From NCBI GenBank assembly GCA_902778895.1, contig CACYZF010000004.1, positions 69,821 to 133,820 on the forward strand: a DNA stretch of 64,000 nucleotides, written 5' to 3'. Source of the DNA: an uncultured bacterium. Lineage in GTDB: Bacteria; Verrucomicrobiota; Lentisphaeria; Victivallales; UBA1829. Numbering within the stretch: position 1 is the stretch's first letter; each line of letters begins with the position of its first letter. The position numbers were made by a program, and so were the translations under genes. The notes under the pieces are model-generated. The model saw only the letters and a list, made by a program, of their open reading frames with translations, did not search any database and was not told the origin of the DNA. Below, piece by piece: positions 1 through 64,000 of the stretch.

Positions 1-1626
1 CACGAGCGGCGGCCGCGTGAACGTCTCCGGTTTTTCGGGATCGAGCGGCGGGATCACCTCTTTCGTGAGGACGTACTGGAGCCCGGCTCCGGAGGAGACC
101 TTTTCCACGGCCTCGTCGAAGGTCCAGTCCTTCGTCACGGCGGCGTAGGCGTCGGCGGTCTTCAGCGCCGTGATCAGGTCGGCGGGCGGGTTGATGGGGA
201 GATAACGGCTGATGCCGAGGGTGTTTTCCTTCTCCTCCATGGCGGCGATGTGGCAGAGCTCGATGCCGCCCATGGACCAGCCGGTGAGGACGATCCGCGG
301 GTCCTTGATCTTGCCGTCCTCGCGGAGGTCGGCGAGGATCTTCTGCAGCACGGTGCGCATCTTGGCGGCGTCGTGCGGGGTGTATCCGGGCAGCTTGCCG
401 TCGGTGGCGGTCATGAAGCGCCAGTTGAAGCCGTTGTCGACCAGGACGACGCTGTAGCCGGCGTTGTAGAACTCCTCGGCGGTGGCGAGGGCGGTCTGGC
501 TGTTGTAGATGCTGCCGATGCCGGGGATGACGATGGCGAGCTTTTCAGGGCGGACCTCGTTTTCGTCCTTCGGCTTCGGGGCCTCGAAGAATCCGTATCT
601 GAGGCGGGAGCGTTCGGGGTCGATGCCGACCGTGACCTTGCGCGTGTGGATCTTGTCCTCGAAGTCGGAGTTGAAGATAGAGAGGCGCGCGTACCACCAG
701 TCGTGGTCCTTCTGCGGCACGAAGTAGATCGCGCGGAGCGTGTCGATCACGGGGCCGAGCGAATGGTAGCCTTCCAGGACCTTGCGGCGGCCGTGGAGAG
801 TCTCCGGCATCGCGGTGCCCTGATCGGGCGGGAGTTCGGGCAGGCGCTCGTGGTAGACGTCCTTCGCGTAGTCGTAGTACCATTTGTCGAGCTGGAGTTC
901 GCGGTTCAGGAGCTGCATCATCACGTAGGTGCGGTACGGGTCGGCGGAGCCCTTGATTACGTTCACGAACTGCGGATGCATCGCCACGACGTTGTTGACG
1001 TACGCCCAGCTGGAGTAGGGCAGGTAGGTGCGGATGTCAAGCAGATAGTCGAAGATGCTGCCGATGTCGTCGCGGATGTTGATGTGTCTGCTGCCGGGGA
1101 TGATGAGGCGGCAGCCCGGGCCGATGCCCCAGGTGGCGAACATGCGGCCGAAATCGGCGTCGGTCTTGTAGATGTGGAACCAGTATTCGGCGGGGTCGAA
1201 GAGCCCGGCGATGCCGACGGTGGAGTTCAGCAGGAAACGCCCCGTCTCGGCGCCGGCGCATTCCCATTCGGCGCTGCCGAGCGAGGAAACGAGGCGGCCG
1301 GGGAACGCGAGGTTGTGGCAGGCGTTTTCGATGCACTGGATCACGGGGCGCGGCAGGATGCTGGACCAGATCCAGCCCAGCGGACGCGCGATGTAGTCCA
1401 TGATTACGCAGTCGACCTCGAACATGCTCCGGTTGAAGCCTTCGATCGGGTCGTGCCCGGAGAGCTCGCCGATCAGGCGCGAGGTCGGCCAGGGACCGGC
1501 GGGTTCCGCGATCGCCGTTTCGTCGGCGGGCGCTTCCTCCGGCGCGGAACTCCGGCAGGCGCCCAGGAGCAGCGCGAAAACGATCATGAATGCGGCTAGA
1601 AAATGGTTCCAGTGTTTCGATCTCAT
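1..1626 (-). CDS. MlaA/VacJ-family lipoprotein fused to a C-terminal alpha/beta-hydrolase (lipase-like) domain; partial, 3' end runs off the window
   Basis: Absent from the ORF track because no stop lies in the window. My own minus-strand translation starts at ATG 1626, with AAGGAG 7 nt upstream. It gives MRSKHWNHFLAAFMIVFALLLGAC (lipobox). MlaA blocks follow: DPIEGFNRSMF, RFLLNSTVGIAGLFDPA and FGRMFATWGIGPGCRLIIPG. GWSMGG (GxSxG nucleophile elbow) comes later. There is no in-frame stop down to position 1. Confidence 0.75.
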   Translation of the reverse strand, partial: MRSKHWNHFLAAFMIVFALLLGACRSSAPEEAPADETAIAEPAGPWPTSRLIGELSGHDPIEGFNRSMFEVDCVIMDYIARPLGWIWSSILPRPVIQCIENACHNLAFPGRLVSSLGSAEWECAGAETGRFLLNSTVGIAGLFDPAEYWFHIYKTDADFGRMFATWGIGPGCRLIIPGSRHINIRDDIGSIFDYLLDIRTYLPYSSWAYVNNVVAMHPQFVNVIKGSADPYRTYVMMQLLNRELQLDKWYYDYAKDVYHERLPELPPDQGTAMPETLHGRRKVLEGYHSLGPVIDTLRAIYFVPQKDHDWWYARLSIFNSDFEDKIHTRKVTVGIDPERSRLRYGFFEAPKPKDENEVRPEKLAIVIPGIGSIYNSQTALATAEEFYNAGYSVVLVDNGFNWRFMTATDGKLPGYTPHDAAKMRTVLQKILADLREDGKIKDPRIVLTGWSMGGIELCHIAAMEEKENTLGISRYLPINPPADLITALKTADAYAAVTKDWTFDEAVEKVSSGAGLQYVLTKEVIPPLDPEKPETFTRPPLV

Positions 1627-1707
1627 AACGGCGCTCCTTTCCTTGAGTGCGGGCGTATTTGTGCTGATGATTTGATTGCTGAATTGAGGCGGAGTTGATT
1701 CTCCGGA

Positions 1708-3201
1708 TTATTTCTTTTTCGGGTCTTTCTGTTCGGCGGCGGGCTCATCCGAGGGGCAGGCGCAGCCGATCCACTTGGCGCAGCCGGTCGGGTCGCAGCC
1801 GTCGAAGCAGAACGTGCAGAGCTTGCACTTCGGGAGTCCGATGGCCTCGACGAGCTGGTCGATGGTCTGGTATTTCAGGGTGGTGAGGCCGAGTTTCTGG
1901 CGGATCTTCTCGACCATGCGTTCATAGCGCGGGGTGCCCGCGGTGATGTATTCGCGCAGGACTTCCGGCGTAGGTTCGCCGCCCTCAAGCTCGGCGATGA
2001 TACGGCGCGCGGCGAGGTCCATCACGGAACGCGACCGCGAGAAGTTGAGGAAGAGGCAGGGGAACGCGAGCGGCGGGGAGGCGGAGCGCAGATGCACTTC
2101 CTTCGCGCCTCGTTCGAGCAGACGGCGCGTGACGTCGCGGAACTGCGTGCCGCGGACGATGGAGTCGTCGCAGAAGAGCAGGCGTTTCCCCTCGATCTGG
2201 TCCTGCACGGGGAGCAGCTTCATCTTCGCGATGAGGTTGCGGTGGGACTGCACCTGGGGCATGAAGCTACGGAGCCAGGTGGGCGTATATTTGACGAGGG
2301 CGCGCAGGTAGGGACGGCCCTTCTTGTTCGAGTAGCCGATGGCGTGCGCGACGCCGGAATCGGGCACGCCGCAGACGGAATCGACCTCGACGCCGTCGCG
2401 GGCGGCGATGCGCGCGCCGTTTTCGTAGCGGACGGTCTCGGTGTTGCGTCCCTCGTAGTCGGAGGAGGGATATCCGAAGTAGACCCAGAGGAACGAGCAG
2501 ATCTGCATGGTCTCCTCGGGGGCCTTCAGCTGCGTGACGGATTCGGCGTCGATCAGCACGATCTCGGCGGGGCCGAGGTCGCGCACGAACTCGTAGTCGA
2601 GGTTCGGGTACGCGGAGGTCTCCATGGAGACGGCCATCGCGCCGGCCCGCTTCGCGATGGAGACGGGCGTACGGCCGTAGCGGTCGCGGGCGGCGTAGAT
2701 CTTCCCGTCCGCCATGACGAGCATGGAGCAGGAGCCTTTGATGCGGTGCATGGCGTAGGCGATGCCGTCCTCGATGGTCTTCTGCGTGTTGATGAGCGAG
2801 GCGACGACTTCGGTCGGATTGTGCTCGCCGTTGCTGTGCTCGGCGAAGTGGATGTGGTGTTCCTTGATGGCCTGCCGGGTCAGCTCTTCGATATTGTTGA
2901 GCTTGCCGACGGTCACGATGCTGTACATGCCGAGGTGGGACGCGATCAGCAGCGGCTGATCGTCCATGTCGCTGATGACCCCGATGCCGCACTTCGCGCC
3001 GCGGAACTGTTCCAGGTCCGGCCCGAACTTGGACCGGAACATCTCGTTGGAGATATCGTGGATGGAACGGAGGATGGAACCGTAGGGATTGGTGACGGCC
3101 ATGCCGCCGCGGACCGTACCCAGATGCGAATGATAGTCGACCCCGTAGAAGAGGTCGTCTACGCAGTCACCGTTAGAGACAACGCCGAAAAAACCGCCCA
3201 T
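1708..3201 (-). CDS. amidophosphoribosyltransferase-like protein (class II amidotransferase fold plus PRTase domain), atypical N terminus
   Basis: 497-aa ORF. PRTase PRPP loop LLFCDDSIVRGTQ. PurF-like N-terminal region, but it starts MGGFFG instead of MCG. Cys-rich C-terminal tail. AAGGAG lies upstream of the ATG at 3201. Confidence 0.75.
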   Translation of the reverse strand: MGGFFGVVSNGDCVDDLFYGVDYHSHLGTVRGGMAVTNPYGSILRSIHDISNEMFRSKFGPDLEQFRGAKCGIGVISDMDDQPLLIASHLGMYSIVTVGKLNNIEELTRQAIKEHHIHFAEHSNGEHNPTEVVASLINTQKTIEDGIAYAMHRIKGSCSMLVMADGKIYAARDRYGRTPVSIAKRAGAMAVSMETSAYPNLDYEFVRDLGPAEIVLIDAESVTQLKAPEETMQICSFLWVYFGYPSSDYEGRNTETVRYENGARIAARDGVEVDSVCGVPDSGVAHAIGYSNKKGRPYLRALVKYTPTWLRSFMPQVQSHRNLIAKMKLLPVQDQIEGKRLLFCDDSIVRGTQFRDVTRRLLERGAKEVHLRSASPPLAFPCLFLNFSRSRSVMDLAARRIIAELEGGEPTPEVLREYITAGTPRYERMVEKIRQKLGLTTLKYQTIDQLVEAIGLPKCKLCTFCFDGCDPTGCAKWIGCACPSDEPAAEQKDPKKK

Positions 3202-3467
3202 AGCGAGCTGCTCCTTAGTTTGGGTTGGGAAAATGCCGTAGACTATAATATAGCATAAATCCGGCTAAAAACGAGCCGTTTTTTTTGAAAAAATGTCGTT
3301 CGGGCGCTTTTTTTTTGACGTTTTTCCCCGCGGCGCGGGTCCCGAAACGGCATTTCGGCGTTTTTTTTAAAAAAAACGGGAAAAATGAATGTTTCCGGCT
3401 TTCATAAATCGGGATTTGTGCTATTTTATTCTATTAGGCTTTAACGCAACGACGGAGAAGGATCGGA

Positions 3468-6464
3468 ATGGATTTGGATCAGGGTATGGAAGAACGCAGC
3501 GTGTGGAATTTCGGAAACTACCTCCGGACCGCATTGTTCCTGCTGTTCGCCTGCGCTATTTTATCACACAACAGAACGGACCTTGCCCTGCTGGAAGGCG
3601 GGATCGGCGGACATGAGATCTACCGCAACTGGATCGGATTCCTCGGCGCGCATACCGCCCGCATCATGTTTTACACGTTCGGGCTGGCGACCTATCCCGT
3701 CCTGCTGATCGTGTTCCTGCTGCTGCTCCGGCGGTTCATCCCCGGACTGCCGCGCAAAGGCACGCTGTGGTGGGCGTTGCCCGCTGCCCTGCTCGGGGTG
3801 TCCATGCTGTTCGCCATGTGGCCGCAGCAGTTCATCGCGGAAACGGACCGTCTCGGCATCGGCCGCATGGAACAGTCCCTGCTGGCGTTGTCCGGCGGCG
3901 TGGTCGGGGCGTCCCTGGCGGCGCCTCAGGCGTCCGCGTCGCTTGACGCCGGGCTGATCCGCCGTTATATCGGCGACGTCGGGACGATCCTTGTCGCGCT
4001 GGCGTTCCTGCTGCCGGCAATCGTTTTCCTGTTCATCCGCGACTGGCTCCCCGTTCTCAAGATCGCATTCAGGGCGGATCCGGGTCCTCAGGATGCGGCG
4101 GAGACGGAAGGACCGGAAGTGCAGCCCGTTCCTGCCGGACGCACCGGTAAAGTCTACACGCCCGGCAATCCCGAAGGCGAAGTCTGGAATCCGGCCGCGT
4201 CCGAACCGGAAATCCATCAATACGGCGACGATGAACCGGAGGAAGACGGCGAACCGGAAGACACCGCGGAAGAGAAGCCGTCCGGATTCAAAAACGCGCT
4301 CGGAAAATTCCTTGGTCTCCGCACGGCTCCCGCGAAAACCGGCGAACCGGAAACTGAAAGCGACGACGGCGATATCGTCGCGCCGCCGGTTCGGCCTCCG
4401 GCGCAGACCATGCAGAGGCCGGGCGCCGTGATCCGCGACCCGAACGAGGTCGTGGCGCCGCCTCAGAAACGCAGAAACGTCCAGCCCGCGCCGGGCACGA
4501 TCATCCGCGATCCGGACGAACTTGTCGTCACGCCTCGCCCGAGACCTGCTGCCGTCACGCCCGCTCCGGCTTCTGCGCCTCAACCTCAGCCCGTTCCTGT
4601 TCAGCCTGCCCCGGCCGTTGCTCCCGCGCCTCAGCCGCAGGAAGATGTCTATGACGAACCGGAAGAACCCGCCGCAGCAAACGACAATGACATCGAACTG
4701 GAAGCGGACATCGACGAAAAACCCGTTATCCCTGCTCCCGCGCCCAAAGCCGCGCCTCGCGAGATCCCGGTGCAGACGTTCGCGGAGAACAAAAAGAAAT
4801 TCGACCATGCTTCTCCGCCTCCCGCTCCGGCCGACGAACCGCCCCCGCCGCCTCCGGTCTACGAGGAATACCATCTGCCGAGCACGATGCTGCTGGAACG
4901 CCACGGCGACGCGATCGCCGAGGAGGACCAGGCGTATATCCGCGAGGCGAGCCTGAGCCTGGAAAAGACGCTGGAAAGCTTCGGCGTGAACGGATATGTG
5001 TCGAACATCACCGTCGGGCCGCGCGTTACGCAGTTCGAGATCGCGCTGAATCCCGGCGTCCGCGTGGAAAAGGTCACCAGCATTCAGAATAACATCGCCA
5101 TGGCGATGGAGGCGCAGAGCATCCGTATTCGTGCGCCGATACCCGGCAAGGACGCCGTCGGTATCGAAGTCCCGAACAAGGCGTCCAGCACGGTCTATTT
5201 GCGTCCGCTGCTGGAGTCCGCCACCTGGCGCGAATCCCATGCCGCGATCCCGATCCTGCTCGGTCGCGACATCGCGGGCTCCGTCTATCTGACCGACCTT
5301 TCCAAAGCGCCGCACCTGCTGATCGCCGGTTCCACCGGCTCCGGCAAGTCCGTCTGCATGAACACCCTCATCATGAGCCTGCTTTTCCGGTTCTCGCCGG
5401 ACGAGCTGAAGCTCATCATGGTCGATCCGAAGGTCGTGGAACTGGAGATGTACCGTCCGATCCCGCACCTCATCACGCCGGTCGTGAATGACCCGAAGAA
5501 AGTGCCGCTGGCGCTCCGCTGGGGCGTCAACGAGATGGAACGCCGTTACATGGTCCTCGCGAAGGTCAAGGCGAAGAACCTGGCCGCGTTCAACTCCCGT
5601 CCGCCGGATCCGCAGCCGGTCATCGACGACTACGGCGAGGTGGTCCCGCCGAAACTCCCGATCCTGATCATCATCATCGACGAGCTCGCCGACATCATGA
5701 TGACGGACGCGAAGAGCGACGTGGAGACCAGCATCTGCCGCATCGCGCAGAAGGGCCGTGCTGCGGGCGTTCACCTGGTCATCGCCACGCAGTCGCCCCG
5801 CAAGGAGGTCGTCACCGGCCTCATCAAGGCGAACATCCCCACCAAGATCGCGTTCCGCGTCAGCAACGGCATGGACAGCCGCGTGATTCTGGACGCCGTC
5901 GGCGCGGAAAAGCTGCTCGGCAACGGCGACATGCTGTTCAATCCGCCCGGCGCTGCCGTCCTCGAACGCATCCAGGGCGCGTACGTTTCCGACAACGAGA
6001 TCGCCAAGGTCATCGAGGAGGTCGCGGCGCAGCGTCCGCAGCTGTTCGACGATGGTATTTTCGCCGGCGCCGACGAAGAGGAAGATGACGAGGAAGACGC
6101 CAAAGGCCGCCGCGGCAAAGGAAAAGCAGCCAGGGGCGGTTTCCGCGATGGCGGAGGCTACGACGACGAACTGGACGACTACGACGAGGTCGACGGCATG
6201 GCGAATTCCGACATCATCAAGGCCGCTGCGGACAAGTATCTGGAGCCGACCGATCCGCCCATCATGGTGCGAGCGCTCGAGATCATCATCAACGAGCAGC
6301 AGGTCAGCACATCCTATCTTCAGCGCAGACTCGGCATCGGCTACAACAAGGCCGCCGATATTATTGATAAACTCGAACAGCGCCACGTGATCAGCGCCCC
6401 GCTTCCCGGCGGGCAGAAACGTACCATCCTGATCACGGACGGACTGGAAACGCCCAATGACTGA
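3468..6464 (+). CDS. ftsK: DNA translocase FtsK/SpoIIIE
   Basis: 998 aa. N-terminal TM helices and a roughly 300-aa Pro/Ala/Glu-rich linker. Motor domain with Walker A GSTGSGKS and IIIDELADIM. C-terminal gamma wHTH STSYLQRRLGIGYNKAADIIDKLE. Confidence 0.95.
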   Translation: MDLDQGMEERSVWNFGNYLRTALFLLFACAILSHNRTDLALLEGGIGGHEIYRNWIGFLGAHTARIMFYTFGLATYPVLLIVFLLLLRRFIPGLPRKGTLWWALPAALLGVSMLFAMWPQQFIAETDRLGIGRMEQSLLALSGGVVGASLAAPQASASLDAGLIRRYIGDVGTILVALAFLLPAIVFLFIRDWLPVLKIAFRADPGPQDAAETEGPEVQPVPAGRTGKVYTPGNPEGEVWNPAASEPEIHQYGDDEPEEDGEPEDTAEEKPSGFKNALGKFLGLRTAPAKTGEPETESDDGDIVAPPVRPPAQTMQRPGAVIRDPNEVVAPPQKRRNVQPAPGTIIRDPDELVVTPRPRPAAVTPAPASAPQPQPVPVQPAPAVAPAPQPQEDVYDEPEEPAAANDNDIELEADIDEKPVIPAPAPKAAPREIPVQTFAENKKKFDHASPPPAPADEPPPPPPVYEEYHLPSTMLLERHGDAIAEEDQAYIREASLSLEKTLESFGVNGYVSNITVGPRVTQFEIALNPGVRVEKVTSIQNNIAMAMEAQSIRIRAPIPGKDAVGIEVPNKASSTVYLRPLLESATWRESHAAIPILLGRDIAGSVYLTDLSKAPHLLIAGSTGSGKSVCMNTLIMSLLFRFSPDELKLIMVDPKVVELEMYRPIPHLITPVVNDPKKVPLALRWGVNEMERRYMVLAKVKAKNLAAFNSRPPDPQPVIDDYGEVVPPKLPILIIIIDELADIMMTDAKSDVETSICRIAQKGRAAGVHLVIATQSPRKEVVTGLIKANIPTKIAFRVSNGMDSRVILDAVGAEKLLGNGDMLFNPPGAAVLERIQGAYVSDNEIAKVIEEVAAQRPQLFDDGIFAGADEEEDDEEDAKGRRGKGKAARGGFRDGGGYDDELDDYDEVDGMANSDIIKAAADKYLEPTDPPIMVRALEIIINEQQVSTSYLQRRLGIGYNKAADIIDKLEQRHVISAPLPGGQKRTILITDGLETPND

Positions 6465-6475
6465 GGTATCGAAGC

Positions 6476-7459
6476 ATGATTGATCCAGAAGATCCCGCAG
6501 CAAAGAACGAACAGGAACTGAATCTCTTTTCCGATCAGCCCGTCCCGGAGAACTCCTCTGTGGAACCGGAATCCGGCGAACCGGCCGTGTCCGGCGAGAT
6601 CCCTGTGGAAGATCATACGGCCGTACAGGATATTCCCGCGGAGGAACCGGCGGAACAGCCTGTTCCGGAAACGGGGATTCCTGCGGACGATTCTCCGGTC
6701 GTCGCGCCTCCGCCCCCGCCGCGCAAGCAGCCCTCTCCTGCGCCCGCGCGTCCCGGCATCGTGTCTCCGCGCGCCGGGCGTGCCGCGTTCCCGCCTCCTT
6801 CCGGTTCGGCTGCAGCCGCGCAGACGCACAAACCGCTTCCGCATGCGCTCCAACCTGCTCAGACGCTGGGGCAGATGCTGACCGCGATCCGCAACGCGCG
6901 CGGGATGTCCCCGGAAGAAGTCGCGGCGCATACACGCATCCGTCTGGAGTATATCACCGAACTCGAATCCGGCGAGCTTCTTGAGAATCTGCCGCCCGTA
7001 TACGTTTCCGCATACGTCCGCAAGCTCATCGAGGTCTACGATCTCCCGAAGGCGGACAGCGACGTCCTGCTTGACAAACTGCGCGAGGAAACGCCGCAGG
7101 ATTCCGAGGAGCTTTCGGACAAGCTTCTGGAATCCGTGAACGAAGGCGCATTGGTGAACGAGGGCGAGAACAAACGCATCCGCAACATCACGATCGGCAT
7201 TTTCGTCGTCCTCGGCCTTGTCGCTGCCGCCCTGATCTGGCTGATCGTCCTCGTGATCGTCAAGTACGTCCGGACGTCCGAACCGGTCCCGGCACACGAT
7301 CCCGCCGCCGCGACGAGTACCGTCCAGCCTGCGGAGGAACCCGTTTCCCAGACGGTCCATGTGGACGAATCGGAGCTTGACGCCCTGATCGTGCCGGAAA
7401 CGCCGTCCATCTCCGTCCTGAAGATGAGCAAGGTCCCCGGCGTCCGCGAGTCGCTGTAA
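6476..7459 (+). CDS. RodZ-like helix-turn-helix membrane protein
   Basis: Pro-rich N terminus. XRE-type HTH (LGQMLTAIRNARGMSPEEVAAHTRIRLEYITELESG). One TM helix (ITIGIFVVLGLVAAALIWLIVLVIV). Confidence 0.6.
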   Translation: MIDPEDPAAKNEQELNLFSDQPVPENSSVEPESGEPAVSGEIPVEDHTAVQDIPAEEPAEQPVPETGIPADDSPVVAPPPPPRKQPSPAPARPGIVSPRAGRAAFPPPSGSAAAAQTHKPLPHALQPAQTLGQMLTAIRNARGMSPEEVAAHTRIRLEYITELESGELLENLPPVYVSAYVRKLIEVYDLPKADSDVLLDKLREETPQDSEELSDKLLESVNEGALVNEGENKRIRNITIGIFVVLGLVAAALIWLIVLVIVKYVRTSEPVPAHDPAAATSTVQPAEEPVSQTVHVDESELDALIVPETPSISVLKMSKVPGVRESL

Positions 7460-7483
7460 CGCCGGCAATCGATTTCAACAGAC

Positions 7484-7525
7484 AAAAAAAGCATGCCCGG
7501 TCAATCGGCCGGGCATGCTTGATTT
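7484..7525. terminator. bidirectional intrinsic terminator between convergent genes
   Basis: 10-bp GC-rich stem GCATGCCCGG (7491-7500) pairs with CCGGGCATGC (7509-7518). It is flanked by an A-run upstream and a T-rich tract downstream. Confidence 0.55.
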
Positions 7526-7554
7526 TCTTTACGGGAAAACCGTTTCAGCAGCGC

Positions 7555-8271
7555 TTATTTGCTGTTTTCAAGAAGCGTGTTGAGGGTTTTCTGGGCGGCT
7601 TCGAGCTTCAGCTGCAGATCAATCACGTCCTGCGCCAGATTGTCGCGTTTCACACTCATCGTATCCACTTCCTTCATGAGCTTGTTTCTGACGGCGCTGT
7701 TGTTCGAACTGGTTCTGATGCGGCCGACGCCCCACGGGGTATCAACGCCGACCCGCGAGTTGTTGAGGGTGGACACGAGCGCGCCGCGGTCTTCGGTGAC
7801 GGTATTTTCCGCATTTTCGAGCTTTTTCTTCGCTTCTTCGAGCTCAAGTTCGAGCTTGCGGACTTTCTGCTGCTGCTGGCTGATCCGTCTGTCCTTGTTG
7901 CGCTTGTCCTGTTCGAGCTTTTGCTGTTTTTCCCTGGCCTTCTGTTCTTCCTGCGCTTTTTTGTTGGCCTTTTTCTGGTCATCTATCTTTTTCTCATAAC
8001 GGGCGGACTTGACCGGATCGTAGCCGAAACGCTTCTGGATATCAGTCGGCATGTCGGAGAAGGGAATGAATGCGGCTCCGTCTTTGTATCCGAGCGTGAT
8101 TCCGTTCGGCTTCTTGTCGAGGATGACGGCATCCTCCAGAACTTTTCCGCTTCTCAGCGTGACGGTATGTTTTTCCTCCTTGGTTTTGGTGGAGGTATCC
8201 GCGGCGAACACGGCAGTACCGGCAAACAGGACAGCCGCCAGAATAGCAAAGTGTGCGGTATGGTTCATCAT
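7555..8271 (-). CDS. secreted Lys/Glu/Gln-rich coiled-coil protein, function unknown
   Basis: Signal peptide MMNHTAHFAILAAVLFAGTAVFA. Long charged heptad-like middle region. Its start overlaps the stop of the upstream gene by 4 nt. Confidence 0.6.
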   Translation of the reverse strand: MMNHTAHFAILAAVLFAGTAVFAADTSTKTKEEKHTVTLRSGKVLEDAVILDKKPNGITLGYKDGAAFIPFSDMPTDIQKRFGYDPVKSARYEKKIDDQKKANKKAQEEQKAREKQQKLEQDKRNKDRRISQQQQKVRKLELELEEAKKKLENAENTVTEDRGALVSTLNNSRVGVDTPWGVGRIRTSSNNSAVRNKLMKEVDTMSVKRDNLAQDVIDLQLKLEAAQKTLNTLLENSK

Positions 8272-9014
8272 TTGTCTCCTTCCACGGCACTGAATTTTAC
8301 GGGTTTCTGGAATACATAAGCCGGAATCTCGATGTTCGTTTCAAACGAGATCAGCGACAGCTTCGAGGCTCCGTCCGGAGTGAATCTGAACATTTCCGAA
8401 GGAAGCGTGACGCCGTCGAACGTACGGTAGTCGAAATACATCATCGTGTAGACGCCTTCTTCTCTGGCGACCTCGAACTGGCGGAGCAGGTCGGATTTCT
8501 TTCCGATCCAGAGTTTCGCCTTGATTTCCGGAGCGCGACGGAAGACCGCGCTGATGACGTCGCATTCCTCGCCGCAGGCGTCGTCGGTCTCTTCCTCAAG
8601 TTCGGCATCCTTGAAGAGGTCCTGGAAGTCCACGTGGAACGGGATCGTCTGAAGCAGGGCGCCATGCATTTCCATGATGTCGTCCGCCGTCATGTCGAAA
8701 ACTTCCCCGCGCAGGAACATCCAGCCGGATGTGCCGTCGCCGTTCAGGCAGAACACCGCGGAATCGGCGCCGTCCAGCACGTCGATGCGGACATTGCCCG
8801 GCGCCTGGTAACGGATCGTGGCGGTTCCGTCGTCGAATTCGTATTCGAACTGCGCTGTTTTGATATTGATCGCGGTTCTGTCGGTCGCTATGGCATCCTC
8901 GGCGTCGTCGAACACGCTGTCCGTGGTGTCATTGAAGAGACCGCATGCCGACAGGAACACGCCGGCGGTTACCGCCGCTGCCGCAAGCACGGCGCGGCAA
9001 ATCTGATGTTTCAT
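8268..9014 (-). CDS. lipoprotein, function unknown
   Basis: Lipobox VFLSAC after an N-terminal hydrophobic segment. Normal amino-acid composition, unlike the overlapping + strand ORF. Confidence 0.6.
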   Translation of the reverse strand: MKHQICRAVLAAAAVTAGVFLSACGLFNDTTDSVFDDAEDAIATDRTAINIKTAQFEYEFDDGTATIRYQAPGNVRIDVLDGADSAVFCLNGDGTSGWMFLRGEVFDMTADDIMEMHGALLQTIPFHVDFQDLFKDAELEEETDDACGEECDVISAVFRRAPEIKAKLWIGKKSDLLRQFEVAREEGVYTMMYFDYRTFDGVTLPSEMFRFTPDGASKLSLISFETNIEIPAYVFQKPVKFSAVEGDK

Positions 9015-9214
9015 AGTCTGCTCCTGATTTGCAGGTTGTTCCGGGCGGTCATCCGCTGTTGTTCAGCGGGAGCCCGCAACCGGATGTTTTATTTGTTCCA
9101 TAAATATATCATGGAAAAAAAGCATGTCAAGAGAAACAAGGAAAAAATAATTCAACATCGGGGAAGCAGAAATGTCACGCACGGGAAAGACAGGACTTCT
9201 CCGAATGGCGGAAA

Positions 9215-9757
9215 TCACTCGGAAAGTTTGATCCCGGTGAGTTTGGAAATCTGCCGGAGATATTCGTCTTTGTCCGGTACGCCGGGAATGGTGCCGAGAA
9301 TCTTCTTTCCGTCGGAGGCCAGGACGACCGTGCACGGATAGACGGCCGGGACGCTGAGCGATTTCCTCAGCGACCGATTGGCGGAGATCTGTTCCTCCGG
9401 CGCGTCGGTATTCACGAAATGCTGAACATACAGCCCGACCACGGCCGGACGGATTGATGCGGCATATTCTTTGGAACGGAGGATCGAGGATTCGAATTTT
9501 CTGCTTGCGGAACTCCAGTCCGGCCCGGTAAACAGGATGAGGATTGGCTTGTCGTCCTTCGCCGCCTCGGCGCGGGCGTCTTTCAGGCGGAGATGCCAGC
9601 CTGTTCCGGCGTTCTTCGCATCGGGAAGAATCCACCCGGATTCGTCGGCGTTCGGCGCGGGGTCGGCCGCGCGGAGTCCGGCGGACGCAAAGAACAGGGC
9701 CAGGACCGCGCAGGTTACGCGGAAAACGGGAAGGAACCGTGAAAAGGTGGATTTCAT
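9215..9757 (-). CDS. secreted thioredoxin-fold protein lacking the CxxC pair
   Basis: Start trimmed to MKSTFSRF, which is followed by a signal peptide. KPILILFTGPDWSSASRKF aligns to the DWCxWC active-site region of thioredoxin-family proteins, but both Cys are Ser. Confidence 0.55.
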   Translation of the reverse strand: MKSTFSRFLPVFRVTCAVLALFFASAGLRAADPAPNADESGWILPDAKNAGTGWHLRLKDARAEAAKDDKPILILFTGPDWSSASRKFESSILRSKEYAASIRPAVVGLYVQHFVNTDAPEEQISANRSLRKSLSVPAVYPCTVVLASDGKKILGTIPGVPDKDEYLRQISKLTGIKLSE

Positions 9758-9774
9758 AGGATACCCCGTAAAGA

Positions 9775-11181
9775 TCAGTTGGGAATAGCGAGGGAGCAGG
9801 GGCCGTTCTGGCAGCCGCCGCTGCATCCGAGCACCTCAATGAAATTGGCGTGCGACCTGCCGAACAGGAAAAGATGGAGCAGTTTCAGCGTCTGGGCGTT
9901 GATGCCGTCGATAAACTTCTCCTGAAGCTCAAGTTCGGGTTCGGATTCGAGCGCGGCGGCGAGCATGGCTCCCGTAGCGGCGCAGGTGCGCGAGAAATCG
10001 TGTTCCATCTCGTCCGGATCCTGCGGGATGTAGTCCTGCGGTTCCAGTTCGGCTCCGCCGAGCGCGATCAGGATCGCACCGAGCTCCTCAACCGTGATCA
10101 CGCGGTCCACGCCCGGGCAGGACAGGGATTCGTAGCGTTTGGCGATGCAGGGGCCGATGAAGATGTTGACTGCGTCGGGATAAAGCTCGCGGGCTTTCCT
10201 GCCGGCAAGTGCCATGGCGCTCGGTACGGACGAGAGGTAAGGTCGCATGGCCGGGAGATGGCGCCGGACAAGCTCGACGAACGCCGGACAGCTGGAATCG
10301 GCGACGAGTTTGCCGCCGAGTTTCATCTTACGGATGAACTCCTCCGCGGCCATGCCCGCCGCAGTCTCGGCGGCATCGGCGACCTCGAGGATCTCCGAGA
10401 AGCCGACCTTTTTCAGTGATTTGAACAGTTTTTCGCGTCCGCCGGGGAACTGGTTGAGCGTGGAGGGGGCGACGAGCGCGACGGCCTGACGGCCTTCGCT
10501 CAGGAGCTTCAGTACGGGCATGAACTCGGAACGCTGCATGACGGCGCCGTAGGGGCAGGCGCGGAAGCATTTGCCGCAGAATGTGCATTTCTTGAAGTCG
10601 ATCTCGGCGAATCCCTGTTCATTTTTTTTGATCGCGCCGACGGGGCAGGCGGCCTCGCAGGGGATCGGGAAACGTTTGATCGCGTTGTAGAGGCAGACGT
10701 CGATGAGGCATTTGCCGCATTGCACGCAGGAATCCTGGTTGATGAACGCCTTGCCGCGCATGATGTTGATGGCGTTGTTCGGGCAGACGTGGATGCAAGT
10801 CTGCGCAAAACAGTTGCGGCAGAGGCTCTGGACGACCTCGATTTTTGCGTCGGCGCAGCTGGAGCATCCGGAACGGGCGATCGTGAGGGGGCGTTCCGGC
10901 CGTTCGGAATCCGCAGAAACAAGTTCAAGATATTCGTGCGGGAACCGGCTGTCGTCGCCCTCGTCCTGTGCGTCGAATCCGAGGAGCGCCATGATGCGGC
11001 AGCGGAGCACTTCGCGGTCATGCGCCAGACAGCAGTGGAGCGGCTTGGATCCGGACGGCTTCACGTAGCAGGGGAGCTTGTCGATCGTATCCGGGAGCGT
11101 CCCTTTCTGAAACTCGCATGCGAGCCGGATCATGAGTTCGCGGCGCTGGCGTTCGGGACTGTTGGAATACTCCATGTTCAT
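9775..11181 (-). CDS. [FeFe]-hydrogenase-like Fe-S protein (4Fe-4S ferredoxin domains plus H-cluster-type domain)
   Basis: Start trimmed to MNMEYSN (ATGA overlap with the upstream stop, GGAGGAGG upstream). Several CxxCxxCxxxCP clusters. H-domain motif equivalents are SSCPAF (L1), GPCIAKRYE (L2) and LGCSGGCQNGPC (L3). Confidence 0.7.
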   Translation of the reverse strand: MNMEYSNSPERQRRELMIRLACEFQKGTLPDTIDKLPCYVKPSGSKPLHCCLAHDREVLRCRIMALLGFDAQDEGDDSRFPHEYLELVSADSERPERPLTIARSGCSSCADAKIEVVQSLCRNCFAQTCIHVCPNNAINIMRGKAFINQDSCVQCGKCLIDVCLYNAIKRFPIPCEAACPVGAIKKNEQGFAEIDFKKCTFCGKCFRACPYGAVMQRSEFMPVLKLLSEGRQAVALVAPSTLNQFPGGREKLFKSLKKVGFSEILEVADAAETAAGMAAEEFIRKMKLGGKLVADSSCPAFVELVRRHLPAMRPYLSSVPSAMALAGRKARELYPDAVNIFIGPCIAKRYESLSCPGVDRVITVEELGAILIALGGAELEPQDYIPQDPDEMEHDFSRTCAATGAMLAAALESEPELELQEKFIDGINAQTLKLLHLFLFGRSHANFIEVLGCSGGCQNGPCSLAIPN

Positions 11182-11453
11182 GCCTCCTCCTGCCGGTTCA
11201 TGATCTCGGTGATGGCCGCGCAGACCGATTCCAGCGTGGCGTTCTGGATGAGCTGGCCGTTGATGCGGGCGAACGGAGCCTTCGCGAGGTCCAGGCACCC
11301 GCAGTCCACGGGACACGGCGACACCATCAGTTCGATGTTCGGAAGCCATTTTTCAGGCAAATGCGCTCCGATGTTCAGGATTCGGGCATTCCCCAGCATG
11401 TAGCAGGTCATGCCGCAGAAGATTTCCACTTCGATTTTCGTGTCGTCGCTCAT
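11178..11453 (-). CDS. small thioredoxin-like [2Fe-2S] ferredoxin (NuoE-C-terminal type)
   Basis: Start trimmed to MSDDTKIEV, with GAAAAGGAA upstream. Cys pattern is FCGMTC...SPCPVDCGC. Translationally coupled to the hydrogenase-like gene. Confidence 0.55.
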   Translation of the reverse strand: MSDDTKIEVEIFCGMTCYMLGNARILNIGAHLPEKWLPNIELMVSPCPVDCGCLDLAKAPFARINGQLIQNATLESVCAAITEIMNRQEEA

Positions 11454-11905
11454 GTATGCAGTTCCTTTTCTCCGCGGGCCGGGCTGAAAGAATGGGCGCA
11501 GGCGGTTTTGGTGTCCTGTCCGTGTGAAAGAATAGCCGATACAGGAAAATACACGCTTTTTCCGTGATTTCAACCGCCGAGATAGTAAAAAATTGAAGAA
11601 AAGCGGAAAAATACGGAAAAATCCACCGGATAAACAGAAAATCTGATCTGTTTTTGCGAAATATTCGTATTTTTATGGGAAGCCATTCTTCCACGGAAAA
11701 AGGCTTTCCGCTTGCATTTTCCCCTTTCCGGGTGTATGGTATTTTCCTTCGTCCGCGGAAAGGACCGGGTGAATCGTGTGCGAATCACGAACTGTCGAGC
11801 AACCGTGAGCTGAGCTTGACTCCAGCGAGCCGGATCCCCGCTTTTCCGTGTTTTTTCTGCGCCGGATCGTCTCCGGCATTTGTGCCCGTCACGCAAAGAG
11901 GAAAA

Positions 11906-12748
11906 ATGAAACGTCATACCCGCCCGGTCCCGGGGAAACATGCCTGTCCCGTCGTGCGCCGGTTTACTCTGGTCGAACTTCTGGTCGTGATCGCGATCAT
12001 CGCGGTCCTTGCCGGACTGCTTCTGCCCGCGCTGTCGTCGTCGCGGGACCGTGCCCGGCTGGCGCTCTGCCTCGGCAACATCCGCGAAGTCACCCTGATG
12101 CACCTCCTTTATGTCGATGCGAGCGGCGGTTATTTCTGTCCCGCCTGGGATTCCTCGTTTGCGAGCTGGGAATCCTCCGCCGACCATCGCGGACCGGGCA
12201 TTCTCTCCCGTGTCGTGCCGGACTCCGGCGCGGCAAAAGGTCGCGTCTTCGAGTGTCCCGCCGCGAAAACCGCCCTCTACTCCAACCTTGCCTGGACTGC
12301 GCGTTACGCCGGTTACGGCATGAACAACCAGCTTTCCTTCAAAGACCCGTCCGCATCACCGCCGAACTACCGTCCCTGCCGTATCCAGACCGTGAAGACG
12401 CCGTCGCGTCTGGTCCTTCTCGCCGATTCCGCGTGTTTCCTCGCGGGGACCGACGGTCGTCCCGCGCCGACCGCGTACCTGTACAATCCGTCTTCGGGCA
12501 GGGGAGGTTATGCCGACTTCCGGCATTCCAAATCGTGCGCCGCGGCATTCGTGGACGGACACGCGTCATCCTGGCAGGCTTTCGCGCCGCGTCCGGCGGA
12601 TTCGTCCGGCTGGGAGGATCGCGTCGGCTACCTGTCTCCCGACGATTCCCTGTACGATCCCTTCTGGCGGGATCCCCCCGCCGAAGAGAAAGAAGCGGAG
12701 GACGTTCCGTCCGCCGGACCGTCCAATCCCCATTTTTTGGAAAGATAA
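11906..12748 (+). CDS. prepilin-type N-terminal cleavage/methylation domain protein, HX9DG (DUF1559-like) family
   Basis: Start trimmed to MKRH. RFTLVELLVVIAIIAVLAGLLLPAL is a type IV pilin-like leader. FRHSKSCAAAFVDGHA is the H-X9-DG motif. Confidence 0.8.
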   Translation: MKRHTRPVPGKHACPVVRRFTLVELLVVIAIIAVLAGLLLPALSSSRDRARLALCLGNIREVTLMHLLYVDASGGYFCPAWDSSFASWESSADHRGPGILSRVVPDSGAAKGRVFECPAAKTALYSNLAWTARYAGYGMNNQLSFKDPSASPPNYRPCRIQTVKTPSRLVLLADSACFLAGTDGRPAPTAYLYNPSSGRGGYADFRHSKSCAAAFVDGHASSWQAFAPRPADSSGWEDRVGYLSPDDSLYDPFWRDPPAEEKEAEDVPSAGPSNPHFLER

Positions 12749-12772
12749 AGACCTGAAGATTCCCTTTCCGGC

Positions 12773-12804
12773 TTGTTTATTCGGGAAAACGTGCTATATT
12801 ATAG
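12773..12804 (+). promoter_or_regulatory. sigma70-like promoter of the NuoE/F-type operon
   Basis: TTGTTT-N16-TATATTATAG, 65 nt upstream of the ATG at 12869. Confidence 0.4.
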
Positions 12805-12868
12805 TTTGCGCATAATACAAACAACCTGCACATTCTACCCACCCATCAACACACCCACAGGGGAAATC

Positions 12869-13324
12869 ATGAACAGTGCTTTTTCCTACCTCGGAGAAGT
12901 GGAACCCGACAAGGGCAACCTGATCAAGGGGCTCCAGCTCATCCAGACCCGCGAAGGATACGTCTCGAACGACGGAATCCTGGCGGCCGCCGAACATTTC
13001 GGCATCCCGGCCGCGGAAGTCGAGGGCGTCCTCACATTCTACGCCCAGTTCAAACGCACCAAACCCGGCAAGTACAAACTCAGCGTCTGCGACGGAACCG
13101 CCTGCCATATCAAGGGCTCCACGCAGATCCGCGCCTGGGTCTCCGCCGAACTCGGAATCGGCGACGGCGAGACCACCGAAGACGGCCTTTTCTCCATTGA
13201 AACGGTCGCGTGCCTCGGCTGCTGCTCCCTAGCACCCGTCCTCTCCATCAACGGACGCGTCTACGGCAAGCTCGACCGCAAGAGCCTGACTAAGATCCTC
13301 AACGAGTACAAAGCGAAAGGCTGA
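12869..13324 (+). CDS. NuoE/HydC-like [2Fe-2S] subunit
   Basis: Start trimmed to MNSAF. LTFYAQFKRTKPGKYKLSVCDGTACHIKG and VACLGCCSLAPV match the thioredoxin-like 2Fe-2S motif. Confidence 0.85.
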   Translation: MNSAFSYLGEVEPDKGNLIKGLQLIQTREGYVSNDGILAAAEHFGIPAAEVEGVLTFYAQFKRTKPGKYKLSVCDGTACHIKGSTQIRAWVSAELGIGDGETTEDGLFSIETVACLGCCSLAPVLSINGRVYGKLDRKSLTKILNEYKAKG

Positions 13325-13330
13325 TCCGCC

Positions 13331-15061
13331 ATGGCAGACATCAAACGCATTAAAGTCGGGACCGCCTCCTGCGGTCTGGCCGCCGGAGCGGGCGCCGTAC
13401 TCGAAGCCATCCGCAAGCAGGCCGGCAATATCCCCGTCAGCGAAACCGGCTGCATGGGCCACTGCTACGCCGAACCGATCGTCGAACTCGAACTCACCGA
13501 CGGCTCCAGCATTTTCTACGGCCGCGTGAAGGGCACCGACGAGGCCGCCGCCGCCATCCTCGCGCAGAGCGAAGAAGGCCGGTTCGTCTTCCCGGAGAAG
13601 CGCTCCAAGCTTGAAAAACTTCTTGTGACCCGCCTCGCCGGACACATCAACCCCGTCTCCCTCGACGAATACAAGGCGAACGGCGGTTTCTCCGCCCTCG
13701 AAAAAGTCCTGACCATGACCCCCGAACAGGTCGTCGACGCGGTCAAGGCCTCCGGCCTCCGCGGACGCGGCGGCGCGGGCTTCCCCACCGGCATGAAGTG
13801 GAGCTTCCTCGCGGCGAAGAAAGTCCCGGACAAAGTCCAGATCTGCAATGCCGACGAAGGCGACCCGGGCGCGTTCATGGACCGCTCCATGATGGAAAGC
13901 GTTCCCTACCAGGTCCTCGAAGGCATGCTCATCGGCGCGTATGCCACAGGTGCGACCCGCCTCTTCATCTACTGTCGCGCGGAATATCCGCTGGCCATCA
14001 AACACCTTACGATCGCCATCGACGAGATGAAGAAGGCTGGCCTCAACAAGCTCCCGGGCCGCGAAGCCCCGCTTGAGATCACGATCAAGGAAGGCGCGGG
14101 CGCGTTCGTCTGCGGCGAAGAGACTGCCATGATCCACTCGCTCGAAGGCAAGCGCGGCACCCCGCGTTTCCGTCCGCCGTTCCCCACGGACAGCGGCTGG
14201 AACACCCTCCCGACCGCCATCAACAACGTCGAGACGTTCGCGAACATCCCGATCATCTTCCAGATCGGCGCGGACGCCTACGCCGCCATCGGCACGGAAA
14301 AGAGCAAGGGCACCAAGATCTTCGCCCTCGCCGGCGACGTGAAGACCCCGGGCCTCGTCGAGGTCCCCATGGGCATCACGCTCGGCGAGATCGTGTACGA
14401 CATCGGCGGAGCCGAGCCCGGCACCGTGAAGGCCGTCCAGACCGGCGGTCCCTCCGGCGGCTGCATCCCGGCCTCCGAATTCGGCGTGAAGATCGACTAC
14501 GACTCCCTCGGCAAGCTCGGCGCGATCATGGGCTCCGGCGGACTCATCGTGATCGGCAACAACCGCTGCATGGTGGAGACCGCGCGCTACTTCCTGAACT
14601 TCACCCGCCGCGAATCCTGCGGCAAGTGCACGTTCTGCCGCGTCGGCACCACCCGTATGTACGAAGCGCTCGAACGCATCACCTCCGGCAAGGGCTCCAT
14701 GGATGACATCGCGTTCCTGGAGGACATCGCGCCGAAGATCAAGAAGGGCGCGCTCTGCGGCCTCGGCCAGACGGCCCCAAACCCCGCGCTCTCCACGCTG
14801 CGTTACTTCAAGAACGAATACCTCGCGCACGTTCAGGATCACGTCTGCGAAGCGCTCGCCTGCCCCGCGCTCGTCGACGTCGCCATCGACCCGGCCAAGT
14901 GCATCAAGTGCAAGCTCTGCGTGAAGACCTGCCCGGTCGGCGCGATCGACCCGGCCAACAACTTCTCGGTCGACAACGCCAAGTGCACCAAGTGCAACTC
15001 CTGCATCGAAGTCTGCCCGAAGAAGGCCGTCTCCCGCGTCCGCAAACAATCCGCAAACTGA
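13331..15061 (+). CDS. NuoF/HydB-like NAD(H)-binding FMN/Fe-S subunit
   Basis: GLRGRGGAGFPTGMKW, NADEGDPGAF, ESCGKCTFCR, and two C-terminal 4Fe-4S ferredoxin motifs. Confidence 0.9.
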   Translation: MADIKRIKVGTASCGLAAGAGAVLEAIRKQAGNIPVSETGCMGHCYAEPIVELELTDGSSIFYGRVKGTDEAAAAILAQSEEGRFVFPEKRSKLEKLLVTRLAGHINPVSLDEYKANGGFSALEKVLTMTPEQVVDAVKASGLRGRGGAGFPTGMKWSFLAAKKVPDKVQICNADEGDPGAFMDRSMMESVPYQVLEGMLIGAYATGATRLFIYCRAEYPLAIKHLTIAIDEMKKAGLNKLPGREAPLEITIKEGAGAFVCGEETAMIHSLEGKRGTPRFRPPFPTDSGWNTLPTAINNVETFANIPIIFQIGADAYAAIGTEKSKGTKIFALAGDVKTPGLVEVPMGITLGEIVYDIGGAEPGTVKAVQTGGPSGGCIPASEFGVKIDYDSLGKLGAIMGSGGLIVIGNNRCMVETARYFLNFTRRESCGKCTFCRVGTTRMYEALERITSGKGSMDDIAFLEDIAPKIKKGALCGLGQTAPNPALSTLRYFKNEYLAHVQDHVCEALACPALVDVAIDPAKCIKCKLCVKTCPVGAIDPANNFSVDNAKCTKCNSCIEVCPKKAVSRVRKQSAN

Positions 15062-15071
15062 GGTAACGCCC

Positions 15072-17108
15072 ATGTCAGATATCATCTTCAAAATCGACGG
15101 CCGCGAGGTCGCCGCTCAGCCGGGCGAGACCATCCTTCAGGCCGCCGCCCGCATCGGCGTGGAGATACCCACGCTCTGCTTCAACCAGAAAATCTCCAAG
15201 ACCACCAGCTGCTTCGTCTGCGTCGTGAAGGACTGCAAGACCGGGAAGTTCCTTCCCTCCTGCTCCGCCTGCCCGGCCCCCGGACAGGAGATCGACGCCT
15301 CCTCCGACGAGGTGAAGGACATGCGCCGCACCGCCCTCTCCCTGCTCGTCTCCGAGCACACCGGCGACTGCGAAGCGCCCTGCACACTCGCCTGCCCCGC
15401 CCACGCCACCGTCGAGGAATACGTCCGCGCCGGCCGCAACGGCGACTTCAGAAAGGCCCTTGAGATCATCAAGCAGCGCATCCCGCTGCCGATGTCCGTC
15501 GGCCGCGTCTGCCCCCGTTTCTGCGAGCGCGACTGCCGCCGCAACATCGGAGGTAAGCCCGTCTCCATCAACGACGTGAAGCGCCTCTCCGCCGACATGT
15601 ACTACGACACCTACATGGAAGACCTGCCCGCCCTCAACGGCAAGCGCGTCGCCATCGTCGGCGCGGGCCCCGCTGGCCTCTCCGCCGCGTACTACCTCCG
15701 CCTCCAGGGCGTCTCCTCGTTCCTCTTCGAACAGATGCCCGAAGCGGGCGGCATGCTCCGCTACGGCATCCCGGAATTCCGCCTCCCAAAGGACACGCTC
15801 CGCAAGGAACTCGCCCACTTCGGCAAGATGGGCGGCATTGAGATCCGCACTGGCCAGACCATGGGCGAGGACTTCACGATCGAACAGCTCGAACAGGATT
15901 TCGACGCCGTGATCCTGGCCGTCGGCTCCTGGGCCTCCAGCTCCATGCGCATTGACGGCGAAGAAGCCGCGCAGAAGGGCATCCGGTGGCTCGGCGACAT
16001 CGCCGGCAAGAACTGGAAGGACTGCCCGAATCCCGGACGCACTATCGTGGTCGGCGGCGGTAACACCGCCATCGACTGCGCGCGTACTGCGCTCCGTCTC
16101 GGCGGCGACGTGACCATCGTGTACCGCCGCACACGTAACGAGATGCCCGCGCAGGCCATCGAAGTTGACGAGGCCATGGAGGAAGGCGTCAAGTTCGAAT
16201 TCCTCACCGCGCCCGCCGCCCTCACGAAGAACGCCGACGGCTCCCTCGCGCTCTCCTGCGCCCGTATGCAACTCGGCGAGCCTGACGCCTCCGGACGCCG
16301 TTCCCCGGTTCTGATCCCCGGCTCCGAGTTCAAGCTCCAGGCCGACACCGTGATCTCCGCCATCGGCCAGCGCACCGTCGTGCCCGAAGGCTTCGCCGCC
16401 TCCAAGCGCGGCTTCGAGATCTCTGCCGACGATTTCTCCTGCTCCGGCAGAAAGAAAGTCTTCGCCGCGGGCGACTGCGTGTCCGGCCCCGCCACCGTCG
16501 TGGAAGCACTCGCCGCGGGCCGCAAGGCCGCGCTCTCCGTCGTTGATTTCCTGAACGGCGTCCCGCACAAGGCTCCGTATGAATTCAACGTCTCCCGCGG
16601 CCACTGGCGTTCCCTCGCGAAGGAAGACCTCGTCTACATCCGCCAGGTCTCCGACGCCGAGCGCATCCAGCCCGAATACATCCCGCTGGAGGAACGCAAG
16701 ACCACGTTCCACGAACTGTATCCGACGTTCACGCAGGAACAGGTCTCCGGCGAAGCCGACCGCTGCATCGAGTGCAGCTGCACCGGCAAGCACGACTGCC
16801 TGCTGAAGAAGCATTCGACCGCCTATGGCGTGAATCCCGACGCCTACAAGGGCACGAAACCCATCTCCGCCGTCGACGTCCGCCACAAGTACATCATCCA
16901 CGACAAGCAGAAATGCATCCGTTGCGGCACCTGCGTGAAAGTCTGCTCCGAAGTCATCAATAAGTCCCTTCTCGGTATGATGAAACGCGGATTCCACACC
17001 ATGGTCGACACGACCTTCGGGCAGGGACTCCCGGACTACTGCGTCGACTGCGGCGCATGCGTCAAGGAATGTCCCACCGGCGCGCTCGACTGGAAGAAGA
17101 AAGAGTAA
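15072..17108 (+). CDS. 2Fe-2S ferredoxin / GltD(NfnB)-like FAD-NAD(P) oxidoreductase / 4Fe-4S fusion subunit
   Basis: N-terminal plant-type 2Fe-2S region (IDGREVAAQPGETILQAA). Dinucleotide fold VAIVGAGPAGLSAAYYL and a second one, IVVGGGNTAIDCA. C-terminal CxxCxxC clusters. Confidence 0.8.
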   Translation: MSDIIFKIDGREVAAQPGETILQAAARIGVEIPTLCFNQKISKTTSCFVCVVKDCKTGKFLPSCSACPAPGQEIDASSDEVKDMRRTALSLLVSEHTGDCEAPCTLACPAHATVEEYVRAGRNGDFRKALEIIKQRIPLPMSVGRVCPRFCERDCRRNIGGKPVSINDVKRLSADMYYDTYMEDLPALNGKRVAIVGAGPAGLSAAYYLRLQGVSSFLFEQMPEAGGMLRYGIPEFRLPKDTLRKELAHFGKMGGIEIRTGQTMGEDFTIEQLEQDFDAVILAVGSWASSSMRIDGEEAAQKGIRWLGDIAGKNWKDCPNPGRTIVVGGGNTAIDCARTALRLGGDVTIVYRRTRNEMPAQAIEVDEAMEEGVKFEFLTAPAALTKNADGSLALSCARMQLGEPDASGRRSPVLIPGSEFKLQADTVISAIGQRTVVPEGFAASKRGFEISADDFSCSGRKKVFAAGDCVSGPATVVEALAAGRKAALSVVDFLNGVPHKAPYEFNVSRGHWRSLAKEDLVYIRQVSDAERIQPEYIPLEERKTTFHELYPTFTQEQVSGEADRCIECSCTGKHDCLLKKHSTAYGVNPDAYKGTKPISAVDVRHKYIIHDKQKCIRCGTCVKVCSEVINKSLLGMMKRGFHTMVDTTFGQGLPDYCVDCGACVKECPTGALDWKKKE

Positions 17109-17141
17109 GCGTCACAGCGCCTTACGCTGATTCCTTATCGC

Positions 17142-17173
17142 GGACCCGGACTCACCTCCGGGTCCGTTTTTTT
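17142..17173 (+). terminator. intrinsic terminator after the oxidoreductase operon
   Basis: GGACCCGGA (17142-17150) pairs with TCCGGGTCC (17157-17165), followed by T8. Confidence 0.6.
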
Positions 17174-17351
17174 GTGCTTTTTGGGCAAAGAAAAAGGCGT
17201 TCCACATTGTCTGTCAAAGCAAAAATAGATATGATTATATTTAATCATAATCTTCTCTTTGTTTATGTCGTGGATGTCGCATCATTTTTTGATAGACCGT
17301 TTTTTTTTCGAAAAAAATGCGTTTTTTCTTCGCGCGTATACGCGTACGCGC

Positions 17352-20103
<2,752 letters not shown>

Positions 20104-20133
20104 CATTTTCACACCGAAAGGAATCCACCAGCC

Positions 20134-21231
20134 ATGGCGGACAAAGAATCCAAGAAAGCCGCAGCGGCGGCAGCCGCGCCCGACCGCGATAAAAACCTGA
20201 ACGTGGCCCTCGCGCAGATCGAGAAGGAGTTCGGCAAGGGCTCCATCATGCGCCTCGGCGACAACCACACCGTCGACGTCCCGGTCATCAGCACCGGCGC
20301 TCTCTCGCTCGACATTGCGCTCGGCATCATGGGCCTGCCCCGCGGCCGCATCATCGAAATCTTCGGCCCCGAATCCTCCGGCAAGACCACGCTGTGCATG
20401 CACGTGATCGCGAACGCCCAGAAGGCGGGCGGCACCGCGGCGTTCATCGACGCCGAGCACGCCGTCGATCCGGCCTACGCCAAGCGCATCGGCGTGAACA
20501 TCGACAATCTGCTGATCTCCCAGCCCGACTGCGGCGAGGATGCGCTGAACATCGCCGAGATGCTCGTGCGCAGCAATGCCGTCGACGTGCTGGTCATCGA
20601 CTCCGTCGCCGCCCTCGTTCCGAAGAGCGAACTCGAAGGCAACATCGGCGACTCCTTCATGGGCCTCCAGGCCAGACTGATGTCCCAGGCGCTCCGCAAG
20701 CTCACGCCCGCCATCAGCCGCAGCCGCACCTGCTGCATCTTCACCAACCAGATCCGCGAGAAGATCGGCGTGATGTTCGGCAACCCCGAGACGACCACCG
20801 GCGGCAACGCCATGAAGTTCTACTGCTCCATCCGCCTCGACATCCGCCGCATCCAGGCCATCAAGAACGCCAACGGCGAATCCGTCGGCGCCCGCACGAA
20901 GGTCAAGGTCGTGAAGAACAAGCTCGCCGCGCCGTTCCGCGTCGCCGAGTTCGACATCAACTGGAACGAAGGCATTTCCCGCATCGGTTCCATCCTCGAC
21001 GTCGCGCTCGACATGGGCATCATCGAAAAACGCGGCTCCTGGTTCTCCTTCGGCAGCGAACAGCTCGCGCAGGGACGCGACGCCGTGAAGGCGCTCCTCA
21101 CCGAGAAGCCCGAGCTTGCCGACCAGATCTACCAGAAGATCAAGGAAAAACTCGCCGCCCAGAAGGCCGATGTTTCGGCCGAAGACGCCGCCGGCGCTCA
21201 GGCGGAAGCATCCGGCGAGGCGAATGCTTAA
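20134..21231 (+). CDS. recA: recombinase RecA
   Basis: [15 protein letters not shown], Walker [20 protein letters not shown]-like block, NALKFY-like block ([15 protein letters not shown]). Confidence 0.97.
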
Positions 21232-24082
21232 CCGTTTCCCATACAGCCGCCGGACTTCGAATCCGGCGGGATCTCTTCCCGGTTTCCATGCCGGGAGGAC
21301 GCTTTTTGTCTGCACGGCAGCCGGAACGCTCCTGTTGTGTTCCGGCATGACGCAGGCGGTCGCGCAGGATACGCCCGCCGCGGCCGCGGCAGAGAAACAG
21401 AAACCCTCGTATCCGGATAAAGAATCCGGCGACCGGGCGCGTACCGCGGGCGAATACGGCACGGCGGCGAGTTTCTACCGGCAGTATCGTGCGAAGGCGG
21501 AACAGAACGGCGACCAGGAAGCGCGCAAGGATGCATACGCCCGCGAACTGGACGCGCTGATCCTCGCGAATCTCGCCGATTCCGCGAAGAAGCTCCTGGA
21601 CGAATACCGCGCCGCTTTCCCGCAGCTGAACGCGAATTCCGTCAGTCTGTGGCAGGCGGAGATCTGTCTGCTTCAGCGTCGCGCCGACGAGGCGGACAAG
21701 ATTCTCCAGAGGCTGATTCCCGGCCTTGAAAAGCTTGATCCGAGCTATCTCCGTGCGCTCTCCTGCGCGGCGTTCGTCGCCGAGCTCAAGGGCGACCATG
21801 CCGCGGCCGCGAAGTGTTACGGCGAAATCGCGGGCAACAAGACGTTATTCGGGCGCAGGGCGTCGGAACGTCAGGTGTTGTCGCTTGCCGCGCTCGGCAA
21901 GTATGAGGACGCCTACGCCATCCTCAAATCCCTGCCCGAAGCCGAAAACATGCGCGACGTCGATGCGCTCAAGCTTCTGTCGTTCTACCTGAAACTTTCG
22001 GAGAAGGGCGCCGAGGCCATCTCGGACGACTGGAGCGGGATCAAATCCGTCTCCACCCCGCGCAAGGACAATTTTTTCTTCCTGGCGGCATGCCGCATCG
22101 GCGAGGAGTTCTCCAGGCGCGACGACTATGTCCGGGCTGCCGAGGCGTTCAACCTCGCCTATTCCTTCGCATCTGTCCGCGAGGACGCGTTCGACGCCAT
22201 GACGCGCCTGATCGGGGCGTTCCAGCGTCTGAAGGATAAGAAGACTGCCGCCGACCTGGCCTCGCGCATGCTGACGCTCTTTAAGGACTCCAAACTTTCC
22301 CCCGATTTCAAACTTCAGATCGCATCGGTCCTCTTCCAGGCGGGACGTCCCGACGACGCGCTGGACATCTGCCTCACCTGCATTTTCGATACGGCTCTTC
22401 CCGCCGCCGAACGCGAATCCGTCTATCGCAAACTCCTCGACATGATGCTGGCGGAAAAGGCGTTTCCGTCCGCCCGCAAGTTCGTGGAGGCGTTCGATAC
22501 GGTCCCGGCGAAGAAATCCGCCCGGGCGATGGACATGGCGGAGATCACATGGCGCGAGGGCAAGCCCGCCGAGGCAGCGAAGCTCTACCGCGCCATCGGC
22601 GATTCCTCCGCCGGACTCCGGTCCGAGGCCATGCTGAATGCCATGCGCTGTTCGCTGGAGGTCGGGCTTTATGCCGATCTGCTGGACGCCGCCGCCGCAC
22701 TCCGCAAGGCGGATTCCGAACACTTTGACCCGGAAGCTGTTTATCTTTCGGCTGTCGCGCAGGACAGGACCGGCGACGCCGCGGCCGCCGCGCAGAGTTA
22801 TCTGGACTATGAAAAGGCCGCTCCGAAGACGGTGGAAACGCAGGAACGCCGTGCTGCCGCCCTCTATGCCGCCGGACGCCTTCAGATCCGTCTCGGCGAG
22901 CCCGGCAAAGCTGTGGAATCCCTCCGCAGGCTCCGGCAGGATTACGGTTCGCTTCCGGCCGCGGAACCGGGCCGTTACTGGCTGATCCATGCCATGTACT
23001 CCTCCGGCGACGAGGTCGGCGCGGAACGCGAATCCTGGCGCTTCATCGAGGACGATCCCGAATCCGAATATGCCGGGGCGGCTCTGCTGCGTCTCGCGGA
23101 ACATTACCGCGGCATCGGGTCGGTCCAGCATGCGGAAAGCACGGTCGATCAGCTCCTGAACCAGGAGAAATACCCGAAGATCCGGGCCCGCGCCTCCTAC
23201 GAAAAAGCTCTGATCGCCTACCAGCGCGACGACCTCACGTCTGCGCTTTCCGCCCTGGACGCCATCGACGCGCTTTCCCCCGACGCCGCGCTGACGGGAG
23301 ACGTTCATTATCTTCGCGGCGACATCGCCCGCGCGTTCAGCGATTTCACGAAGGCCCGTGCAGAATACGAGGCCGCCGCAAAAGCTGTCCCCGGTTCCCT
23401 GCTGGAACAGGCCGCTCTCGGCTCGGCAGCGGACTGCGTCTATGCGCTTGCCACGGGCTCGGCCGTAGCGACGAAGCAGAAGGAAACGGCCTCCACGGTC
23501 TCCCAGACGGCGGCGAAGCCCGCACCGGCATCGCAGACCGATACGAAGCCTTCCGCCGCTGTACAGGCCGCCGGAACGCCAAAAACCGCCGACACGGCTA
23601 AATCCGAGGATACGCCAAAGACCGCCGCGCCGGAAGTCGTCTTCCCGTCCGCCGAAGCCTGCCGGTTGGCCGCCGGACAGTATCAGGCGCTCCTGAAGCT
23701 CAAGAACCTGCGTCCCGAATATGAGGCCATGGCTTATTACAAAGCCGGCCAGTCCCTCTGGAAAGCGGGCGACGAAAAGGAGGCGTTCGGCCTCTTCAAC
23801 AAGACGGTCTACCTGGTCCCGGCAGAGGATGCCGCGTCCAGGCCCGTCGAGGCTTTTTGGATCTTCCGCGCGGTCGACGCCCTCGAATCCCTCGCGCACA
23901 AGGATCCGTCCGTCTCCAACGTGGAATCCACCGTCGGCGCGCTCCGCTGGCTGGAGCAGACCGGCACGGTCGACCAGGCTTCGGTCCGCCAGCGGATCCG
24001 TGCCCTCCGCAAGAAACAATATCAGCCGCCGGTCCCGGCGGTCCCCAATACAACCACCAGTCCGGAGTCAACCAAATCATGA
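21224..24082 (+). CDS. secreted TPR-repeat protein
   Basis: Start placed at MLNRF, overlapping the recA stop by 8 nt; this start is uncertain. Signal-like [21 protein letters not shown]. Repeated Ala/Tyr/Leu TPR-like helices throughout. ATGA overlap with the next gene. Confidence 0.65.
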
Positions 24083-24726
24083 AATATCTGTCCATGCTTT
24101 TTCAGCAGGGCGGTCCCGTGCTTGCGCTGATCGCTCTCTGCGCGCTGATCGCCGCGTTCATCTTCATCTGGAAATGGTTCGAGTTCTACCGCGCCCAGAT
24201 GGACGTCAACGAGATCGTCACCGGCCTCACCAACGTACTCCGGCGCGACGGCATGATCGAGGCGATCACGCTGTGCGACAATTCGCCCGGTCCGGTCCCG
24301 CGCGTCCTCGCCAGCGCCATCCGCGCCTACAAGGAGGGAGACGACATCCGCGACGCCCTTGCCACCCAGACCCTGATCGAGGTGCCGCGCCTGGAATCGC
24401 GTCTCAACATCCTCGCCACGCTCGCCTATGTGATGCCACTGCTCGGCCTCCTCGGCACCGTGCTTGGTCTCGTGGATTCCTTCCAGACCATCACCGCCAA
24501 CCCGGACGCCGCGATCACGACCCTGCCCGAGCTCTCCAAGGGCGTCTACAAGGCGCTCCTCTGCACTGCCGCCGGACTCTCCGTCGCCATCCCGTGCCAC
24601 ATCGCCTACAACTACCTGGTCTCCCGCGTGCAGGATTTCTGCACGGACATGGAGAAAGCCTCCGCCGAGATCATGTATTTCTTCCGCCACCACAAAAAAG
24701 AGAACGGCGCCGACCATGCCGAATGA
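24079..24726 (+). CDS. MotA/TolQ/ExbB-family proton channel
   Basis: Start trimmed to MKYLSML. Three TM segments. Conserved LGLLGTVLGL and ALLCTAAGLSVAIP blocks. Confidence 0.85.
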   Translation: MKYLSMLFQQGGPVLALIALCALIAAFIFIWKWFEFYRAQMDVNEIVTGLTNVLRRDGMIEAITLCDNSPGPVPRVLASAIRAYKEGDDIRDALATQTLIEVPRLESRLNILATLAYVMPLLGLLGTVLGLVDSFQTITANPDAAITTLPELSKGVYKALLCTAAGLSVAIPCHIAYNYLVSRVQDFCTDMEKASAEIMYFFRHHKKENGADHAE

Positions 24727-25186
24727 AGCCCCGATCCAGGTAAAGACCAAGCTCAAGATATTCAGCGGCCTGCCCAGTCTGGTCCTGTATTTCTGTGTCT
24801 TTTTCATCCTGCTGGTGTTCTTCATGCTCAGCTCGAACTTCGTCCCGCTCCGCGGCGTCGAGGTCGAACTCCCCAGAAGCGGCGGCAGGTTCCTCTACAC
24901 CTCCCGCAACTACGTCGTGACCATCGACAAGGACAGCCGCATCTACTTCAACGATGCCGCCGTCTCCGGCGCGGCCGAGCTCAAACGCCAGCTTTCCGAG
25001 TCCCTGAACGCGCGCGGATTCCAGCCGGACAAGGAACGCGTCATCATCCGCTGCGACGTCCGTGCCCCGCTCACCGTCGTCGCCGAGATTCTGGCCGTCG
25101 CGGAGGAGCTGAACGTCAACGCCCTCTTCATGTCCGCCGGCCCCGCGCGCGGCCGGACGACCAGTTTCACCGAGCCTGAATCATGA
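24716..25186 (+). CDS. ExbD/TolR-family biopolymer transport protein
   Basis: Start trimmed to MPNEAP. A single N-terminal TM helix, then V(E)LP...I.ID..G.IYFN and IIRCD...PL..VV.IL patterns typical of ExbD. Confidence 0.8.
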   Translation: MPNEAPIQVKTKLKIFSGLPSLVLYFCVFFILLVFFMLSSNFVPLRGVEVELPRSGGRFLYTSRNYVVTIDKDSRIYFNDAAVSGAAELKRQLSESLNARGFQPDKERVIIRCDVRAPLTVVAEILAVAEELNVNALFMSAGPARGRTTSFTEPES

Positions 25187-25977
25187 CGGATGCCCCCGGA
25201 CAATTCCTGCTGCCCATCGACGAGTCGCTTCCGAAAGAACGCCTCCGTCGGTCCATGCTTCTGCTTGTCGGGGTTGCGGTTGTCCTGATCCATCTGCTTC
25301 TGGTCACCGTTTTTACACCGCTGAAACCGGATCCGGCTGGGGGCGCGGTCCCGCGCGCCGACCGGACCACGCTGTACGTTTCTTCGCGCGTCACGGATTC
25401 GGAGCCGCTTTTCGTGAAGATGGTTGACATGTTCGATCCGGTTTCGTTTCTGCATCCGCCGGAGGAATTCGGATTTTCCTTTTTCCGTACGTCCCAGGCT
25501 GAAACCGGCCCGGATGCTTCGTTCGATCTTCCGCTTCCGGCGATACTTTCCTCTGTGACGGCAGCTCCGGGGATTTCCCTGGCGGCGGTCAGCCGTCCGC
25601 TTCTCCCGGATGTCCCGGATTACGATCCCGAAACCGCTGCCGTCGCGGCTCCCGTCTATCCGTACTGGGCGGCGGACTCCGCTTCCGGCGTGGTTTTCCC
25701 GGTGTTTCGCCTCGGCTCCTCGGAGGAGCGCACCCTGCAGCGGCAGTGTCCCTCGGAACAATCCGTTTTCCTGATCAAAACTCCTGTCTTGCCCGATCTT
25801 CCTTATGAGGCGGTGCTGGAGAGATCATGCGGCGTCGCCGAACTTGATCTGACGGCGCGCGCCTGGCTCGACACGCTTCTGAATTCGTCCGACTGTCCCG
25901 CCGGACTGAAAACCGGCGGGTTCTGCCGGGTCGTCTGGTCCGCCGAATCCCTGCGGAAGGAGGTGCCCGTCCGATGA
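25183..25977 (+). CDS. TonB-like membrane-anchored protein (putative energy transducer)
   Basis: ATGA-coupled to the exbD-like gene. N-terminal TM helix (LLLVGVAVVLIHLLLV), Pro-rich middle, and a C-terminal SCGVAELDLTARAWL block that weakly resembles a TonB C-terminal domain. Confidence 0.4.
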   Translation: MTDAPGQFLLPIDESLPKERLRRSMLLLVGVAVVLIHLLLVTVFTPLKPDPAGGAVPRADRTTLYVSSRVTDSEPLFVKMVDMFDPVSFLHPPEEFGFSFFRTSQAETGPDASFDLPLPAILSSVTAAPGISLAAVSRPLLPDVPDYDPETAAVAAPVYPYWAADSASGVVFPVFRLGSSEERTLQRQCPSEQSVFLIKTPVLPDLPYEAVLERSCGVAELDLTARAWLDTLLNSSDCPAGLKTGGFCRVVWSAESLRKEVPVR

Positions 25978-26222
25978 TCCCGATCCCGCTCGACCGTATT
26001 TTCGTGTGGTACTTCGCCACCTGGTTTTTCGTGATCGCCCTGCTGTGGATTTGCGACGAACTCCGCAAACGCAAGAATACGAGCGACTCCGTTGTGAAGG
26101 ACCGCCTCTATCTCTGCGGCAAATGCAACCTTACGTTCCTCGCGCGCGACGACCGCGAACATATCGTCCGCTGTCCGCGCTGCCACGAGATGTGCTTCTT
26201 CCGTCAGAGCAAGCGCTTCTGA
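25974..26222 (+). CDS. small membrane protein with a C-terminal zinc ribbon
   Basis: ATGA-coupled. TM helix FVWYFATWFFVIALLWI. CGKC-X16-CPRC. Confidence 0.5.
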   Translation: MIPIPLDRIFVWYFATWFFVIALLWICDELRKRKNTSDSVVKDRLYLCGKCNLTFLARDDREHIVRCPRCHEMCFFRQSKRF

Positions 26223-26299
26223 GGAGGGCAAGCCCTCCACGGCGGTAGTGCCCGGCTGCGTTCGGACACACTGCAAGCAGTGCCGAAAAAGTGCCCGGG

Positions 26300-27802
26300 T
26301 TATTCCTCGTCCGGATTGGGGAACTGCACCAGATAGAACCGCATGTTGTGCAGGAAGTCCGGCGCGACCGTGATCCCCATGTGCGCCCCGCTCACGTGAA
26401 TGACGCCCTTCCAGCGTACCGGAGATTTCATTCTCGGTCCCCAGGCTCCCGGTCCATCGGGGTTCCGCAGGTCGGCCCGCGCGCTCACGGCGGATACTTT
26501 GCCGTCGCCGGAATCGTACCGGACCACGCGCAGATCGCCGTTTTCATCGACCAGCGCGAGCGAGGAGGTCGGCACGGAGTCTCCGATGAAGATCATCTGG
26601 AAGACGTCGGAATCCTTCGGATCGGGCGTCGAGAGCATGGATGCGATGCGTTTTGCCGAATTCAGGCATTTCTGAAGGTGTTCCAGCGCGATGTAACGGC
26701 GTTCCGTCGCCGTCTTCACGTCCGGCAGCAGCCACTGCAGATCGGCGTCGAAATCCGGGTTAGCGAGTCCCCAGTCGTACTGGATCCACGTGTTCAGGTC
26801 GTACAGGTCGACCGCCTCCCCGCGGGCGATGGATTCCTCGTCGGTCTTGCCCGGGACGGCTTTCCGCACGGCGGCGAACTGAGGGAACGGCATCATCTCG
26901 TAATAAGACGGGAAGGTTCCAATCACGGCGGCGGGGTAGAGCGGCGCGCCCGGCTGAAGCCTCAGACCGTTCACCAGCTCGACGACGGTGTCCAGATACC
27001 CGCTGTTCGGCGTCCCGATCTGAATGAGCTTGCCGACGTTTTTCGCGCCGGCCCAGGTGATCGCCGGATCCGGTGCGCCTTCCTCGGGCAGGGGCGTTTC
27101 CCCATAACGCATGTAATACCGTGCGATCAGCCCGCCCATGCTGTGTCCCATGAGGTCGAACCGGACGGGATCCGGCGAGGCGCCGTACCGGACGCGGTAT
27201 TCCTCGCTCAACCGGGCCTGTTTGGCGCGGATGAACTTGCCGAGCTCGATGGCGTTTTCCGCGATGCTCCGCCGCCAGTCGTAGTAAAACACGAAGAATG
27301 TCGGGCAACGTTCGTCTTCCAGGTGTTCCTTCGAGCCTTCCTGCACGTAGCCCGCCTGTTTGATCGTGTCCACCAGCGGCCCGTAGGCGGCCATGGAAAA
27401 CTGAAGTCCGATCAGGCTGACCGAGACGGAGTCCAGCAGGAACGACGCCCGCGTGTTGTTGGAGAGTTCGCGCAGAGGTCTTCCCCAGCTCATCGGCACG
27501 GACAGCAGTTTCAGGTTGTCGCGGCCCGGCAGCGTCGGCGAAAACGTCCCCCAGAACTCTTTTCCGGTCGCCGGATCTTCCAGGCGCGCGCCGAGCAGGC
27601 CGTGGATCAGGATCACGGGATTCCGGCGGACGCCCTCGTATGCCAGGGAGCGTTTCGTCGCCTGGCTGAAAATCGTTTCCGTGGGCGTCAGCGCCGACTG
27701 GTACGACCCTACCGCGTCAGGCTGGCATGCGTTCAGTACAAGCATGACAAGCAATCCCGTCGCCGCAGTCAGGATCATTCCGAATAAACGTGCTCGTTTC
27801 AT
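26300..27802 (-). CDS. LCAT/PGAP1-like alpha/beta-hydrolase lipoprotein (lipase/esterase)
   Basis: Lipobox VLNAC. PVILIHGLLG. Nucleophile elbow LMGHSMGGLIARYYM. Confidence 0.7.
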   Translation of the reverse strand: MKRARLFGMILTAATGLLVMLVLNACQPDAVGSYQSALTPTETIFSQATKRSLAYEGVRRNPVILIHGLLGARLEDPATGKEFWGTFSPTLPGRDNLKLLSVPMSWGRPLRELSNNTRASFLLDSVSVSLIGLQFSMAAYGPLVDTIKQAGYVQEGSKEHLEDERCPTFFVFYYDWRRSIAENAIELGKFIRAKQARLSEEYRVRYGASPDPVRFDLMGHSMGGLIARYYMRYGETPLPEEGAPDPAITWAGAKNVGKLIQIGTPNSGYLDTVVELVNGLRLQPGAPLYPAAVIGTFPSYYEMMPFPQFAAVRKAVPGKTDEESIARGEAVDLYDLNTWIQYDWGLANPDFDADLQWLLPDVKTATERRYIALEHLQKCLNSAKRIASMLSTPDPKDSDVFQMIFIGDSVPTSSLALVDENGDLRVVRYDSGDGKVSAVSARADLRNPDGPGAWGPRMKSPVRWKGVIHVSGAHMGITVAPDFLHNMRFYLVQFPNPDEE

Positions 27803-29487
27803 GGCATTTCACCTTCCGTTATTAGTTTCTGCTTGCCCAGCAAGCTCTGATAATCGCCGGATATCCGTTCCAGCGCGGTCAGATACGCTTCGATCTGTTC
27901 CCGCGTGCCGCAGATGCTCACGCAACCCGCCGTCCCGCCGCCTTCACACGGCATGTCCATCCGCCCGAACGCCAGGAACCCGCGGATCTGCAGATCGGTC
28001 ACGGGCGCGATGAAGACTTCCGCATGCCGCAGCACGGAGAGCCCGAACGTGCCGACGACATCGTGGAATTCCTTCGGCATGAGATATTTCGCGTAGTAGT
28101 AGAAGAGTGGATGGATCATCGAAAGGAGCTCGAGCATCTCGTAGGTCTCGCTGCACCGGTAGCGCGTTTTTTTCAGCCTGCGGTTGAACTCGCGCTGGAA
28201 CAGGATGAATCCGCCCATCTTTTCGATGTGCGTCATGTAGTCGGAGGGGCGGATGAACACCAGGCTCAGCTCGCGTTCGAACCGCTGCGGAGGCTTTCCT
28301 TCCGCGGACTGTCCCGGTTCCACATCGACTGGGAACAGCATCTTCGCGTCGTGCAGCTGAGGAGATTTTGCAAGTCCCCACAGGATCATGCCGGCGATCG
28401 TCGCCGGACCGCGCATTTCCGCCGTATACGCCATGTTGATCCGGCGGCGCAGCTCCAGCAGGCCGTCAAACCGGAAAAACGCCCGTGCGCGGAACAATCC
28501 CTTGTGCGGCGTTTCTTGGATCTCGACCTCGGCCGTGGGACTCCCCGGGGCGGGGAAACTCATCTTTCCAGCCTCGCCCCATTCCGTTTTCAGCTCGGTC
28601 AGGACTTCCTGCATCGCCATCCCGTCCACCGGGACATGGTGATACTGGATCCACAAATCCGTCTCGCCGAGCTGCGGATGGATCCGCACGAAGACGTTCA
28701 GCAGGCCCCAGCCCGGATGCCGGTATGCCGTCACGTCCGGCGTTTTCAGGCGTTCCGCATGGATTTCCGCCCCGGTTCCGTGTTTCGGCAGCGGCAGGAA
28801 CGTTACGCAGGACGCGTTCATCATACGCCGGAGCAGACGCACGGCCTCCATGCGCTTCGCGAGGTTGGCCGCGTTCAGATACAGCACACGGCGCTTGACG
28901 ATCCGGTACAGCTTCCGGGCGCGCGTCGGATCGGTCCCGCCGTTCAGGCGGTTGTGCGTTCGCACGAGGAGCGAAAGGAGCATGTCGATTTCTTTTCCCG
29001 ACAGCGCCGACGGCGGATACCGCGGGTCGAGCACGATCCGCGCGTTTTCCAGTGTGCCATCCGCCCGGAATTCCACTTCCAGCAGATCGGTTTCCGTCAG
29101 TCGGCGGCGGTGCACACGGAACGTCTTCTGCATAATGGCCCAGTGAAGTTCCCCGTGCGCCCGGAGGAACTCGGCGAACCGCGAGAGAAAACGTTCCTTC
29201 GCCTCGTCCATGTCCCGCGGCGGCGCATCGGCCGGGTACGGCGTCACGCGGAAGATGCCGAGCATGAATTTGGAGATGTCGCCCTTCAAAAAGATCCCGG
29301 TAGCCTTCCGCCAGCCGTTTTCGGTCGGCTTCGCGCCCAGCAGTTTGCACAGCTGCAGCAGCTTCAGGAAGATCAGAAAGAAGATCGCGTTGAGCGACCA
29401 CTCGTCGATCAGACGCGTCATGTGGAACGACACCCACCGACGGATCCGCGATCCGCTGTCTTTTCTGGTTACCGGTGTCTTTTTCAT
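27799..29487 (-). CDS. HHxxxDG-motif acyltransferase-like protein (condensation/CAT/WS-DGAT superfamily-like)
   Basis: 562 aa. N-terminal hydrophobic segment. IQYHHVPVDGMAM matches the catalytic HHxxxDG. Its stop overlaps the start of the downstream lipase gene (ATGA). Confidence 0.5.
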   Translation of the reverse strand: MKKTPVTRKDSGSRIRRWVSFHMTRLIDEWSLNAIFFLIFLKLLQLCKLLGAKPTENGWRKATGIFLKGDISKFMLGIFRVTPYPADAPPRDMDEAKERFLSRFAEFLRAHGELHWAIMQKTFRVHRRRLTETDLLEVEFRADGTLENARIVLDPRYPPSALSGKEIDMLLSLLVRTHNRLNGGTDPTRARKLYRIVKRRVLYLNAANLAKRMEAVRLLRRMMNASCVTFLPLPKHGTGAEIHAERLKTPDVTAYRHPGWGLLNVFVRIHPQLGETDLWIQYHHVPVDGMAMQEVLTELKTEWGEAGKMSFPAPGSPTAEVEIQETPHKGLFRARAFFRFDGLLELRRRINMAYTAEMRGPATIAGMILWGLAKSPQLHDAKMLFPVDVEPGQSAEGKPPQRFERELSLVFIRPSDYMTHIEKMGGFILFQREFNRRLKKTRYRCSETYEMLELLSMIHPLFYYYAKYLMPKEFHDVVGTFGLSVLRHAEVFIAPVTDLQIRGFLAFGRMDMPCEGGGTAGCVSICGTREQIEAYLTALERISGDYQSLLGKQKLITEGEMP

Positions 29488-29737
29488 GCTGGAGGGTCTC
29501 CCCGACGCTGTCAGATTTTCCGTTTGCGTCCGCCGCCGGAGTCCCAGTTCCGGCGATCCGTCTCAGAACACAATTCCAAACATTAATATACTGCCTTTTT
29601 TGCTTTGTTCAAGCCGTCTCCGGTTTTTTGTTGCGGACGAAACTTCTGCCGGGGAGAAATGAACTCCTTCCGGATATCCGGACAATGCACCATAAGAAAA
29701 CTTTCGCCTCAAAAAGCTTTTTTTGACAGAAATGCGC

Positions 29738-29770
29738 TTGATTTTTTCCAAAACCGGAGTATAGTATTAT
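29738..29770 (+). promoter_or_regulatory. sigma70-like promoter of tRNA-Arg
   Basis: TTGATT-N16-TATAGTATTAT, about 30 nt upstream of the tRNA 5' end. Confidence 0.4.
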
Positions 29771-29798
29771 CACACAATTTGATTTGTGTCCCAATTAT

Positions 29799-29880
<82 letters not shown>

Positions 29881-29890
29881 CACCTCAATT

Positions 29891-29940
29891 TCACCCGTTT
29901 TCATGTTCCATGATAGCGGGTGATTTTTTGTGTTTCGTGA
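29891..29940 (+). terminator. intrinsic terminator after tRNA-Arg (island-borne)
   Basis: TCACCCG (29891-29897) pairs with CGGGTGA (29927-29933), followed by T6. Confidence 0.5.
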
Positions 29941-29945
29941 CACGA

Positions 29946-29970
29946 ATTACGGAAAATTTACGGAAAAATT
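29946..29970. repeat. tandem TTACGGAAAA boxes, left arm of an inverted pair
   Basis: ATTACGGAAAATTTACGGAAAAATT has two boxes 11 bp apart. The inverted partner is at 30112-30136. Confidence 0.7.
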
Positions 29971-30111
29971 ATGCGACGCGTTGAGCGTAAAATCACATGT
30001 TTCCGGTTTCTTCCTGTCTGAATGAACCCTTTTCCGGAGATTCTCTGTCCTACGCCATCCGATTGCTGCGTAGTTCCCTTATCGACCGCATCGGGACGAC
30101 ACTTTCATCCG

Positions 30112-30136
30112 GATTTCCGTAATTTTTCCGTAATCT
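30112..30136. repeat. tandem TTACGGAAA boxes, right arm (inverted)
   Basis: GATTTCCGTAATTTTTCCGTAATC is the reverse complement of the left-arm motif. Confidence 0.7.
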
Positions 30137-30174
30137 GAACTGGACCTGAGGTGAAAGGCTGATGTAATCCAAGC

Positions 30175-31461
30175 TCACGGCTTCAATGCGGAGATCGGGA
30201 GGACATGAACACCGTCTGGACGCGTATAGCCCATGCTGCCACCCGTGATTACCATGAAAAGGCTCGGCTCTTCAAGTGGGCACTGCCGTTCCGTCTGGTT
30301 ATGTTTGCGGATCAGCTGCCTGATTTCCAACAGATGGCTTGCCCCCTCCTCAATCTCGGACGATCCGAGCTTAATCTCTATCAGGGCATAGCGACCGTTT
30401 TTCAGGTGGAGGACTGCATCGGCTTCCAGGCCGTATCTGTCGCGGTAATAGGAGAGCTTGCCGCCAAGCGCGGACGAGTAGACCTTCAGATCGCGCATGA
30501 CGAGACTTTCAAACAGGAAACCGAATGTCTTGAAGTCTTTCAGCAGGTATTCCGGCTTGCTCCCGAGCGCAGCGGCAGCTACGGATGGATCGCACATCCC
30601 GCGTTTCAGACCGGAACGCATCCCCGTTGAACTCCGAAGCGCCGGACACCAGGCGTCGATGTCCGAAATAACGAAAAGGTTTCGAAGAGCTTCAATGTAA
30701 GAGCTGATCGTCGGGGCAGAGACTTCCCGCACGGAAAGAACATCCTTCCGGATGGTGGATACCGTTGCCAGAGTGGAGATGTTGCGGGCATACGATTTCA
30801 GCAGGGCGGCGGCCAGTTGCGGGTCGCGGTTGACACCGTCGATTTTTGAAATGTCCACCTCGGCAACGTTGTTGATGTAATCTTCCGCAACAAACAGTTT
30901 TGCATCGTCCCCCCGAACTTGAAGCGAAGACGGCCAGCCGCCACGGCAAGTGGCAAAGATCAGCTCCTCGACAGAAAGTTTTCCCTTTGCGCCGTCAATG
31001 CTGTCAGCCGGATGCGCGAACATCTCCGCCAGGGAAACCTGTCCCGTGGATTCCTGCGATTCCCAAAGCGACATCGGCAGCATCTCCAGCCTTGAAATCC
31101 TGCCCGTCCCCGTGTGTTTTGTCTTGGAATCATCTTTCACGACGGAGCCCGTCAGGATGTAAAGACCTTTTTCCGAACTGCGGTCCACGGAAACGCGCAC
31201 GGCATCCCACAGGACCGGGGCAAGCTGCCATTCGTCAATCAGACGCGGCTTGTCGCCCTGAAGCAGCAGAGACGGCTTCGTATCCGCGAGTTTGAGGTAT
31301 CCTTCCTGAAGATCCGGATCCTGCATCTCAAGGACGCTGGCGGCCTTCTGTTTTGCGGTCGTCGTCTTGCCGCACCACTTCGGGCCGACAATCAGGGTCG
31401 CGCCTACAGAACGCAGGCGCAAATCAAGTTCAGAATCAAGAACACGCGGCAAATACTTCAT
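30175..31461 (-). CDS. AAA+ ATPase with C-terminal DUF4143-type domain
   Basis: Walker A GPKWCGKTT. PRLIDEWQ (Walker B region). Overall layout matches the COG1373 ATP-binding proteins often seen on mobile elements. AAGGAGG upstream of the ATG. Confidence 0.85.
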   Translation of the reverse strand: MKYLPRVLDSELDLRLRSVGATLIVGPKWCGKTTTAKQKAASVLEMQDPDLQEGYLKLADTKPSLLLQGDKPRLIDEWQLAPVLWDAVRVSVDRSSEKGLYILTGSVVKDDSKTKHTGTGRISRLEMLPMSLWESQESTGQVSLAEMFAHPADSIDGAKGKLSVEELIFATCRGGWPSSLQVRGDDAKLFVAEDYINNVAEVDISKIDGVNRDPQLAAALLKSYARNISTLATVSTIRKDVLSVREVSAPTISSYIEALRNLFVISDIDAWCPALRSSTGMRSGLKRGMCDPSVAAAALGSKPEYLLKDFKTFGFLFESLVMRDLKVYSSALGGKLSYYRDRYGLEADAVLHLKNGRYALIEIKLGSSEIEEGASHLLEIRQLIRKHNQTERQCPLEEPSLFMVITGGSMGYTRPDGVHVLPISALKP

Positions 31462-31485
31462 CGGGACCTCCTTGGATTTCGATAT

Positions 31486-31514
31486 AATATAGGCCGGATT
31501 CCGGCATTTGTCAA
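31486..31514 (-). promoter_or_regulatory. near-consensus sigma70 promoter of the island ATPase, with a palindromic operator in the spacer
   Basis: On the minus strand: TTGACA-N17-TATATT(ATA). The spacer contains the 13-bp palindrome GCCGGA-A-TCCGGC (31493-31505). Confidence 0.55.
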
Positions 31515-31521
31515 GCTGAAT

Positions 31522-31606
31522 TTTTATAACTTTGCGCTGTTTTGTTTTATGTTTTTGCGCAGTTCTGTTTTATATCTTTGCGCAAAATCATTTTATATCT
31601 TTGCGC
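31522..31606. repeat. four iteron-like direct repeats with an exact 23-bp period
   Basis: TTTTATA(A/G/T)(C/T)TTTGCGC starts at 31522, 31545, 31568 and 31591. Confidence 0.8.
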
Positions 31607-31663
31607 TGATTGTCCCGATGCTGCAGAAGAAACACAGGCGTGCTCCGAGAAAAAGATCCCGTC

Positions 31664-31871
31664 GTGGACAGGCTGGACAGCCTGGACAGCCACTGATCCT
31701 TACCCTATGGGAAACCCAGAATTACATGGTAGATGTTGCCCGGTGAAACAGGTTCTTCCACATGCGCACGCGCATGGGGAAATCCGGATAACAAGGATAG
31801 AAAAAGTGTTACAATCTGGGTTTCCTATGGACCGTAGGTAGATACCTGTCCAGCCTGTCCAGACTGTCCAG
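31664..31871. repeat. 206-bp three-tier palindromic element
   Basis: Outer tier: 3 x 9-bp (N)CTGGACAG arrays at 31665-31689, inverted at 31846-31870. Middle tier: GGAAACCCAGA boxes at 31710-31720 and 31815-31825. Centre: palindrome CATGCGCACGCGCATG at 31761-31776. All tiers share a centre near 31768. Confidence 0.8.
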
Positions 31872-32001
31872 TTGAGGTAGATCATGTTCAAGAACGTGTT
31901 TCAGTTTTCTTTTCCGGGACGACTATGGATTTTTCTTCTTTTTGACGTTTTCGCTTTATTGGAACCATGTGAAAGCGACCGTTCAAAACAAGGAGACGCA
32001 A

Positions 32002-32331
32002 ATGAAAGACATAACCCTGGAACTTATCAAAAACATTCTTGCCGTTGACGACACCGTAAGCAAGGACAAGGCGGATGACATTCTGTTTGCTTGTACCCAG
32101 GTCCGGACTGAGACACAAAAATGTCGTCACCTGATCAACGCTAAGGAAGCCATGAAAATCATTGGCGTGTCACGTCCGACGCTCAACGGGTACAGGAAAA
32201 AAGGATTCATTACCCAGGTCGTTCTGTCTCCTCGGAAGGTTCGATTCGACGAGGAAAACGTCAGGCATTTTGCGGAAAAGGGAATCCAAGGAACAAAAAC
32301 GGATTTCTGTAGCGTGGATAACACACTGTAA
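32002..32331 (+). CDS. excisionase/MerR-type helix-turn-helix DNA-binding protein
   Basis: Start trimmed to MKDITL, with AAGGAG upstream. INAKEAMKIIGVSRPTLNGYRKKGFI...RKVRF matches the Xis/AlpA-type HTH pattern. Confidence 0.65.
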   Translation: MKDITLELIKNILAVDDTVSKDKADDILFACTQVRTETQKCRHLINAKEAMKIIGVSRPTLNGYRKKGFITQVVLSPRKVRFDEENVRHFAEKGIQGTKTDFCSVDNTL

Positions 32332-33009
32332 AAAAAGCCGGAGCCAAGGCTTAAACTCCTTGAAAACTCCGGGATGCAATGCAGTCCCCGTTGGCATGGC
32401 TGCATCAGTTTTTCCATGCCGGGTTGTTTCGCCTCACGCTCAGGCGAAGATGGCGGCAGGGCGACCGTCCAGCCCGAACGCCCGGTTCAGGGCGAGATAG
32501 CTGTGGTCCACACGCTGAGGCGTGTACTTTTTTACGATCTCGGTTGTAAAGATAGACACATCGTCAGATGTCTGACGATGTGCAACTTTTAAAAGTAGAT
32601 TCAATATTATGTTCATATTTTGCTTCCATGCAGAACTGTAACACGATGATATGCAAGAATCACTCTAGTTTTTAAATTTCGATTATACTTCTGCATTGAT
32701 ATTACATCATACTTGCGCCTTTATGTCATATAGTTATGAAATTAAATTTTATACTTCATGTTGAAAATTCATTGTACAGTTCTGCACGATATGAATTGAT
32801 ATAATGAAATCAAGATAAATCATCTCTATTCTTTTACTTGTTTTGATTTCTATCATTAAACTGACGCGCTATGACATCGTTACATTCAGGACGCTGGCGA
32901 TCATTGCCGGAGAAACGCGGGTTCGAAGGTTGAGAATAATGGCAGGACGGGATATGAGGATAATCCGTCCCCTGTCATCTGTTTTTTTCGGAAAAGACGA
33001 GTTTTTTTC

Positions 33010-33037
33010 TTGATTTTCTAAAGAATCATGATATTTT
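33010..33037 (+). promoter_or_regulatory. candidate promoter of the flp operon
   Basis: TTGATT-N16-TATTTT inside the AT-rich spacer. A strong RBS, TAGGAGGT, lies 7 nt before the flp1 ATG. Confidence 0.35.
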
Positions 33038-33094
33038 ATATTGTGGATCTTATATTGTGCACAATAACCCAAAACTCTTATAGGAGGTTACGCT

Positions 33095-33346
33095 ATGAAG
33101 TTCAAGTCCCAGAAAAAACACGCCGTCATGATGGAATACGTCATCATCGCAGTCCTGATCGCAGCCGCGGTCGTCGTGGCCGTGATCATGTTCGGCAAGA
33201 ACGTTTCCAGCGAAATGAATGTGGCGACGAAGTCCATGTCCGATGCGAAGGGCGCGGCAACCGCTCAGAAAGACATCCAGACGCAGTCCGAGAAGGATAT
33301 CAAGGCTGCGAACGAACACGAAAAGGCCATGCACAACTACAAATAA
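33095..33346 (+). CDS. flp: Flp/Fap-type prepilin 1
   Basis: KKHA-VMMEYVIIAVLIAAAVVVAV is the Flp leader plus EY motif and hydrophobic helix. 83 aa. Confidence 0.75.
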   Translation: MKFKSQKKHAVMMEYVIIAVLIAAAVVVAVIMFGKNVSSEMNVATKSMSDAKGAATAQKDIQTQSEKDIKAANEHEKAMHNYK

Positions 33347-33358
33347 GCGAGGCTGATT

Positions 33359-33607
33359 ATGCTGACTGTTCGAAAAAGACATGCCGTGATGATGGAATAC
33401 GTCATCATCGCGGTCCTGATTGCCGCCGCGGTCGTCGTGGCCGTGATCATGTTCGGCAAGAACGTTTCCAGCGAAATGAACGTGGCGACGCGTTCCATGT
33501 CCAATGCGAAAGGCGCTGAAAACTACCAGAAGAATATTCAGACGCAGTCCGAGAAGGATATCAAGTCCGCGAACGAACACGAAAAGGCCATGCACAATTA
33601 CAAGTGA
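33359..33607 (+). CDS. flp: Flp/Fap-type prepilin 2 (tandem paralog)
   Basis: RKRHA-VMMEYVIIAVLIAAAVVVAV. Near-identical to flp1 apart from the leader and a few C-terminal residues. Confidence 0.75.
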   Translation: MLTVRKRHAVMMEYVIIAVLIAAAVVVAVIMFGKNVSSEMNVATRSMSNAKGAENYQKNIQTQSEKDIKSANEHEKAMHNYK

Positions 33608-33630
33608 GCGTTCGCTTTTTAACTCGATTC

Positions 33631-33673
33631 GGACAGGAATGACGCGAATGCCTTGTTCCTGTCCTTTTCTCTC
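33631..33673 (+). terminator. hairpin plus T-rich tract between the pilin genes and the assembly genes (attenuator-like)
   Basis: GGACAGGAA (33631-33639) pairs with TTCCTGTCC (33656-33664), followed by TTTTCTCTCTT. Confidence 0.5.
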
Positions 33674-33678
33674 TTGAC

Positions 33679-34236
33679 ATGAACGCGTCGAACCTGATTC
33701 TCATCAAGCTGGTCCTGGCGACGCCCTGGCTGATCTGGCTTTCGGTGTGTGATTGCAAACGGCATGAACTCCCGAACCGCCTGACATTCGGCGGAGCGGC
33801 AGTCATGGCCGCGGTCGCTCTCGCCGCGGGCATTGATTATCTGCTCGGGTCGCTCATCACGGCGTTTCTGTCCATGCTCTTCCTGCTGCTGCCGTTCTTT
33901 CTGCGTGCGGCCGGCGCGGGCGATGTGAAGATGCTGTTCGCGGCGGGGCTGACCGCCGGTCCTCCGGGCCCCGAAATGGTCAACTTGCTGGTTCTGATCT
34001 TCATGGTTTCGCTGGCCGGTCTGCTCCTGGCCGTGGTGATGCTGCTGATGAGGCGGGTGAACACGGCGCGTCTGAAGCATTATCTGCGCTGCCTGTTCGA
34101 TTTCCGGTACGACCGCGAGGCGGGACGGAAGGCGATGCCGCCGCCGGACACGGAGGCCTGCCGGGTGCCGTTCGGCGTGGCGATCGCGATCGGAGTGTGG
34201 AGCTATCTGCTGATGCAGTTCATCCATACGATTTGA
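33679..34236 (+). CDS. tadV: A24-family prepilin peptidase (TadV/CpaA type)
   Basis: Polytopic membrane protein. First catalytic Asp context is SVCDCKRHELPN, second is AAGAGDVKMLFAAG. Confidence 0.85.
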   Translation: MNASNLILIKLVLATPWLIWLSVCDCKRHELPNRLTFGGAAVMAAVALAAGIDYLLGSLITAFLSMLFLLLPFFLRAAGAGDVKMLFAAGLTAGPPGPEMVNLLVLIFMVSLAGLLLAVVMLLMRRVNTARLKHYLRCLFDFRYDREAGRKAMPPPDTEACRVPFGVAIAIGVWSYLLMQFIHTI

Positions 34237-34249
34237 ACGAGGTGCGGCA

Positions 34250-34915
34250 GTGGTCAAGCGAAAATCATTTCTGAGAGAACGCAAAGGCGCCGTCCTGCTG
34301 GAGTTCGTGCTCTGTTTCCCGATCCTGCTTGTGCTGTTCTTTTTCGCGATCCAGCTGGCGCAGATCATGATCACGTGGCAGGTGGTGCATTACGCCGCCT
34401 TCATGGGCGCGCGGTCGTCCATGGTCACCAACAATATCCAGCGTCAATCCCAGGCGGAGAAGGTCGTGAAGCGCATCCTCGCGGTCGTTTCCGCCTCGCC
34501 TGTCGCAAATGGCAAAGGCGGCAAGGACGACCGGACGAAAGACGAATACTGCAAGCTCGACGGCTGGGGCTATCTGCCCGACACGAAATATCTGGAGAAA
34601 CAGGTGTCCGTCGACATCCCGCTGGTGGACATCGACCCCTCCGGCGTGCGCTGCACGGTCAAGTTCAAGATGTTTCTGAACGTCCCGGTCGCGGGCCCTC
34701 TGATCGCGTTCTTCGCGAACCCGAACAAGAAGGAAAAGGACTGGCAGAAGAAGCTCGACAATCAGGCGTACGCCCTGAACCCCGCGCTGCTCGCGGACGA
34801 TCCGCAGACGATCGAGCCGGATAAAGACTTGAAGATCCCGTATATCGAACTCAGTTCCACGAGCGTGGTCAACATCCCGTACGGAACAAAAAAATACCCG
34901 CTGGACGTTTTCTGA
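34250..34915 (+). CDS. TadE-like pseudopilin
   Basis: GTG start. RERKG-AVLLEFVLCFPILLVLFFFAIQLA is the TadE N-terminal signature. Confidence 0.75.
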   Translation: MVKRKSFLRERKGAVLLEFVLCFPILLVLFFFAIQLAQIMITWQVVHYAAFMGARSSMVTNNIQRQSQAEKVVKRILAVVSASPVANGKGGKDDRTKDEYCKLDGWGYLPDTKYLEKQVSVDIPLVDIDPSGVRCTVKFKMFLNVPVAGPLIAFFANPNKKEKDWQKKLDNQAYALNPALLADDPQTIEPDKDLKIPYIELSSTSVVNIPYGTKKYPLDVF

Positions 34916-34917
34916 AC

Positions 34918-36663
34918 ATGACGAACACACTTCCGACAAGCGTATGGGGCGTATTCAAAGCCCGCAGCACCGAGCTGGCGAAGGGAAACTCCGGCGCGGC
35001 GCTCGCGATTACGCTCGCGTTCGTCATGCCGATTTACCTGATGGTGATCGGGATCTACGGCATCGGCGAAGTGGTGCGGAACAAGATCGAGATCCAGAAC
35101 GCGGCGGACGCGGCGGCATATTCCGCGGCGGTCGTGCAGGCGGACTACCTCAGCCGCATGGCGACGGTGAACAAGGCGATGGCCTGGACCTACGTGGACC
35201 TGCAGAAACGTTCGCTCGACCTGGCGATGGATACGTTCTGCGCTACGGTCTTCACCAATTTCTCCAAAGATTTAGCAATGTGCGTCTCGCAGAACAGCCC
35301 GTGCCACATGCATACGCCGGGTCTCAATTGGAACTGCGGAACTGACGAACTCGTCTATGACAGCGTTCTCAAATTCGCCGGAACGGGCGTCGGCCTCCCG
35401 CTTGTGGCAAAGGAGTTCAACGGACAGGGGATGCTGTCAAGATTCCTGCTCAACCAGACCTATCATATCGCCGTGGCGAACATCAAGGGGAAAGGCACCG
35501 TCAGCAATCTGCCGAAGGTGATGACATACAGCTACAACATCATCAAGATGACAAAGAAGCTCGTCAATCTGAGGGACGAATACCAGAAAAAGGTCAAGGA
35601 GACCGCCCAGCAGATCGCCATCGCGAACATGATGGAATGTAAGGACGATTATTATGTAAAAGTCCACATGGGCGACATCAATCTGAGCTTCCTCACCATG
35701 CCGGGGACCGACGAAAACGAACAGACTTTCATCGCGTTTGCCGACCCGACGCTGAAGAGTTTCAAGCCGAAGGACGTGTTCGGCCGGGGGACGGACGTCT
35801 GGGTGAAACAGAAATCGCCCGTCGGCTTCTGGCGCGTTTACAAGCAGCAGAAAAAAGTCCTGTATGCGGAATGGGACTGGTTTTGGACCAAGTGGCGTCA
35901 TGTTCAGATCCTGTGGTATCAGGCCCACCTGCCGCCTTTCGCGCGCGGCTCCGGCGGCTGGAAGCGCGGCCACCCAAAGATCAAGGGAACCGACTTTCCG
36001 CTCATCAAAGAGAATATGCCAATCGGCCTGGTCGTTACGCCCGCGATTCCGATCACGCTTCTGCCGACCTTCTTCGGCAAGAGCGGGACCATCACGGTCG
36101 CGATCGTGCGGAAAACGGCGAATCCGCTGGCGAAATTCGACGGTCTCTTCTCCAACGCACAGTCGCTGACCGCGTCCGGGATACTTTCCGCGTTCAATCC
36201 GAGCGTGGGGAACGGCAGCCGTCCCGAGTTCATGTGCGCCATCGCGACCGCCCGCGCGGGCTACAAGACATACAACAAGGACAAGGAAGCAAAGATGAAG
36301 AGCTCCGACTACAACGTCGGATATGTGAAGGAAAGCCGCGAAAAGGAATGGAACCTGGTGGAGACCGACTGGGACGGCGTGATGCTGCCCGTGAAGCACG
36401 CCTGGGACCAGTGCGCCGGGGTCGGGATGGCGCAGACATTTGTCCCGCTTCCCGGAAGCGGCAGCATCCTGAAAGACATCTTCACCGACCGGAAGGGCTG
36501 GGTCGATTCGAAGGGGAAAGCCGCCGACGAGAAAAAGCTGCCCGAATGGGATAAGCTGAAGCCGCCGGGGGGCCTGATCACCGAGGATAACAAGAACAGC
36601 GGCGGCAAGAACGCCGAACAGAAACTGGACTGGGACAAACTCCGTGACTACCTTGGACATTAA
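34918..36663 (+). CDS. TadG-like (Tad_N domain) pilus assembly protein
   Basis: GNSGAALAITLAFVMPIYLMVIGIYGIGEVVRNKIEIQNAADAAAYSAAV matches the TadG/Tad_N pattern. 581 aa. Confidence 0.7.
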   Translation: MTNTLPTSVWGVFKARSTELAKGNSGAALAITLAFVMPIYLMVIGIYGIGEVVRNKIEIQNAADAAAYSAAVVQADYLSRMATVNKAMAWTYVDLQKRSLDLAMDTFCATVFTNFSKDLAMCVSQNSPCHMHTPGLNWNCGTDELVYDSVLKFAGTGVGLPLVAKEFNGQGMLSRFLLNQTYHIAVANIKGKGTVSNLPKVMTYSYNIIKMTKKLVNLRDEYQKKVKETAQQIAIANMMECKDDYYVKVHMGDINLSFLTMPGTDENEQTFIAFADPTLKSFKPKDVFGRGTDVWVKQKSPVGFWRVYKQQKKVLYAEWDWFWTKWRHVQILWYQAHLPPFARGSGGWKRGHPKIKGTDFPLIKENMPIGLVVTPAIPITLLPTFFGKSGTITVAIVRKTANPLAKFDGLFSNAQSLTASGILSAFNPSVGNGSRPEFMCAIATARAGYKTYNKDKEAKMKSSDYNVGYVKESREKEWNLVETDWDGVMLPVKHAWDQCAGVGMAQTFVPLPGSGSILKDIFTDRKGWVDSKGKAADEKKLPEWDKLKPPGGLITEDNKNSGGKNAEQKLDWDKLRDYLGH

Positions 36664-37345
36664 GACGTTATTGAAATCCGGGCGGGGATCGGTCCTGATG
36701 GAATTCGTGCTGGTTCTGCCGGTTTATATCGCGGTCATGGGCGGCACCCTGTGGATCGGGATGAAGTCGCTGGACGCGATCAATCTGCGTTCGGCTGACC
36801 ACTGGTCGGTCTGGAGCGAGGGCAACCGGTTCCAAATGCGTACGCCCGCCATGGTCGCGCTGCGGGACATGTTCCCGCGTTCCACGCTGGCCACGACGAA
36901 CGCGGCGCGGCGTCTGGAGGCGGAACACAGCTATCTGCAGTTCATCGCGTCGAAGACCACGATCATGGAGACTCGTCCGGACTATATCTCGAACTGGATG
37001 GACATGCCGTACACGATGAGCGGCCAATCGAAATCGCCATGGCAAATCATCCCGGAGCTCTCGATGTCCTCGTCCCGCTTCGGCAACAAGTACACGCAGT
37101 GCATTGTCATGCGCACGAAGGCGTCCAAAACCGCGAAACGCCACTGGCATTCGAGCCTGATCGCCGACAGGGGCATCTGGAAATTCGAGGGAAACGAGGA
37201 CAAGTATCCCTCCAAGTGGGAACTGAAGCTGATGGACAAAATCAAATACAAGGACGACAAGAAGGAAGAAGAAAAGGAACCGAAGAAGATCGACTTCTAC
37301 GAACGCTATGACACATATGAAGACTGGAGCGAGCCGGAGAAATGA
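36644..37345 (+). CDS. TadE-like pseudopilin 2
   Basis: GRG-SVLMEFVLVLPVYIAVMGG. GTG start overlaps the previous gene by 20 nt, so the start is uncertain. Confidence 0.65.
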   Translation: MTTLDIKTLLKSGRGSVLMEFVLVLPVYIAVMGGTLWIGMKSLDAINLRSADHWSVWSEGNRFQMRTPAMVALRDMFPRSTLATTNAARRLEAEHSYLQFIASKTTIMETRPDYISNWMDMPYTMSGQSKSPWQIIPELSMSSSRFGNKYTQCIVMRTKASKTAKRHWHSSLIADRGIWKFEGNEDKYPSKWELKLMDKIKYKDDKKEEEKEPKKIDFYERYDTYEDWSEPEK

Positions 37346-37788
37346 AGCGTCTGATGCCGTTCTTTCTGGTCTTCCTGCTGGTCTTCCTTTGCGGCACCGG
37401 ATTTCTGATGCTGAAAAGCGTGACCGCGAAGCCGGAGCCGCCCCGTCCGCAACAGCGAATAACGGAGCCCGTCAAGGGCGTCCTTCCCGCGCTGAATCTG
37501 CAGGACGAATCGAAGACCGCGCCGGGGACGGACAGCTGGGAATTCGAGGGACAGGTCAACTCGAATTACATTTCGACCAGAACGAAGTTCAGCGCGGCGC
37601 TGCTGCATGACGGCTGGAAGCCGGAGCGGCAGATCACGCTGGACGACAAGCTGTCTCCGCGCGTCCTGCTGACGTTTCAGAAGGGCGACCTGGAACTGAC
37701 CTTGATGCTGTGGAAAATTGATACCGGTACGACCGGTTTTACGTATCGGAGGGATCGAATCATCAACCCCGGAGTGGAACTTCAATGA
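37342..37788 (+). CDS. signal-anchored protein, function unknown
   Basis: ATGA-coupled on both sides. N-terminal MKRLMPFFLVFLLVFLCGTGFLML. No recognisable motif. Confidence 0.5.
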   Translation: MKRLMPFFLVFLLVFLCGTGFLMLKSVTAKPEPPRPQQRITEPVKGVLPALNLQDESKTAPGTDSWEFEGQVNSNYISTRTKFSAALLHDGWKPERQITLDDKLSPRVLLTFQKGDLELTLMLWKIDTGTTGFTYRRDRIINPGVELQ

Positions 37789-38861
37789 ACGAAAAAGACG
37801 CATCGTTTCTTGTCCTGTTTCTGGCGCCCGTCAAGGACTATCTGGCGGACGACAAGGTCTCGGAAATCCTGATCAACGGCCCGAACCAGATCTATATCGA
37901 GCGCGGCGGCAAACTTGAGGAGACCGAGGCGAAATTCGCCAGCGAGGCGCAGCTGAAGGCCGCCGCCGTGAACATCGCGAAATCGGTGGACCGTCAGCTG
38001 GACGAGATGCACCCCGACCTGGACGCCCGTCTCCCGGACGGTTCCCGCGTCCACGCCACGATCCCGCCCATCAGCCGCTGCGGCACGATCATCTCCATCC
38101 GCAAGTTCAAAAAGGATATGCTTACGCTGGAAAAACTCGAGGGATTCGGCAGCGTGCCGCATGAGGGCGTGCTGCTCCTGAACGCCATCGTGAAGTTGAG
38201 AAAGAACACCATCGTCTCCGGCGGAACATCCTCCGGCAAGACGTCCGTCCTGAACGCACTGAGCGGGCTGATCCCGGACAAGGACCGCATCCTCGTGCTG
38301 GAAGACGCCAGCGAGCTTCAGCTTCAGCAGCGGCACTGCGTCTACTTCGAGACACGCAAGCCGGACAAGAACGGACAGGGCGAGTTCTCCATCCGCGACC
38401 TCGTGATCGCGTCCCTGCGTCTGCGTCCCGACCGCCTGGTCATCGGCGAAATCCGCGGCGGCGAGGCGCTCGACCTGCTGCAGGCGATGAACACCGGCCA
38501 CTCCGGCTCCATGTCGACCATCCACGCGAACACCCCGGTGGATGCCCTGAGCCGTATGGAAACATGCTCCATCATGAGCGGCATCGAAATGCCGCTGACC
38601 GCCATCCGCATGCAGGTGGCCTCCGCCATCAACTGCGTGGTTCACACCATGCGCCTGCCCGACGGTTCCCGCAAGATCGTGGAGATCGCCGAGATCCTGC
38701 CGCTGGAACACGGCGAATACCGCACGCGCACGCTGATGAAGTGGCACACGGATTCGCTCGCGCCGGACGGGACCGTCTCCGGACGCTTCATCCTCGGCGA
38801 AAAGCCTTCGTTCGCCGACGACGCGAAGATCATGGGCATCGAGCTTCCGGACTATCCATGA
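37785..38861 (+). CDS. CpaF/TadA/VirB11-family secretion ATPase (short form, no FHA)
   Basis: Walker A GGTSSGKTS. Asp box ILVLEDASEL. Walker B RPDRLVIGEIRGGEA. His box GHSGSMSTIHAN. Confidence 0.9.
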   Translation: MNEKDASFLVLFLAPVKDYLADDKVSEILINGPNQIYIERGGKLEETEAKFASEAQLKAAAVNIAKSVDRQLDEMHPDLDARLPDGSRVHATIPPISRCGTIISIRKFKKDMLTLEKLEGFGSVPHEGVLLLNAIVKLRKNTIVSGGTSSGKTSVLNALSGLIPDKDRILVLEDASELQLQQRHCVYFETRKPDKNGQGEFSIRDLVIASLRLRPDRLVIGEIRGGEALDLLQAMNTGHSGSMSTIHANTPVDALSRMETCSIMSGIEMPLTAIRMQVASAINCVVHTMRLPDGSRKIVEIAEILPLEHGEYRTRTLMKWHTDSLAPDGTVSGRFILGEKPSFADDAKIMGIELPDYP

Positions 38862-39757
38862 CGGGAAACGGGTCCGGCAGCGCATTTTTCTCCGGCGAAA
38901 TCGTCTGCGGCAGCGTTCTTCAGCAGCTTCTCCGCGTACGGGAAAACAGCCGGGAGATCTGGCTGGCGTACGATACCGGCCTCAAGACCCATGTCATCCT
39001 CAAATTTATCCGTGAGGATGATCGAGGCGCGGAGCATCTTCCCGAACTTGCGGATTTCCTTATGCGGACGAAAAGCCCGTCGCTGATCCGTGTTCTGGAA
39101 GCACCGCAAAAAGTTGCCGGATACATCGTCGAAAAACAGGAGTATGCCGTCGGCGGCTCGCTGACATCAAGACTAAAACACTCGGGCAGGCTTCCCCTCG
39201 CGCAGACCGTCTATGTCATGCGGGAGGTGCTTCTTGCATTACAGGAGCTCCATACGAACGGGATCATTCACCGCGACATCAAGCCCGGCAACATCCTGAT
39301 CGCGTCGGACGGCGAGATCAAGGTGGGGGATTTCGGGATCGCGCGTCCGGTGCGGTTTTCGGAGAAAGGCCCCGATGTCTTCGGCACGCCGTCCGCCATG
39401 TCGCCCGAACAGACGCTCGACACGACGAAAGTCGATTGCCGCACGGATTTCTTCAGCCTGTCGTCCGTGATATATGAACTCCTGACATGGCGTCCGCGAT
39501 TTCCGCACGGGACACTGCTGGAAACGGGTGCGCTTGTCAGGAAAAGCCGTCCGGAGGACCTGGTGCGGGATTTGCAGCCGTTTGCAACGACGGACCTGTG
39601 TCATCTGCTGGGCTGGATGGCGGAACCGGACCCGGTGAAGCGGCCCCCGACAGCCGGGATCATTCTGGAAGAGCTTGACAGGCTTCGGCTGCCCTGCGAG
39701 CCATTGTCAGGAGAGCGGAAAACGCCGGAACAGCAGAGCCCGCCGGAACGAGCTTGA
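38858..39757 (+). CDS. Hanks-type Ser/Thr protein kinase
   Basis: Start trimmed to MTGNG (ATGA overlap with the ATPase stop). VILKFI Lys, catalytic loop HRDIKPGNIL, DFGIA, GTPSAMSPE. Confidence 0.9.
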   Translation: MTGNGSGSAFFSGEIVCGSVLQQLLRVRENSREIWLAYDTGLKTHVILKFIREDDRGAEHLPELADFLMRTKSPSLIRVLEAPQKVAGYIVEKQEYAVGGSLTSRLKHSGRLPLAQTVYVMREVLLALQELHTNGIIHRDIKPGNILIASDGEIKVGDFGIARPVRFSEKGPDVFGTPSAMSPEQTLDTTKVDCRTDFFSLSSVIYELLTWRPRFPHGTLLETGALVRKSRPEDLVRDLQPFATTDLCHLLGWMAEPDPVKRPPTAGIILEELDRLRLPCEPLSGERKTPEQQSPPERA

Positions 39758-40534
39758 ATCCTCCAGAAACGCGGGCGTTTTTCCTTTCGCCAGCGTTTTG
39801 ATCTCGCGGTCGGACAAGCGGAGCAGAACGGGTTCCGGGCGCAGATGGAGTTCGCGCAGTTTCTTCGCGGCGGACCGAATCCGCAGATGCAGCTGGATTT
39901 CCCGCAGAAGAACCGCAAGCGGGATCAGCAGAAACACCGGATGCAGAGCAGCGAACGTCAGCCCGCCGAAGAACAGAACCGGTATCTCCCATCTGCGGAA
40001 CAGATTCCCGGCCAGACGGCGGAACCGTGATTTGTGAACCTGGCAGGGGAAATACTCCTCATACACCGATACGGGATACGCGATCCGCAGAGCATGGACC
40101 ATTTCGTGGGCGAGCGTTTCGGCGGCATCGTAGCCGTGGTGGCGGCTTTTATTCAGGAATGCACCGGACAGGAAGACGATAGGGATGATCTTCTCCAGGA
40201 TGAGCGTCACCCCGGCGGAAAAACGTCCGGTCTCCCCGCTGGAACAGGATACGGGAATCCAGCGGGGGCTCGCGCCGTACAGGCCGGAAACCGTCCGCTC
40301 CGCCTCCTCGCGGATGCCGCCGGGCAGCGGACGCGCATCGGCAGGCGGCTCATAATCCCATTCCGTGCACATGGCCGCCAGACGCTTCTGAAATTCTTCC
40401 GGCGATTCCTGCGGAGCGACCAGCAGCCCTTGCTCATCCAGACCGCACAACTGGTCCGCAATCGCGGGAAAGCCGTCTTCCGGGCCGTTTAAGGCCGCAT
40501 TCAGCGCTTGGATGTCCGGCAAGTCAAGTTTCAC
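39707..40534 (-). CDS. membrane protein with a HExxH zinc-metalloprotease motif
   Basis: GTG start overlaps the flp3 stop. LAHEMVHAL. C-terminal hydrophobic helices (IPVLFFGGLTFAALHPVFLLIPLAVLL). The 3' end overlaps the kinase gene by 51 nt, convergently. Confidence 0.55.
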   Translation of the reverse strand: MKLDLPDIQALNAALNGPEDGFPAIADQLCGLDEQGLLVAPQESPEEFQKRLAAMCTEWDYEPPADARPLPGGIREEAERTVSGLYGASPRWIPVSCSSGETGRFSAGVTLILEKIIPIVFLSGAFLNKSRHHGYDAAETLAHEMVHALRIAYPVSVYEEYFPCQVHKSRFRRLAGNLFRRWEIPVLFFGGLTFAALHPVFLLIPLAVLLREIQLHLRIRSAAKKLRELHLRPEPVLLRLSDREIKTLAKGKTPAFLEDSSSFRRALLFRRFPLS

Positions 40535-40725
40535 GGGATCGGCAGGGAAATGACGGTTACGATGCGCTGGTACATGGATACCACAGCCTTGCCGACCGTG
40601 CCGAACCCGCCGGAAAACAGTTTGTTGGAATAGACGGCCGCGGACGCTCCGAAAACGAGCGGAAGGATCGAACAGACGAGGAGCACGTATTCCAGCAGAA
40701 CGCCGTGTTTTTTCCGAATTCTCAT
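40531..40725 (-). CDS. flp: Flp-type prepilin 3 (divergent)
   Basis: MRIRKKHG-VLLEYVLLVCSILPLVFG. 64 aa. ATGA-coupled to the upstream FHA gene. Confidence 0.65.
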   Translation of the reverse strand: MRIRKKHGVLLEYVLLVCSILPLVFGASAAVYSNKLFSGGFGTVGKAVVSMYQRIVTVISLPIP

Positions 40726-43112
40726 AAATTCAGACTCCTGACCCAGTTGAAGATCGGATCGCCCGGGATGCCGTTTTTGATCACATAATCCTTGATCTCC
40801 ACCGCCTTCTTTTCATCCATCGGATCGTACGAGTAGACGAAGGTTTGCTGTTCCAGACGGAAATTACGCCATTCCTCGCCGAACGCCTGCATCTGCGCCG
40901 GGATTTCCGGTCCGGGCGGCGCGAAGAAGAAGTACGCGGTCTTCGCGAGGAAATACTGCCGGTTGTTCTTGTGGCGGGCAGCGATATTCAGACATGCCTG
41001 GAGAACGACTTCCCTCGTTTTCAGGATCGCCTGATAATAATCCCTTGTTTCTTCGATTTTACCATGGAGGATCCATTCGTTTTGCGGGAGATTGAGCCAG
41101 ACAAGCGCTTCGGCAACCATGCGATACATATCCTTGAGCCGAATGCACAGCGGGACATACTGGATATCAGGGATCAGGTCGGTCGCGTAAATGTTGTTTG
41201 TGGAATGGACCGTCTGTTGAAGGACCTCGTAGAAATAACGTTCTCCGAAGAGTTTTTCGTACTCCTCCGATATAACTCTTGATCCGACGGGGAAAACACT
41301 TGGAAGCGAGATCACCTGTTCGATCAAAGCCTCATTGGAGAACAGCACGATCTCTTCCGGGAGCTTGCCCAAAACCAGATTGTATGGCGCAAGCGTCTCC
41401 TGCAGACCCTGCCATTGGGTCCGGACGCGCATCTGAGCCTGAAGACGATCCTCCATGTGTTCCCGAAGTTTGAAAAGCTGTGGAATCTTGATGCATTCGT
41501 CCAAAGAAATCAGGCGTATGGTGCGAATGTCGTCCATGCGCAGGTCGAACAGCATTTGATCGTTTTCATCCAGCGCTTCGATGTTGTCCCGGATTGTCCC
41601 TATCCTGACGGACAGTTCCCGCATATAGATCCTGAGAATACCGGAAATGTTCTGATTTTCACGCTTCAGATAGTCGATAAAAGCGTCCATCTGCTTCAAA
41701 TCCCTGATAACGGACACGTTGTCCAAACTCGATTCGATCTCCTTCAGCATGGTATTGTCATGCTCCAGTTCCGTCAGCAAATGGAGAATTTCCTGATAAA
41801 GCGGTTTCAGATAGTCCGGAACCGCGCTTGTTTCGATTTCCCCGTTATGATCGAAATCTTCCGACAAGCCGTTTTTCAGTTCATCTATCAGTTTTTCCTT
41901 CACAGGCTTCATTTCTTTCCATTTTTCCTTCAGATTGGCAACTGTCGTGTCCAAAGTCGTCACCATATTGTGCATAGACACCAGGACATCCAGCAGATAC
42001 TTTTCATGTGCGACCTGATTCTGGATGACGATCGTCTCAGGATCCGCCTGATTCCATGCGTCCGGATCTTCAAGTCCAAGTTTTCCGTAACTTTCCGCCG
42101 CATGTTTCCATTTACTGTCTTTCAAATCGTTCCGGAACTCAAGAAGCGCCTTGTAGGAATTCTCATAGTTCGGGATATTGGTGGAATAATCGCGGTATTG
42201 TTTTTCATAGCGCTGGAACCCTTTGGAGTCCGGCATTTTGGTCAGAACGCGCTCAGCCGCGCCGTAATCGTTCTTCCTGAGATAAAAATCAATGACGTCG
42301 ATCACCGTTTCGGTTGCCGGAAGCGACATGTAGTAAAGCCCGAAGCAGCCCGCGGCAACGAACAGGGTCAGCACGAGAATCAAAATCTTTTTTCCGAAGT
42401 GGGTCCGTGTATGAACGACGTTCCGGTCGAGGAACGCATAATCGAAACAGGCGATGGAAATATCGTCCAAATCCATCAGCATGCGCTCCTGCCGCTTCAG
42501 TCTTTCCCCGTTGACGAACGTGCCGTTGGAACTGCTCAAATCCTTTAGCCAGGTCTCTCCGTTTTCGGCGATGCGGATCTCCGCATGGCGTCTGGAGACC
42601 ACGTCGGATTTCAGGACCAGGTCGTTGTCGGAGGCGGAACCGATCCGGAACGGACTCTTCTCCAGCCGGATTATTTCTCCGTCCTTGTCGCCGCCGTGTA
42701 CTTCCAGACGATGCACATCGCAGGGGATGCGTTCGGATTTGGACGTGATCCTGACAAAGACTTCGGAATCCCCGATGGAGGCCCGGTCGTTCTTTTTCAG
42801 GACGGCGGAGGAAACGCTTTCTCCATGGACGTGAATACGGTTGTTCTCGCACGCGGTCAGTTTCACGCCGTTCTGAACGACATGCAGTTTCGCATGGTGT
42901 TCTCCGCACGATTGGTCCGTCTCCGGTATGACCAGATCGTTATCCTGCGCCCGTCCGATGGTCAGCGTTTTGTCCGGATCGTTGATCAGGACCGTCTGAA
43001 ACAGTTTGCCGCGGCAACGGAATTCAAGAGAATAACCGACCGTCCGCCTCCGGCTCGTACGGGCGTTATCTTCCGAAGTATTCGAACTAGTTTTTGATTT
43101 TGAAAAAGCCAT
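40722..43112 (-). CDS. double-FHA, single-pass membrane protein with a large uncharacterised C-terminal region
   Basis: FHA1 is TIGRAQDNDLVIPE...HAKL...NRIHVHGE. FHA2 is FRIGSASDNDLVLKSDVVSRRHAEI...SSNGTFVNGERL. TM helix ILILVLTLFVAAGCFGLYYM. About 520 aa follow with no motif I recognise. Confidence 0.8.
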   Translation of the reverse strand: MAFSKSKTSSNTSEDNARTSRRRTVGYSLEFRCRGKLFQTVLINDPDKTLTIGRAQDNDLVIPETDQSCGEHHAKLHVVQNGVKLTACENNRIHVHGESVSSAVLKKNDRASIGDSEVFVRITSKSERIPCDVHRLEVHGGDKDGEIIRLEKSPFRIGSASDNDLVLKSDVVSRRHAEIRIAENGETWLKDLSSSNGTFVNGERLKRQERMLMDLDDISIACFDYAFLDRNVVHTRTHFGKKILILVLTLFVAAGCFGLYYMSLPATETVIDVIDFYLRKNDYGAAERVLTKMPDSKGFQRYEKQYRDYSTNIPNYENSYKALLEFRNDLKDSKWKHAAESYGKLGLEDPDAWNQADPETIVIQNQVAHEKYLLDVLVSMHNMVTTLDTTVANLKEKWKEMKPVKEKLIDELKNGLSEDFDHNGEIETSAVPDYLKPLYQEILHLLTELEHDNTMLKEIESSLDNVSVIRDLKQMDAFIDYLKRENQNISGILRIYMRELSVRIGTIRDNIEALDENDQMLFDLRMDDIRTIRLISLDECIKIPQLFKLREHMEDRLQAQMRVRTQWQGLQETLAPYNLVLGKLPEEIVLFSNEALIEQVISLPSVFPVGSRVISEEYEKLFGERYFYEVLQQTVHSTNNIYATDLIPDIQYVPLCIRLKDMYRMVAEALVWLNLPQNEWILHGKIEETRDYYQAILKTREVVLQACLNIAARHKNNRQYFLAKTAYFFFAPPGPEIPAQMQAFGEEWRNFRLEQQTFVYSYDPMDEKKAVEIKDYVIKNGIPGDPIFNWVRSLNL

Positions 43113-44590
43113 TATTCGTCAAGCGTCCAGATGTTTTGCATGATTCTGAGATGCCGATAGTCATCGGGCGACGGAAATTTTGAAAGACATATATTGACCA
43201 CATCCCTCATCATGAGCCAGTTTTCACTTTGTTCATAATGCTGGTATGCCAGACACGCCTGCGCGTACCAAAGTGCCTGCCGTTCCCGGAAATCCTGCAG
43301 AAGCCCCAGGGCGTCTTCCATCATTTCCTCATCGTTTGCCTTTCCTGCGAGGGAAAGCAGGAGAGCGAACTTCTGCTTGATCTCCGTCCAGTCGGTGATC
43401 GCGACATTGACCATCATTTTGGACAGCAGGGTGCGGTACAGTTCCGTTTTGGAAACGCCTTCCGGAATGGTCTCCGGGATTTCCCAGTAACTGTTCGCGG
43501 CATCCGGGGAAGCAACGAAACAGCCATAATTGGTCAGGACTTTTTCCGCGCGCCAGTAGTGCTGAACCGGGACTTCGCGCGTAAAAATGATCTCTTTGTC
43601 GTGGTAACGCAAATAGCTGACAAACCCCTGCCACTGGAAATCGTTGTCATTCCGTTTGTATCCCATGGTCTGATAAGGGATGCCGCAAGTCGAGATGGAA
43701 TAGAACTTGTCTTCCGGAAGCTTGAGGAATGTGAAGCCGTGATTCTCTTCCGCATCCTTCTTCCAGTCGCTGAAACTATCCTTGCGGGAAACGACAAAAC
43801 CATCGGGAACATCGTTCACCACAAGTTTCAGGTGGAACACGACATCCAGATGCTTGCCCAGCAAAGTCATCACCTCGCAGTTCGTTTCCGTTTTCTCGAC
43901 CTTTGTCTGGGAACACTCCGGATAATAGATCATGAAATTTCCCTTGGGCGGCAGCTCGATGCGGAATTCCCCGTCGTTGAAAACTCCGGTCACTTCACCC
44001 GGCCAGGTCACGGGATTTTCCAGCTCCAATTCGGAATAGAGGAAACCGCCTCCGATCACCGCAAGCAGCAGAATGACCGCAAAGGCAAACGTAAACTTCC
44101 TGCGGCTGGTCTGCTTCTGAGAAAAACGCCTCAGATCGTCAAGTTCCTCCTCGGAGGCGTAACGGGTCTTATCTTCTTTTTTTTCTCCGCTTTCCGCTCC
44201 GCCGTCGACCGTGCCGTCTTCCGTCGTCTCGTCGTCATCGGGTGAGAAAGGCGAAGACATCACCACCGGGATCGTACCGTCTTCTTCCTCGATGCTGAAA
44301 AACAGCTTCTTCCCGAGACGCACGGCCATTCCGGGCTTCAGTTCCGTCTCCATGCCGGGTTCCAGCTGTTTGTCGTCGACGAACACGGATTCGGCATAGG
44401 ATTTGAGGACAAGCGCGGAATCGGACTCCCGGACAAACAGGAATGCATGCTGAATCGCGATGTCCTCTCCGCCCGGACGGATTCCCGCCGTTTGCGATTT
44501 TCCGATCATGACCCCTTCGGCCGGCACGACGAAGGACCTGCCGGAGAGCTCGCCGCCTGTGAAGAGGATCTTGTAATATTTTGATTCCAT
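43112..44590 (-). CDS. FHA-domain single-pass membrane protein with an uncharacterised C-terminal domain
   Basis: N-terminal FHA-like domain (VMIGKSQTAGIRPGGEDIAIQHAFL...VFVDDKQL), acidic linker, TM helix FAFAVILLLAVIGGGFLY, then about 300 aa of unknown function. Confidence 0.7.
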   Translation of the reverse strand: MESKYYKILFTGGELSGRSFVVPAEGVMIGKSQTAGIRPGGEDIAIQHAFLFVRESDSALVLKSYAESVFVDDKQLEPGMETELKPGMAVRLGKKLFFSIEEEDGTIPVVMSSPFSPDDDETTEDGTVDGGAESGEKKEDKTRYASEEELDDLRRFSQKQTSRRKFTFAFAVILLLAVIGGGFLYSELELENPVTWPGEVTGVFNDGEFRIELPPKGNFMIYYPECSQTKVEKTETNCEVMTLLGKHLDVVFHLKLVVNDVPDGFVVSRKDSFSDWKKDAEENHGFTFLKLPEDKFYSISTCGIPYQTMGYKRNDNDFQWQGFVSYLRYHDKEIIFTREVPVQHYWRAEKVLTNYGCFVASPDAANSYWEIPETIPEGVSKTELYRTLLSKMMVNVAITDWTEIKQKFALLLSLAGKANDEEMMEDALGLLQDFRERQALWYAQACLAYQHYEQSENWLMMRDVVNICLSKFPSPDDYRHLRIMQNIWTLDE

Positions 44591-44604
44591 TTCGTCACCT
44601 CACC

Positions 44605-45510
44605 TCAGAACAAAGGAACGCCCGATTCTTTCATTTTCAGAAAGACCGGCGTAAGGATGATAATGAACACTGCCGGAAGGATGAAAAGCGCCATCGGAAG
44701 CAACATCAGGGACGGCGCACGCTGAGCTTTGCATTCGGCGATCGAGAACCGCAGTTTGCGCATTTCCTCGCTCTGGATATCCATCGTATCCGCCAGGGAC
44801 GCGCCGAGTTCCGTGCCCATCACCACGGCCGACGCGAACGATGTGAACTCCTTGATCTGAATCCGGTCCGCCATGTTCTGGAGCGCGGCCGTGCGGATGA
44901 CGCCGAGTTCCATTTCCCTGAGCATGGTCCGGTATTCATCCGTCAGCGGGCCTTTGACCCCCAAATTCACATAGAACCGGATCGCCGCGGTGAAATCCAG
45001 ACCGCCGCGCATCGCGGATGAAATCAGGTCGATGGAAAAAGGAATCGCCTGAAGGATTTTCGTCTTGCGTTCCTGGACCAGATTGCCAACCGCGATGCCG
45101 GGAAGGAACCAGCCGATGAACACGCCGATCAGCGCCGCGACCGGGATGGCTCCCCGCTGATCCGGAGGGACCACCATCCATGTCCCCATGGCAAACGCCG
45201 CGCCCATCGCCAAAACCAGAAAAATCCGGGCTTCATAGACGAACGCGGGAGCGAGGTCAAGGCCCGCATACTGAAGCTTTTTCCGCATTGCGCGGCATTG
45301 CGCGGGGAAGAGCTTATAGATCAGACTGCCGAACCCGAGCGCGTCCATGATGGCGACGGGTGTGGCGCAGAGCCGGAAGACCGATGGCGTTTCATCATCC
45401 TCTTCCTTCTTTTTGCGCGAGGCGGGAGTGTTGTCCGTGAAGAGAACATATCCCATGACCGGCAGAAGCACCACCAGGAACGTTATCAGATAAATGACCG
45501 TACGATTCAT
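44605..45510 (-). CDS. tadC: TadC-like platform protein (T2SS-F domain)
   Basis: AIPFSIDLISSAMRGGLDFTAAI and C-terminal TM helices typical of the T2SSF family. Confidence 0.8.
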   Translation of the reverse strand: MNRTVIYLITFLVVLLPVMGYVLFTDNTPASRKKKEEDDETPSVFRLCATPVAIMDALGFGSLIYKLFPAQCRAMRKKLQYAGLDLAPAFVYEARIFLVLAMGAAFAMGTWMVVPPDQRGAIPVAALIGVFIGWFLPGIAVGNLVQERKTKILQAIPFSIDLISSAMRGGLDFTAAIRFYVNLGVKGPLTDEYRTMLREMELGVIRTAALQNMADRIQIKEFTSFASAVVMGTELGASLADTMDIQSEEMRKLRFSIAECKAQRAPSLMLLPMALFILPAVFIIILTPVFLKMKESGVPLF

Positions 45511-45511
45511 A

Positions 45512-46408
45512 TTACACCTTCACATCCACGATTGCACGGATCACGAAGTATCCGATCGTTTCCAGCGTCAGCATGACCCCGATGGCGCACCATCCGATCA
45601 GCGTTTTCACCATCGGCATCATCAGATCGTTGTTGATGACGAACAGGAGCACGAACGCCAGAAGCGGCGCGAGAGACATGGCAAGCGCTTCGAACCGCCC
45701 CTGCGCCGTCAGCGCCTTCAGCTTCTGTTGAAACTCAATTCGGCCGCGGATCGTTTGCGTAATGCGCTGGAGGACATCCGCCAGGCTTCCGCCGGACTGC
45801 AACGTCAGACGGATCGAAATGATCAGGAGCTGAAGGTCTTCGCACGGCAGGCGGTCGTACATGCGCTGAAGCGCATCCGGCAGCTCCACGCCGAGACGGT
45901 ATTCCTTCAGCACGACGTCGAGTTCTTCTTTCAGGGTACCCTCGCTCCGGCGGGCGAAGACTTCCAGCGCCTGGGGCAAGGCCTGTCCTGCGCGCAGGCC
46001 GCTGGTCAATCCCATGGAGAGATCAAGGATGCTGCCTTCGAAGTCGAGGGCGCGTTTCTTCACTTTCCGGGAGTAATACAGGAGCGGAGCCGCGTACCCG
46101 ATGCCGAGCGCGATCAAACTGACGGGAACCAGCACATAAAACATGTAAACCTTGCAGAAAAGCAGGATCGAAACGATGACCGCCATCAGGAGAATCCCGA
46201 TGGAGAACTGGATCTGCAGCAGGACCTGGGGAGAAACGAAATACCCGATGTCGTTGCGATGTCCGCCGAGGTTCCTGTCTTTGACTTTATGGTCGAAATG
46301 CTCCATGCCGACCTGCTGGACCAGGCCGACGGACAGAAAGATCAGGAGAAACACCGCGGCGAAGACCAGCAGGTAAATCCCGTATTTGCTCAGGAATGAC
46401 GAATTCAT
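45512..46408 (-). CDS. tadB: TadB-like platform protein (T2SS-F domain)
   Basis: LDLSMGLTSGLRAGQALPQALEVFARR. N- and C-terminal TM helices. Confidence 0.8.
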   Translation of the reverse strand: MNSSFLSKYGIYLLVFAAVFLLIFLSVGLVQQVGMEHFDHKVKDRNLGGHRNDIGYFVSPQVLLQIQFSIGILLMAVIVSILLFCKVYMFYVLVPVSLIALGIGYAAPLLYYSRKVKKRALDFEGSILDLSMGLTSGLRAGQALPQALEVFARRSEGTLKEELDVVLKEYRLGVELPDALQRMYDRLPCEDLQLLIISIRLTLQSGGSLADVLQRITQTIRGRIEFQQKLKALTAQGRFEALAMSLAPLLAFVLLFVINNDLMMPMVKTLIGWCAIGVMLTLETIGYFVIRAIVDVKV

Positions 46409-46414
46409 GGTGAC

Positions 46415-48124
46415 TCAGTTCTCCGGTACGAATACGGACATGTCCAGCTGAAGGTCGCCGGACTGCCGGAGTTCATCGATGAAACGCGGGATGTTGCCGG
46501 TCGCCGTATGATGTCCGAGGACATGGAATTTTTCATCGAATCCCTCCTGCTCGAACGTGAAGATGTCCTGCATCAGGATGATGCCGTTTTCGCGGCCCGT
46601 GACCTCGCTGATCTTTACGATCTTGCGGGATCCGTCCGGCAGGCGCGTCTGCTGAACGATCAGGTGGATCGCCGATGCGATCTGTTCCCGGATCGCGGCG
46701 GACGGCAGTTCGAATCCTGCCATCATGACCATATTTTCCAGGCGGGACAGCGCGTCGCGCGGCGTATTGGCATGGCAGGTCGTCATGGAGCCGTCGTGGC
46801 CCGTGTTCATCGCCTGAAGCATATCCAGCGCTTCAGGGCCGCGGCATTCCCCGACGATGATCCGGTCGGGACGCATGCGCAGCGTGTTGATGACGAGGTC
46901 GCGGATCGTGATCCGCCCCTGTCCTTCCACGTTGGCGGGACGAGCCTCAAGGCGGCAGAGGTTCTCATGCGTAAGCTTCAGTTCTGCCGAGTCTTCGACC
47001 GTGATGATGCGTTCCTTTTCGGGGATGAACAGCGAAAGGATGTTCAGGAGCGTCGTCTTGCCGGATCCCGTGCCGCCGGAGACCAGGATATTTCTGCGGG
47101 CGCGGACCGCCTCCTTCAGAAAAAGCGTCATGGCGTGCGTCAGGCTTCCGAACTTCTCCAGGTCGTCCGAGGTCAGCTTCTTCGACGGGAATTTGCGGAT
47201 CGTGACTAGGGAACCGTCGAGCGCGAGCGGGGGAATGACCGCGTTCACGCGGGAACCGTCCTTAAGTCGGGCGTCGACCATCGGGGACGCCGCGTCGATA
47301 TGACGTCCCAGCGGCTCCACGATTCGCTGGATGATCGACTGCAGATGCGCCTCGCTATGGAATTTGGACGGAGTCCGGTACTGCAGACCTTTGCTTTCGA
47401 TGAAAATGTGCTCCGGACCGTTGATCATGATCTCGGAAATGGACGCATCGCGCAGAAGCGGGGAAAGAGGACCGAGGCCGATCAGATTGTCCATCAGCGT
47501 TTGTCTGAGCAGGTCGATGTTTACTTCCGGGGGGATTTCGTGACGGATTTCACGGAGAACCTGATCCACCGCGCTTTCCACCTGCGGACGCATGGAAGCG
47601 TTCGAAAGGTTGTTCTGCGTTTCGTTGTTCACATTGAGCAGTTCCAGAACACGTGTCTGGACACGCTTCGACAGCTGCATCATTTTTTCGGTGAAGAGGC
47701 TCTGCTGTTCCTTCTGCGCCGAATAGATGGGAAGGGTGTGTCCTGATCCGGGTATGGAATCCGGGAGCGGACCCGACGGCATCGAGGCAGAAGAGGAAGC
47801 ATTGTTCCGCAGTGAAACCGCCATGTCAGTCGCGGCTGCCCCCGAACTCGGCTGGACCATGAACTCGAAATCGGAAATGCTCAGGACGTCGCCTGCGATC
47901 AGCTCCGTCTTCTCCTTGACGGGAACGCCGTTTATCCGCGTCCCCGCGTGGCTTTCCAGGTCGCGGACGAACACCTTGCCGTCCTGTTCCGTGATCTCGG
48001 CATGGCGGCGCGACACATGCTTGTCCGGGATTCGGATGTCGGCGTCCTCGTGCCGGCCGATGATCAGACAGCAGCCGGTAGGAAGTTCGATGGAGCGTTT
48101 TTCGTTTTTGAATATAAGCTTCAT
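46415..48124 (-). CDS. cpaF: FHA-domain / CpaF (TadA) ATPase fusion
   Basis: Start trimmed to MKLIFKNEK. FHA is LIIGRHEDADIRIPDKHVSRRHAEI...HAGTRINGV. ATPase has Walker A GGTGSGKTT, IITVEDSAEL, RPDRIIVGECRGPEA and GHDGSMTTCHAN. Confidence 0.9.
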   Translation of the reverse strand: MKLIFKNEKRSIELPTGCCLIIGRHEDADIRIPDKHVSRRHAEITEQDGKVFVRDLESHAGTRINGVPVKEKTELIAGDVLSISDFEFMVQPSSGAAATDMAVSLRNNASSSASMPSGPLPDSIPGSGHTLPIYSAQKEQQSLFTEKMMQLSKRVQTRVLELLNVNNETQNNLSNASMRPQVESAVDQVLREIRHEIPPEVNIDLLRQTLMDNLIGLGPLSPLLRDASISEIMINGPEHIFIESKGLQYRTPSKFHSEAHLQSIIQRIVEPLGRHIDAASPMVDARLKDGSRVNAVIPPLALDGSLVTIRKFPSKKLTSDDLEKFGSLTHAMTLFLKEAVRARRNILVSGGTGSGKTTLLNILSLFIPEKERIITVEDSAELKLTHENLCRLEARPANVEGQGRITIRDLVINTLRMRPDRIIVGECRGPEALDMLQAMNTGHDGSMTTCHANTPRDALSRLENMVMMAGFELPSAAIREQIASAIHLIVQQTRLPDGSRKIVKISEVTGRENGIILMQDIFTFEQEGFDEKFHVLGHHTATGNIPRFIDELRQSGDLQLDMSVFVPEN

Positions 48125-48131
48125 GGACAGA

Positions 48132-49802
48132 TTACCACGTGAACATTCTTTCAAACCACGTTTTCTGTTCGTTTTCCTGGACTTTGAGATTTTCCGCATT
48201 GACCCGTTCGGAAACCTCCTGCTCCAGCGTGGCGTTTTCTTCGGACGGACGCGTCTCCATCTTAAAGTTCTGATCCATCAGTTCCGGCGACACCAGGATC
48301 AGCATCTGGAGTTCTTCGCCCTTGTCTTCTTCGGACGACGCGAACCAGTTGATAACCGGAATATGCCGGAGGAACGCATAACCGGACGGTCCTTCATGAG
48401 AAAAAGTCAGCTCCTTCTGTCCCGCGATGACGGCTGTTTTTCCGAGCGGACAGATCAGCGTCGTCTTGGTTTTGCTCTTGCTCTGGACATAGTCGTCGCC
48501 GTCCCGGACCGGAGGCAGACTCCGTTCCAGATCCAGATTCAGCTTGACCGTATTGTCTTCCTGAAGGAATGCCTGGGCCTTGTATTTCAGTCCGTACTCG
48601 ATCTCCTTCATGTCGGCGGTATCCCGTCCGTACACCTTGACCTGGCGCGTGCCGCCGTTTTCATACGTGGATTCGTCGCCGTTGTTCGTGAGCGTGATGT
48701 GTCCCGCGTCGCGGAAATCGGCGATCCCGTTCTGTCCGAAGAACACCAGAGCCCCCTTCAGATTCGTTTCGAGCGTAATCGAGCCGCCTGCATGCTGGCT
48801 GCCATGGCTGTCGATCGCGTCCTTTGCGCCGCCGTACAGCGCCTTGAACCAGCCAACGACGTCCCACGTCAGGACCGTGCCGTCCGCATTGGCGTTTCCA
48901 AGACGTTCCAGCTGTTTTCTAGTCACGCCGACGAAGACGACTCCGAGGTCGACCTGGGATGGCACGATTCTCAAGTCGGTTTTGAGGCTGGCATTGTTGC
49001 CGTTCCACTCCGGATCCAGCCAGCGTTGCGCCGAGAGGATGGATTCGACCGTTTTAATGCCGTCTTCGGAGTACAGATATCCACGCACGGTCAGGACGGT
49101 CCCGGTAAGGTTCATGGACAGCTTGCCGGGTGCTTCCGGACCGGATTGTTCCTCCACGGGGAATCCGGCGTCCGTCAGCTGTTTTTTCAAATCGGCGATC
49201 AGTTTCGTATCCGGGACAAAAGCAACGTAGCTGTTGCATCTGCTTTCATAGGACTGCAGGATGCGGCGGAAATAATCCCAGTGGACGGGCTGCGTAATGA
49301 TGCCGCGGAGAACAAGCCCCCCGTCGTACATCTGCAGGGTGACTTCCGGAAGCTCCTCCAGAAGACGACTCATTTCCTGATACGTCTGAAGCGTCGAGTT
49401 ATATACCGTGATATGAAAACTCTTCTCGATGCCTCCGGCATGGACCGTGATGACGGCACGGCCGGGCGAAACCCCGGACACCTCGAACGTGTTGGCGTTG
49501 ACATGCTCGATCTTGACGTTGGACGAATCCGATTTGCAGGATTCGATGGTGAACGGCATGCTCAGTACGCGTTTTTCCCCGACGGTGATGGAGATCTGTT
49601 CCTGCATCGGATCGTTCCCGTTTTCGTTCTGCGAACCGAGCGCCTGAGTGATCGCCTTCACGATATCTTCCTGAGATACCTGAACTTCGTTTGCCTGGGA
49701 CTGACCCGGGGCGCCGGACGGCTGCTGAGCCGTCTGGCCCATGCCGGGAAGTGTCAGAAGAATGCCTGCCAGCAGAAGGAATGCTGTCGTAATTCTTTTC
49801 AT
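48132..49802 (-). CDS. cpaC: secretin (CpaC/RcpA type)
   Basis: Signal peptide. C-terminal secretin block GKTAVIAGQKELTFSHEGPSGYAFLRHIPVINWFASS...LILVSPELM. Confidence 0.85.
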   Translation of the reverse strand: MKRITTAFLLLAGILLTLPGMGQTAQQPSGAPGQSQANEVQVSQEDIVKAITQALGSQNENGNDPMQEQISITVGEKRVLSMPFTIESCKSDSSNVKIEHVNANTFEVSGVSPGRAVITVHAGGIEKSFHITVYNSTLQTYQEMSRLLEELPEVTLQMYDGGLVLRGIITQPVHWDYFRRILQSYESRCNSYVAFVPDTKLIADLKKQLTDAGFPVEEQSGPEAPGKLSMNLTGTVLTVRGYLYSEDGIKTVESILSAQRWLDPEWNGNNASLKTDLRIVPSQVDLGVVFVGVTRKQLERLGNANADGTVLTWDVVGWFKALYGGAKDAIDSHGSQHAGGSITLETNLKGALVFFGQNGIADFRDAGHITLTNNGDESTYENGGTRQVKVYGRDTADMKEIEYGLKYKAQAFLQEDNTVKLNLDLERSLPPVRDGDDYVQSKSKTKTTLICPLGKTAVIAGQKELTFSHEGPSGYAFLRHIPVINWFASSEEDKGEELQMLILVSPELMDQNFKMETRPSEENATLEQEVSERVNAENLKVQENEQKTWFERMFTW

Positions 49803-49815
49803 GGTTTACCGCCGT

Positions 49816-50634
49816 TTATTTCGTGGAGTTTGCAGTTTCGTTCGAGAGCAGCGCCGTATCCAGGTCGGAACGCACGGCTTCGAACGTTTTCGAGTTCACG
49901 GCCCCGATTTCCGAACGATTCCGTGCGGACGGATCGTTTCTTCTGCGGAGAATCGGGAAAAGTTCCGCTTCATGCTGTGCCGCCAGCAGGATTGTCGCCT
50001 GCCGGGGAGGAAGGGATACGTAGATCGTGGCGGTCGCACTGCCCGGCTCGCGGAAAAGGCCGTTGCTGTTATCGAGCCCGATCACCTCAATGCAGGGGAA
50101 CAGGATAACGGTTTCGCGTTCCTCCTTCACGTCCGCCTTCATAGCCGCTTCCGGATCCTTGAGCAGCTCTTCCGAGGTCGCTTTCGGGTGTTCGACGTTG
50201 GTGTGTGCATAAAGTGCCGCGATCGCTATTTCGTCCTGCGGACGCAGCATTTTTACAAGGGTCGGATCGGAAAACGTCACCGGGACCAGCCATTGGCCGG
50301 TGGTGACGCAGTCCGCCAGGGAGATGTTCAGCTGAATGTCATCGAACATGACGTAGCTGCCGCGTTTGATCGCACGCGGGATCTTCTGGCCGTAGGTCAG
50401 GCTGACGCTGTCCCAGAGAATCGCGGATTGCGGGACCGCCGATTCCGGCAGGTTTTTGAACGAGCACGCGCCCGGCATGAGCTCTTCTCCCGCTTCAAGA
50501 TCGCGGGCTGCGACCACAACGGATATCTGTGGCTCCTGTTCGGTGTCCTGGTTTTTGACAAGGACGTTGCTCACCATGTAAACGGCTGCAAGTCCCAGGA
50601 GGACGGCTACGATCAGCGGAATGACATTCTTCAT
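49816..50634 (-). CDS. cpaB: CpaB/RcpC-like pilus assembly protein (SAF domain)
   Basis: N-terminal anchor IPLIVAVLLGLAAVYMV. VVVAARDLEAGEEL SAF-type motif. GAGG RBS. Confidence 0.8.
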   Translation of the reverse strand: MKNVIPLIVAVLLGLAAVYMVSNVLVKNQDTEQEPQISVVVAARDLEAGEELMPGACSFKNLPESAVPQSAILWDSVSLTYGQKIPRAIKRGSYVMFDDIQLNISLADCVTTGQWLVPVTFSDPTLVKMLRPQDEIAIAALYAHTNVEHPKATSEELLKDPEAAMKADVKEERETVILFPCIEVIGLDNSNGLFREPGSATATIYVSLPPRQATILLAAQHEAELFPILRRRNDPSARNRSEIGAVNSKTFEAVRSDLDTALLSNETANSTK

Positions 50635-50798
50635 TGAGATTACCTCATTTCACCTTATATTGAAGTGTTTTGTCTGAATCCGGTCCGGAATGTCCCCGGA
50701 ACAGGCCGGGAGCATGTCTTTGTTTCGGCTATCCTGCGCAGATTCCAGCTCTTTTCCTGATATCAAATATGCGCAAAAAGTCTACTTGACTAATATCT

Positions 50799-50827
50799 AA
50801 TATACATCTTTTTTATCTTTTTTTCAA
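50799..50827 (-). promoter_or_regulatory. candidate promoter of the cpaB-to-HExxH operon
   Basis: Minus strand TTGAAA-N17-TATATT, about 165 nt upstream of the cpaB ATG. Confidence 0.35.
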
Positions 50828-50969
50828 CCCCGGACGTGTTTTTTTAAATAAATAGTTACTTGCATCTCTAGAAAGCAAAAATACTCGGCTCGTGTAAACG
50901 TCTGGCTGATGTCACGAGAAGCAGGCGCTCCACTGTCCGGAATACAATAGTGAATTCACTACTGTCCGG

Positions 50970-51251
50970 TTAAAATATAGGAGCATAATTTGCAAATAGA
51001 TCGAGTTGTTCAGGAGCATTCCAGTCGGGAGGTTTCTTCAGGGTATCTCTGTTCAGATTGAGGACTTCGACCAGAGCGAAGTCTGGCATGAGCGTATCGC
51101 GGAGGCGGTTTGCCAGTTCCGTGATGCCGTATTTGCATTTGCCAGTGAACTTGATGTAGGAGAGCAACAGGTAGAGGATGAGCGCTACCCAGATTTGTGT
51201 CATGACGGCGTTCTTTGAGGTGCCGAGGAAGCTTTTGATTTTGAGGTTCTG
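50970..51251 (-). pseudogene. 3'-terminal fragment of an IS4-family DDE transposase gene
   Basis: The frame opens right after a stop at 51252-51254. It reads QNLKIKSFLGTSKNAVMTQIWVALILYLLLSYI..., which resembles the conserved C terminus of IS4-family transposases. No upstream catalytic region is present. Confidence 0.65.
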
Positions 51252-51355
51252 CTAATCCGTGATGATACTATATCATGATTTCTGACGATTGCAAGGCAAA
51301 AAGTCCCTAAAATGTCCCTAAAAACCACGTTCTTTCTCTATTTTGTACACAATAA

Positions 51356-51412
51356 CGTCTGACTACGGATCAGAAGGTTTTTGGTTCAAATCCCTCCTGG
51401 TGCACCATTTTG
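51356..51412 (+). repeat. attR-side direct repeat (displaced, degenerate 3' half of tRNA-Arg)
   Basis: 52/57 identical to 29824-29880. There is no 5' half, and the T stem is disrupted (GGG to TTT). Confidence 0.8.
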
Positions 51413-51421
51413 AATTGTTTG

Positions 51422-51461
51422 GACCGCAAGAGTTTATGAAACTCCTGCGGTTCTTTTTTTT
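51422..51461 (+). terminator. intrinsic terminator following the displaced tRNA 3' end
   Basis: ACCGCAAGAGT pairs with ACTCCTGCGGT, followed by TCTTTTTTTT. Confidence 0.55.
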
Positions 51462-51556
51462 GTCTCGAAACATCCCTTCCGTCTCCCCCATTATCAGGAT
51501 TTGTGACGGAACCGTCTTATCGGATTTCGGGGGATTTGACGTTCCGCCCGGCCAGC

Positions 51557-52855
51557 TCAGTTGGAGGGGTTGATCGAGCTCGGAAGGCGTTCCGTGCGGA
51601 TCGGGAGCAGATACAGCGCGGTCAGGAAATTGACCGCGGCGACGAGCGCGAGCACGCCGACCGTGGAGAGCAGCCCGTATGCCATGAGCTGTGCCGTAAC
51701 GACCGTGCCGAGCGCGATCGCAAACGAGTTCACGATGTTGTTCGCGGCGACGGCGCGCGCGACCTGCTGCGGATCGGCTTTGTGCTGGAGCAGGGCGTTC
51801 AGCGGGACGGAGTAGAATCCGCCGCATGCCGCGAGGAGCACCAGGTCGGCGGCGATCCGCCAGGACGCGGGGAACCGGAAGAACTCGAACACGGAGAAAA
51901 GCGTTTCGGGGTCGGCCGGCGCGTGCGTCCACGACCGCGCCGCAAAGAACAGGTCGAACGTGAAGAACGCCATGAGGACAAGCGCGGGCGAAACGAGCGG
52001 CATCACGGGGCGGCGGCGTCCCGCGGTCTGGCACAGCACGGACCCGATCGCCACGCCCGCCGAGAAGAGCAGATAGAGGACCGGAACGAGGTGCGATGTG
52101 GCGTTCAGCACGTCCTTGCAGAACCCGGCCAGCAGTGACACGTACAGCGCCGCCGTCATCCAGAACGTCGAGAGCCCGAGCACGCAGTGCGTCAGGACGC
52201 TGTCCCTGAACACGGCCCGCAGGACATCCCACGAGGCGCGGATCAGGTTCGGGTCGATACGCAGCGAGGGGGATTCCGGTTTCATCTCCGGGATGAGGAA
52301 CGCGCCGCAGAGTCCGAGGACCGCCATGAGCAGGATCACCGCGCCGGTCACGAGTCCGCCGTGCGGGACCGTGATGAGGTAGTTTCCGAGCACCGCGCCG
52401 AAGATGACCGCCACATAAGTTCCGGCGTTCACGTAGGCGTTGCCGCGCAGCAGTTCGTGTTGCTCCAGCATCTGCGGGATATAGGCGTATTTGAGCGGGC
52501 TGAACAGCGCGGACTGCGTGCCCATGAAGAACAGTAGCGCGAGGAGCGGCCAGATGCTCCCGCGGATGAACGCGAAGAAGACCGGGACCATGAGCACGAA
52601 CTCCATGATCTTGCAGGCGCGGAAGAGCTTGTGGCGCGGGAACTTGTCGGCGAGCTGGCCCGCGGTGGCGGAGAACGGGAAATACGGGAGCATGAGAAGT
52701 GCCATGGCCGCAAAGGTAAGGGCGTTCGCCTTGCCGGACGAGTAGCCGGACTGGTAGGAGATCATGATGATCAGCGCGCTGCGGAACAAATTGTCGTTGA
52801 ACGCGCCGAAGAAGAACGTCAGAAAGAACGGGAAGAATCTGCGTGAGAAAAACAT
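51557..52855 (-). CDS. MFS transporter, LplT-like (lysophospholipid transporter family)
   Basis: FLTFFFGAFNDNLFRSALIIM N-terminal signature. About 12 hydrophobic segments. Confidence 0.75.
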   Translation of the reverse strand: MFFSRRFFPFFLTFFFGAFNDNLFRSALIIMISYQSGYSSGKANALTFAAMALLMLPYFPFSATAGQLADKFPRHKLFRACKIMEFVLMVPVFFAFIRGSIWPLLALLFFMGTQSALFSPLKYAYIPQMLEQHELLRGNAYVNAGTYVAVIFGAVLGNYLITVPHGGLVTGAVILLMAVLGLCGAFLIPEMKPESPSLRIDPNLIRASWDVLRAVFRDSVLTHCVLGLSTFWMTAALYVSLLAGFCKDVLNATSHLVPVLYLLFSAGVAIGSVLCQTAGRRRPVMPLVSPALVLMAFFTFDLFFAARSWTHAPADPETLFSVFEFFRFPASWRIAADLVLLAACGGFYSVPLNALLQHKADPQQVARAVAANNIVNSFAIALGTVVTAQLMAYGLLSTVGVLALVAAVNFLTALYLLPIRTERLPSSINPSN

Positions 52856-52894
52856 GTCGGTTCGGGTCGGGGTGAAAGGTTTTATGCCGGATAT

Positions 52895-52922
52895 AATATA
52901 AAACCTGACGGCCGAATGTCAA
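52895..52922 (-). promoter_or_regulatory. sigma70-like promoter of the MFS gene
   Basis: Minus strand TTGACA-N16-TATATT(ATA), 40 nt upstream of the ATG. Confidence 0.5.
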
Positions 52923-53101
52923 GCGGCGGGACGATTTCCTGTGGATCTCTTCACGGTGCGGCTTGGGCAACGATTCGCGGCGCGCGTCTTTTTGTCTTTT
53001 TTTACGCAATCAAACTTGAAAAATCGTCCGGGTACGGCTATCTTATTATTTTCAAAACGGTTTTTACTTTTTTATTAACGATAACGAAACAGGTTTTGAT
53101 T

Positions 53102-54022
53102 ATGGCGAATTATGATGTCAAGGACGTGAACGGCGTTGAACACCTTAGACTTGAGGAATCCGACGTCGCCGCTCTCGTCGAGTCCGATCAGGTTACGGGC
53201 ACCTGCCCCATGAAGAAATCCCCTATGCCGTCCTGGTCCACCGCCGCGAAATTCGATTTCCTCACCAACCTCCTCGACGAACAGCGCAAGCGTCTCGCGA
53301 TGAACGCCGCGCAGGCCCGCGACGTCAGCTTTTTCTCCCAGCAGGAACTCACGGACCAGCAGAAGATCGCGCTTGCCGAAGAGGAAAAGTTCGTGGCGAA
53401 ACCGGCCGCTCCGGTTGCCCGCCTCAAAGCGTTCTTCATCGATTTCGTCTTTGCTCTGTTCAAAGCCGTCCCCGTCGAACTCGCCGCCATCGCCGCGGTC
53501 TATCTGCTCGCCGTGGCAGGCGCATCTTCCCTGCCGTCGCCGACGCAGGCGCTGGTAGCAGCGGCGGCAGCACACGGCGAACATCTTCGTGTCTCAAAAA
53601 ATGTGCCGGCCACGTTCGCCCAGCTCGACAAGGAAGCCGGATACCATGCCGGTTCATTCTACCTTTCTGAAGAAGCCGCGAAGGATAATTACATCTGCCT
53701 CTCCGCCAAAAAAGGCAAGGCCGTCTGGATCAAGGCTGCCACCGCCGGACGCATCGCAGTCGGCGCCGCGCTCCTTTTCTTCGCGTGGGAATTCGTCATG
53801 CTCGGCTGGGGACTCTGCGCCCACGGCGCGACGCGCGGCATGAGGAAGAACGGCCTGATTCTCAACAACGCCAGGGACGTCCGCGTCGAACTGAACGGCT
53901 TCCAGGTGTTCATGTCTGTCCTGCTGACGCTTACGACCTATGCTTTCGCCTGGATCTTCGTGCTGGCGATCAAGCGTTCCCCCGCCGAACTCGTCTCGTT
54001 CACGCGCTGCACCGCGGAATGA
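53102..54022 (+). CDS. membrane protein, function unknown (possibly RDD-like)
   Basis: Start trimmed to MANYD. Soluble N-terminal region, then RLKAFFIDFVFALF and several TM helices. Confidence 0.5.
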   Translation: MANYDVKDVNGVEHLRLEESDVAALVESDQVTGTCPMKKSPMPSWSTAAKFDFLTNLLDEQRKRLAMNAAQARDVSFFSQQELTDQQKIALAEEEKFVAKPAAPVARLKAFFIDFVFALFKAVPVELAAIAAVYLLAVAGASSLPSPTQALVAAAAAHGEHLRVSKNVPATFAQLDKEAGYHAGSFYLSEEAAKDNYICLSAKKGKAVWIKAATAGRIAVGAALLFFAWEFVMLGWGLCAHGATRGMRKNGLILNNARDVRVELNGFQVFMSVLLTLTTYAFAWIFVLAIKRSPAELVSFTRCTAE

Positions 54023-54080
54023 CAGTCGGATTCACCAGAAATCAATCCGAACTTATTCCAGCAGGAATCTCCTCAGCAAC

Positions 54081-55175
54081 ATGAGCCGCCCCCGCATCAT
54101 CGCGTTTTACCTGCCGCAGTTCTACCCGACGCCCATCAACGACAAATGGTATGGCGAAGGGTTTACGGAGTGGACCAGCGTCCGTAATGCGAAACCGCTC
54201 TTCCGCGGACACGACCAGCCGCGCGTGCCGGCCGATCTGGGCTATTACGACCTGCGCGACGCATCCGTGCGCGAGGCACAGGCCGAACTTGCGCGCGAGG
54301 CCGGGGTCGAAGGCTTCTGCTACTATCACTACTGGTTCTCGAAGGACCACCAGGAGCTCACGATCCCGTTCGACGAGGTCATCCGCCTGAAAAAACCCGA
54401 TTTCCCGTTCTGCCTCTGCTGGGCCAACCAGTCCTGGTATTCCAAATTCTGGAACAAGACCGAGGAATGCGAACCGAAGCTGGTTGCCGAACAGATTTAC
54501 GACGATCCGGCGGGAAACGAGAAGCATTTCTACTCCCTGCTTGAGGCGTTCCGCGACCCGCGCTACATCCGCGTCGAGGGCCGCACGCTCTTCATGATCT
54601 ACCGTCCGACGGAGTTCCCCGGCGTGCGCGATTTCATGGCGCAGTGGCAGGCGCTCGCGGAGAAAAACGGTCTGCCGCCGTTCTATTTCATCGGGCAGGG
54701 CGGCAGAAGGACCGCCGCGGAGGAAGTCCTGGAGCTCGGCCTCGACGGCGCGAACATCGTGCATAAGTTCGACGTCAAAAAGCACCCCGTGCTGCGCCAG
54801 GTCAAGCATTATTGCAAGTTCCGCCACATCCCGTTCCATGTCGATTACGAGCAGGTCATGCACGATTTCTTCGACCCGGAGGCGCCGGAGGCGCTTTCCC
54901 CGAAATACTATCCGGCGCTGATCCCGAACTGGGACCATTCGCCCCGCAGCGGCTGGAGAGGCACCGTCTACACCGGCTCCACCCCGGAGACGTTCCGGAA
55001 GCACGCGGAGAAGGTCATCTACAGCTGTCGCGGCAAGGACCACGAGCACAATCTGATCTTTCTGAAGTCCTGGAACGAATGGGGCGAAGGGAATTACATG
55101 GAGCCGGACACCCGCTACGGCAAGGGCTTCATCCGTGCGCTCCGCAGCATCCTGGACGGAATGGAAGAGGACTGA
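54081..55175 (+). CDS. WbsX-family (GH99-like domain) glycan biosynthesis protein
   Basis: Start trimmed to MSRPR. IIAFYLPQFYPTPINDKWYGEGFTEWT and FLKSWNEWGEGNYMEP are hallmarks of the family. Confidence 0.75.
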   Translation: MSRPRIIAFYLPQFYPTPINDKWYGEGFTEWTSVRNAKPLFRGHDQPRVPADLGYYDLRDASVREAQAELAREAGVEGFCYYHYWFSKDHQELTIPFDEVIRLKKPDFPFCLCWANQSWYSKFWNKTEECEPKLVAEQIYDDPAGNEKHFYSLLEAFRDPRYIRVEGRTLFMIYRPTEFPGVRDFMAQWQALAEKNGLPPFYFIGQGGRRTAAEEVLELGLDGANIVHKFDVKKHPVLRQVKHYCKFRHIPFHVDYEQVMHDFFDPEAPEALSPKYYPALIPNWDHSPRSGWRGTVYTGSTPETFRKHAEKVIYSCRGKDHEHNLIFLKSWNEWGEGNYMEPDTRYGKGFIRALRSILDGMEED

Positions 55176-55349
55176 GTTCCAGCCCTTCCCTGTTTGTAAC
55201 CCCCTATTTTTCAATGCCTGCGGCCGTCGCCGTCATCTTTCCCCGTACCCGGGAGATATGCGAATACCCTGCCCGATTAATGGGGGCATGGGGGGAATCA
55301 ATGCATTCGGCAAAAACGGAGAAAATACCCGAAACGCGGGCATAAAAAA

Positions 55350-55439
55350 TGGCGGAGAGAGTGGGATTTGAACCCACGATAGAGTTGCCCCTATACAGCA
55401 TTTCCAATGCTGCGCCTTCGACCACTCGGCCATCTCTCC
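55350..55439 (-). tRNA. tRNA-Ser (anticodon GGA)
   Basis: Reverse complement is GGAGAGATGGCCGAGTGGTCGAAGGCGCAGCATTGGAAATGCTG, then a long variable arm, then GGGTTCAAATCCCACTCTCTCCGCCA. Anticodon loop is TTGGAAA. Confidence 0.9.
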
Positions 55440-55457
55440 GCAGATAAGATAAGATAT

Positions 55458-55486
55458 AATATAGCATGCGCCCGCGGCGAATGCAA
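55458..55486 (-). promoter_or_regulatory. sigma70-like promoter of tRNA-Ser
   Basis: Minus strand TTGCAT-N17-TATATT(ATA), ending about 18 nt before the tRNA 5' end. Confidence 0.5.
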
Positions 55487-55613
55487 ACAGAAAACCCGTT
55501 TTTTTGAGAAAAAACAAAGAATCCGCCGGGAGGTTCCGGGCGGATTCGGGAATGCGTTCAACGTCTGGATCCCGTGCGTTTGCGGCAGGCGGAATCCTTT
55601 CAGTAGTGGAAAC

Positions 55614-56057
55614 TTAGAGCTTGCTCGTGATCTTGGTCAGAGCATCGAGCATGGCGGTGCGTTCGGCCGGAGTCAGCCCGTTCAGGAGCTTTTCGCAGAG
55701 GCCCTCGACGCGCTTGATGCTTTCGTCGAGCAGGGTCTGTCCGTGCGGCGTGAGCGTGATTTGGACCGCGCGGCGGTCTTCGGGATTCTGCACTCGCTGG
55801 AGGAAATCCTTTTTCACGAGGGATTCGACGAGCTCGGACACGGTCGCCGGCGCAAGTTTCATGGATTCCGCAAGTTCTTTCAGCGTAATGCCATTCGGTT
55901 TTTCTTCGGTCAGGCGGCATACCAGCGCCATGGTCTGGTGCTGGCGGATGCTGACGTCGATAGAGGCCAGATTTCCGATGGTGTCGACCGATTCACGGAA
56001 CGCGTTATAAAGACTCGAAACAGCTTTTCTGAGGATTGCGGGATCGGAATTTGCCAT
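55614..56057 (-). CDS. MarR-family transcriptional regulator
   Basis: wHTH region LKELAESMKLAPATVSELVESLVKKDFLQRVQNPEDRRAVQITLTPHG. Confidence 0.85.
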   Translation of the reverse strand: MANSDPAILRKAVSSLYNAFRESVDTIGNLASIDVSIRQHQTMALVCRLTEEKPNGITLKELAESMKLAPATVSELVESLVKKDFLQRVQNPEDRRAVQITLTPHGQTLLDESIKRVEGLCEKLLNGLTPAERTAMLDALTKITSKL

Positions 56058-56096
56058 GTTTTTGAACTCCGTTTTGCGGGTTGACGGATGTAGTTA

Positions 56097-56131
56097 TGCA
56101 ATAATATACATCCAGTCAAATATTATTGCAA
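56097..56131 (-). promoter_or_regulatory. marR promoter with an overlapping inverted-repeat operator
   Basis: Minus strand TTGCAA-N17-TATATT. Inverted repeat TGCAATAATAT (56097-56107) / ATATTATTGCA (56120-56130) spans the -10 and -35 elements. Confidence 0.5.
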
Positions 56132-56484
56132 ATCGAAACAATCATTTTTTCTGAAAAATAAGATAAAGTTGAGCATTTCGGAAGACAAATACAGACAATC
56201 CGGCATCGAAAAATGTGTCTTGCTGACACTCTGTCATGAAAAATCAGGAAAGCTTTGCGGTAAAGAACCCTTTCCTTCTGGAAGGTTTAGGCTGGTATCT
56301 GACACCGGAATCGGGACAACTATAAAAACGCGCTGTCATGATAAAATCAGAAAGAAGTTCCCGCCAGGTCTATCTTATTGCGGACGGGAATCCTCCGAAA
56401 AAAACAATGGGGAACCATTTGACTTTCCGCGTCAGCGATGCTATATTCCTGAAAGAGCAATCTTATTCCTTTCAAAGGTCTTTT

Positions 56485-57285
56485 ATGCTGAAACGTCTTG
56501 TCATTTTCTTCTTCATTGCCGCCGTACTGGGCATATTCCCGGTGCTTCTTTCCGCGCAGGAAAAAGCCTCGTCCACGGCGAAATGCGCCCATTGCCGGAA
56601 GGAGAAATTCGTGTCGGTCCAGGCGAAAAACGCCACCGGAAAACTGGTTCCGCTCTGCTACGAGTGCGCGATGCTCCCCCGGTGCGATTACTGCCAGCTG
56701 CCGTCCGAAGTGAAAACCGACGGAGGGGACCAGCTCTGCCGGGACTGTGCCAAGGATTGTATCAAGGATAAAACCGAGGCGGAAAAGGTCATGAAGGACG
56801 TCCGGCAGGTGCTGAACACAAAGTTCAAGATGACCACCAAACATAAGATCATCTACGAGATCGGGAACCGGAAGGACCTCAATCTGGAGGCCGACGGCGA
56901 ACACAACGAGCTTGGCTGGTTTGACCCGAAGACGATCCGCAACAAGCCTCAGTACACGATCCGGATTCTGACCGGACTTCCGCGCGACGTGTTCCGTTCG
57001 GTCGGGGCGCACGAGCTGGCGCACGACTGGATGAGCGAGGAACTCCCTCATCTCATGGACAAACCGGAGATACGTGAAGGCTTCGCCGAATTCGTCGCAT
57101 GGTCATTCTCGAAAGCCGAAGGGAACAAGCGTATGATGGAGTATACCGAACGCCGCACTGACGACGTGTACGGCGGCGGATTCCGCAAAGTCAGCGCGAT
57201 GATGGGCGATGCGAAGACCGCCCCCGAGTGGAAAGCCGTTCTGCTGAAGGAGTTTCCGCTGAAGGGGCGGAAATCCGGCAAGTGA
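56485..57285 (+). CDS. secreted DA1-like zinc peptidase with N-terminal CxxC zinc-ribbon modules
   Basis: Start trimmed to MLKRLVIFFF (signal or anchor). CAHC...CYEC, CDYC...CRDC. ILTGLPRDVFRSVGAHELAHDWM, EGFAEFVAW and DDVYGGGFRKV match DA1-like peptidase blocks. Confidence 0.65.
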   Translation: MLKRLVIFFFIAAVLGIFPVLLSAQEKASSTAKCAHCRKEKFVSVQAKNATGKLVPLCYECAMLPRCDYCQLPSEVKTDGGDQLCRDCAKDCIKDKTEAEKVMKDVRQVLNTKFKMTTKHKIIYEIGNRKDLNLEADGEHNELGWFDPKTIRNKPQYTIRILTGLPRDVFRSVGAHELAHDWMSEELPHLMDKPEIREGFAEFVAWSFSKAEGNKRMMEYTERRTDDVYGGGFRKVSAMMGDAKTAPEWKAVLLKEFPLKGRKSGK

Positions 57286-57410
57286 CAGGCCCTGTCTCCT
57301 GTCCCATTTTCTTAAAAATCTAAAAAAAACATGCCGGACATTTGACATTCGTCGCTCTCTGTGCTATATTCTTGTCTGTTATGAACTGACAACGGAGTTT
57401 CAGAAGCACC

Positions 57411-58427
57411 ATGATGTACCGTTTTTTCACACTGTTTCTGACCTTGTTCCTTTCTGTTCTGCTCAGCGGCGGTCTGTTCGCGGCGCGGAATGTCATGACC
57501 TGCGACTGGTGCGGCAAGAAGATTGCGTCCAACGCGTCGTTCCTGCGGTCCGAGGACAAGAATTTCTGCAGTGAAAAGTGTTTCAACCAGTACGCCGAAT
57601 CGCTGCGCCCGGTCTGCGACGTCTGCGGCAAACGCTTCAAGGAAGGTTTCACCAGCAACGGCAAAAACTACTGCTCGAAAGCCTGTCTGGAGACCACATT
57701 CCGCGAGTGCGTCCACTGCCACCGGCGCGAACCGAAGGGGATCATCCTCGGCACCAGCATCTTCCTCTGCGACTATTGCAGGGAGCTCCCGGCGTGTTCC
57801 AGCTGCCAGATGCCGCTGGACAAGTTTGCCAAGGACCTCGGCGACGGCCGCAAGCTGTGCCGCGAATGCGCCCGCGACGCCATCTTCACGCAGTCCGAGG
57901 CGGAAAAGATCATGACCGAACTCCGCCAGACGCTTGCCGACAAGTTCAAGATGGGCACGGATCACACGATCAAGTTCGATCTCTGCACCCGCGAAGAGCT
58001 CAAAAAGGAATCCTCCGGCGACGGCGAACGCGAGCTCGGGCTCTTCATCTTCCACCGGAATACGCTCACGTTCTTCAACCGCCCCATACGCAACAAGGAC
58101 GAATTCCGCATTCTGATCCTGAGAGGACAGCCGCCGGATTTCTTCCGCGGAGTCGGGGCGCATGAACTGGCGCACGACTGGATGCAGGAGAACCTGCCGC
58201 ACATCGACGATCCGCAGATACGCGAAGGGTTCGCCGAGTTCGTCTCCTGGATGTACACCAAGTCCGCGAAGCTGGACCGCGTCCCGTGGCGCATTGAGCA
58301 GAATACGGACTCCGTCTACGGCGACGGATTCCGCAAGGTGCGCGACCTGATGGGCAATGCGAAGACGGCCTCCGAGTGGAAAAGGATCCTGCTGGACGTC
58401 TGTCCCGCGCCCGCCGAGGCGAAATAA
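57411..58427 (+). CDS. secreted DA1-like zinc peptidase paralog with four CxxC modules
   Basis: Signal-like N terminus. CDWC..FCSEKC and CDVC..YCSKAC (TRASH/FCS-like). CVHC..CDYC and CSSC..CREC (LIM-like). GAHELAHDWM, EGFAEFVSW and DSVYGDGFRKV. Confidence 0.65.
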   Translation: MMYRFFTLFLTLFLSVLLSGGLFAARNVMTCDWCGKKIASNASFLRSEDKNFCSEKCFNQYAESLRPVCDVCGKRFKEGFTSNGKNYCSKACLETTFRECVHCHRREPKGIILGTSIFLCDYCRELPACSSCQMPLDKFAKDLGDGRKLCRECARDAIFTQSEAEKIMTELRQTLADKFKMGTDHTIKFDLCTREELKKESSGDGERELGLFIFHRNTLTFFNRPIRNKDEFRILILRGQPPDFFRGVGAHELAHDWMQENLPHIDDPQIREGFAEFVSWMYTKSAKLDRVPWRIEQNTDSVYGDGFRKVRDLMGNAKTASEWKRILLDVCPAPAEAK

Positions 58428-58445
58428 CAGGGCTGGGGCGCCGAT

Positions 58446-59351
58446 ATGACGAAGATTCTGCCTGTTTTCGTGGTGTTTGCCGTACTTATCATCTTCCCCG
58501 TTTTCATCTTCTGGCTGCTGGTCCGCGCCATCCGCGGCCGGGTGCGCTGGTGGGGCATCGTGATCCTGCTCTCCATCCTGACCTGCTACTGCACGACACT
58601 GGTCGGCATCGCCGGGATGCTCATCGGCGGAAACGCCACCGGGTCCGCCGCGCTGGAACGGCATTATTGCGAACAGTTCTGCGAGGCGCTGAAACAGACG
58701 GAGACGCTCCCCGAGGCGATTGCGCGCATGGATGCCGCCGCCGCGACCGACGAATACCAAATCCATGAACCGGACAAGAATCTCCGGTTCCGCTATGTCT
58801 GGCTGCTGGGCGGCTGTTTCCTCTTCGCGGGCGCGAACCTGATGATGTTCGGCCCCGGACGCCGCGAAAAACGCCATCCCGCCGACTGCATCATGATGAT
58901 CCTGGCGGCGCTGGTCGTCTTCCTGACCGGGATCTGGCAGATCGCCTGGGGCAACGGTTATGCTTATCAGGCCTCGGCATACCGCCGTCTGCTCACTGAA
59001 TGGCATAAGACGATCCCGCCGGACGCGGCGCTTGCATCGAATGCGGAGCTCGCGGCATGGCTTTCCGTCGAGGTAAAGGTAGGACGTGTGAGGCTTCGTG
59101 ATCTTTCAAAACGCATCTGCGCGATTTCCGCCGAACTGGAAGGATCGTCGGATTTGCCGGAACTGCCGGAGCCGGACGAAACGGAAAAGCCGGAGGAGGA
59201 AGCCGCCCCGGCGGACGCCGGAACGGGGCCGGGCGTCGCCATCATCGGCGGCGCGGACGGTCCGACGGCGGTCTTTATCGGTACCGAACTCCTCAAGCGG
59301 CAGAGCGGCATCCCGGCGGAAAGCGCGGATTCGGGGACGGAAACCTTATGA
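58446..59351 (+). CDS. polytopic membrane protein, function unknown
   Basis: Four or more hydrophobic helices. Acidic Pro-rich tail ending in GVAIIGGADGPTAVFIG. Confidence 0.5.
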   Translation: MTKILPVFVVFAVLIIFPVFIFWLLVRAIRGRVRWWGIVILLSILTCYCTTLVGIAGMLIGGNATGSAALERHYCEQFCEALKQTETLPEAIARMDAAAATDEYQIHEPDKNLRFRYVWLLGGCFLFAGANLMMFGPGRREKRHPADCIMMILAALVVFLTGIWQIAWGNGYAYQASAYRRLLTEWHKTIPPDAALASNAELAAWLSVEVKVGRVRLRDLSKRICAISAELEGSSDLPELPEPDETEKPEEEAAPADAGTGPGVAIIGGADGPTAVFIGTELLKRQSGIPAESADSGTETL

Positions 59352-59935
59352 CATACGATTTCCTGAGAAACGGCGACAACAAGCTCAACGAGGGCGCTTC
59401 TGGGGATCTGCTGCGGCACGTGGAGTCCGCGCTCGGCATTCCAGTCCCCCGCGTCTGGAAAGAGTTTCTGGCATTTTCAAACGGTGCGGTCCTTTCGGAC
59501 GAGATCCGGCTTTTCCCCGCACGGTGGGATCCGGCGAAATACGATTCGGAGGACGAGGACGACGATCCGGAAGAGGACCTGATCTCGGCGAATCAGGAAC
59601 AGGACGAGCTTCAGGGCTTGGATGAAGATGTCCTGATCATCGGACGGTATTTCGACAGCGATCTCTTCTGTTATCGCGGGAAAGATATGGGGAAAGACGA
59701 TCCGCCGATCTACTTTTTCAATCACGAGGAATGTGAGCTGGAAAAGGATTCGGATAACGCCCTTGAATTTCTACGCAAATACAACGTCCGGTTTCGTCCG
59801 GAAAGCATTCGGAAGGAAAAACGCGCCCTCTTCCTCAAACAGGCGCTTGCCGTGATCGAAGTGCTCCTGATCGTGGCAGGCATCCTGGCGCTTGTGACCG
59901 GGCTCGCATGGCTCCTCGCGTTTGAGAAGCACTGA
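59348..59935 (+). CDS. SMI1/KNR4 (SUKH-1) family protein with a C-terminal TM helix
   Basis: ATGA-coupled. LRHVESALGIPVPRVWKEFLAFSNGAVL is a SUKH-type N-terminal pattern. C-terminal AVIEVLLIVAGILALVTGLAWLL. Confidence 0.6.
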   Translation: MTYDFLRNGDNKLNEGASGDLLRHVESALGIPVPRVWKEFLAFSNGAVLSDEIRLFPARWDPAKYDSEDEDDDPEEDLISANQEQDELQGLDEDVLIIGRYFDSDLFCYRGKDMGKDDPPIYFFNHEECELEKDSDNALEFLRKYNVRFRPESIRKEKRALFLKQALAVIEVLLIVAGILALVTGLAWLLAFEKH

Positions 59936-59956
59936 CGAGGCGGGCGCGAACTGAGT

Positions 59957-61102
59957 TTACGACAGACGGTTTTTGAAGTCGTCGTAGCCGAACGACTTGA
60001 TCAGTTTGAAATCGCCGGTGTCCGGGTCGAACGTCGCGATGGAGGGCAGCGCGAGGCCGTTGAACGTGTTCGTCTTTACCATGGTGTACAGCGCCATGTC
60101 CAGAAACTCCACGCGGTCGCCAACGTTCAGCGGCGCGGGGAACGAATAATCCCCGATCACGTCGCCCGCGAGGCAGGAATGCCCCGCCAGACGGTATTCG
60201 TACGGATGCACGCCCGGTTCCGCGGCGCCGTTCACTGGCGGCGTGTACGGCATTTCGATCACGTCCGGCATGTGCGCCTCCGCCGACACGTCCAGCACCG
60301 CGATTTCGCCATCGTTGTGCACGATGTCCAGCACGGTTCCGAAAAGCGAACCGGCGTTCAGCACGACCGCCTCGCCGGGCTCCAGATATACGGTCAGGTG
60401 CGGATACCGCGCGCGGAACTCGGTCAGGATGCGCACGAGGCGTTCGATGTCGTAGCCGGGGCGCGTGATGTGGTGTCCGCCGCCGAAGTTCACCCACTGC
60501 ATGCCGCCCAGCAGATCGCCGAACCGCGCCTCGACCGCCTCCATGGTGCGTTCCAGCGCGTCCGAATCCTGTTCGCACAGCGTGTGGAAATGCAGCCCGC
60601 TGATGCCGTCCAGCGACTCTCCGGCGAACGCAGCCCGCTTGATGCCGAGGCGCGATTTCGGCGCGCACGGCGAATAGATTTCGCGCACCGCCTCGCCGTG
60701 TTCCGGGTTCACGCGCAGGCCGAACCGCACGCGGTCTGCCGCCTCCGCCGTCAGGACGTGGAACCGCCGCCACTGGCTGAACGAGTTGAACACGACCGTG
60801 GTGCAGTACCGGAGCATCTTGCGCAGGTCGGATTCCGAGTAGGCCGCCGCGAATCCGTGCGTTTCCTTGCCGAACTCCTCATGGCCGAGACGCGCCTCGT
60901 GCGGCGAGCTCGCGCAGGTACCGTCCAGAACCGCGCTGATCATCGGGTACACGGCGAACATGGAGAACGCCTTCTGCGCGAGCAGGATCTTCACCCCGGC
61001 GCGCTGCCGGACATCGTTCAGGATTTCCAGGTTGCGGCGCAGGGCGGCGAGGTCGACGACGAAACACGGGGTCGGGGGGATCTTCGGGTCAAGGTTTTTC
61101 AT
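59957..61102 (-). CDS. nspC: carboxynorspermidine/carboxyspermidine decarboxylase
   Basis: TPCFVVDLAALRRNLEIL, LLAQKAFSMFAVYPMI, LDGTCASSPHEARLG, FNSFSQ. Length is about 380 aa. Confidence 0.85.
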   Translation of the reverse strand: MKNLDPKIPPTPCFVVDLAALRRNLEILNDVRQRAGVKILLAQKAFSMFAVYPMISAVLDGTCASSPHEARLGHEEFGKETHGFAAAYSESDLRKMLRYCTTVVFNSFSQWRRFHVLTAEAADRVRFGLRVNPEHGEAVREIYSPCAPKSRLGIKRAAFAGESLDGISGLHFHTLCEQDSDALERTMEAVEARFGDLLGGMQWVNFGGGHHITRPGYDIERLVRILTEFRARYPHLTVYLEPGEAVVLNAGSLFGTVLDIVHNDGEIAVLDVSAEAHMPDVIEMPYTPPVNGAAEPGVHPYEYRLAGHSCLAGDVIGDYSFPAPLNVGDRVEFLDMALYTMVKTNTFNGLALPSIATFDPDTGDFKLIKSFGYDDFKNRLS

Positions 61103-61220
61103 GGGGGACGCTATGCCGGGTTCGGGAAGAGTTCAAATTGTAAATGAAACAAGATACACCGTCTCCGCCGGAAAAGCAAGCGCTCTGCGGCGTTTCGGGC
61201 ATCTTTTTTTCCGTTTCAGC

Positions 61221-61254
61221 TTGCTTTTTTCCGGATTCGGCGGTAAAGTATTAT
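61221..61254 (+). promoter_or_regulatory. candidate promoter of tRNA-Pro
   Basis: TTGCTT-N17-TAAAGT(ATTAT), about 20 nt upstream of the tRNA. Confidence 0.4.
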
Positions 61255-61273
61255 TTCCTCATTTTCGGAACGT

Positions 61274-61350
61274 CGGGGTATAGCTCAGTCTGGTAGAGCG
61301 CGTGCTTTGGGAGCATGAGGTCGCAGGTTCGAGTCCTGTTGCCCCGACCA
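61274..61350 (+). tRNA. tRNA-Pro (anticodon TGG)
   Basis: CGGGGTATAGCTCAGTCTGGTAGAGCGCGTGCTTTGGGAGCATGAGGTCGCAGGTTCGAGTCCTGTTGCCCCGACCA. Anticodon loop is TTTGGGA. Acceptor stem is fully paired (one G:U). Confidence 0.9.
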
Positions 61351-61391
61351 TTTTTTTGCCCTCATGTCCGGCGTTTTGAGGTATAATATCC

Positions 61392-61943
61392 TCAGCCCCG
61401 GATTTCGCGGATGCGGGCAATCAGACGCGCTGCGTATTCCTTCGCCTTTGCCTTCTGACGGGCGATCCCCGCCGCATCGGCGGCGTAGCTCATGCCGTTC
61501 ACCCACATCGCCCCCATATACTCCATTCCGCACACTTTTGCGATGGATTCGAACGCCGCGACGAAATCGTGAATGTCGCCGATGGACCCCGCGCCGCCCG
61601 TGTACGCCGCCTCGGGTGCGCCGGTCGTGACCGATACCAGCAGCTTCTTTCCGCCGAGCTTCGCGCCTGTCCCGTGCGCGAATCCGTGCACGAACACCTC
61701 GTCCAGCCACATCTTCATGAACCATGGCATGGCGTACCAGTGGAACGGAAACTGCCAGACGATGAAATCGGCTCCGGCCAGCGCGGCCTGTTCCGCGGCG
61801 ACGTCGAACGTTCCGCCCGGCGCGACCTCGCACAGTTTGCGGATCGTCAGATCGGGCAGGGCGGCGGCGACTTCCTCCAGAATCGTGGCGTTCGCGACGG
61901 ATTGCGAAAGGTCCGGATGACCGGCGATGAGCAGAGTTTTCAT
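61392..61943 (-). CDS. flavodoxin-like-fold NAD(P)H oxidoreductase (KefF/YwrO-type)
   Basis: MKTLLIAGHPDLSQS, ADFIVWQFPFHWYAMPWFMKMWLDEV. Confidence 0.8.
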   Translation of the reverse strand: MKTLLIAGHPDLSQSVANATILEEVAAALPDLTIRKLCEVAPGGTFDVAAEQAALAGADFIVWQFPFHWYAMPWFMKMWLDEVFVHGFAHGTGAKLGGKKLLVSVTTGAPEAAYTGGAGSIGDIHDFVAAFESIAKVCGMEYMGAMWVNGMSYAADAAGIARQKAKAKEYAARLIARIREIRG

Positions 61944-62250
61944 GGCTTCTCCTTCTGTTCAAGCTTTTCCGAAAAAGTCAGGTTGTCGGGACAGTGCGTC
62001 CCCCATGCCTTACAGTATCACCGTTTCCTGAATTGTCAAGCCGCGGAACACGTTTTCTCCGCAGACCGGGATCGTTTCCCCTTCCGCAAAACATGCCGTC
62101 CAACCATCATTTTATCTGATTTTGTTTAACAAAAATCCGGCTTCCGGCTTGATTTCGCGCGCTTGCGTGATATAGTACAGCAACGGACAATATAAAATTG
62201 CCCGTCACGCTCGTTTTACCCTCAAACCCTCAAATACAGGAAAGAGCAAC

Positions 62251-63597
62251 ATGAATTTCACGAAAACGATCCTCGCGGCTGCCCTCATGCTGTCCGCCGG
62301 AGCTCTGGCCTACGCCCAGAACCCCATCATCAACAGCGCGTACTGCGCCGACCCGTCCGCGCACGTCTTCAACGGCCGCGTGTACGTCTACCCCTCGCAC
62401 GACATCCCCGCGCCGTATGACTTCAGCCGCAAGGACTGGTTCTGCATGGCCGACTACCACGTGTATTCCTCCGACAACCTCGTCGACTGGGTCGACCACG
62501 GCGTGATCGTGGACCAGAACTACGTCCCGTGGGTGAACCGCCACTCCTACAGCATGTGGGCCCCGGACTGCAACGTGAAGGACGGCAAGTATTACTTCTA
62601 CTTTCCCGCCGACAACCGCATCGGCCTCGCCACCGCCGACACCCCGTACGGCCCGTTCCGCTGCGAAGAACAGCCCATCCAGGGCGCGGGCGGCATCGAC
62701 CCCTGCATCTTCATCGACGATGACGGCGCGTGCTACCTCATCTGGTCCGGCCAGGGCATGCGCATCGCGAAGCTGAAGGACAACATGAAGGAATTCGACG
62801 GTGAAGCGAAGACCATCCAGCACGACACCCCGAACCGCGGCCTCAAGGAAGGCCCGTTCATGTTCAAGCGCAACGGCATCTACTACTTCACGTTCCCCTG
62901 GGTCGACGAAAACCACGAATGCCTCTGCTACTGCACCGGCGACAGTCCGTGGGGCCCGTTCAAGTACCAGGGCAAGATCATGGAGCAGAATCCGCAGTGC
63001 TGGACCAACCACCACTCCGTGATCGAGTTCAAGGGCAAATGGTACCTCTTCTACCACCACAACGACTACTCCCCGAACTTCGACAAGAACCGCTCCGTCT
63101 GCGTCGACGAGATCACGTTCAACGACGACGGTTCCATCAACCTCGTGACCCCCACCAAGCGCGGCGTCGGCGTCACCAAGGCCACCAGCAAGATCGAGCT
63201 TGACCGCTACTCCAAGATCGCCGACCAGAACCACGCCTGGATCGAATTCCTCCGCACCGAATCCCCGTTCGAAGGCTGGAAGACCGTCTTCCGCAACAAC
63301 GACAGCTCCCGCAATCCGATCTGGGTCGAATACGACCGCGTCGATTTCGGCGAAAAGGAGCTTGATTCCGTGCTCGTCCGCGTTCAGTCCAATGTCGGCG
63401 GCACGATCGAGATCCACGCCGATTCCCTCCAGGGCCCGGTCATCGCCACCGTCGACATCCCCGGCAAGGGTGGCGGCGAATGGCAGGAGATCAAGTCCCC
63501 CGTCACCTCGCAGATGAAAGGCACCCACGACCTCGTCGTGAACATGCGCAGCGGCCTCCTGATGTACATCGACTGGATCAAGTTCATCGAGAAGTGA
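62251..63597 (+). CDS. secreted glycoside hydrolase family 43 enzyme with a C-terminal CBM6-like module
   Basis: Signal peptide. NPIINSAYCADPSAHVFNGRVYVY, WAPDCNVKDGKYYFYF, EGPFMFKRNGIYYFTF. C-terminal beta-sandwich-like region ends in IDWIKF. Confidence 0.85.
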   Translation: MNFTKTILAAALMLSAGALAYAQNPIINSAYCADPSAHVFNGRVYVYPSHDIPAPYDFSRKDWFCMADYHVYSSDNLVDWVDHGVIVDQNYVPWVNRHSYSMWAPDCNVKDGKYYFYFPADNRIGLATADTPYGPFRCEEQPIQGAGGIDPCIFIDDDGACYLIWSGQGMRIAKLKDNMKEFDGEAKTIQHDTPNRGLKEGPFMFKRNGIYYFTFPWVDENHECLCYCTGDSPWGPFKYQGKIMEQNPQCWTNHHSVIEFKGKWYLFYHHNDYSPNFDKNRSVCVDEITFNDDGSINLVTPTKRGVGVTKATSKIELDRYSKIADQNHAWIEFLRTESPFEGWKTVFRNNDSSRNPIWVEYDRVDFGEKELDSVLVRVQSNVGGTIEIHADSLQGPVIATVDIPGKGGGEWQEIKSPVTSQMKGTHDLVVNMRSGLLMYIDWIKFIEK

Positions 63598-63693
63598 TCG
63601 GAACTCTATTCCAGCTCGTCTGAGCAAAAGAATACTCCGGGTCGGGTTGATATCCGGCCCGGAGTTTTTGTATCTGTCAAAAAGGGATTTGAA

Positions 63694-64000
63694 TTAGGGG
63701 AAATAGTAGGTCGGGAGCATGCCGTACGACCTGAGCAGCCCCAGGATCAGCAGGTGCAGCGGGTAATAGACGTAGAAGAACCACTTCATGAACGCGTTGA
63801 ACGTCGGGTTCGGGCCGCGTTTGCCGTTGTACAGCGCCAGGATCGGGATCGACAGCACCACGGAGAGATCCACGAACGCGTACGTCACGTTGACAGGCGG
63901 GAACAGGAATCCGAACACGCCCACGTAGAAGATCAGCCACAGCGTCTGCTTCAGCCAGTGCCCGCGGTTCGTCCCGAAGCTCAGCACCACCACCGACGCC
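63694..64000 (-). CDS. TraX-family membrane protein, partial (5' end beyond the window)
   Basis: C-terminal FMKWFFYVYYPLHLLILGLL resembles the TraX family tail. The frame stays open to the window edge. Confidence 0.5.
   Translation of the reverse strand, partial: ASVVVLSFGTNRGHWLKQTLWLIFYVGVFGFLFPPVNVTYAFVDLSVVLSIPILALYNGKRGPNPTFNAFMKWFFYVYYPLHLLILGLLRSYGMLPTYYFP

Follow-up and report, generated by a model that had tools for sequence, protein, structure and literature searches.

An FHA-fused CpaF-type ATPase and its Ser/Thr kinase context in the Tad-like pilus locus of an uncultured Victivallales bacterium

Organization of the Tad locus

The analyzed stretch of DNA (64 kb in full, hereafter the window) contains a complete Tad gene set arranged in two convergent operons (Table 1); a search for a terminator or promoter between them found none. 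The gene for an FHA-fused CpaF-type ATPase (FHA-CpaF) is encoded with those for TadB/TadC, CpaB, secretin, Flp pilins, and prepilin peptidase. No CpaE/TadZ was detected, as tblastn with Burkholderia CpaE gave a best E-value of 0.56 in the window and no match at E ≤ 1e-3 in 82 related loci. FHA2x, which is conserved in 73 of these 82 loci, has two cytoplasmic FHA domains (approximately aa 40–125 and 156–220), a TM helix (aa 238–265), and a large periplasmic part, and its gene shares an ATGA overlap with that of the small Flp-like pilin. The phosphate-binding Arg is gone from its second FHA domain, with Gly-Ser found in 86% of orthologs.

The plus-strand operon encodes a second, minimal motor. 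ATPase2 consists of the NTD and CTD only, without the FHA, IDR, and 3HB modules; it aligns to CpaF residues 145–490 of 501 (E = 2.7e-86) and shows 79–99% identity in 18 syntenic loci. The kinase that follows is small and soluble, lacks a sensor domain, and has conserved HRD, DFG, and SPE motifs. An ATGA overlap joins it to ATPase2 within this convergent operon, which belongs to the same Tad locus, and from the overlap we predict that the kinase is translationally coupled to ATPase2 rather than to FHA-CpaF. The ATPase2–kinase arrangement is kept in 19 related loci, which are not independent observations.

Table 1. Features of the Tad locus (window coordinates)
Feature	Position	Strand	Basis
CpaB/RcpC-like protein, first gene of operon	49816..50634	-	Pfam SAF; NCBIfam pilus_cpaB E = 1.6e-20, above curated cut-off
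Secretin (CpaC-like)	48132..49802	-	Pfam Secretin E = 4.6e-10
FHA-CpaF, class III CpaF/TadA motor ATPase, 569 aa + stop	46415..48124	-	Pfam, solved-structure match, predicted structure, Foldseek
FHA domain, aa 1–93	47846..48124	-	Pfam, ortholog alignment, predicted structure, Foldseek
Ala/Pro/Ser-rich disordered linker, aa 94–129	47738..47845	-	pLDDT <50; gap-rich, 8–16% identity
Helical bundle (3HB) region ahead of ATPase NTD, aa 130–199	47528..47737	-	Predicted helices
CpaF NTD + CTD with Walker A, Asp box, Walker B, His box, aa 200–569	46415..47527	-	
TadB-like platform protein	45512..46408	-	Pfam T2SSF E = 8.7e-16
TadC-like platform protein	44605..45510	-	Pfam T2SSF E = 6.3e-14
p492, bitopic membrane protein	43112..44590	-	AF2 pLDDT 84; Foldseek; weak Pfam YscD_cpl and FHA matches
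p492 cytoplasmic linker + juxtamembrane motif, aa 105–146	44153..44278	-	Ortholog alignment
FHA2x, 796-aa bitopic protein	40722..43112	-	Pfam FHA E = 3.2e-27, 2 stretches
Small Flp-like pilin, G/VLLEY motif	40531..40725	-	Sequence reading; no Pfam match; in 29 loci
p275, membrane protein, HEMVH (HExxH) motif, last gene of operon	39707..40534	-	No Pfam match; in 23 loci
Pilin operon preceding ATPase2	33095..37788	+	Pfam (TadE E = 1.2e-9, Tad E = 1.9e-6) and sequence reading
Two tandem Flp pilins	33095–33346, 33359–33607	+	Flp_Fap E = 7e-4, sub-threshold
Prepilin peptidase	33679–34236	+	Peptidase_A24 E = 2.5e-13
TadE-like	34250–34915	+	Pilin operon
TadG-like	34918–36663	+	Pilin operon
TadE-like, second	36644–37345	+	Pilin operon
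p148	37342–37788	+	Pilin operon
ATPase2, minimal CpaF-like ATPase, 358 aa	37785..38861	+	Pfam T2SSE E = 4e-52
Soluble Ser/Thr protein kinase, 299 aa	38858..39757	+	Pfam Pkinase E = 1.5e-31; ortholog alignment

Domain architecture and start codon of FHA-CpaF

The longest reading frame of FHA-CpaF spans 46415–48199 on the minus strand, and an ATG at 48124 (MKLIF...), 7 nt past the TAA of the upstream secretin gene, gives a protein of 569 aa. Pfam assigned aa 21–83 to FHA (E = 5.5e-18; 65.6 bits, cut-off 20.7) and aa 216–492 to T2SSE (E = 3.3e-63). Residues 193–556 aligned to the solved CpaF of C. crescentus (9e24; E = 9.5e-112), with 44–45% identity in the core, and residues 10–91 to the FHA domain of M. 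tuberculosis FhaA (E = 1.4e-11). The predicted structure showed an FHA beta-sandwich for aa 1–93 (pLDDT 76–89), a disordered linker for aa 94–129, and helices at aa 135–192 (pLDDT 75–90) in the bundle region, the counterpart of the 3HB in the published CpaF architecture (PMC12019362). The full-length prediction was usable for the FHA domain, linker, bundle, and NTD; the CTD, with a shallow alignment, was poorly modelled, and its identity to solved CpaF stands in for the model. In Foldseek searches, CpaF structures ranked first for the model, and the FHA part matched FhaA (3poa, 3oun) with TM scores of 0.86–0.87 and an rmsd of 1.5 Å.

The Walker A (GGTGSGKTT, aa 350–358), Asp box, Walker B, and His box (NTGHDGSMTTCHAN) motifs were almost entirely invariant among 28 aligned homologs. 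Family placement favored solved CpaF (1e-111) over archaeal GspE/FlaI (1e-40) and VirB11 (1e-33). Among NCBIfam models, a TadA-family model scored best (E = 2e-97, below its equivalog cut-off), and the PilT, PilB, and GspE models reached only 1e-13 to 1e-15. By these sequence criteria, FHA-CpaF is a CpaF/TadA-family member of the PilT/VirB11-like secretion ATPases and the predicted motor of a Tad/Flp-type pilus machine. The earlier note, made from the DNA letters, had described an FHA-like domain at residues 1 to about 95, a low-complexity linker, and a complete CpaF/TadA ATPase with all four motifs, and each of these elements was recovered here.

That note had also pointed out that the true start codon might lie downstream of the FHA region. 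The FHA region and the N-terminal start were present in 80 of 80 orthologs (54–97% identity), with every start lying approximately 20 residues ahead of an invariant Gly-Arg, and distant orthologs had in-frame stops immediately upstream of the start. A downstream start codon was rejected on this conservation. The corresponding explanation, an annotation artefact in which the FHA region is untranslated, draws on the lack of an evident Shine-Dalgarno-like sequence in the 7-nt gap before the ATG; however, the open frame, equivalent start, and invariant FHA residues in all orthologs, the 549–578-aa proteins with PF00498 called on public contigs, and the tight spacing to the secretin gene, which fits translational coupling, all oppose it. 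We consider this explanation already refuted by the conservation, with a negligible residual probability.

Conservation of the FHA pocket

Across the 80 orthologs, residues G23, R24, S38, R39, H41, D55, S58, and G61 of the FHA domain were invariant and T62 and N65 nearly so, whereas identity across the domain was just 30–44%. This difference indicates, at the level of sequence, that the pocket is under selection. Relaxed selection is illustrated in the same operon, because the FHA folds of p492 and the second domain of FHA2x have lost pocket residues. G23, R24, S38, and H41 correspond to Gly69, Arg70, Ser85, and His88 of Rad53, which bind phospho-Thr or shape the site (PMC5549992), and thus four of the five key FHA residues were invariant in 80/80 orthologs. 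The equivalent of Rad53 Asn107, which contacts the peptide backbone (PMC5549992), was Ala60 in FHA-CpaF and A, G, T, F, or S in the orthologs, but never N. The domain is therefore not fully canonical, and canonical phosphopeptide binding is not guaranteed. The FHA region also matched Pfam Yop-YscD_cpl, the phospho-independent YscD cytoplasmic family, above the cut-off (E = 2.7e-12).

Within FHA-CpaF itself, the linker (aa 94–129) contained no conserved Thr, nor a conserved Ser fit to be a substrate site. Position 145, where the bundle begins, was Ser or Thr in 79% of orthologs but Thr in only 50%, and lies in a confidently helical segment.

p492 as a candidate ligand

Downstream of FHA-CpaF, beyond the two genes for TadB and TadC, lies the gene for p492, which is conserved in 74 of the 82 loci. 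The protein consists of a degenerate cytoplasmic FHA fold (aa 1–104), a Thr-rich disordered linker, a TM helix (approximately aa 164–190), and a periplasmic domain with PsbP-like matches. Foldseek matched p492 to FHA folds including YscD; its own FHA fold has GK in place of Gly-Arg and lacks SxxH. The linker is 9.2% Thr with repeated acidic [DE][DE]x[KA]-T-[VIR] motifs, and in this otherwise unalignable region Thr123 and Thr142 were conserved at 93% and 97%, respectively. Thr142 sits in 'T-R-Y-A-S-x-E-E-L', a cytoplasmic motif just ahead of the positively flanked TM helix. The linker is thus a plausible candidate for a phospho-Thr docking site for the FHA domain of FHA-CpaF, an assignment based on conservation.

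Kinase and phosphatase genes in related loci

A kinase and/or PP2C gene was present in 34 of the 82 related loci; as Ser/Thr kinases are expected to be abundant in PVC genomes, this count is not proof of enrichment. Of the 45 related loci whose upstream flank reaches 5 kb or more, 26 had such genes, and in 48/82 loci they were absent from the available sequence. The kinase/PP2C neighbors of the FHA-CpaF operon formed at least six non-orthologous arrangements in several PVC lineages: the 299-aa STPK behind ATPase2; upstream of cpaB, PP2C and then a tandem-kinase STPK; a dual STPK with an FHA-sigma54 activator next in line; a protein combining FHA, STPK, and Sel1; PP2C and STPK immediately following FHA2x; and an STPK-LRR protein in that same position behind FHA2x. 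Unrelated kinases and PP2C phosphatases thus appear to have been recruited to FHA-CpaF loci repeatedly and independently, and the presence of kinase genes beside FHA-CpaF points to phosphorylation control of the pilus. Pfam scans covering 48 ORFs of the window found no PP2C phosphatase. Close relatives (L001, L002, L009, and L011) showed no kinase in their flanks, which span just 0.1–3.4 kb or so downstream of the Tad genes.

These results bear unequally on a proposal made in the earlier note, that the motor is recruited or activated by a phosphorylated partner and that this gives a direct route from the kinase at 38858 to pilus extension. A link from kinase to motor through a phosphorylated partner gains contextual support from the ATGA-linked kinase in the same Tad locus, its retention in 19 loci, and the kinases and PP2C in other PVC lineages. 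The directness of the route does not hold up as well, given the coupling of the kinase to ATPase2, the kinase-free flanks of the four close relatives, and an FHA pocket without Asn.

Distribution of the FHA-CpaF family

The FHA-CpaF family was found in Lentisphaerota, Kiritimatiellia, and Verrucomicrobiota, in at least 551 species genomes. A search of a library of 1.84 billion representatives with aa 1–215 returned 2,877 matches at E ≤ 1e-10, the best 150 of which were multi-FHA proteins and one FHA-CpaF. Searching plasmids by tblastn with the full-length protein gave one match covering the FHA domain, on a Moraxella bovis plasmid, and its pocket was degenerate, with the Arg and SxxH motif lost. 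Burkholderia plasmid matches (H6 and H2) were rejected as class III CpaF, being canonical CpaE-CpaF loci. With the FHA domain as the only query, tblastn matched GarA, FhaA, EmbR, and TagH-type proteins but no CpaFs. In the literature, we found no paper on Tad pili in Lentisphaerae, and no report on class III CpaF or KilF describing a ligand of the FHA domain or the effect of this domain on the motor.

Possible roles of the FHA domain

The best explanation of these observations, to which we give about even chances, is that the motor docks on a phosphorylated membrane partner under the control of a kinase and phosphatase. The six FHA domains of the FHA-CpaF hexamer, each on a tether of approximately 35 residues, would act as phospho-threonine readers, attaching the motor to inner-membrane components of the same machine through cytoplasmic segments that have been phosphorylated. 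The Thr-rich linker of p492, with its juxtamembrane 'TRYAS' motif, is the best candidate for such a segment. Given such docking on phosphorylated p492, a kinase/phosphatase pair would therefore gate recruitment of the motor to the TadB/TadC platform, and this phospho-gated recruitment would substitute for positioning by the CpaE/TadZ ATPase. In this gut Victivallales genome, the nearest candidate kinase would be the soluble STPK presumably co-translated with ATPase2.

The FHA domain could instead be a phospho-independent structural module like YscD/PrgH of type III secretion, with the folds of FHA-CpaF, p492, and FHA2x building a cytoplasmic ring or cage and the kinases being incidental or transcriptional. 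The Asn107 equivalent missing from every ortholog, the Yop-YscD_cpl match, and the degenerate FHA folds of the partner proteins p492 and FHA2x fit this scaffold. So do the loss of Arg and SxxH in Moraxella bovis, so that an FHA-CpaF can exist without a phosphate pocket, the 48 loci whose available sequence lacks kinase and PP2C, and locus L069, where the FHA-sigma54 activator encoded after the kinase suggests control at the level of transcription. However, R24, S38, R39, and H41 are invariant despite the low identity of the domain, exactly these residues are lost from FHA folds that are, or are presumed to be, phospho-independent, and right beside the operon there are repeatedly kinases and PP2C with several unrelated architectures. 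We regard a purely structural role as unlikely.

Two further explanations retain phosphothreonine binding but change the ligand. Autophosphorylated kinase may be what the FHA domain binds, or the domain may serve as a substrate adaptor, in the style of type VI threonine phosphorylation, making the motor the phosphorylation target or a kinase platform rather than a protein brought to a phosphorylated partner in the membrane. The operon is bordered by kinase and PP2C pairs in a way comparable to PpkA/PppA around Fha1, some locus kinases carry an FHA domain themselves (L031), and the window kinase is small, soluble, and sensor-free. However, different lineages have non-orthologous kinases but one invariant FHA pocket, a pattern better fitted by a conserved ligand inside the machine, and the linker of FHA-CpaF offers no conserved Thr or Ser as a substrate site; we consider this explanation improbable. 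Even less probable, in our estimate, is intramolecular autoinhibition as in GarA/OdhI, in which the FHA domain would bind pThr in its own linker or bundle and switch the ATPase. The tethered domain does resemble GarA/OdhI, two of the nearest matches with a solved FHA structure, and position 145 is frequently Ser/Thr, but that position is Thr in only half of the orthologs and inside a helix, and the linker is gap-rich, poorly conserved, and without a conserved Thr. Self-binding to the linker (aa 94–128) was ruled out by this last feature.

If docking of the motor on phosphorylated p492 is correct, it would explain motor positioning and gating in Tad machines without CpaE/TadZ, and would tie Ser/Thr signalling to pilus dynamics, as PpkA/Fha1 gates type VI secretion. 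A broader reading, which we put forward as speculative and rather doubtful, is that the Tad-like pilus of Lentisphaerota, Kiritimatiellia, and Verrucomicrobiota swapped CpaE/TadZ for a pThr/FHA network. A kinase/phosphatase pair would write multiple pThr marks on the p492 linker, and the six Asn-less FHA domains of the CpaF hexamer would read them multivalently, allowing signalling to switch motor-platform engagement. In Victivallales, ATPase2 and the soluble kinase might then provide kinase-controlled motor exchange, for example between extension and retraction, in a pilus family otherwise thought to run on one bifunctional ATPase. The family offers testable elements for these proposals in its Asn-less invariant pocket, a co-encoded p492 with near-invariant juxtamembrane Thr residues, and recurrent kinases and PP2C.

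Comparison with known systems

The H1 type VI secretion system of P. aeruginosa has a PpkA/PppA/Fha1 threonine-phosphorylation pathway, with PpkA and PppA flanking Fha1; the pathway is cited in PMC8460266. The same combination of kinase, PP2C, and FHA proteins in an envelope-machine locus occurs in related loci L028, L060, and L069. The machine is a different one, however; its FHA protein is a separate scaffold, unfused to a motor, and no PP2C was found in the ORFs scanned from the window.

M. tuberculosis FhaA (Rv0020c) has the closest solved FHA domain (36–37% identity; PDB 3oun, 3po8). This phospho-Thr reader docks on the cytoplasmic segment of a membrane protein, with 3oun showing it bound to the intracellular domain of MviN/Rv3910. 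Its loop is the canonical S-T-N-G-T, compared with S-H-A-G-T in FHA-CpaF, and unlike FHA-CpaF it is not fused to any ATPase.

The Kil system of Myxococcus xanthus, compared by gene content (PMC8460266, PMC12075869), also has an FHA-fused ATPase, KilF (MXAN_3107), and several FHA proteins in its loci. The PrgH-like MXAN_4649 adjoins platform genes, a position comparable to that of p492 and FHA2x in our locus, and CpaE/TadZ is unlisted in the Kil clusters and likewise missing here. Only one ATPase belongs to Kil, which is described without TadG, whereas our locus contains a TadG-like gene and encodes a pair of CpaF-like ATPases; MXAN_4659 of the Kil cluster does have a TadG-like N-terminal domain (PMC8460266 Supplementary file 1). 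The Kil partners KilD and MXAN_4648 combine FHA with TPR, and KilD is cytoplasmic, whereas the partners here, p492 and FHA2x, both span the membrane as bitopic proteins. The Kil system kills prey on contact, but nothing in the Victivallales locus indicates predation.

Canonical CpaF/TadA proteins (class II C. crescentus CpaF and class I A. actinomycetemcomitans TadA) share the ATPase core, the nucleotide-binding motifs, and the same neighbors (TadB/TadC, CpaB, secretin, Flp pilins, and prepilin peptidase) with FHA-CpaF, which adds the FHA domain. In the canonical loci of Burkholderia (L084 and L085), cpaF is preceded by a gene for an AAA family ATPase, which we take to be CpaE/TadZ; no such gene is found here. 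The claim that canonical CpaF and TadA proteins have no FHA domain agrees with a published sample, in which 275 of 292 orthologs were class I or II (PMC12019362 Supplementary Data 1).

The remaining 17, all from Beta-/Gammaproteobacteria or Acidithiobacillia, were class III, defined by the order FHA-IDR-3HB-NTD-CTD and exemplified by Achromobacter xylosoxidans E3HIW0 (Nat Commun 2025, PMC12019362). That sampling held no Lentisphaerota or Verrucomicrobiota, and its Planctomycetota were class I or II (PMC12019362). FHA-CpaF was assigned to class III on architecture: it has the same module order, its 569 aa compare with 508–638 aa in the published set, and in both the FHA domain is tied to the CpaF core by a disordered region. 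It differs in its PVC hosts, as opposed to proteobacterial and Acidithiobacillia ones, and in the PVC FHA domain being without the canonical Asn. The FHA-fused CpaF architecture is thus already published and the PVC lineage is what is new; the protein described here is an ordinary member of that architecture in an above-average genomic context, and with its family the architecture now reaches into a large PVC radiation, mostly from gut and rumen.

Domain architecture and start codon of FHA-CpaF

Pfam searches revealed an FHA domain at residues 21-83 of the motor ATPase FHA-CpaF (E=5.5e-18; 65.6 bits, cut-off 20.7) and a T2SSE domain at residues 216-492 (E=3.3e-63). Among solved structures, residues 193-556 matched C. 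crescentus CpaF (9e24, E=9.5e-112), and the N-terminal 108 residues matched the FHA domain of M. tuberculosis FhaA (E=1.4e-11), with further FHA matches to GarA, Rv1747, and EmbR. An AlphaFold2 model based on an alignment of 28 homologs showed a confident beta-sandwich (residues 1-93, pLDDT 76-89), a disordered linker (94-129, pLDDT below 50), helices (135-192), a confident N-terminal ATPase domain, and a poorly modelled C-terminal domain. Foldseek ranked CpaF structures first, and the FHA part resembled FhaA with a TM-score of 0.86-0.87 (rmsd 1.5 Å). Nearly all positions of the Walker A, Asp box, Walker B, and His box were invariant in the 28-homolog alignment. Pfam, the solved CpaF, AlphaFold2, and Foldseek thus confirmed the N-terminal FHA domain, linker, and complete CpaF/TadA ATPase described in the earlier note.

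The longest reading of the minus-strand frame spans 46415-48199; the start at 48124 (MKLIFKNEK...) gives 569 aa and lies 7 nt past the stop codon (TAA) of the secretin gene upstream, with which the open frame beyond 48124 overlaps. Stop-to-stop frames extracted from 80 orthologous loci (54-97% identity) all contained the FHA region, with a start approximately 20 residues ahead of the invariant Gly-Arg, and distant orthologs had an in-frame stop just upstream of that start. Public gene calls are 549-578 aa long and carry PF00498 and PF00437. The FHA domain and the start at 48124 withstood the objection that the earlier note had raised against itself, a true start further downstream, which is ruled out by the FHA region and equivalent start in 80/80 orthologs. 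On the evidence of these frames, the FHA domain is translated.

Phosphate pockets of the operon

Identity to the window protein across the 80 orthologs was 30-44% in the FHA domain, 8-16% in the linker, and 78-91% in the C-terminal ATPase domain. G23, R24, S38, R39, H41, D55, S58, and G61 were invariant (80/80), and T62 and N65 were found in 76 and 75 orthologs, respectively. The five key FHA residues are Gly69, Arg70, Ser85, His88, and Asn107 of Rad53 (PMC5549992). G23, R24, S38, and H41 are equivalent to the first four; the Asn107 equivalent is Ala60, with S-H-A-G-T aligning gap-free to S-T-N-G-T of FhaA, and the orthologs have A, G, T, F, or S at this position, never Asn. Conservation indicates that selection acts strictly on the half of the site that contacts the phosphate and that the family as a whole has dispensed with the Asn that clamps the backbone.

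Domain 2 of the bitopic protein FHA2x (residues 156-220) retains SRxH and S-x-N-G-T, with Gly-Ser replacing Gly-Arg in 86% of orthologs, a mirror image of the CpaF FHA domain, where Arg stays and Asn is lost. The bitopic membrane protein p492 was modelled confidently (pLDDT 84) as an N-terminal FHA fold (residues 1-104), a disordered linker (108-142), one long helix that includes the transmembrane segment, and a periplasmic domain whose fold matches were PsbP-like. The pocket of this FHA fold, with Gly-Lys and no SxxH, is degenerate. Because of this and the Gly-Ser of FHA2x domain 2, FHA-CpaF would be the best-preserved phosphate reader of its operon.

The p492 linker is unalignable apart from Thr123 (93%) and Thr142 (97%), the latter in T-R-Y-A-S-x-E-E-L just ahead of the positively flanked transmembrane helix. 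It contains 9.2% Thr, around which Asp/Glu are enriched at -2 to -4, Lys/Ala at -1, and Val/Ile/Arg at +1, giving an often repeated motif [DE][DE]x[KA]-T-[VIR] (e.g., DDDATVPP, DIDKTILDE, EEPTEELT). We consider p492 the best candidate for a phosphorylated partner of FHA-CpaF.

Organization of the Tad locus

The genes of the minus-strand operon lie close together, with overlaps of ATGA or GTGA, and the core of the operon from CpaB to FHA2x occurred in essentially all related loci of sufficient length. In a clade of approximately 60% identity, pilin, peptidase, TadE, and TadG genes directly follow FHA2x. The HEMVH-protein gene follows the 64-aa pilin gene directly (GTGA overlap) and had no Pfam match; the two were kept together in about 23-29 related loci and may form a dedicated pilin/protease pair. 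The convergent plus-strand operon encodes two Flp pilins, prepilin peptidase, TadE-like, TadG-like, and second TadE-like proteins, and ends with a 148-aa membrane protein, ATPase2, and the kinase. No CpaE/TadZ homolog was found in the window or in 82 related loci, whereas in canonical Burkholderia loci an AAA family ATPase gene, interpreted as CpaE/TadZ, directly precedes cpaF.

Features of the Tad locus and kinase/phosphatase genes of related loci (Pfam)
Feature	Position	Strand	Remarks
Two tandem near-identical Flp pilins	33095-33346, 33359-33607	+	83 and 82 aa (KKHAVMMEYVIIAVLIAAAVVV); directly upstream of prepilin peptidase
ATPase2	37785-38861	+	minimal CpaF-like, 358 aa, N- and C-terminal ATPase domains
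Ser/Thr kinase	38858-39757	+	ATGA overlap with ATPase2
HExxH membrane protein	39707-40534	-	two TM, HEMVH motif
Small Flp-like pilin	40531-40725	-	64 aa, G/VLLEY; closes ATPase operon
FHA2x	40722-43112	-	796 aa, two FHA domains
p492	43112-44590	-
p492 linker/juxtamembrane stretch	44153-44278	-	residues 105-146; Thr-rich, acidic, disordered
TadC	44605-45510	-
TadB	45512-46408	-
FHA-CpaF	46415-48124	-
Secretin	48132-49802	-
CpaB	49816-50634	-
L028 type			PP2C (648 aa), tandem-kinase protein (1267 aa), cpaB, in that order
L069 (Kiritimatiellia MAG)	2484-7559	all same	dual kinase (1217 aa), FHA-sigma54 activator, cpaB
L031 type			FHA-kinase-Sel1 protein (1324 aa), divergent from cpaB
L060			PP2C and kinase directly after FHA2x
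L067			kinase-LRR protein directly after FHA2x

The ATPase2 alignment covered residues 145-490 of the 501 of CpaF; ATPase2 therefore lacks the disordered linker and three-helix bundle. Nineteen loci, all of the close Victivallales clade, shared the convergent ATPase2-kinase arrangement; identity was 34-90% for the kinase across all 19 and 79-99% for ATPase2 in the 18 reaching the gene, which makes ATPase2 more conserved than FHA-CpaF (67-97%). The arrangement was not seen in L001, L002, L009, and L011, related loci with short downstream flanks (about 0.1-3.4 kb). Tad systems are usually described with one bifunctional ATPase, which makes a two-motor locus noteworthy.

Elsewhere in the window, a possible mobile-element remnant is a low-GC stretch (about 29700-33000, 0.48-0.53 against about 0.60) that separates the pilin operon from the genes upstream of it; an AAA_14/DUF4143 ATPase (30175-31461, -) and a small, excisionase-like HTH_17 ORF (31942-32331, +) lie there. 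Pfam gave no match at E≤1e-4 for seven large ORFs in a row at 17263-29487 (-; 1399, 724, 267, 272, 157, 500, and 562 aa), with strand and frame picked by ORF length only. Two further genes fit a fermentative anaerobe, one for the large subunit of an Fe-only hydrogenase (9775-11349, -) and one for a 2Fe-2S/4Fe-4S pyridine-nucleotide oxidoreductase (15072-17108, +).

Kinases and phosphatases at related loci

Searches with the kinase and PP2C domains of several loci found a kinase and/or PP2C in 34 of 82 loci and in 26 of the 45 whose upstream flank measures 5 kb or more, counts that are not phylogenetically independent. Within the sequence of these loci, the density of kinase matches per 10 kb was 1.8 up to 1 kb from the Tad genes and 0-0.7 further away. 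Pfam analysis revealed unrelated kinase architectures at differing positions. Even so, the repeated recruitment of different kinases makes a good guilt-by-association case for Ser/Thr phosphorylation acting on this Tad machine. In L069, the dual kinase and an activator with FHA, Sigma54_activat, and HTH_8 domains lie immediately upstream of cpaB, an order suggesting that Tad transcription, too, is under phospho-Thr control.

Role of the FHA domain

In the best-supported reading, to which we give roughly even credence, tethered FHA domains of the CpaF hexamer would dock onto phosphorylated cytoplasmic segments of the pilus machine; this docking would be gated by kinase and phosphatase and would stand in for CpaE/TadZ. 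The link from kinase to motor proposed in the earlier note is partly supported: it is plausible and backed by context, but it is not the direct route that the note described and is not tied to pilus extension in particular.

The main rival, a phospho-independent, YscD-like structural role, agrees with the missing pocket Asn, the YscD_cpl score of FHA-CpaF, and the degenerate FHA domain of a Moraxella example, but the invariant Arg, Ser, and His argue against it, and we consider it rather unlikely. We regard a kinase-adaptor function of the FHA domain as improbable and GarA-like autoinhibition, against which the linker's lack of a conserved Thr speaks, as very improbable; that the N-terminus is an annotation artefact is hardly conceivable.

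Distribution and comparison with known systems

The best genome match was a rumen Victivallales MAG (97%); the best 80 loci came from MAGs labelled Victivallales, Lentisphaeria, Kiritimatiellia, and Verrucomicrobia or Opitutales, and relatives are encoded in at least 551 species-representative genomes. A gammaproteobacterial plasmid (Moraxella bovis, NZ_CP087831.1) encodes a 576-aa FHA-CpaF (9929-11659) that has lost the Arg and SxxH motif and kept the Asn; its Tad locus runs directly into an RHS-repeat toxin gene (14868-19418), an arrangement reminiscent of contact-dependent killing.

Three classes have been distinguished among 292 CpaF orthologs: I without a disordered linker (IDR), II with an IDR, and III with FHA-IDR-core (PMC12019362, Nat Commun 2025). 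Class III (n=17) comprises 13 Betaproteobacteria, 3 Gammaproteobacteria, and 1 Acidithiobacillia (Supplementary Data 1 of that study); Lentisphaerota and Verrucomicrobiota are absent from the set, and the Planctomycetota in it belong to class I or II. In Kil, a Tad-like killing system of Myxococcus, the ATPase KilF has an FHA domain fused to its N-terminus, and Kil clusters are rich in FHA proteins (PMC8460266, eLife 2021); the later Kil and Bdellovibrio papers examined contain no dissection of the KilF FHA domain. The earlier note's domain call was right, but it overlooked that the architecture was already published, to which FHA-CpaF adds a new lineage. The order of FHA, IDR, and core is common to class III proteins and FHA-CpaF, and the window locus, like the Kil system, combines an FHA-fused ATPase with an FHA-rich cluster. 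The features specific to the Lentisphaerota/Kiritimatiellia/Verrucomicrobiota group (a pocket without the Asn, two bitopic FHA partners, the absence of TadZ, and a kinase-coupled second ATPase) may together constitute a variant of the described architecture.
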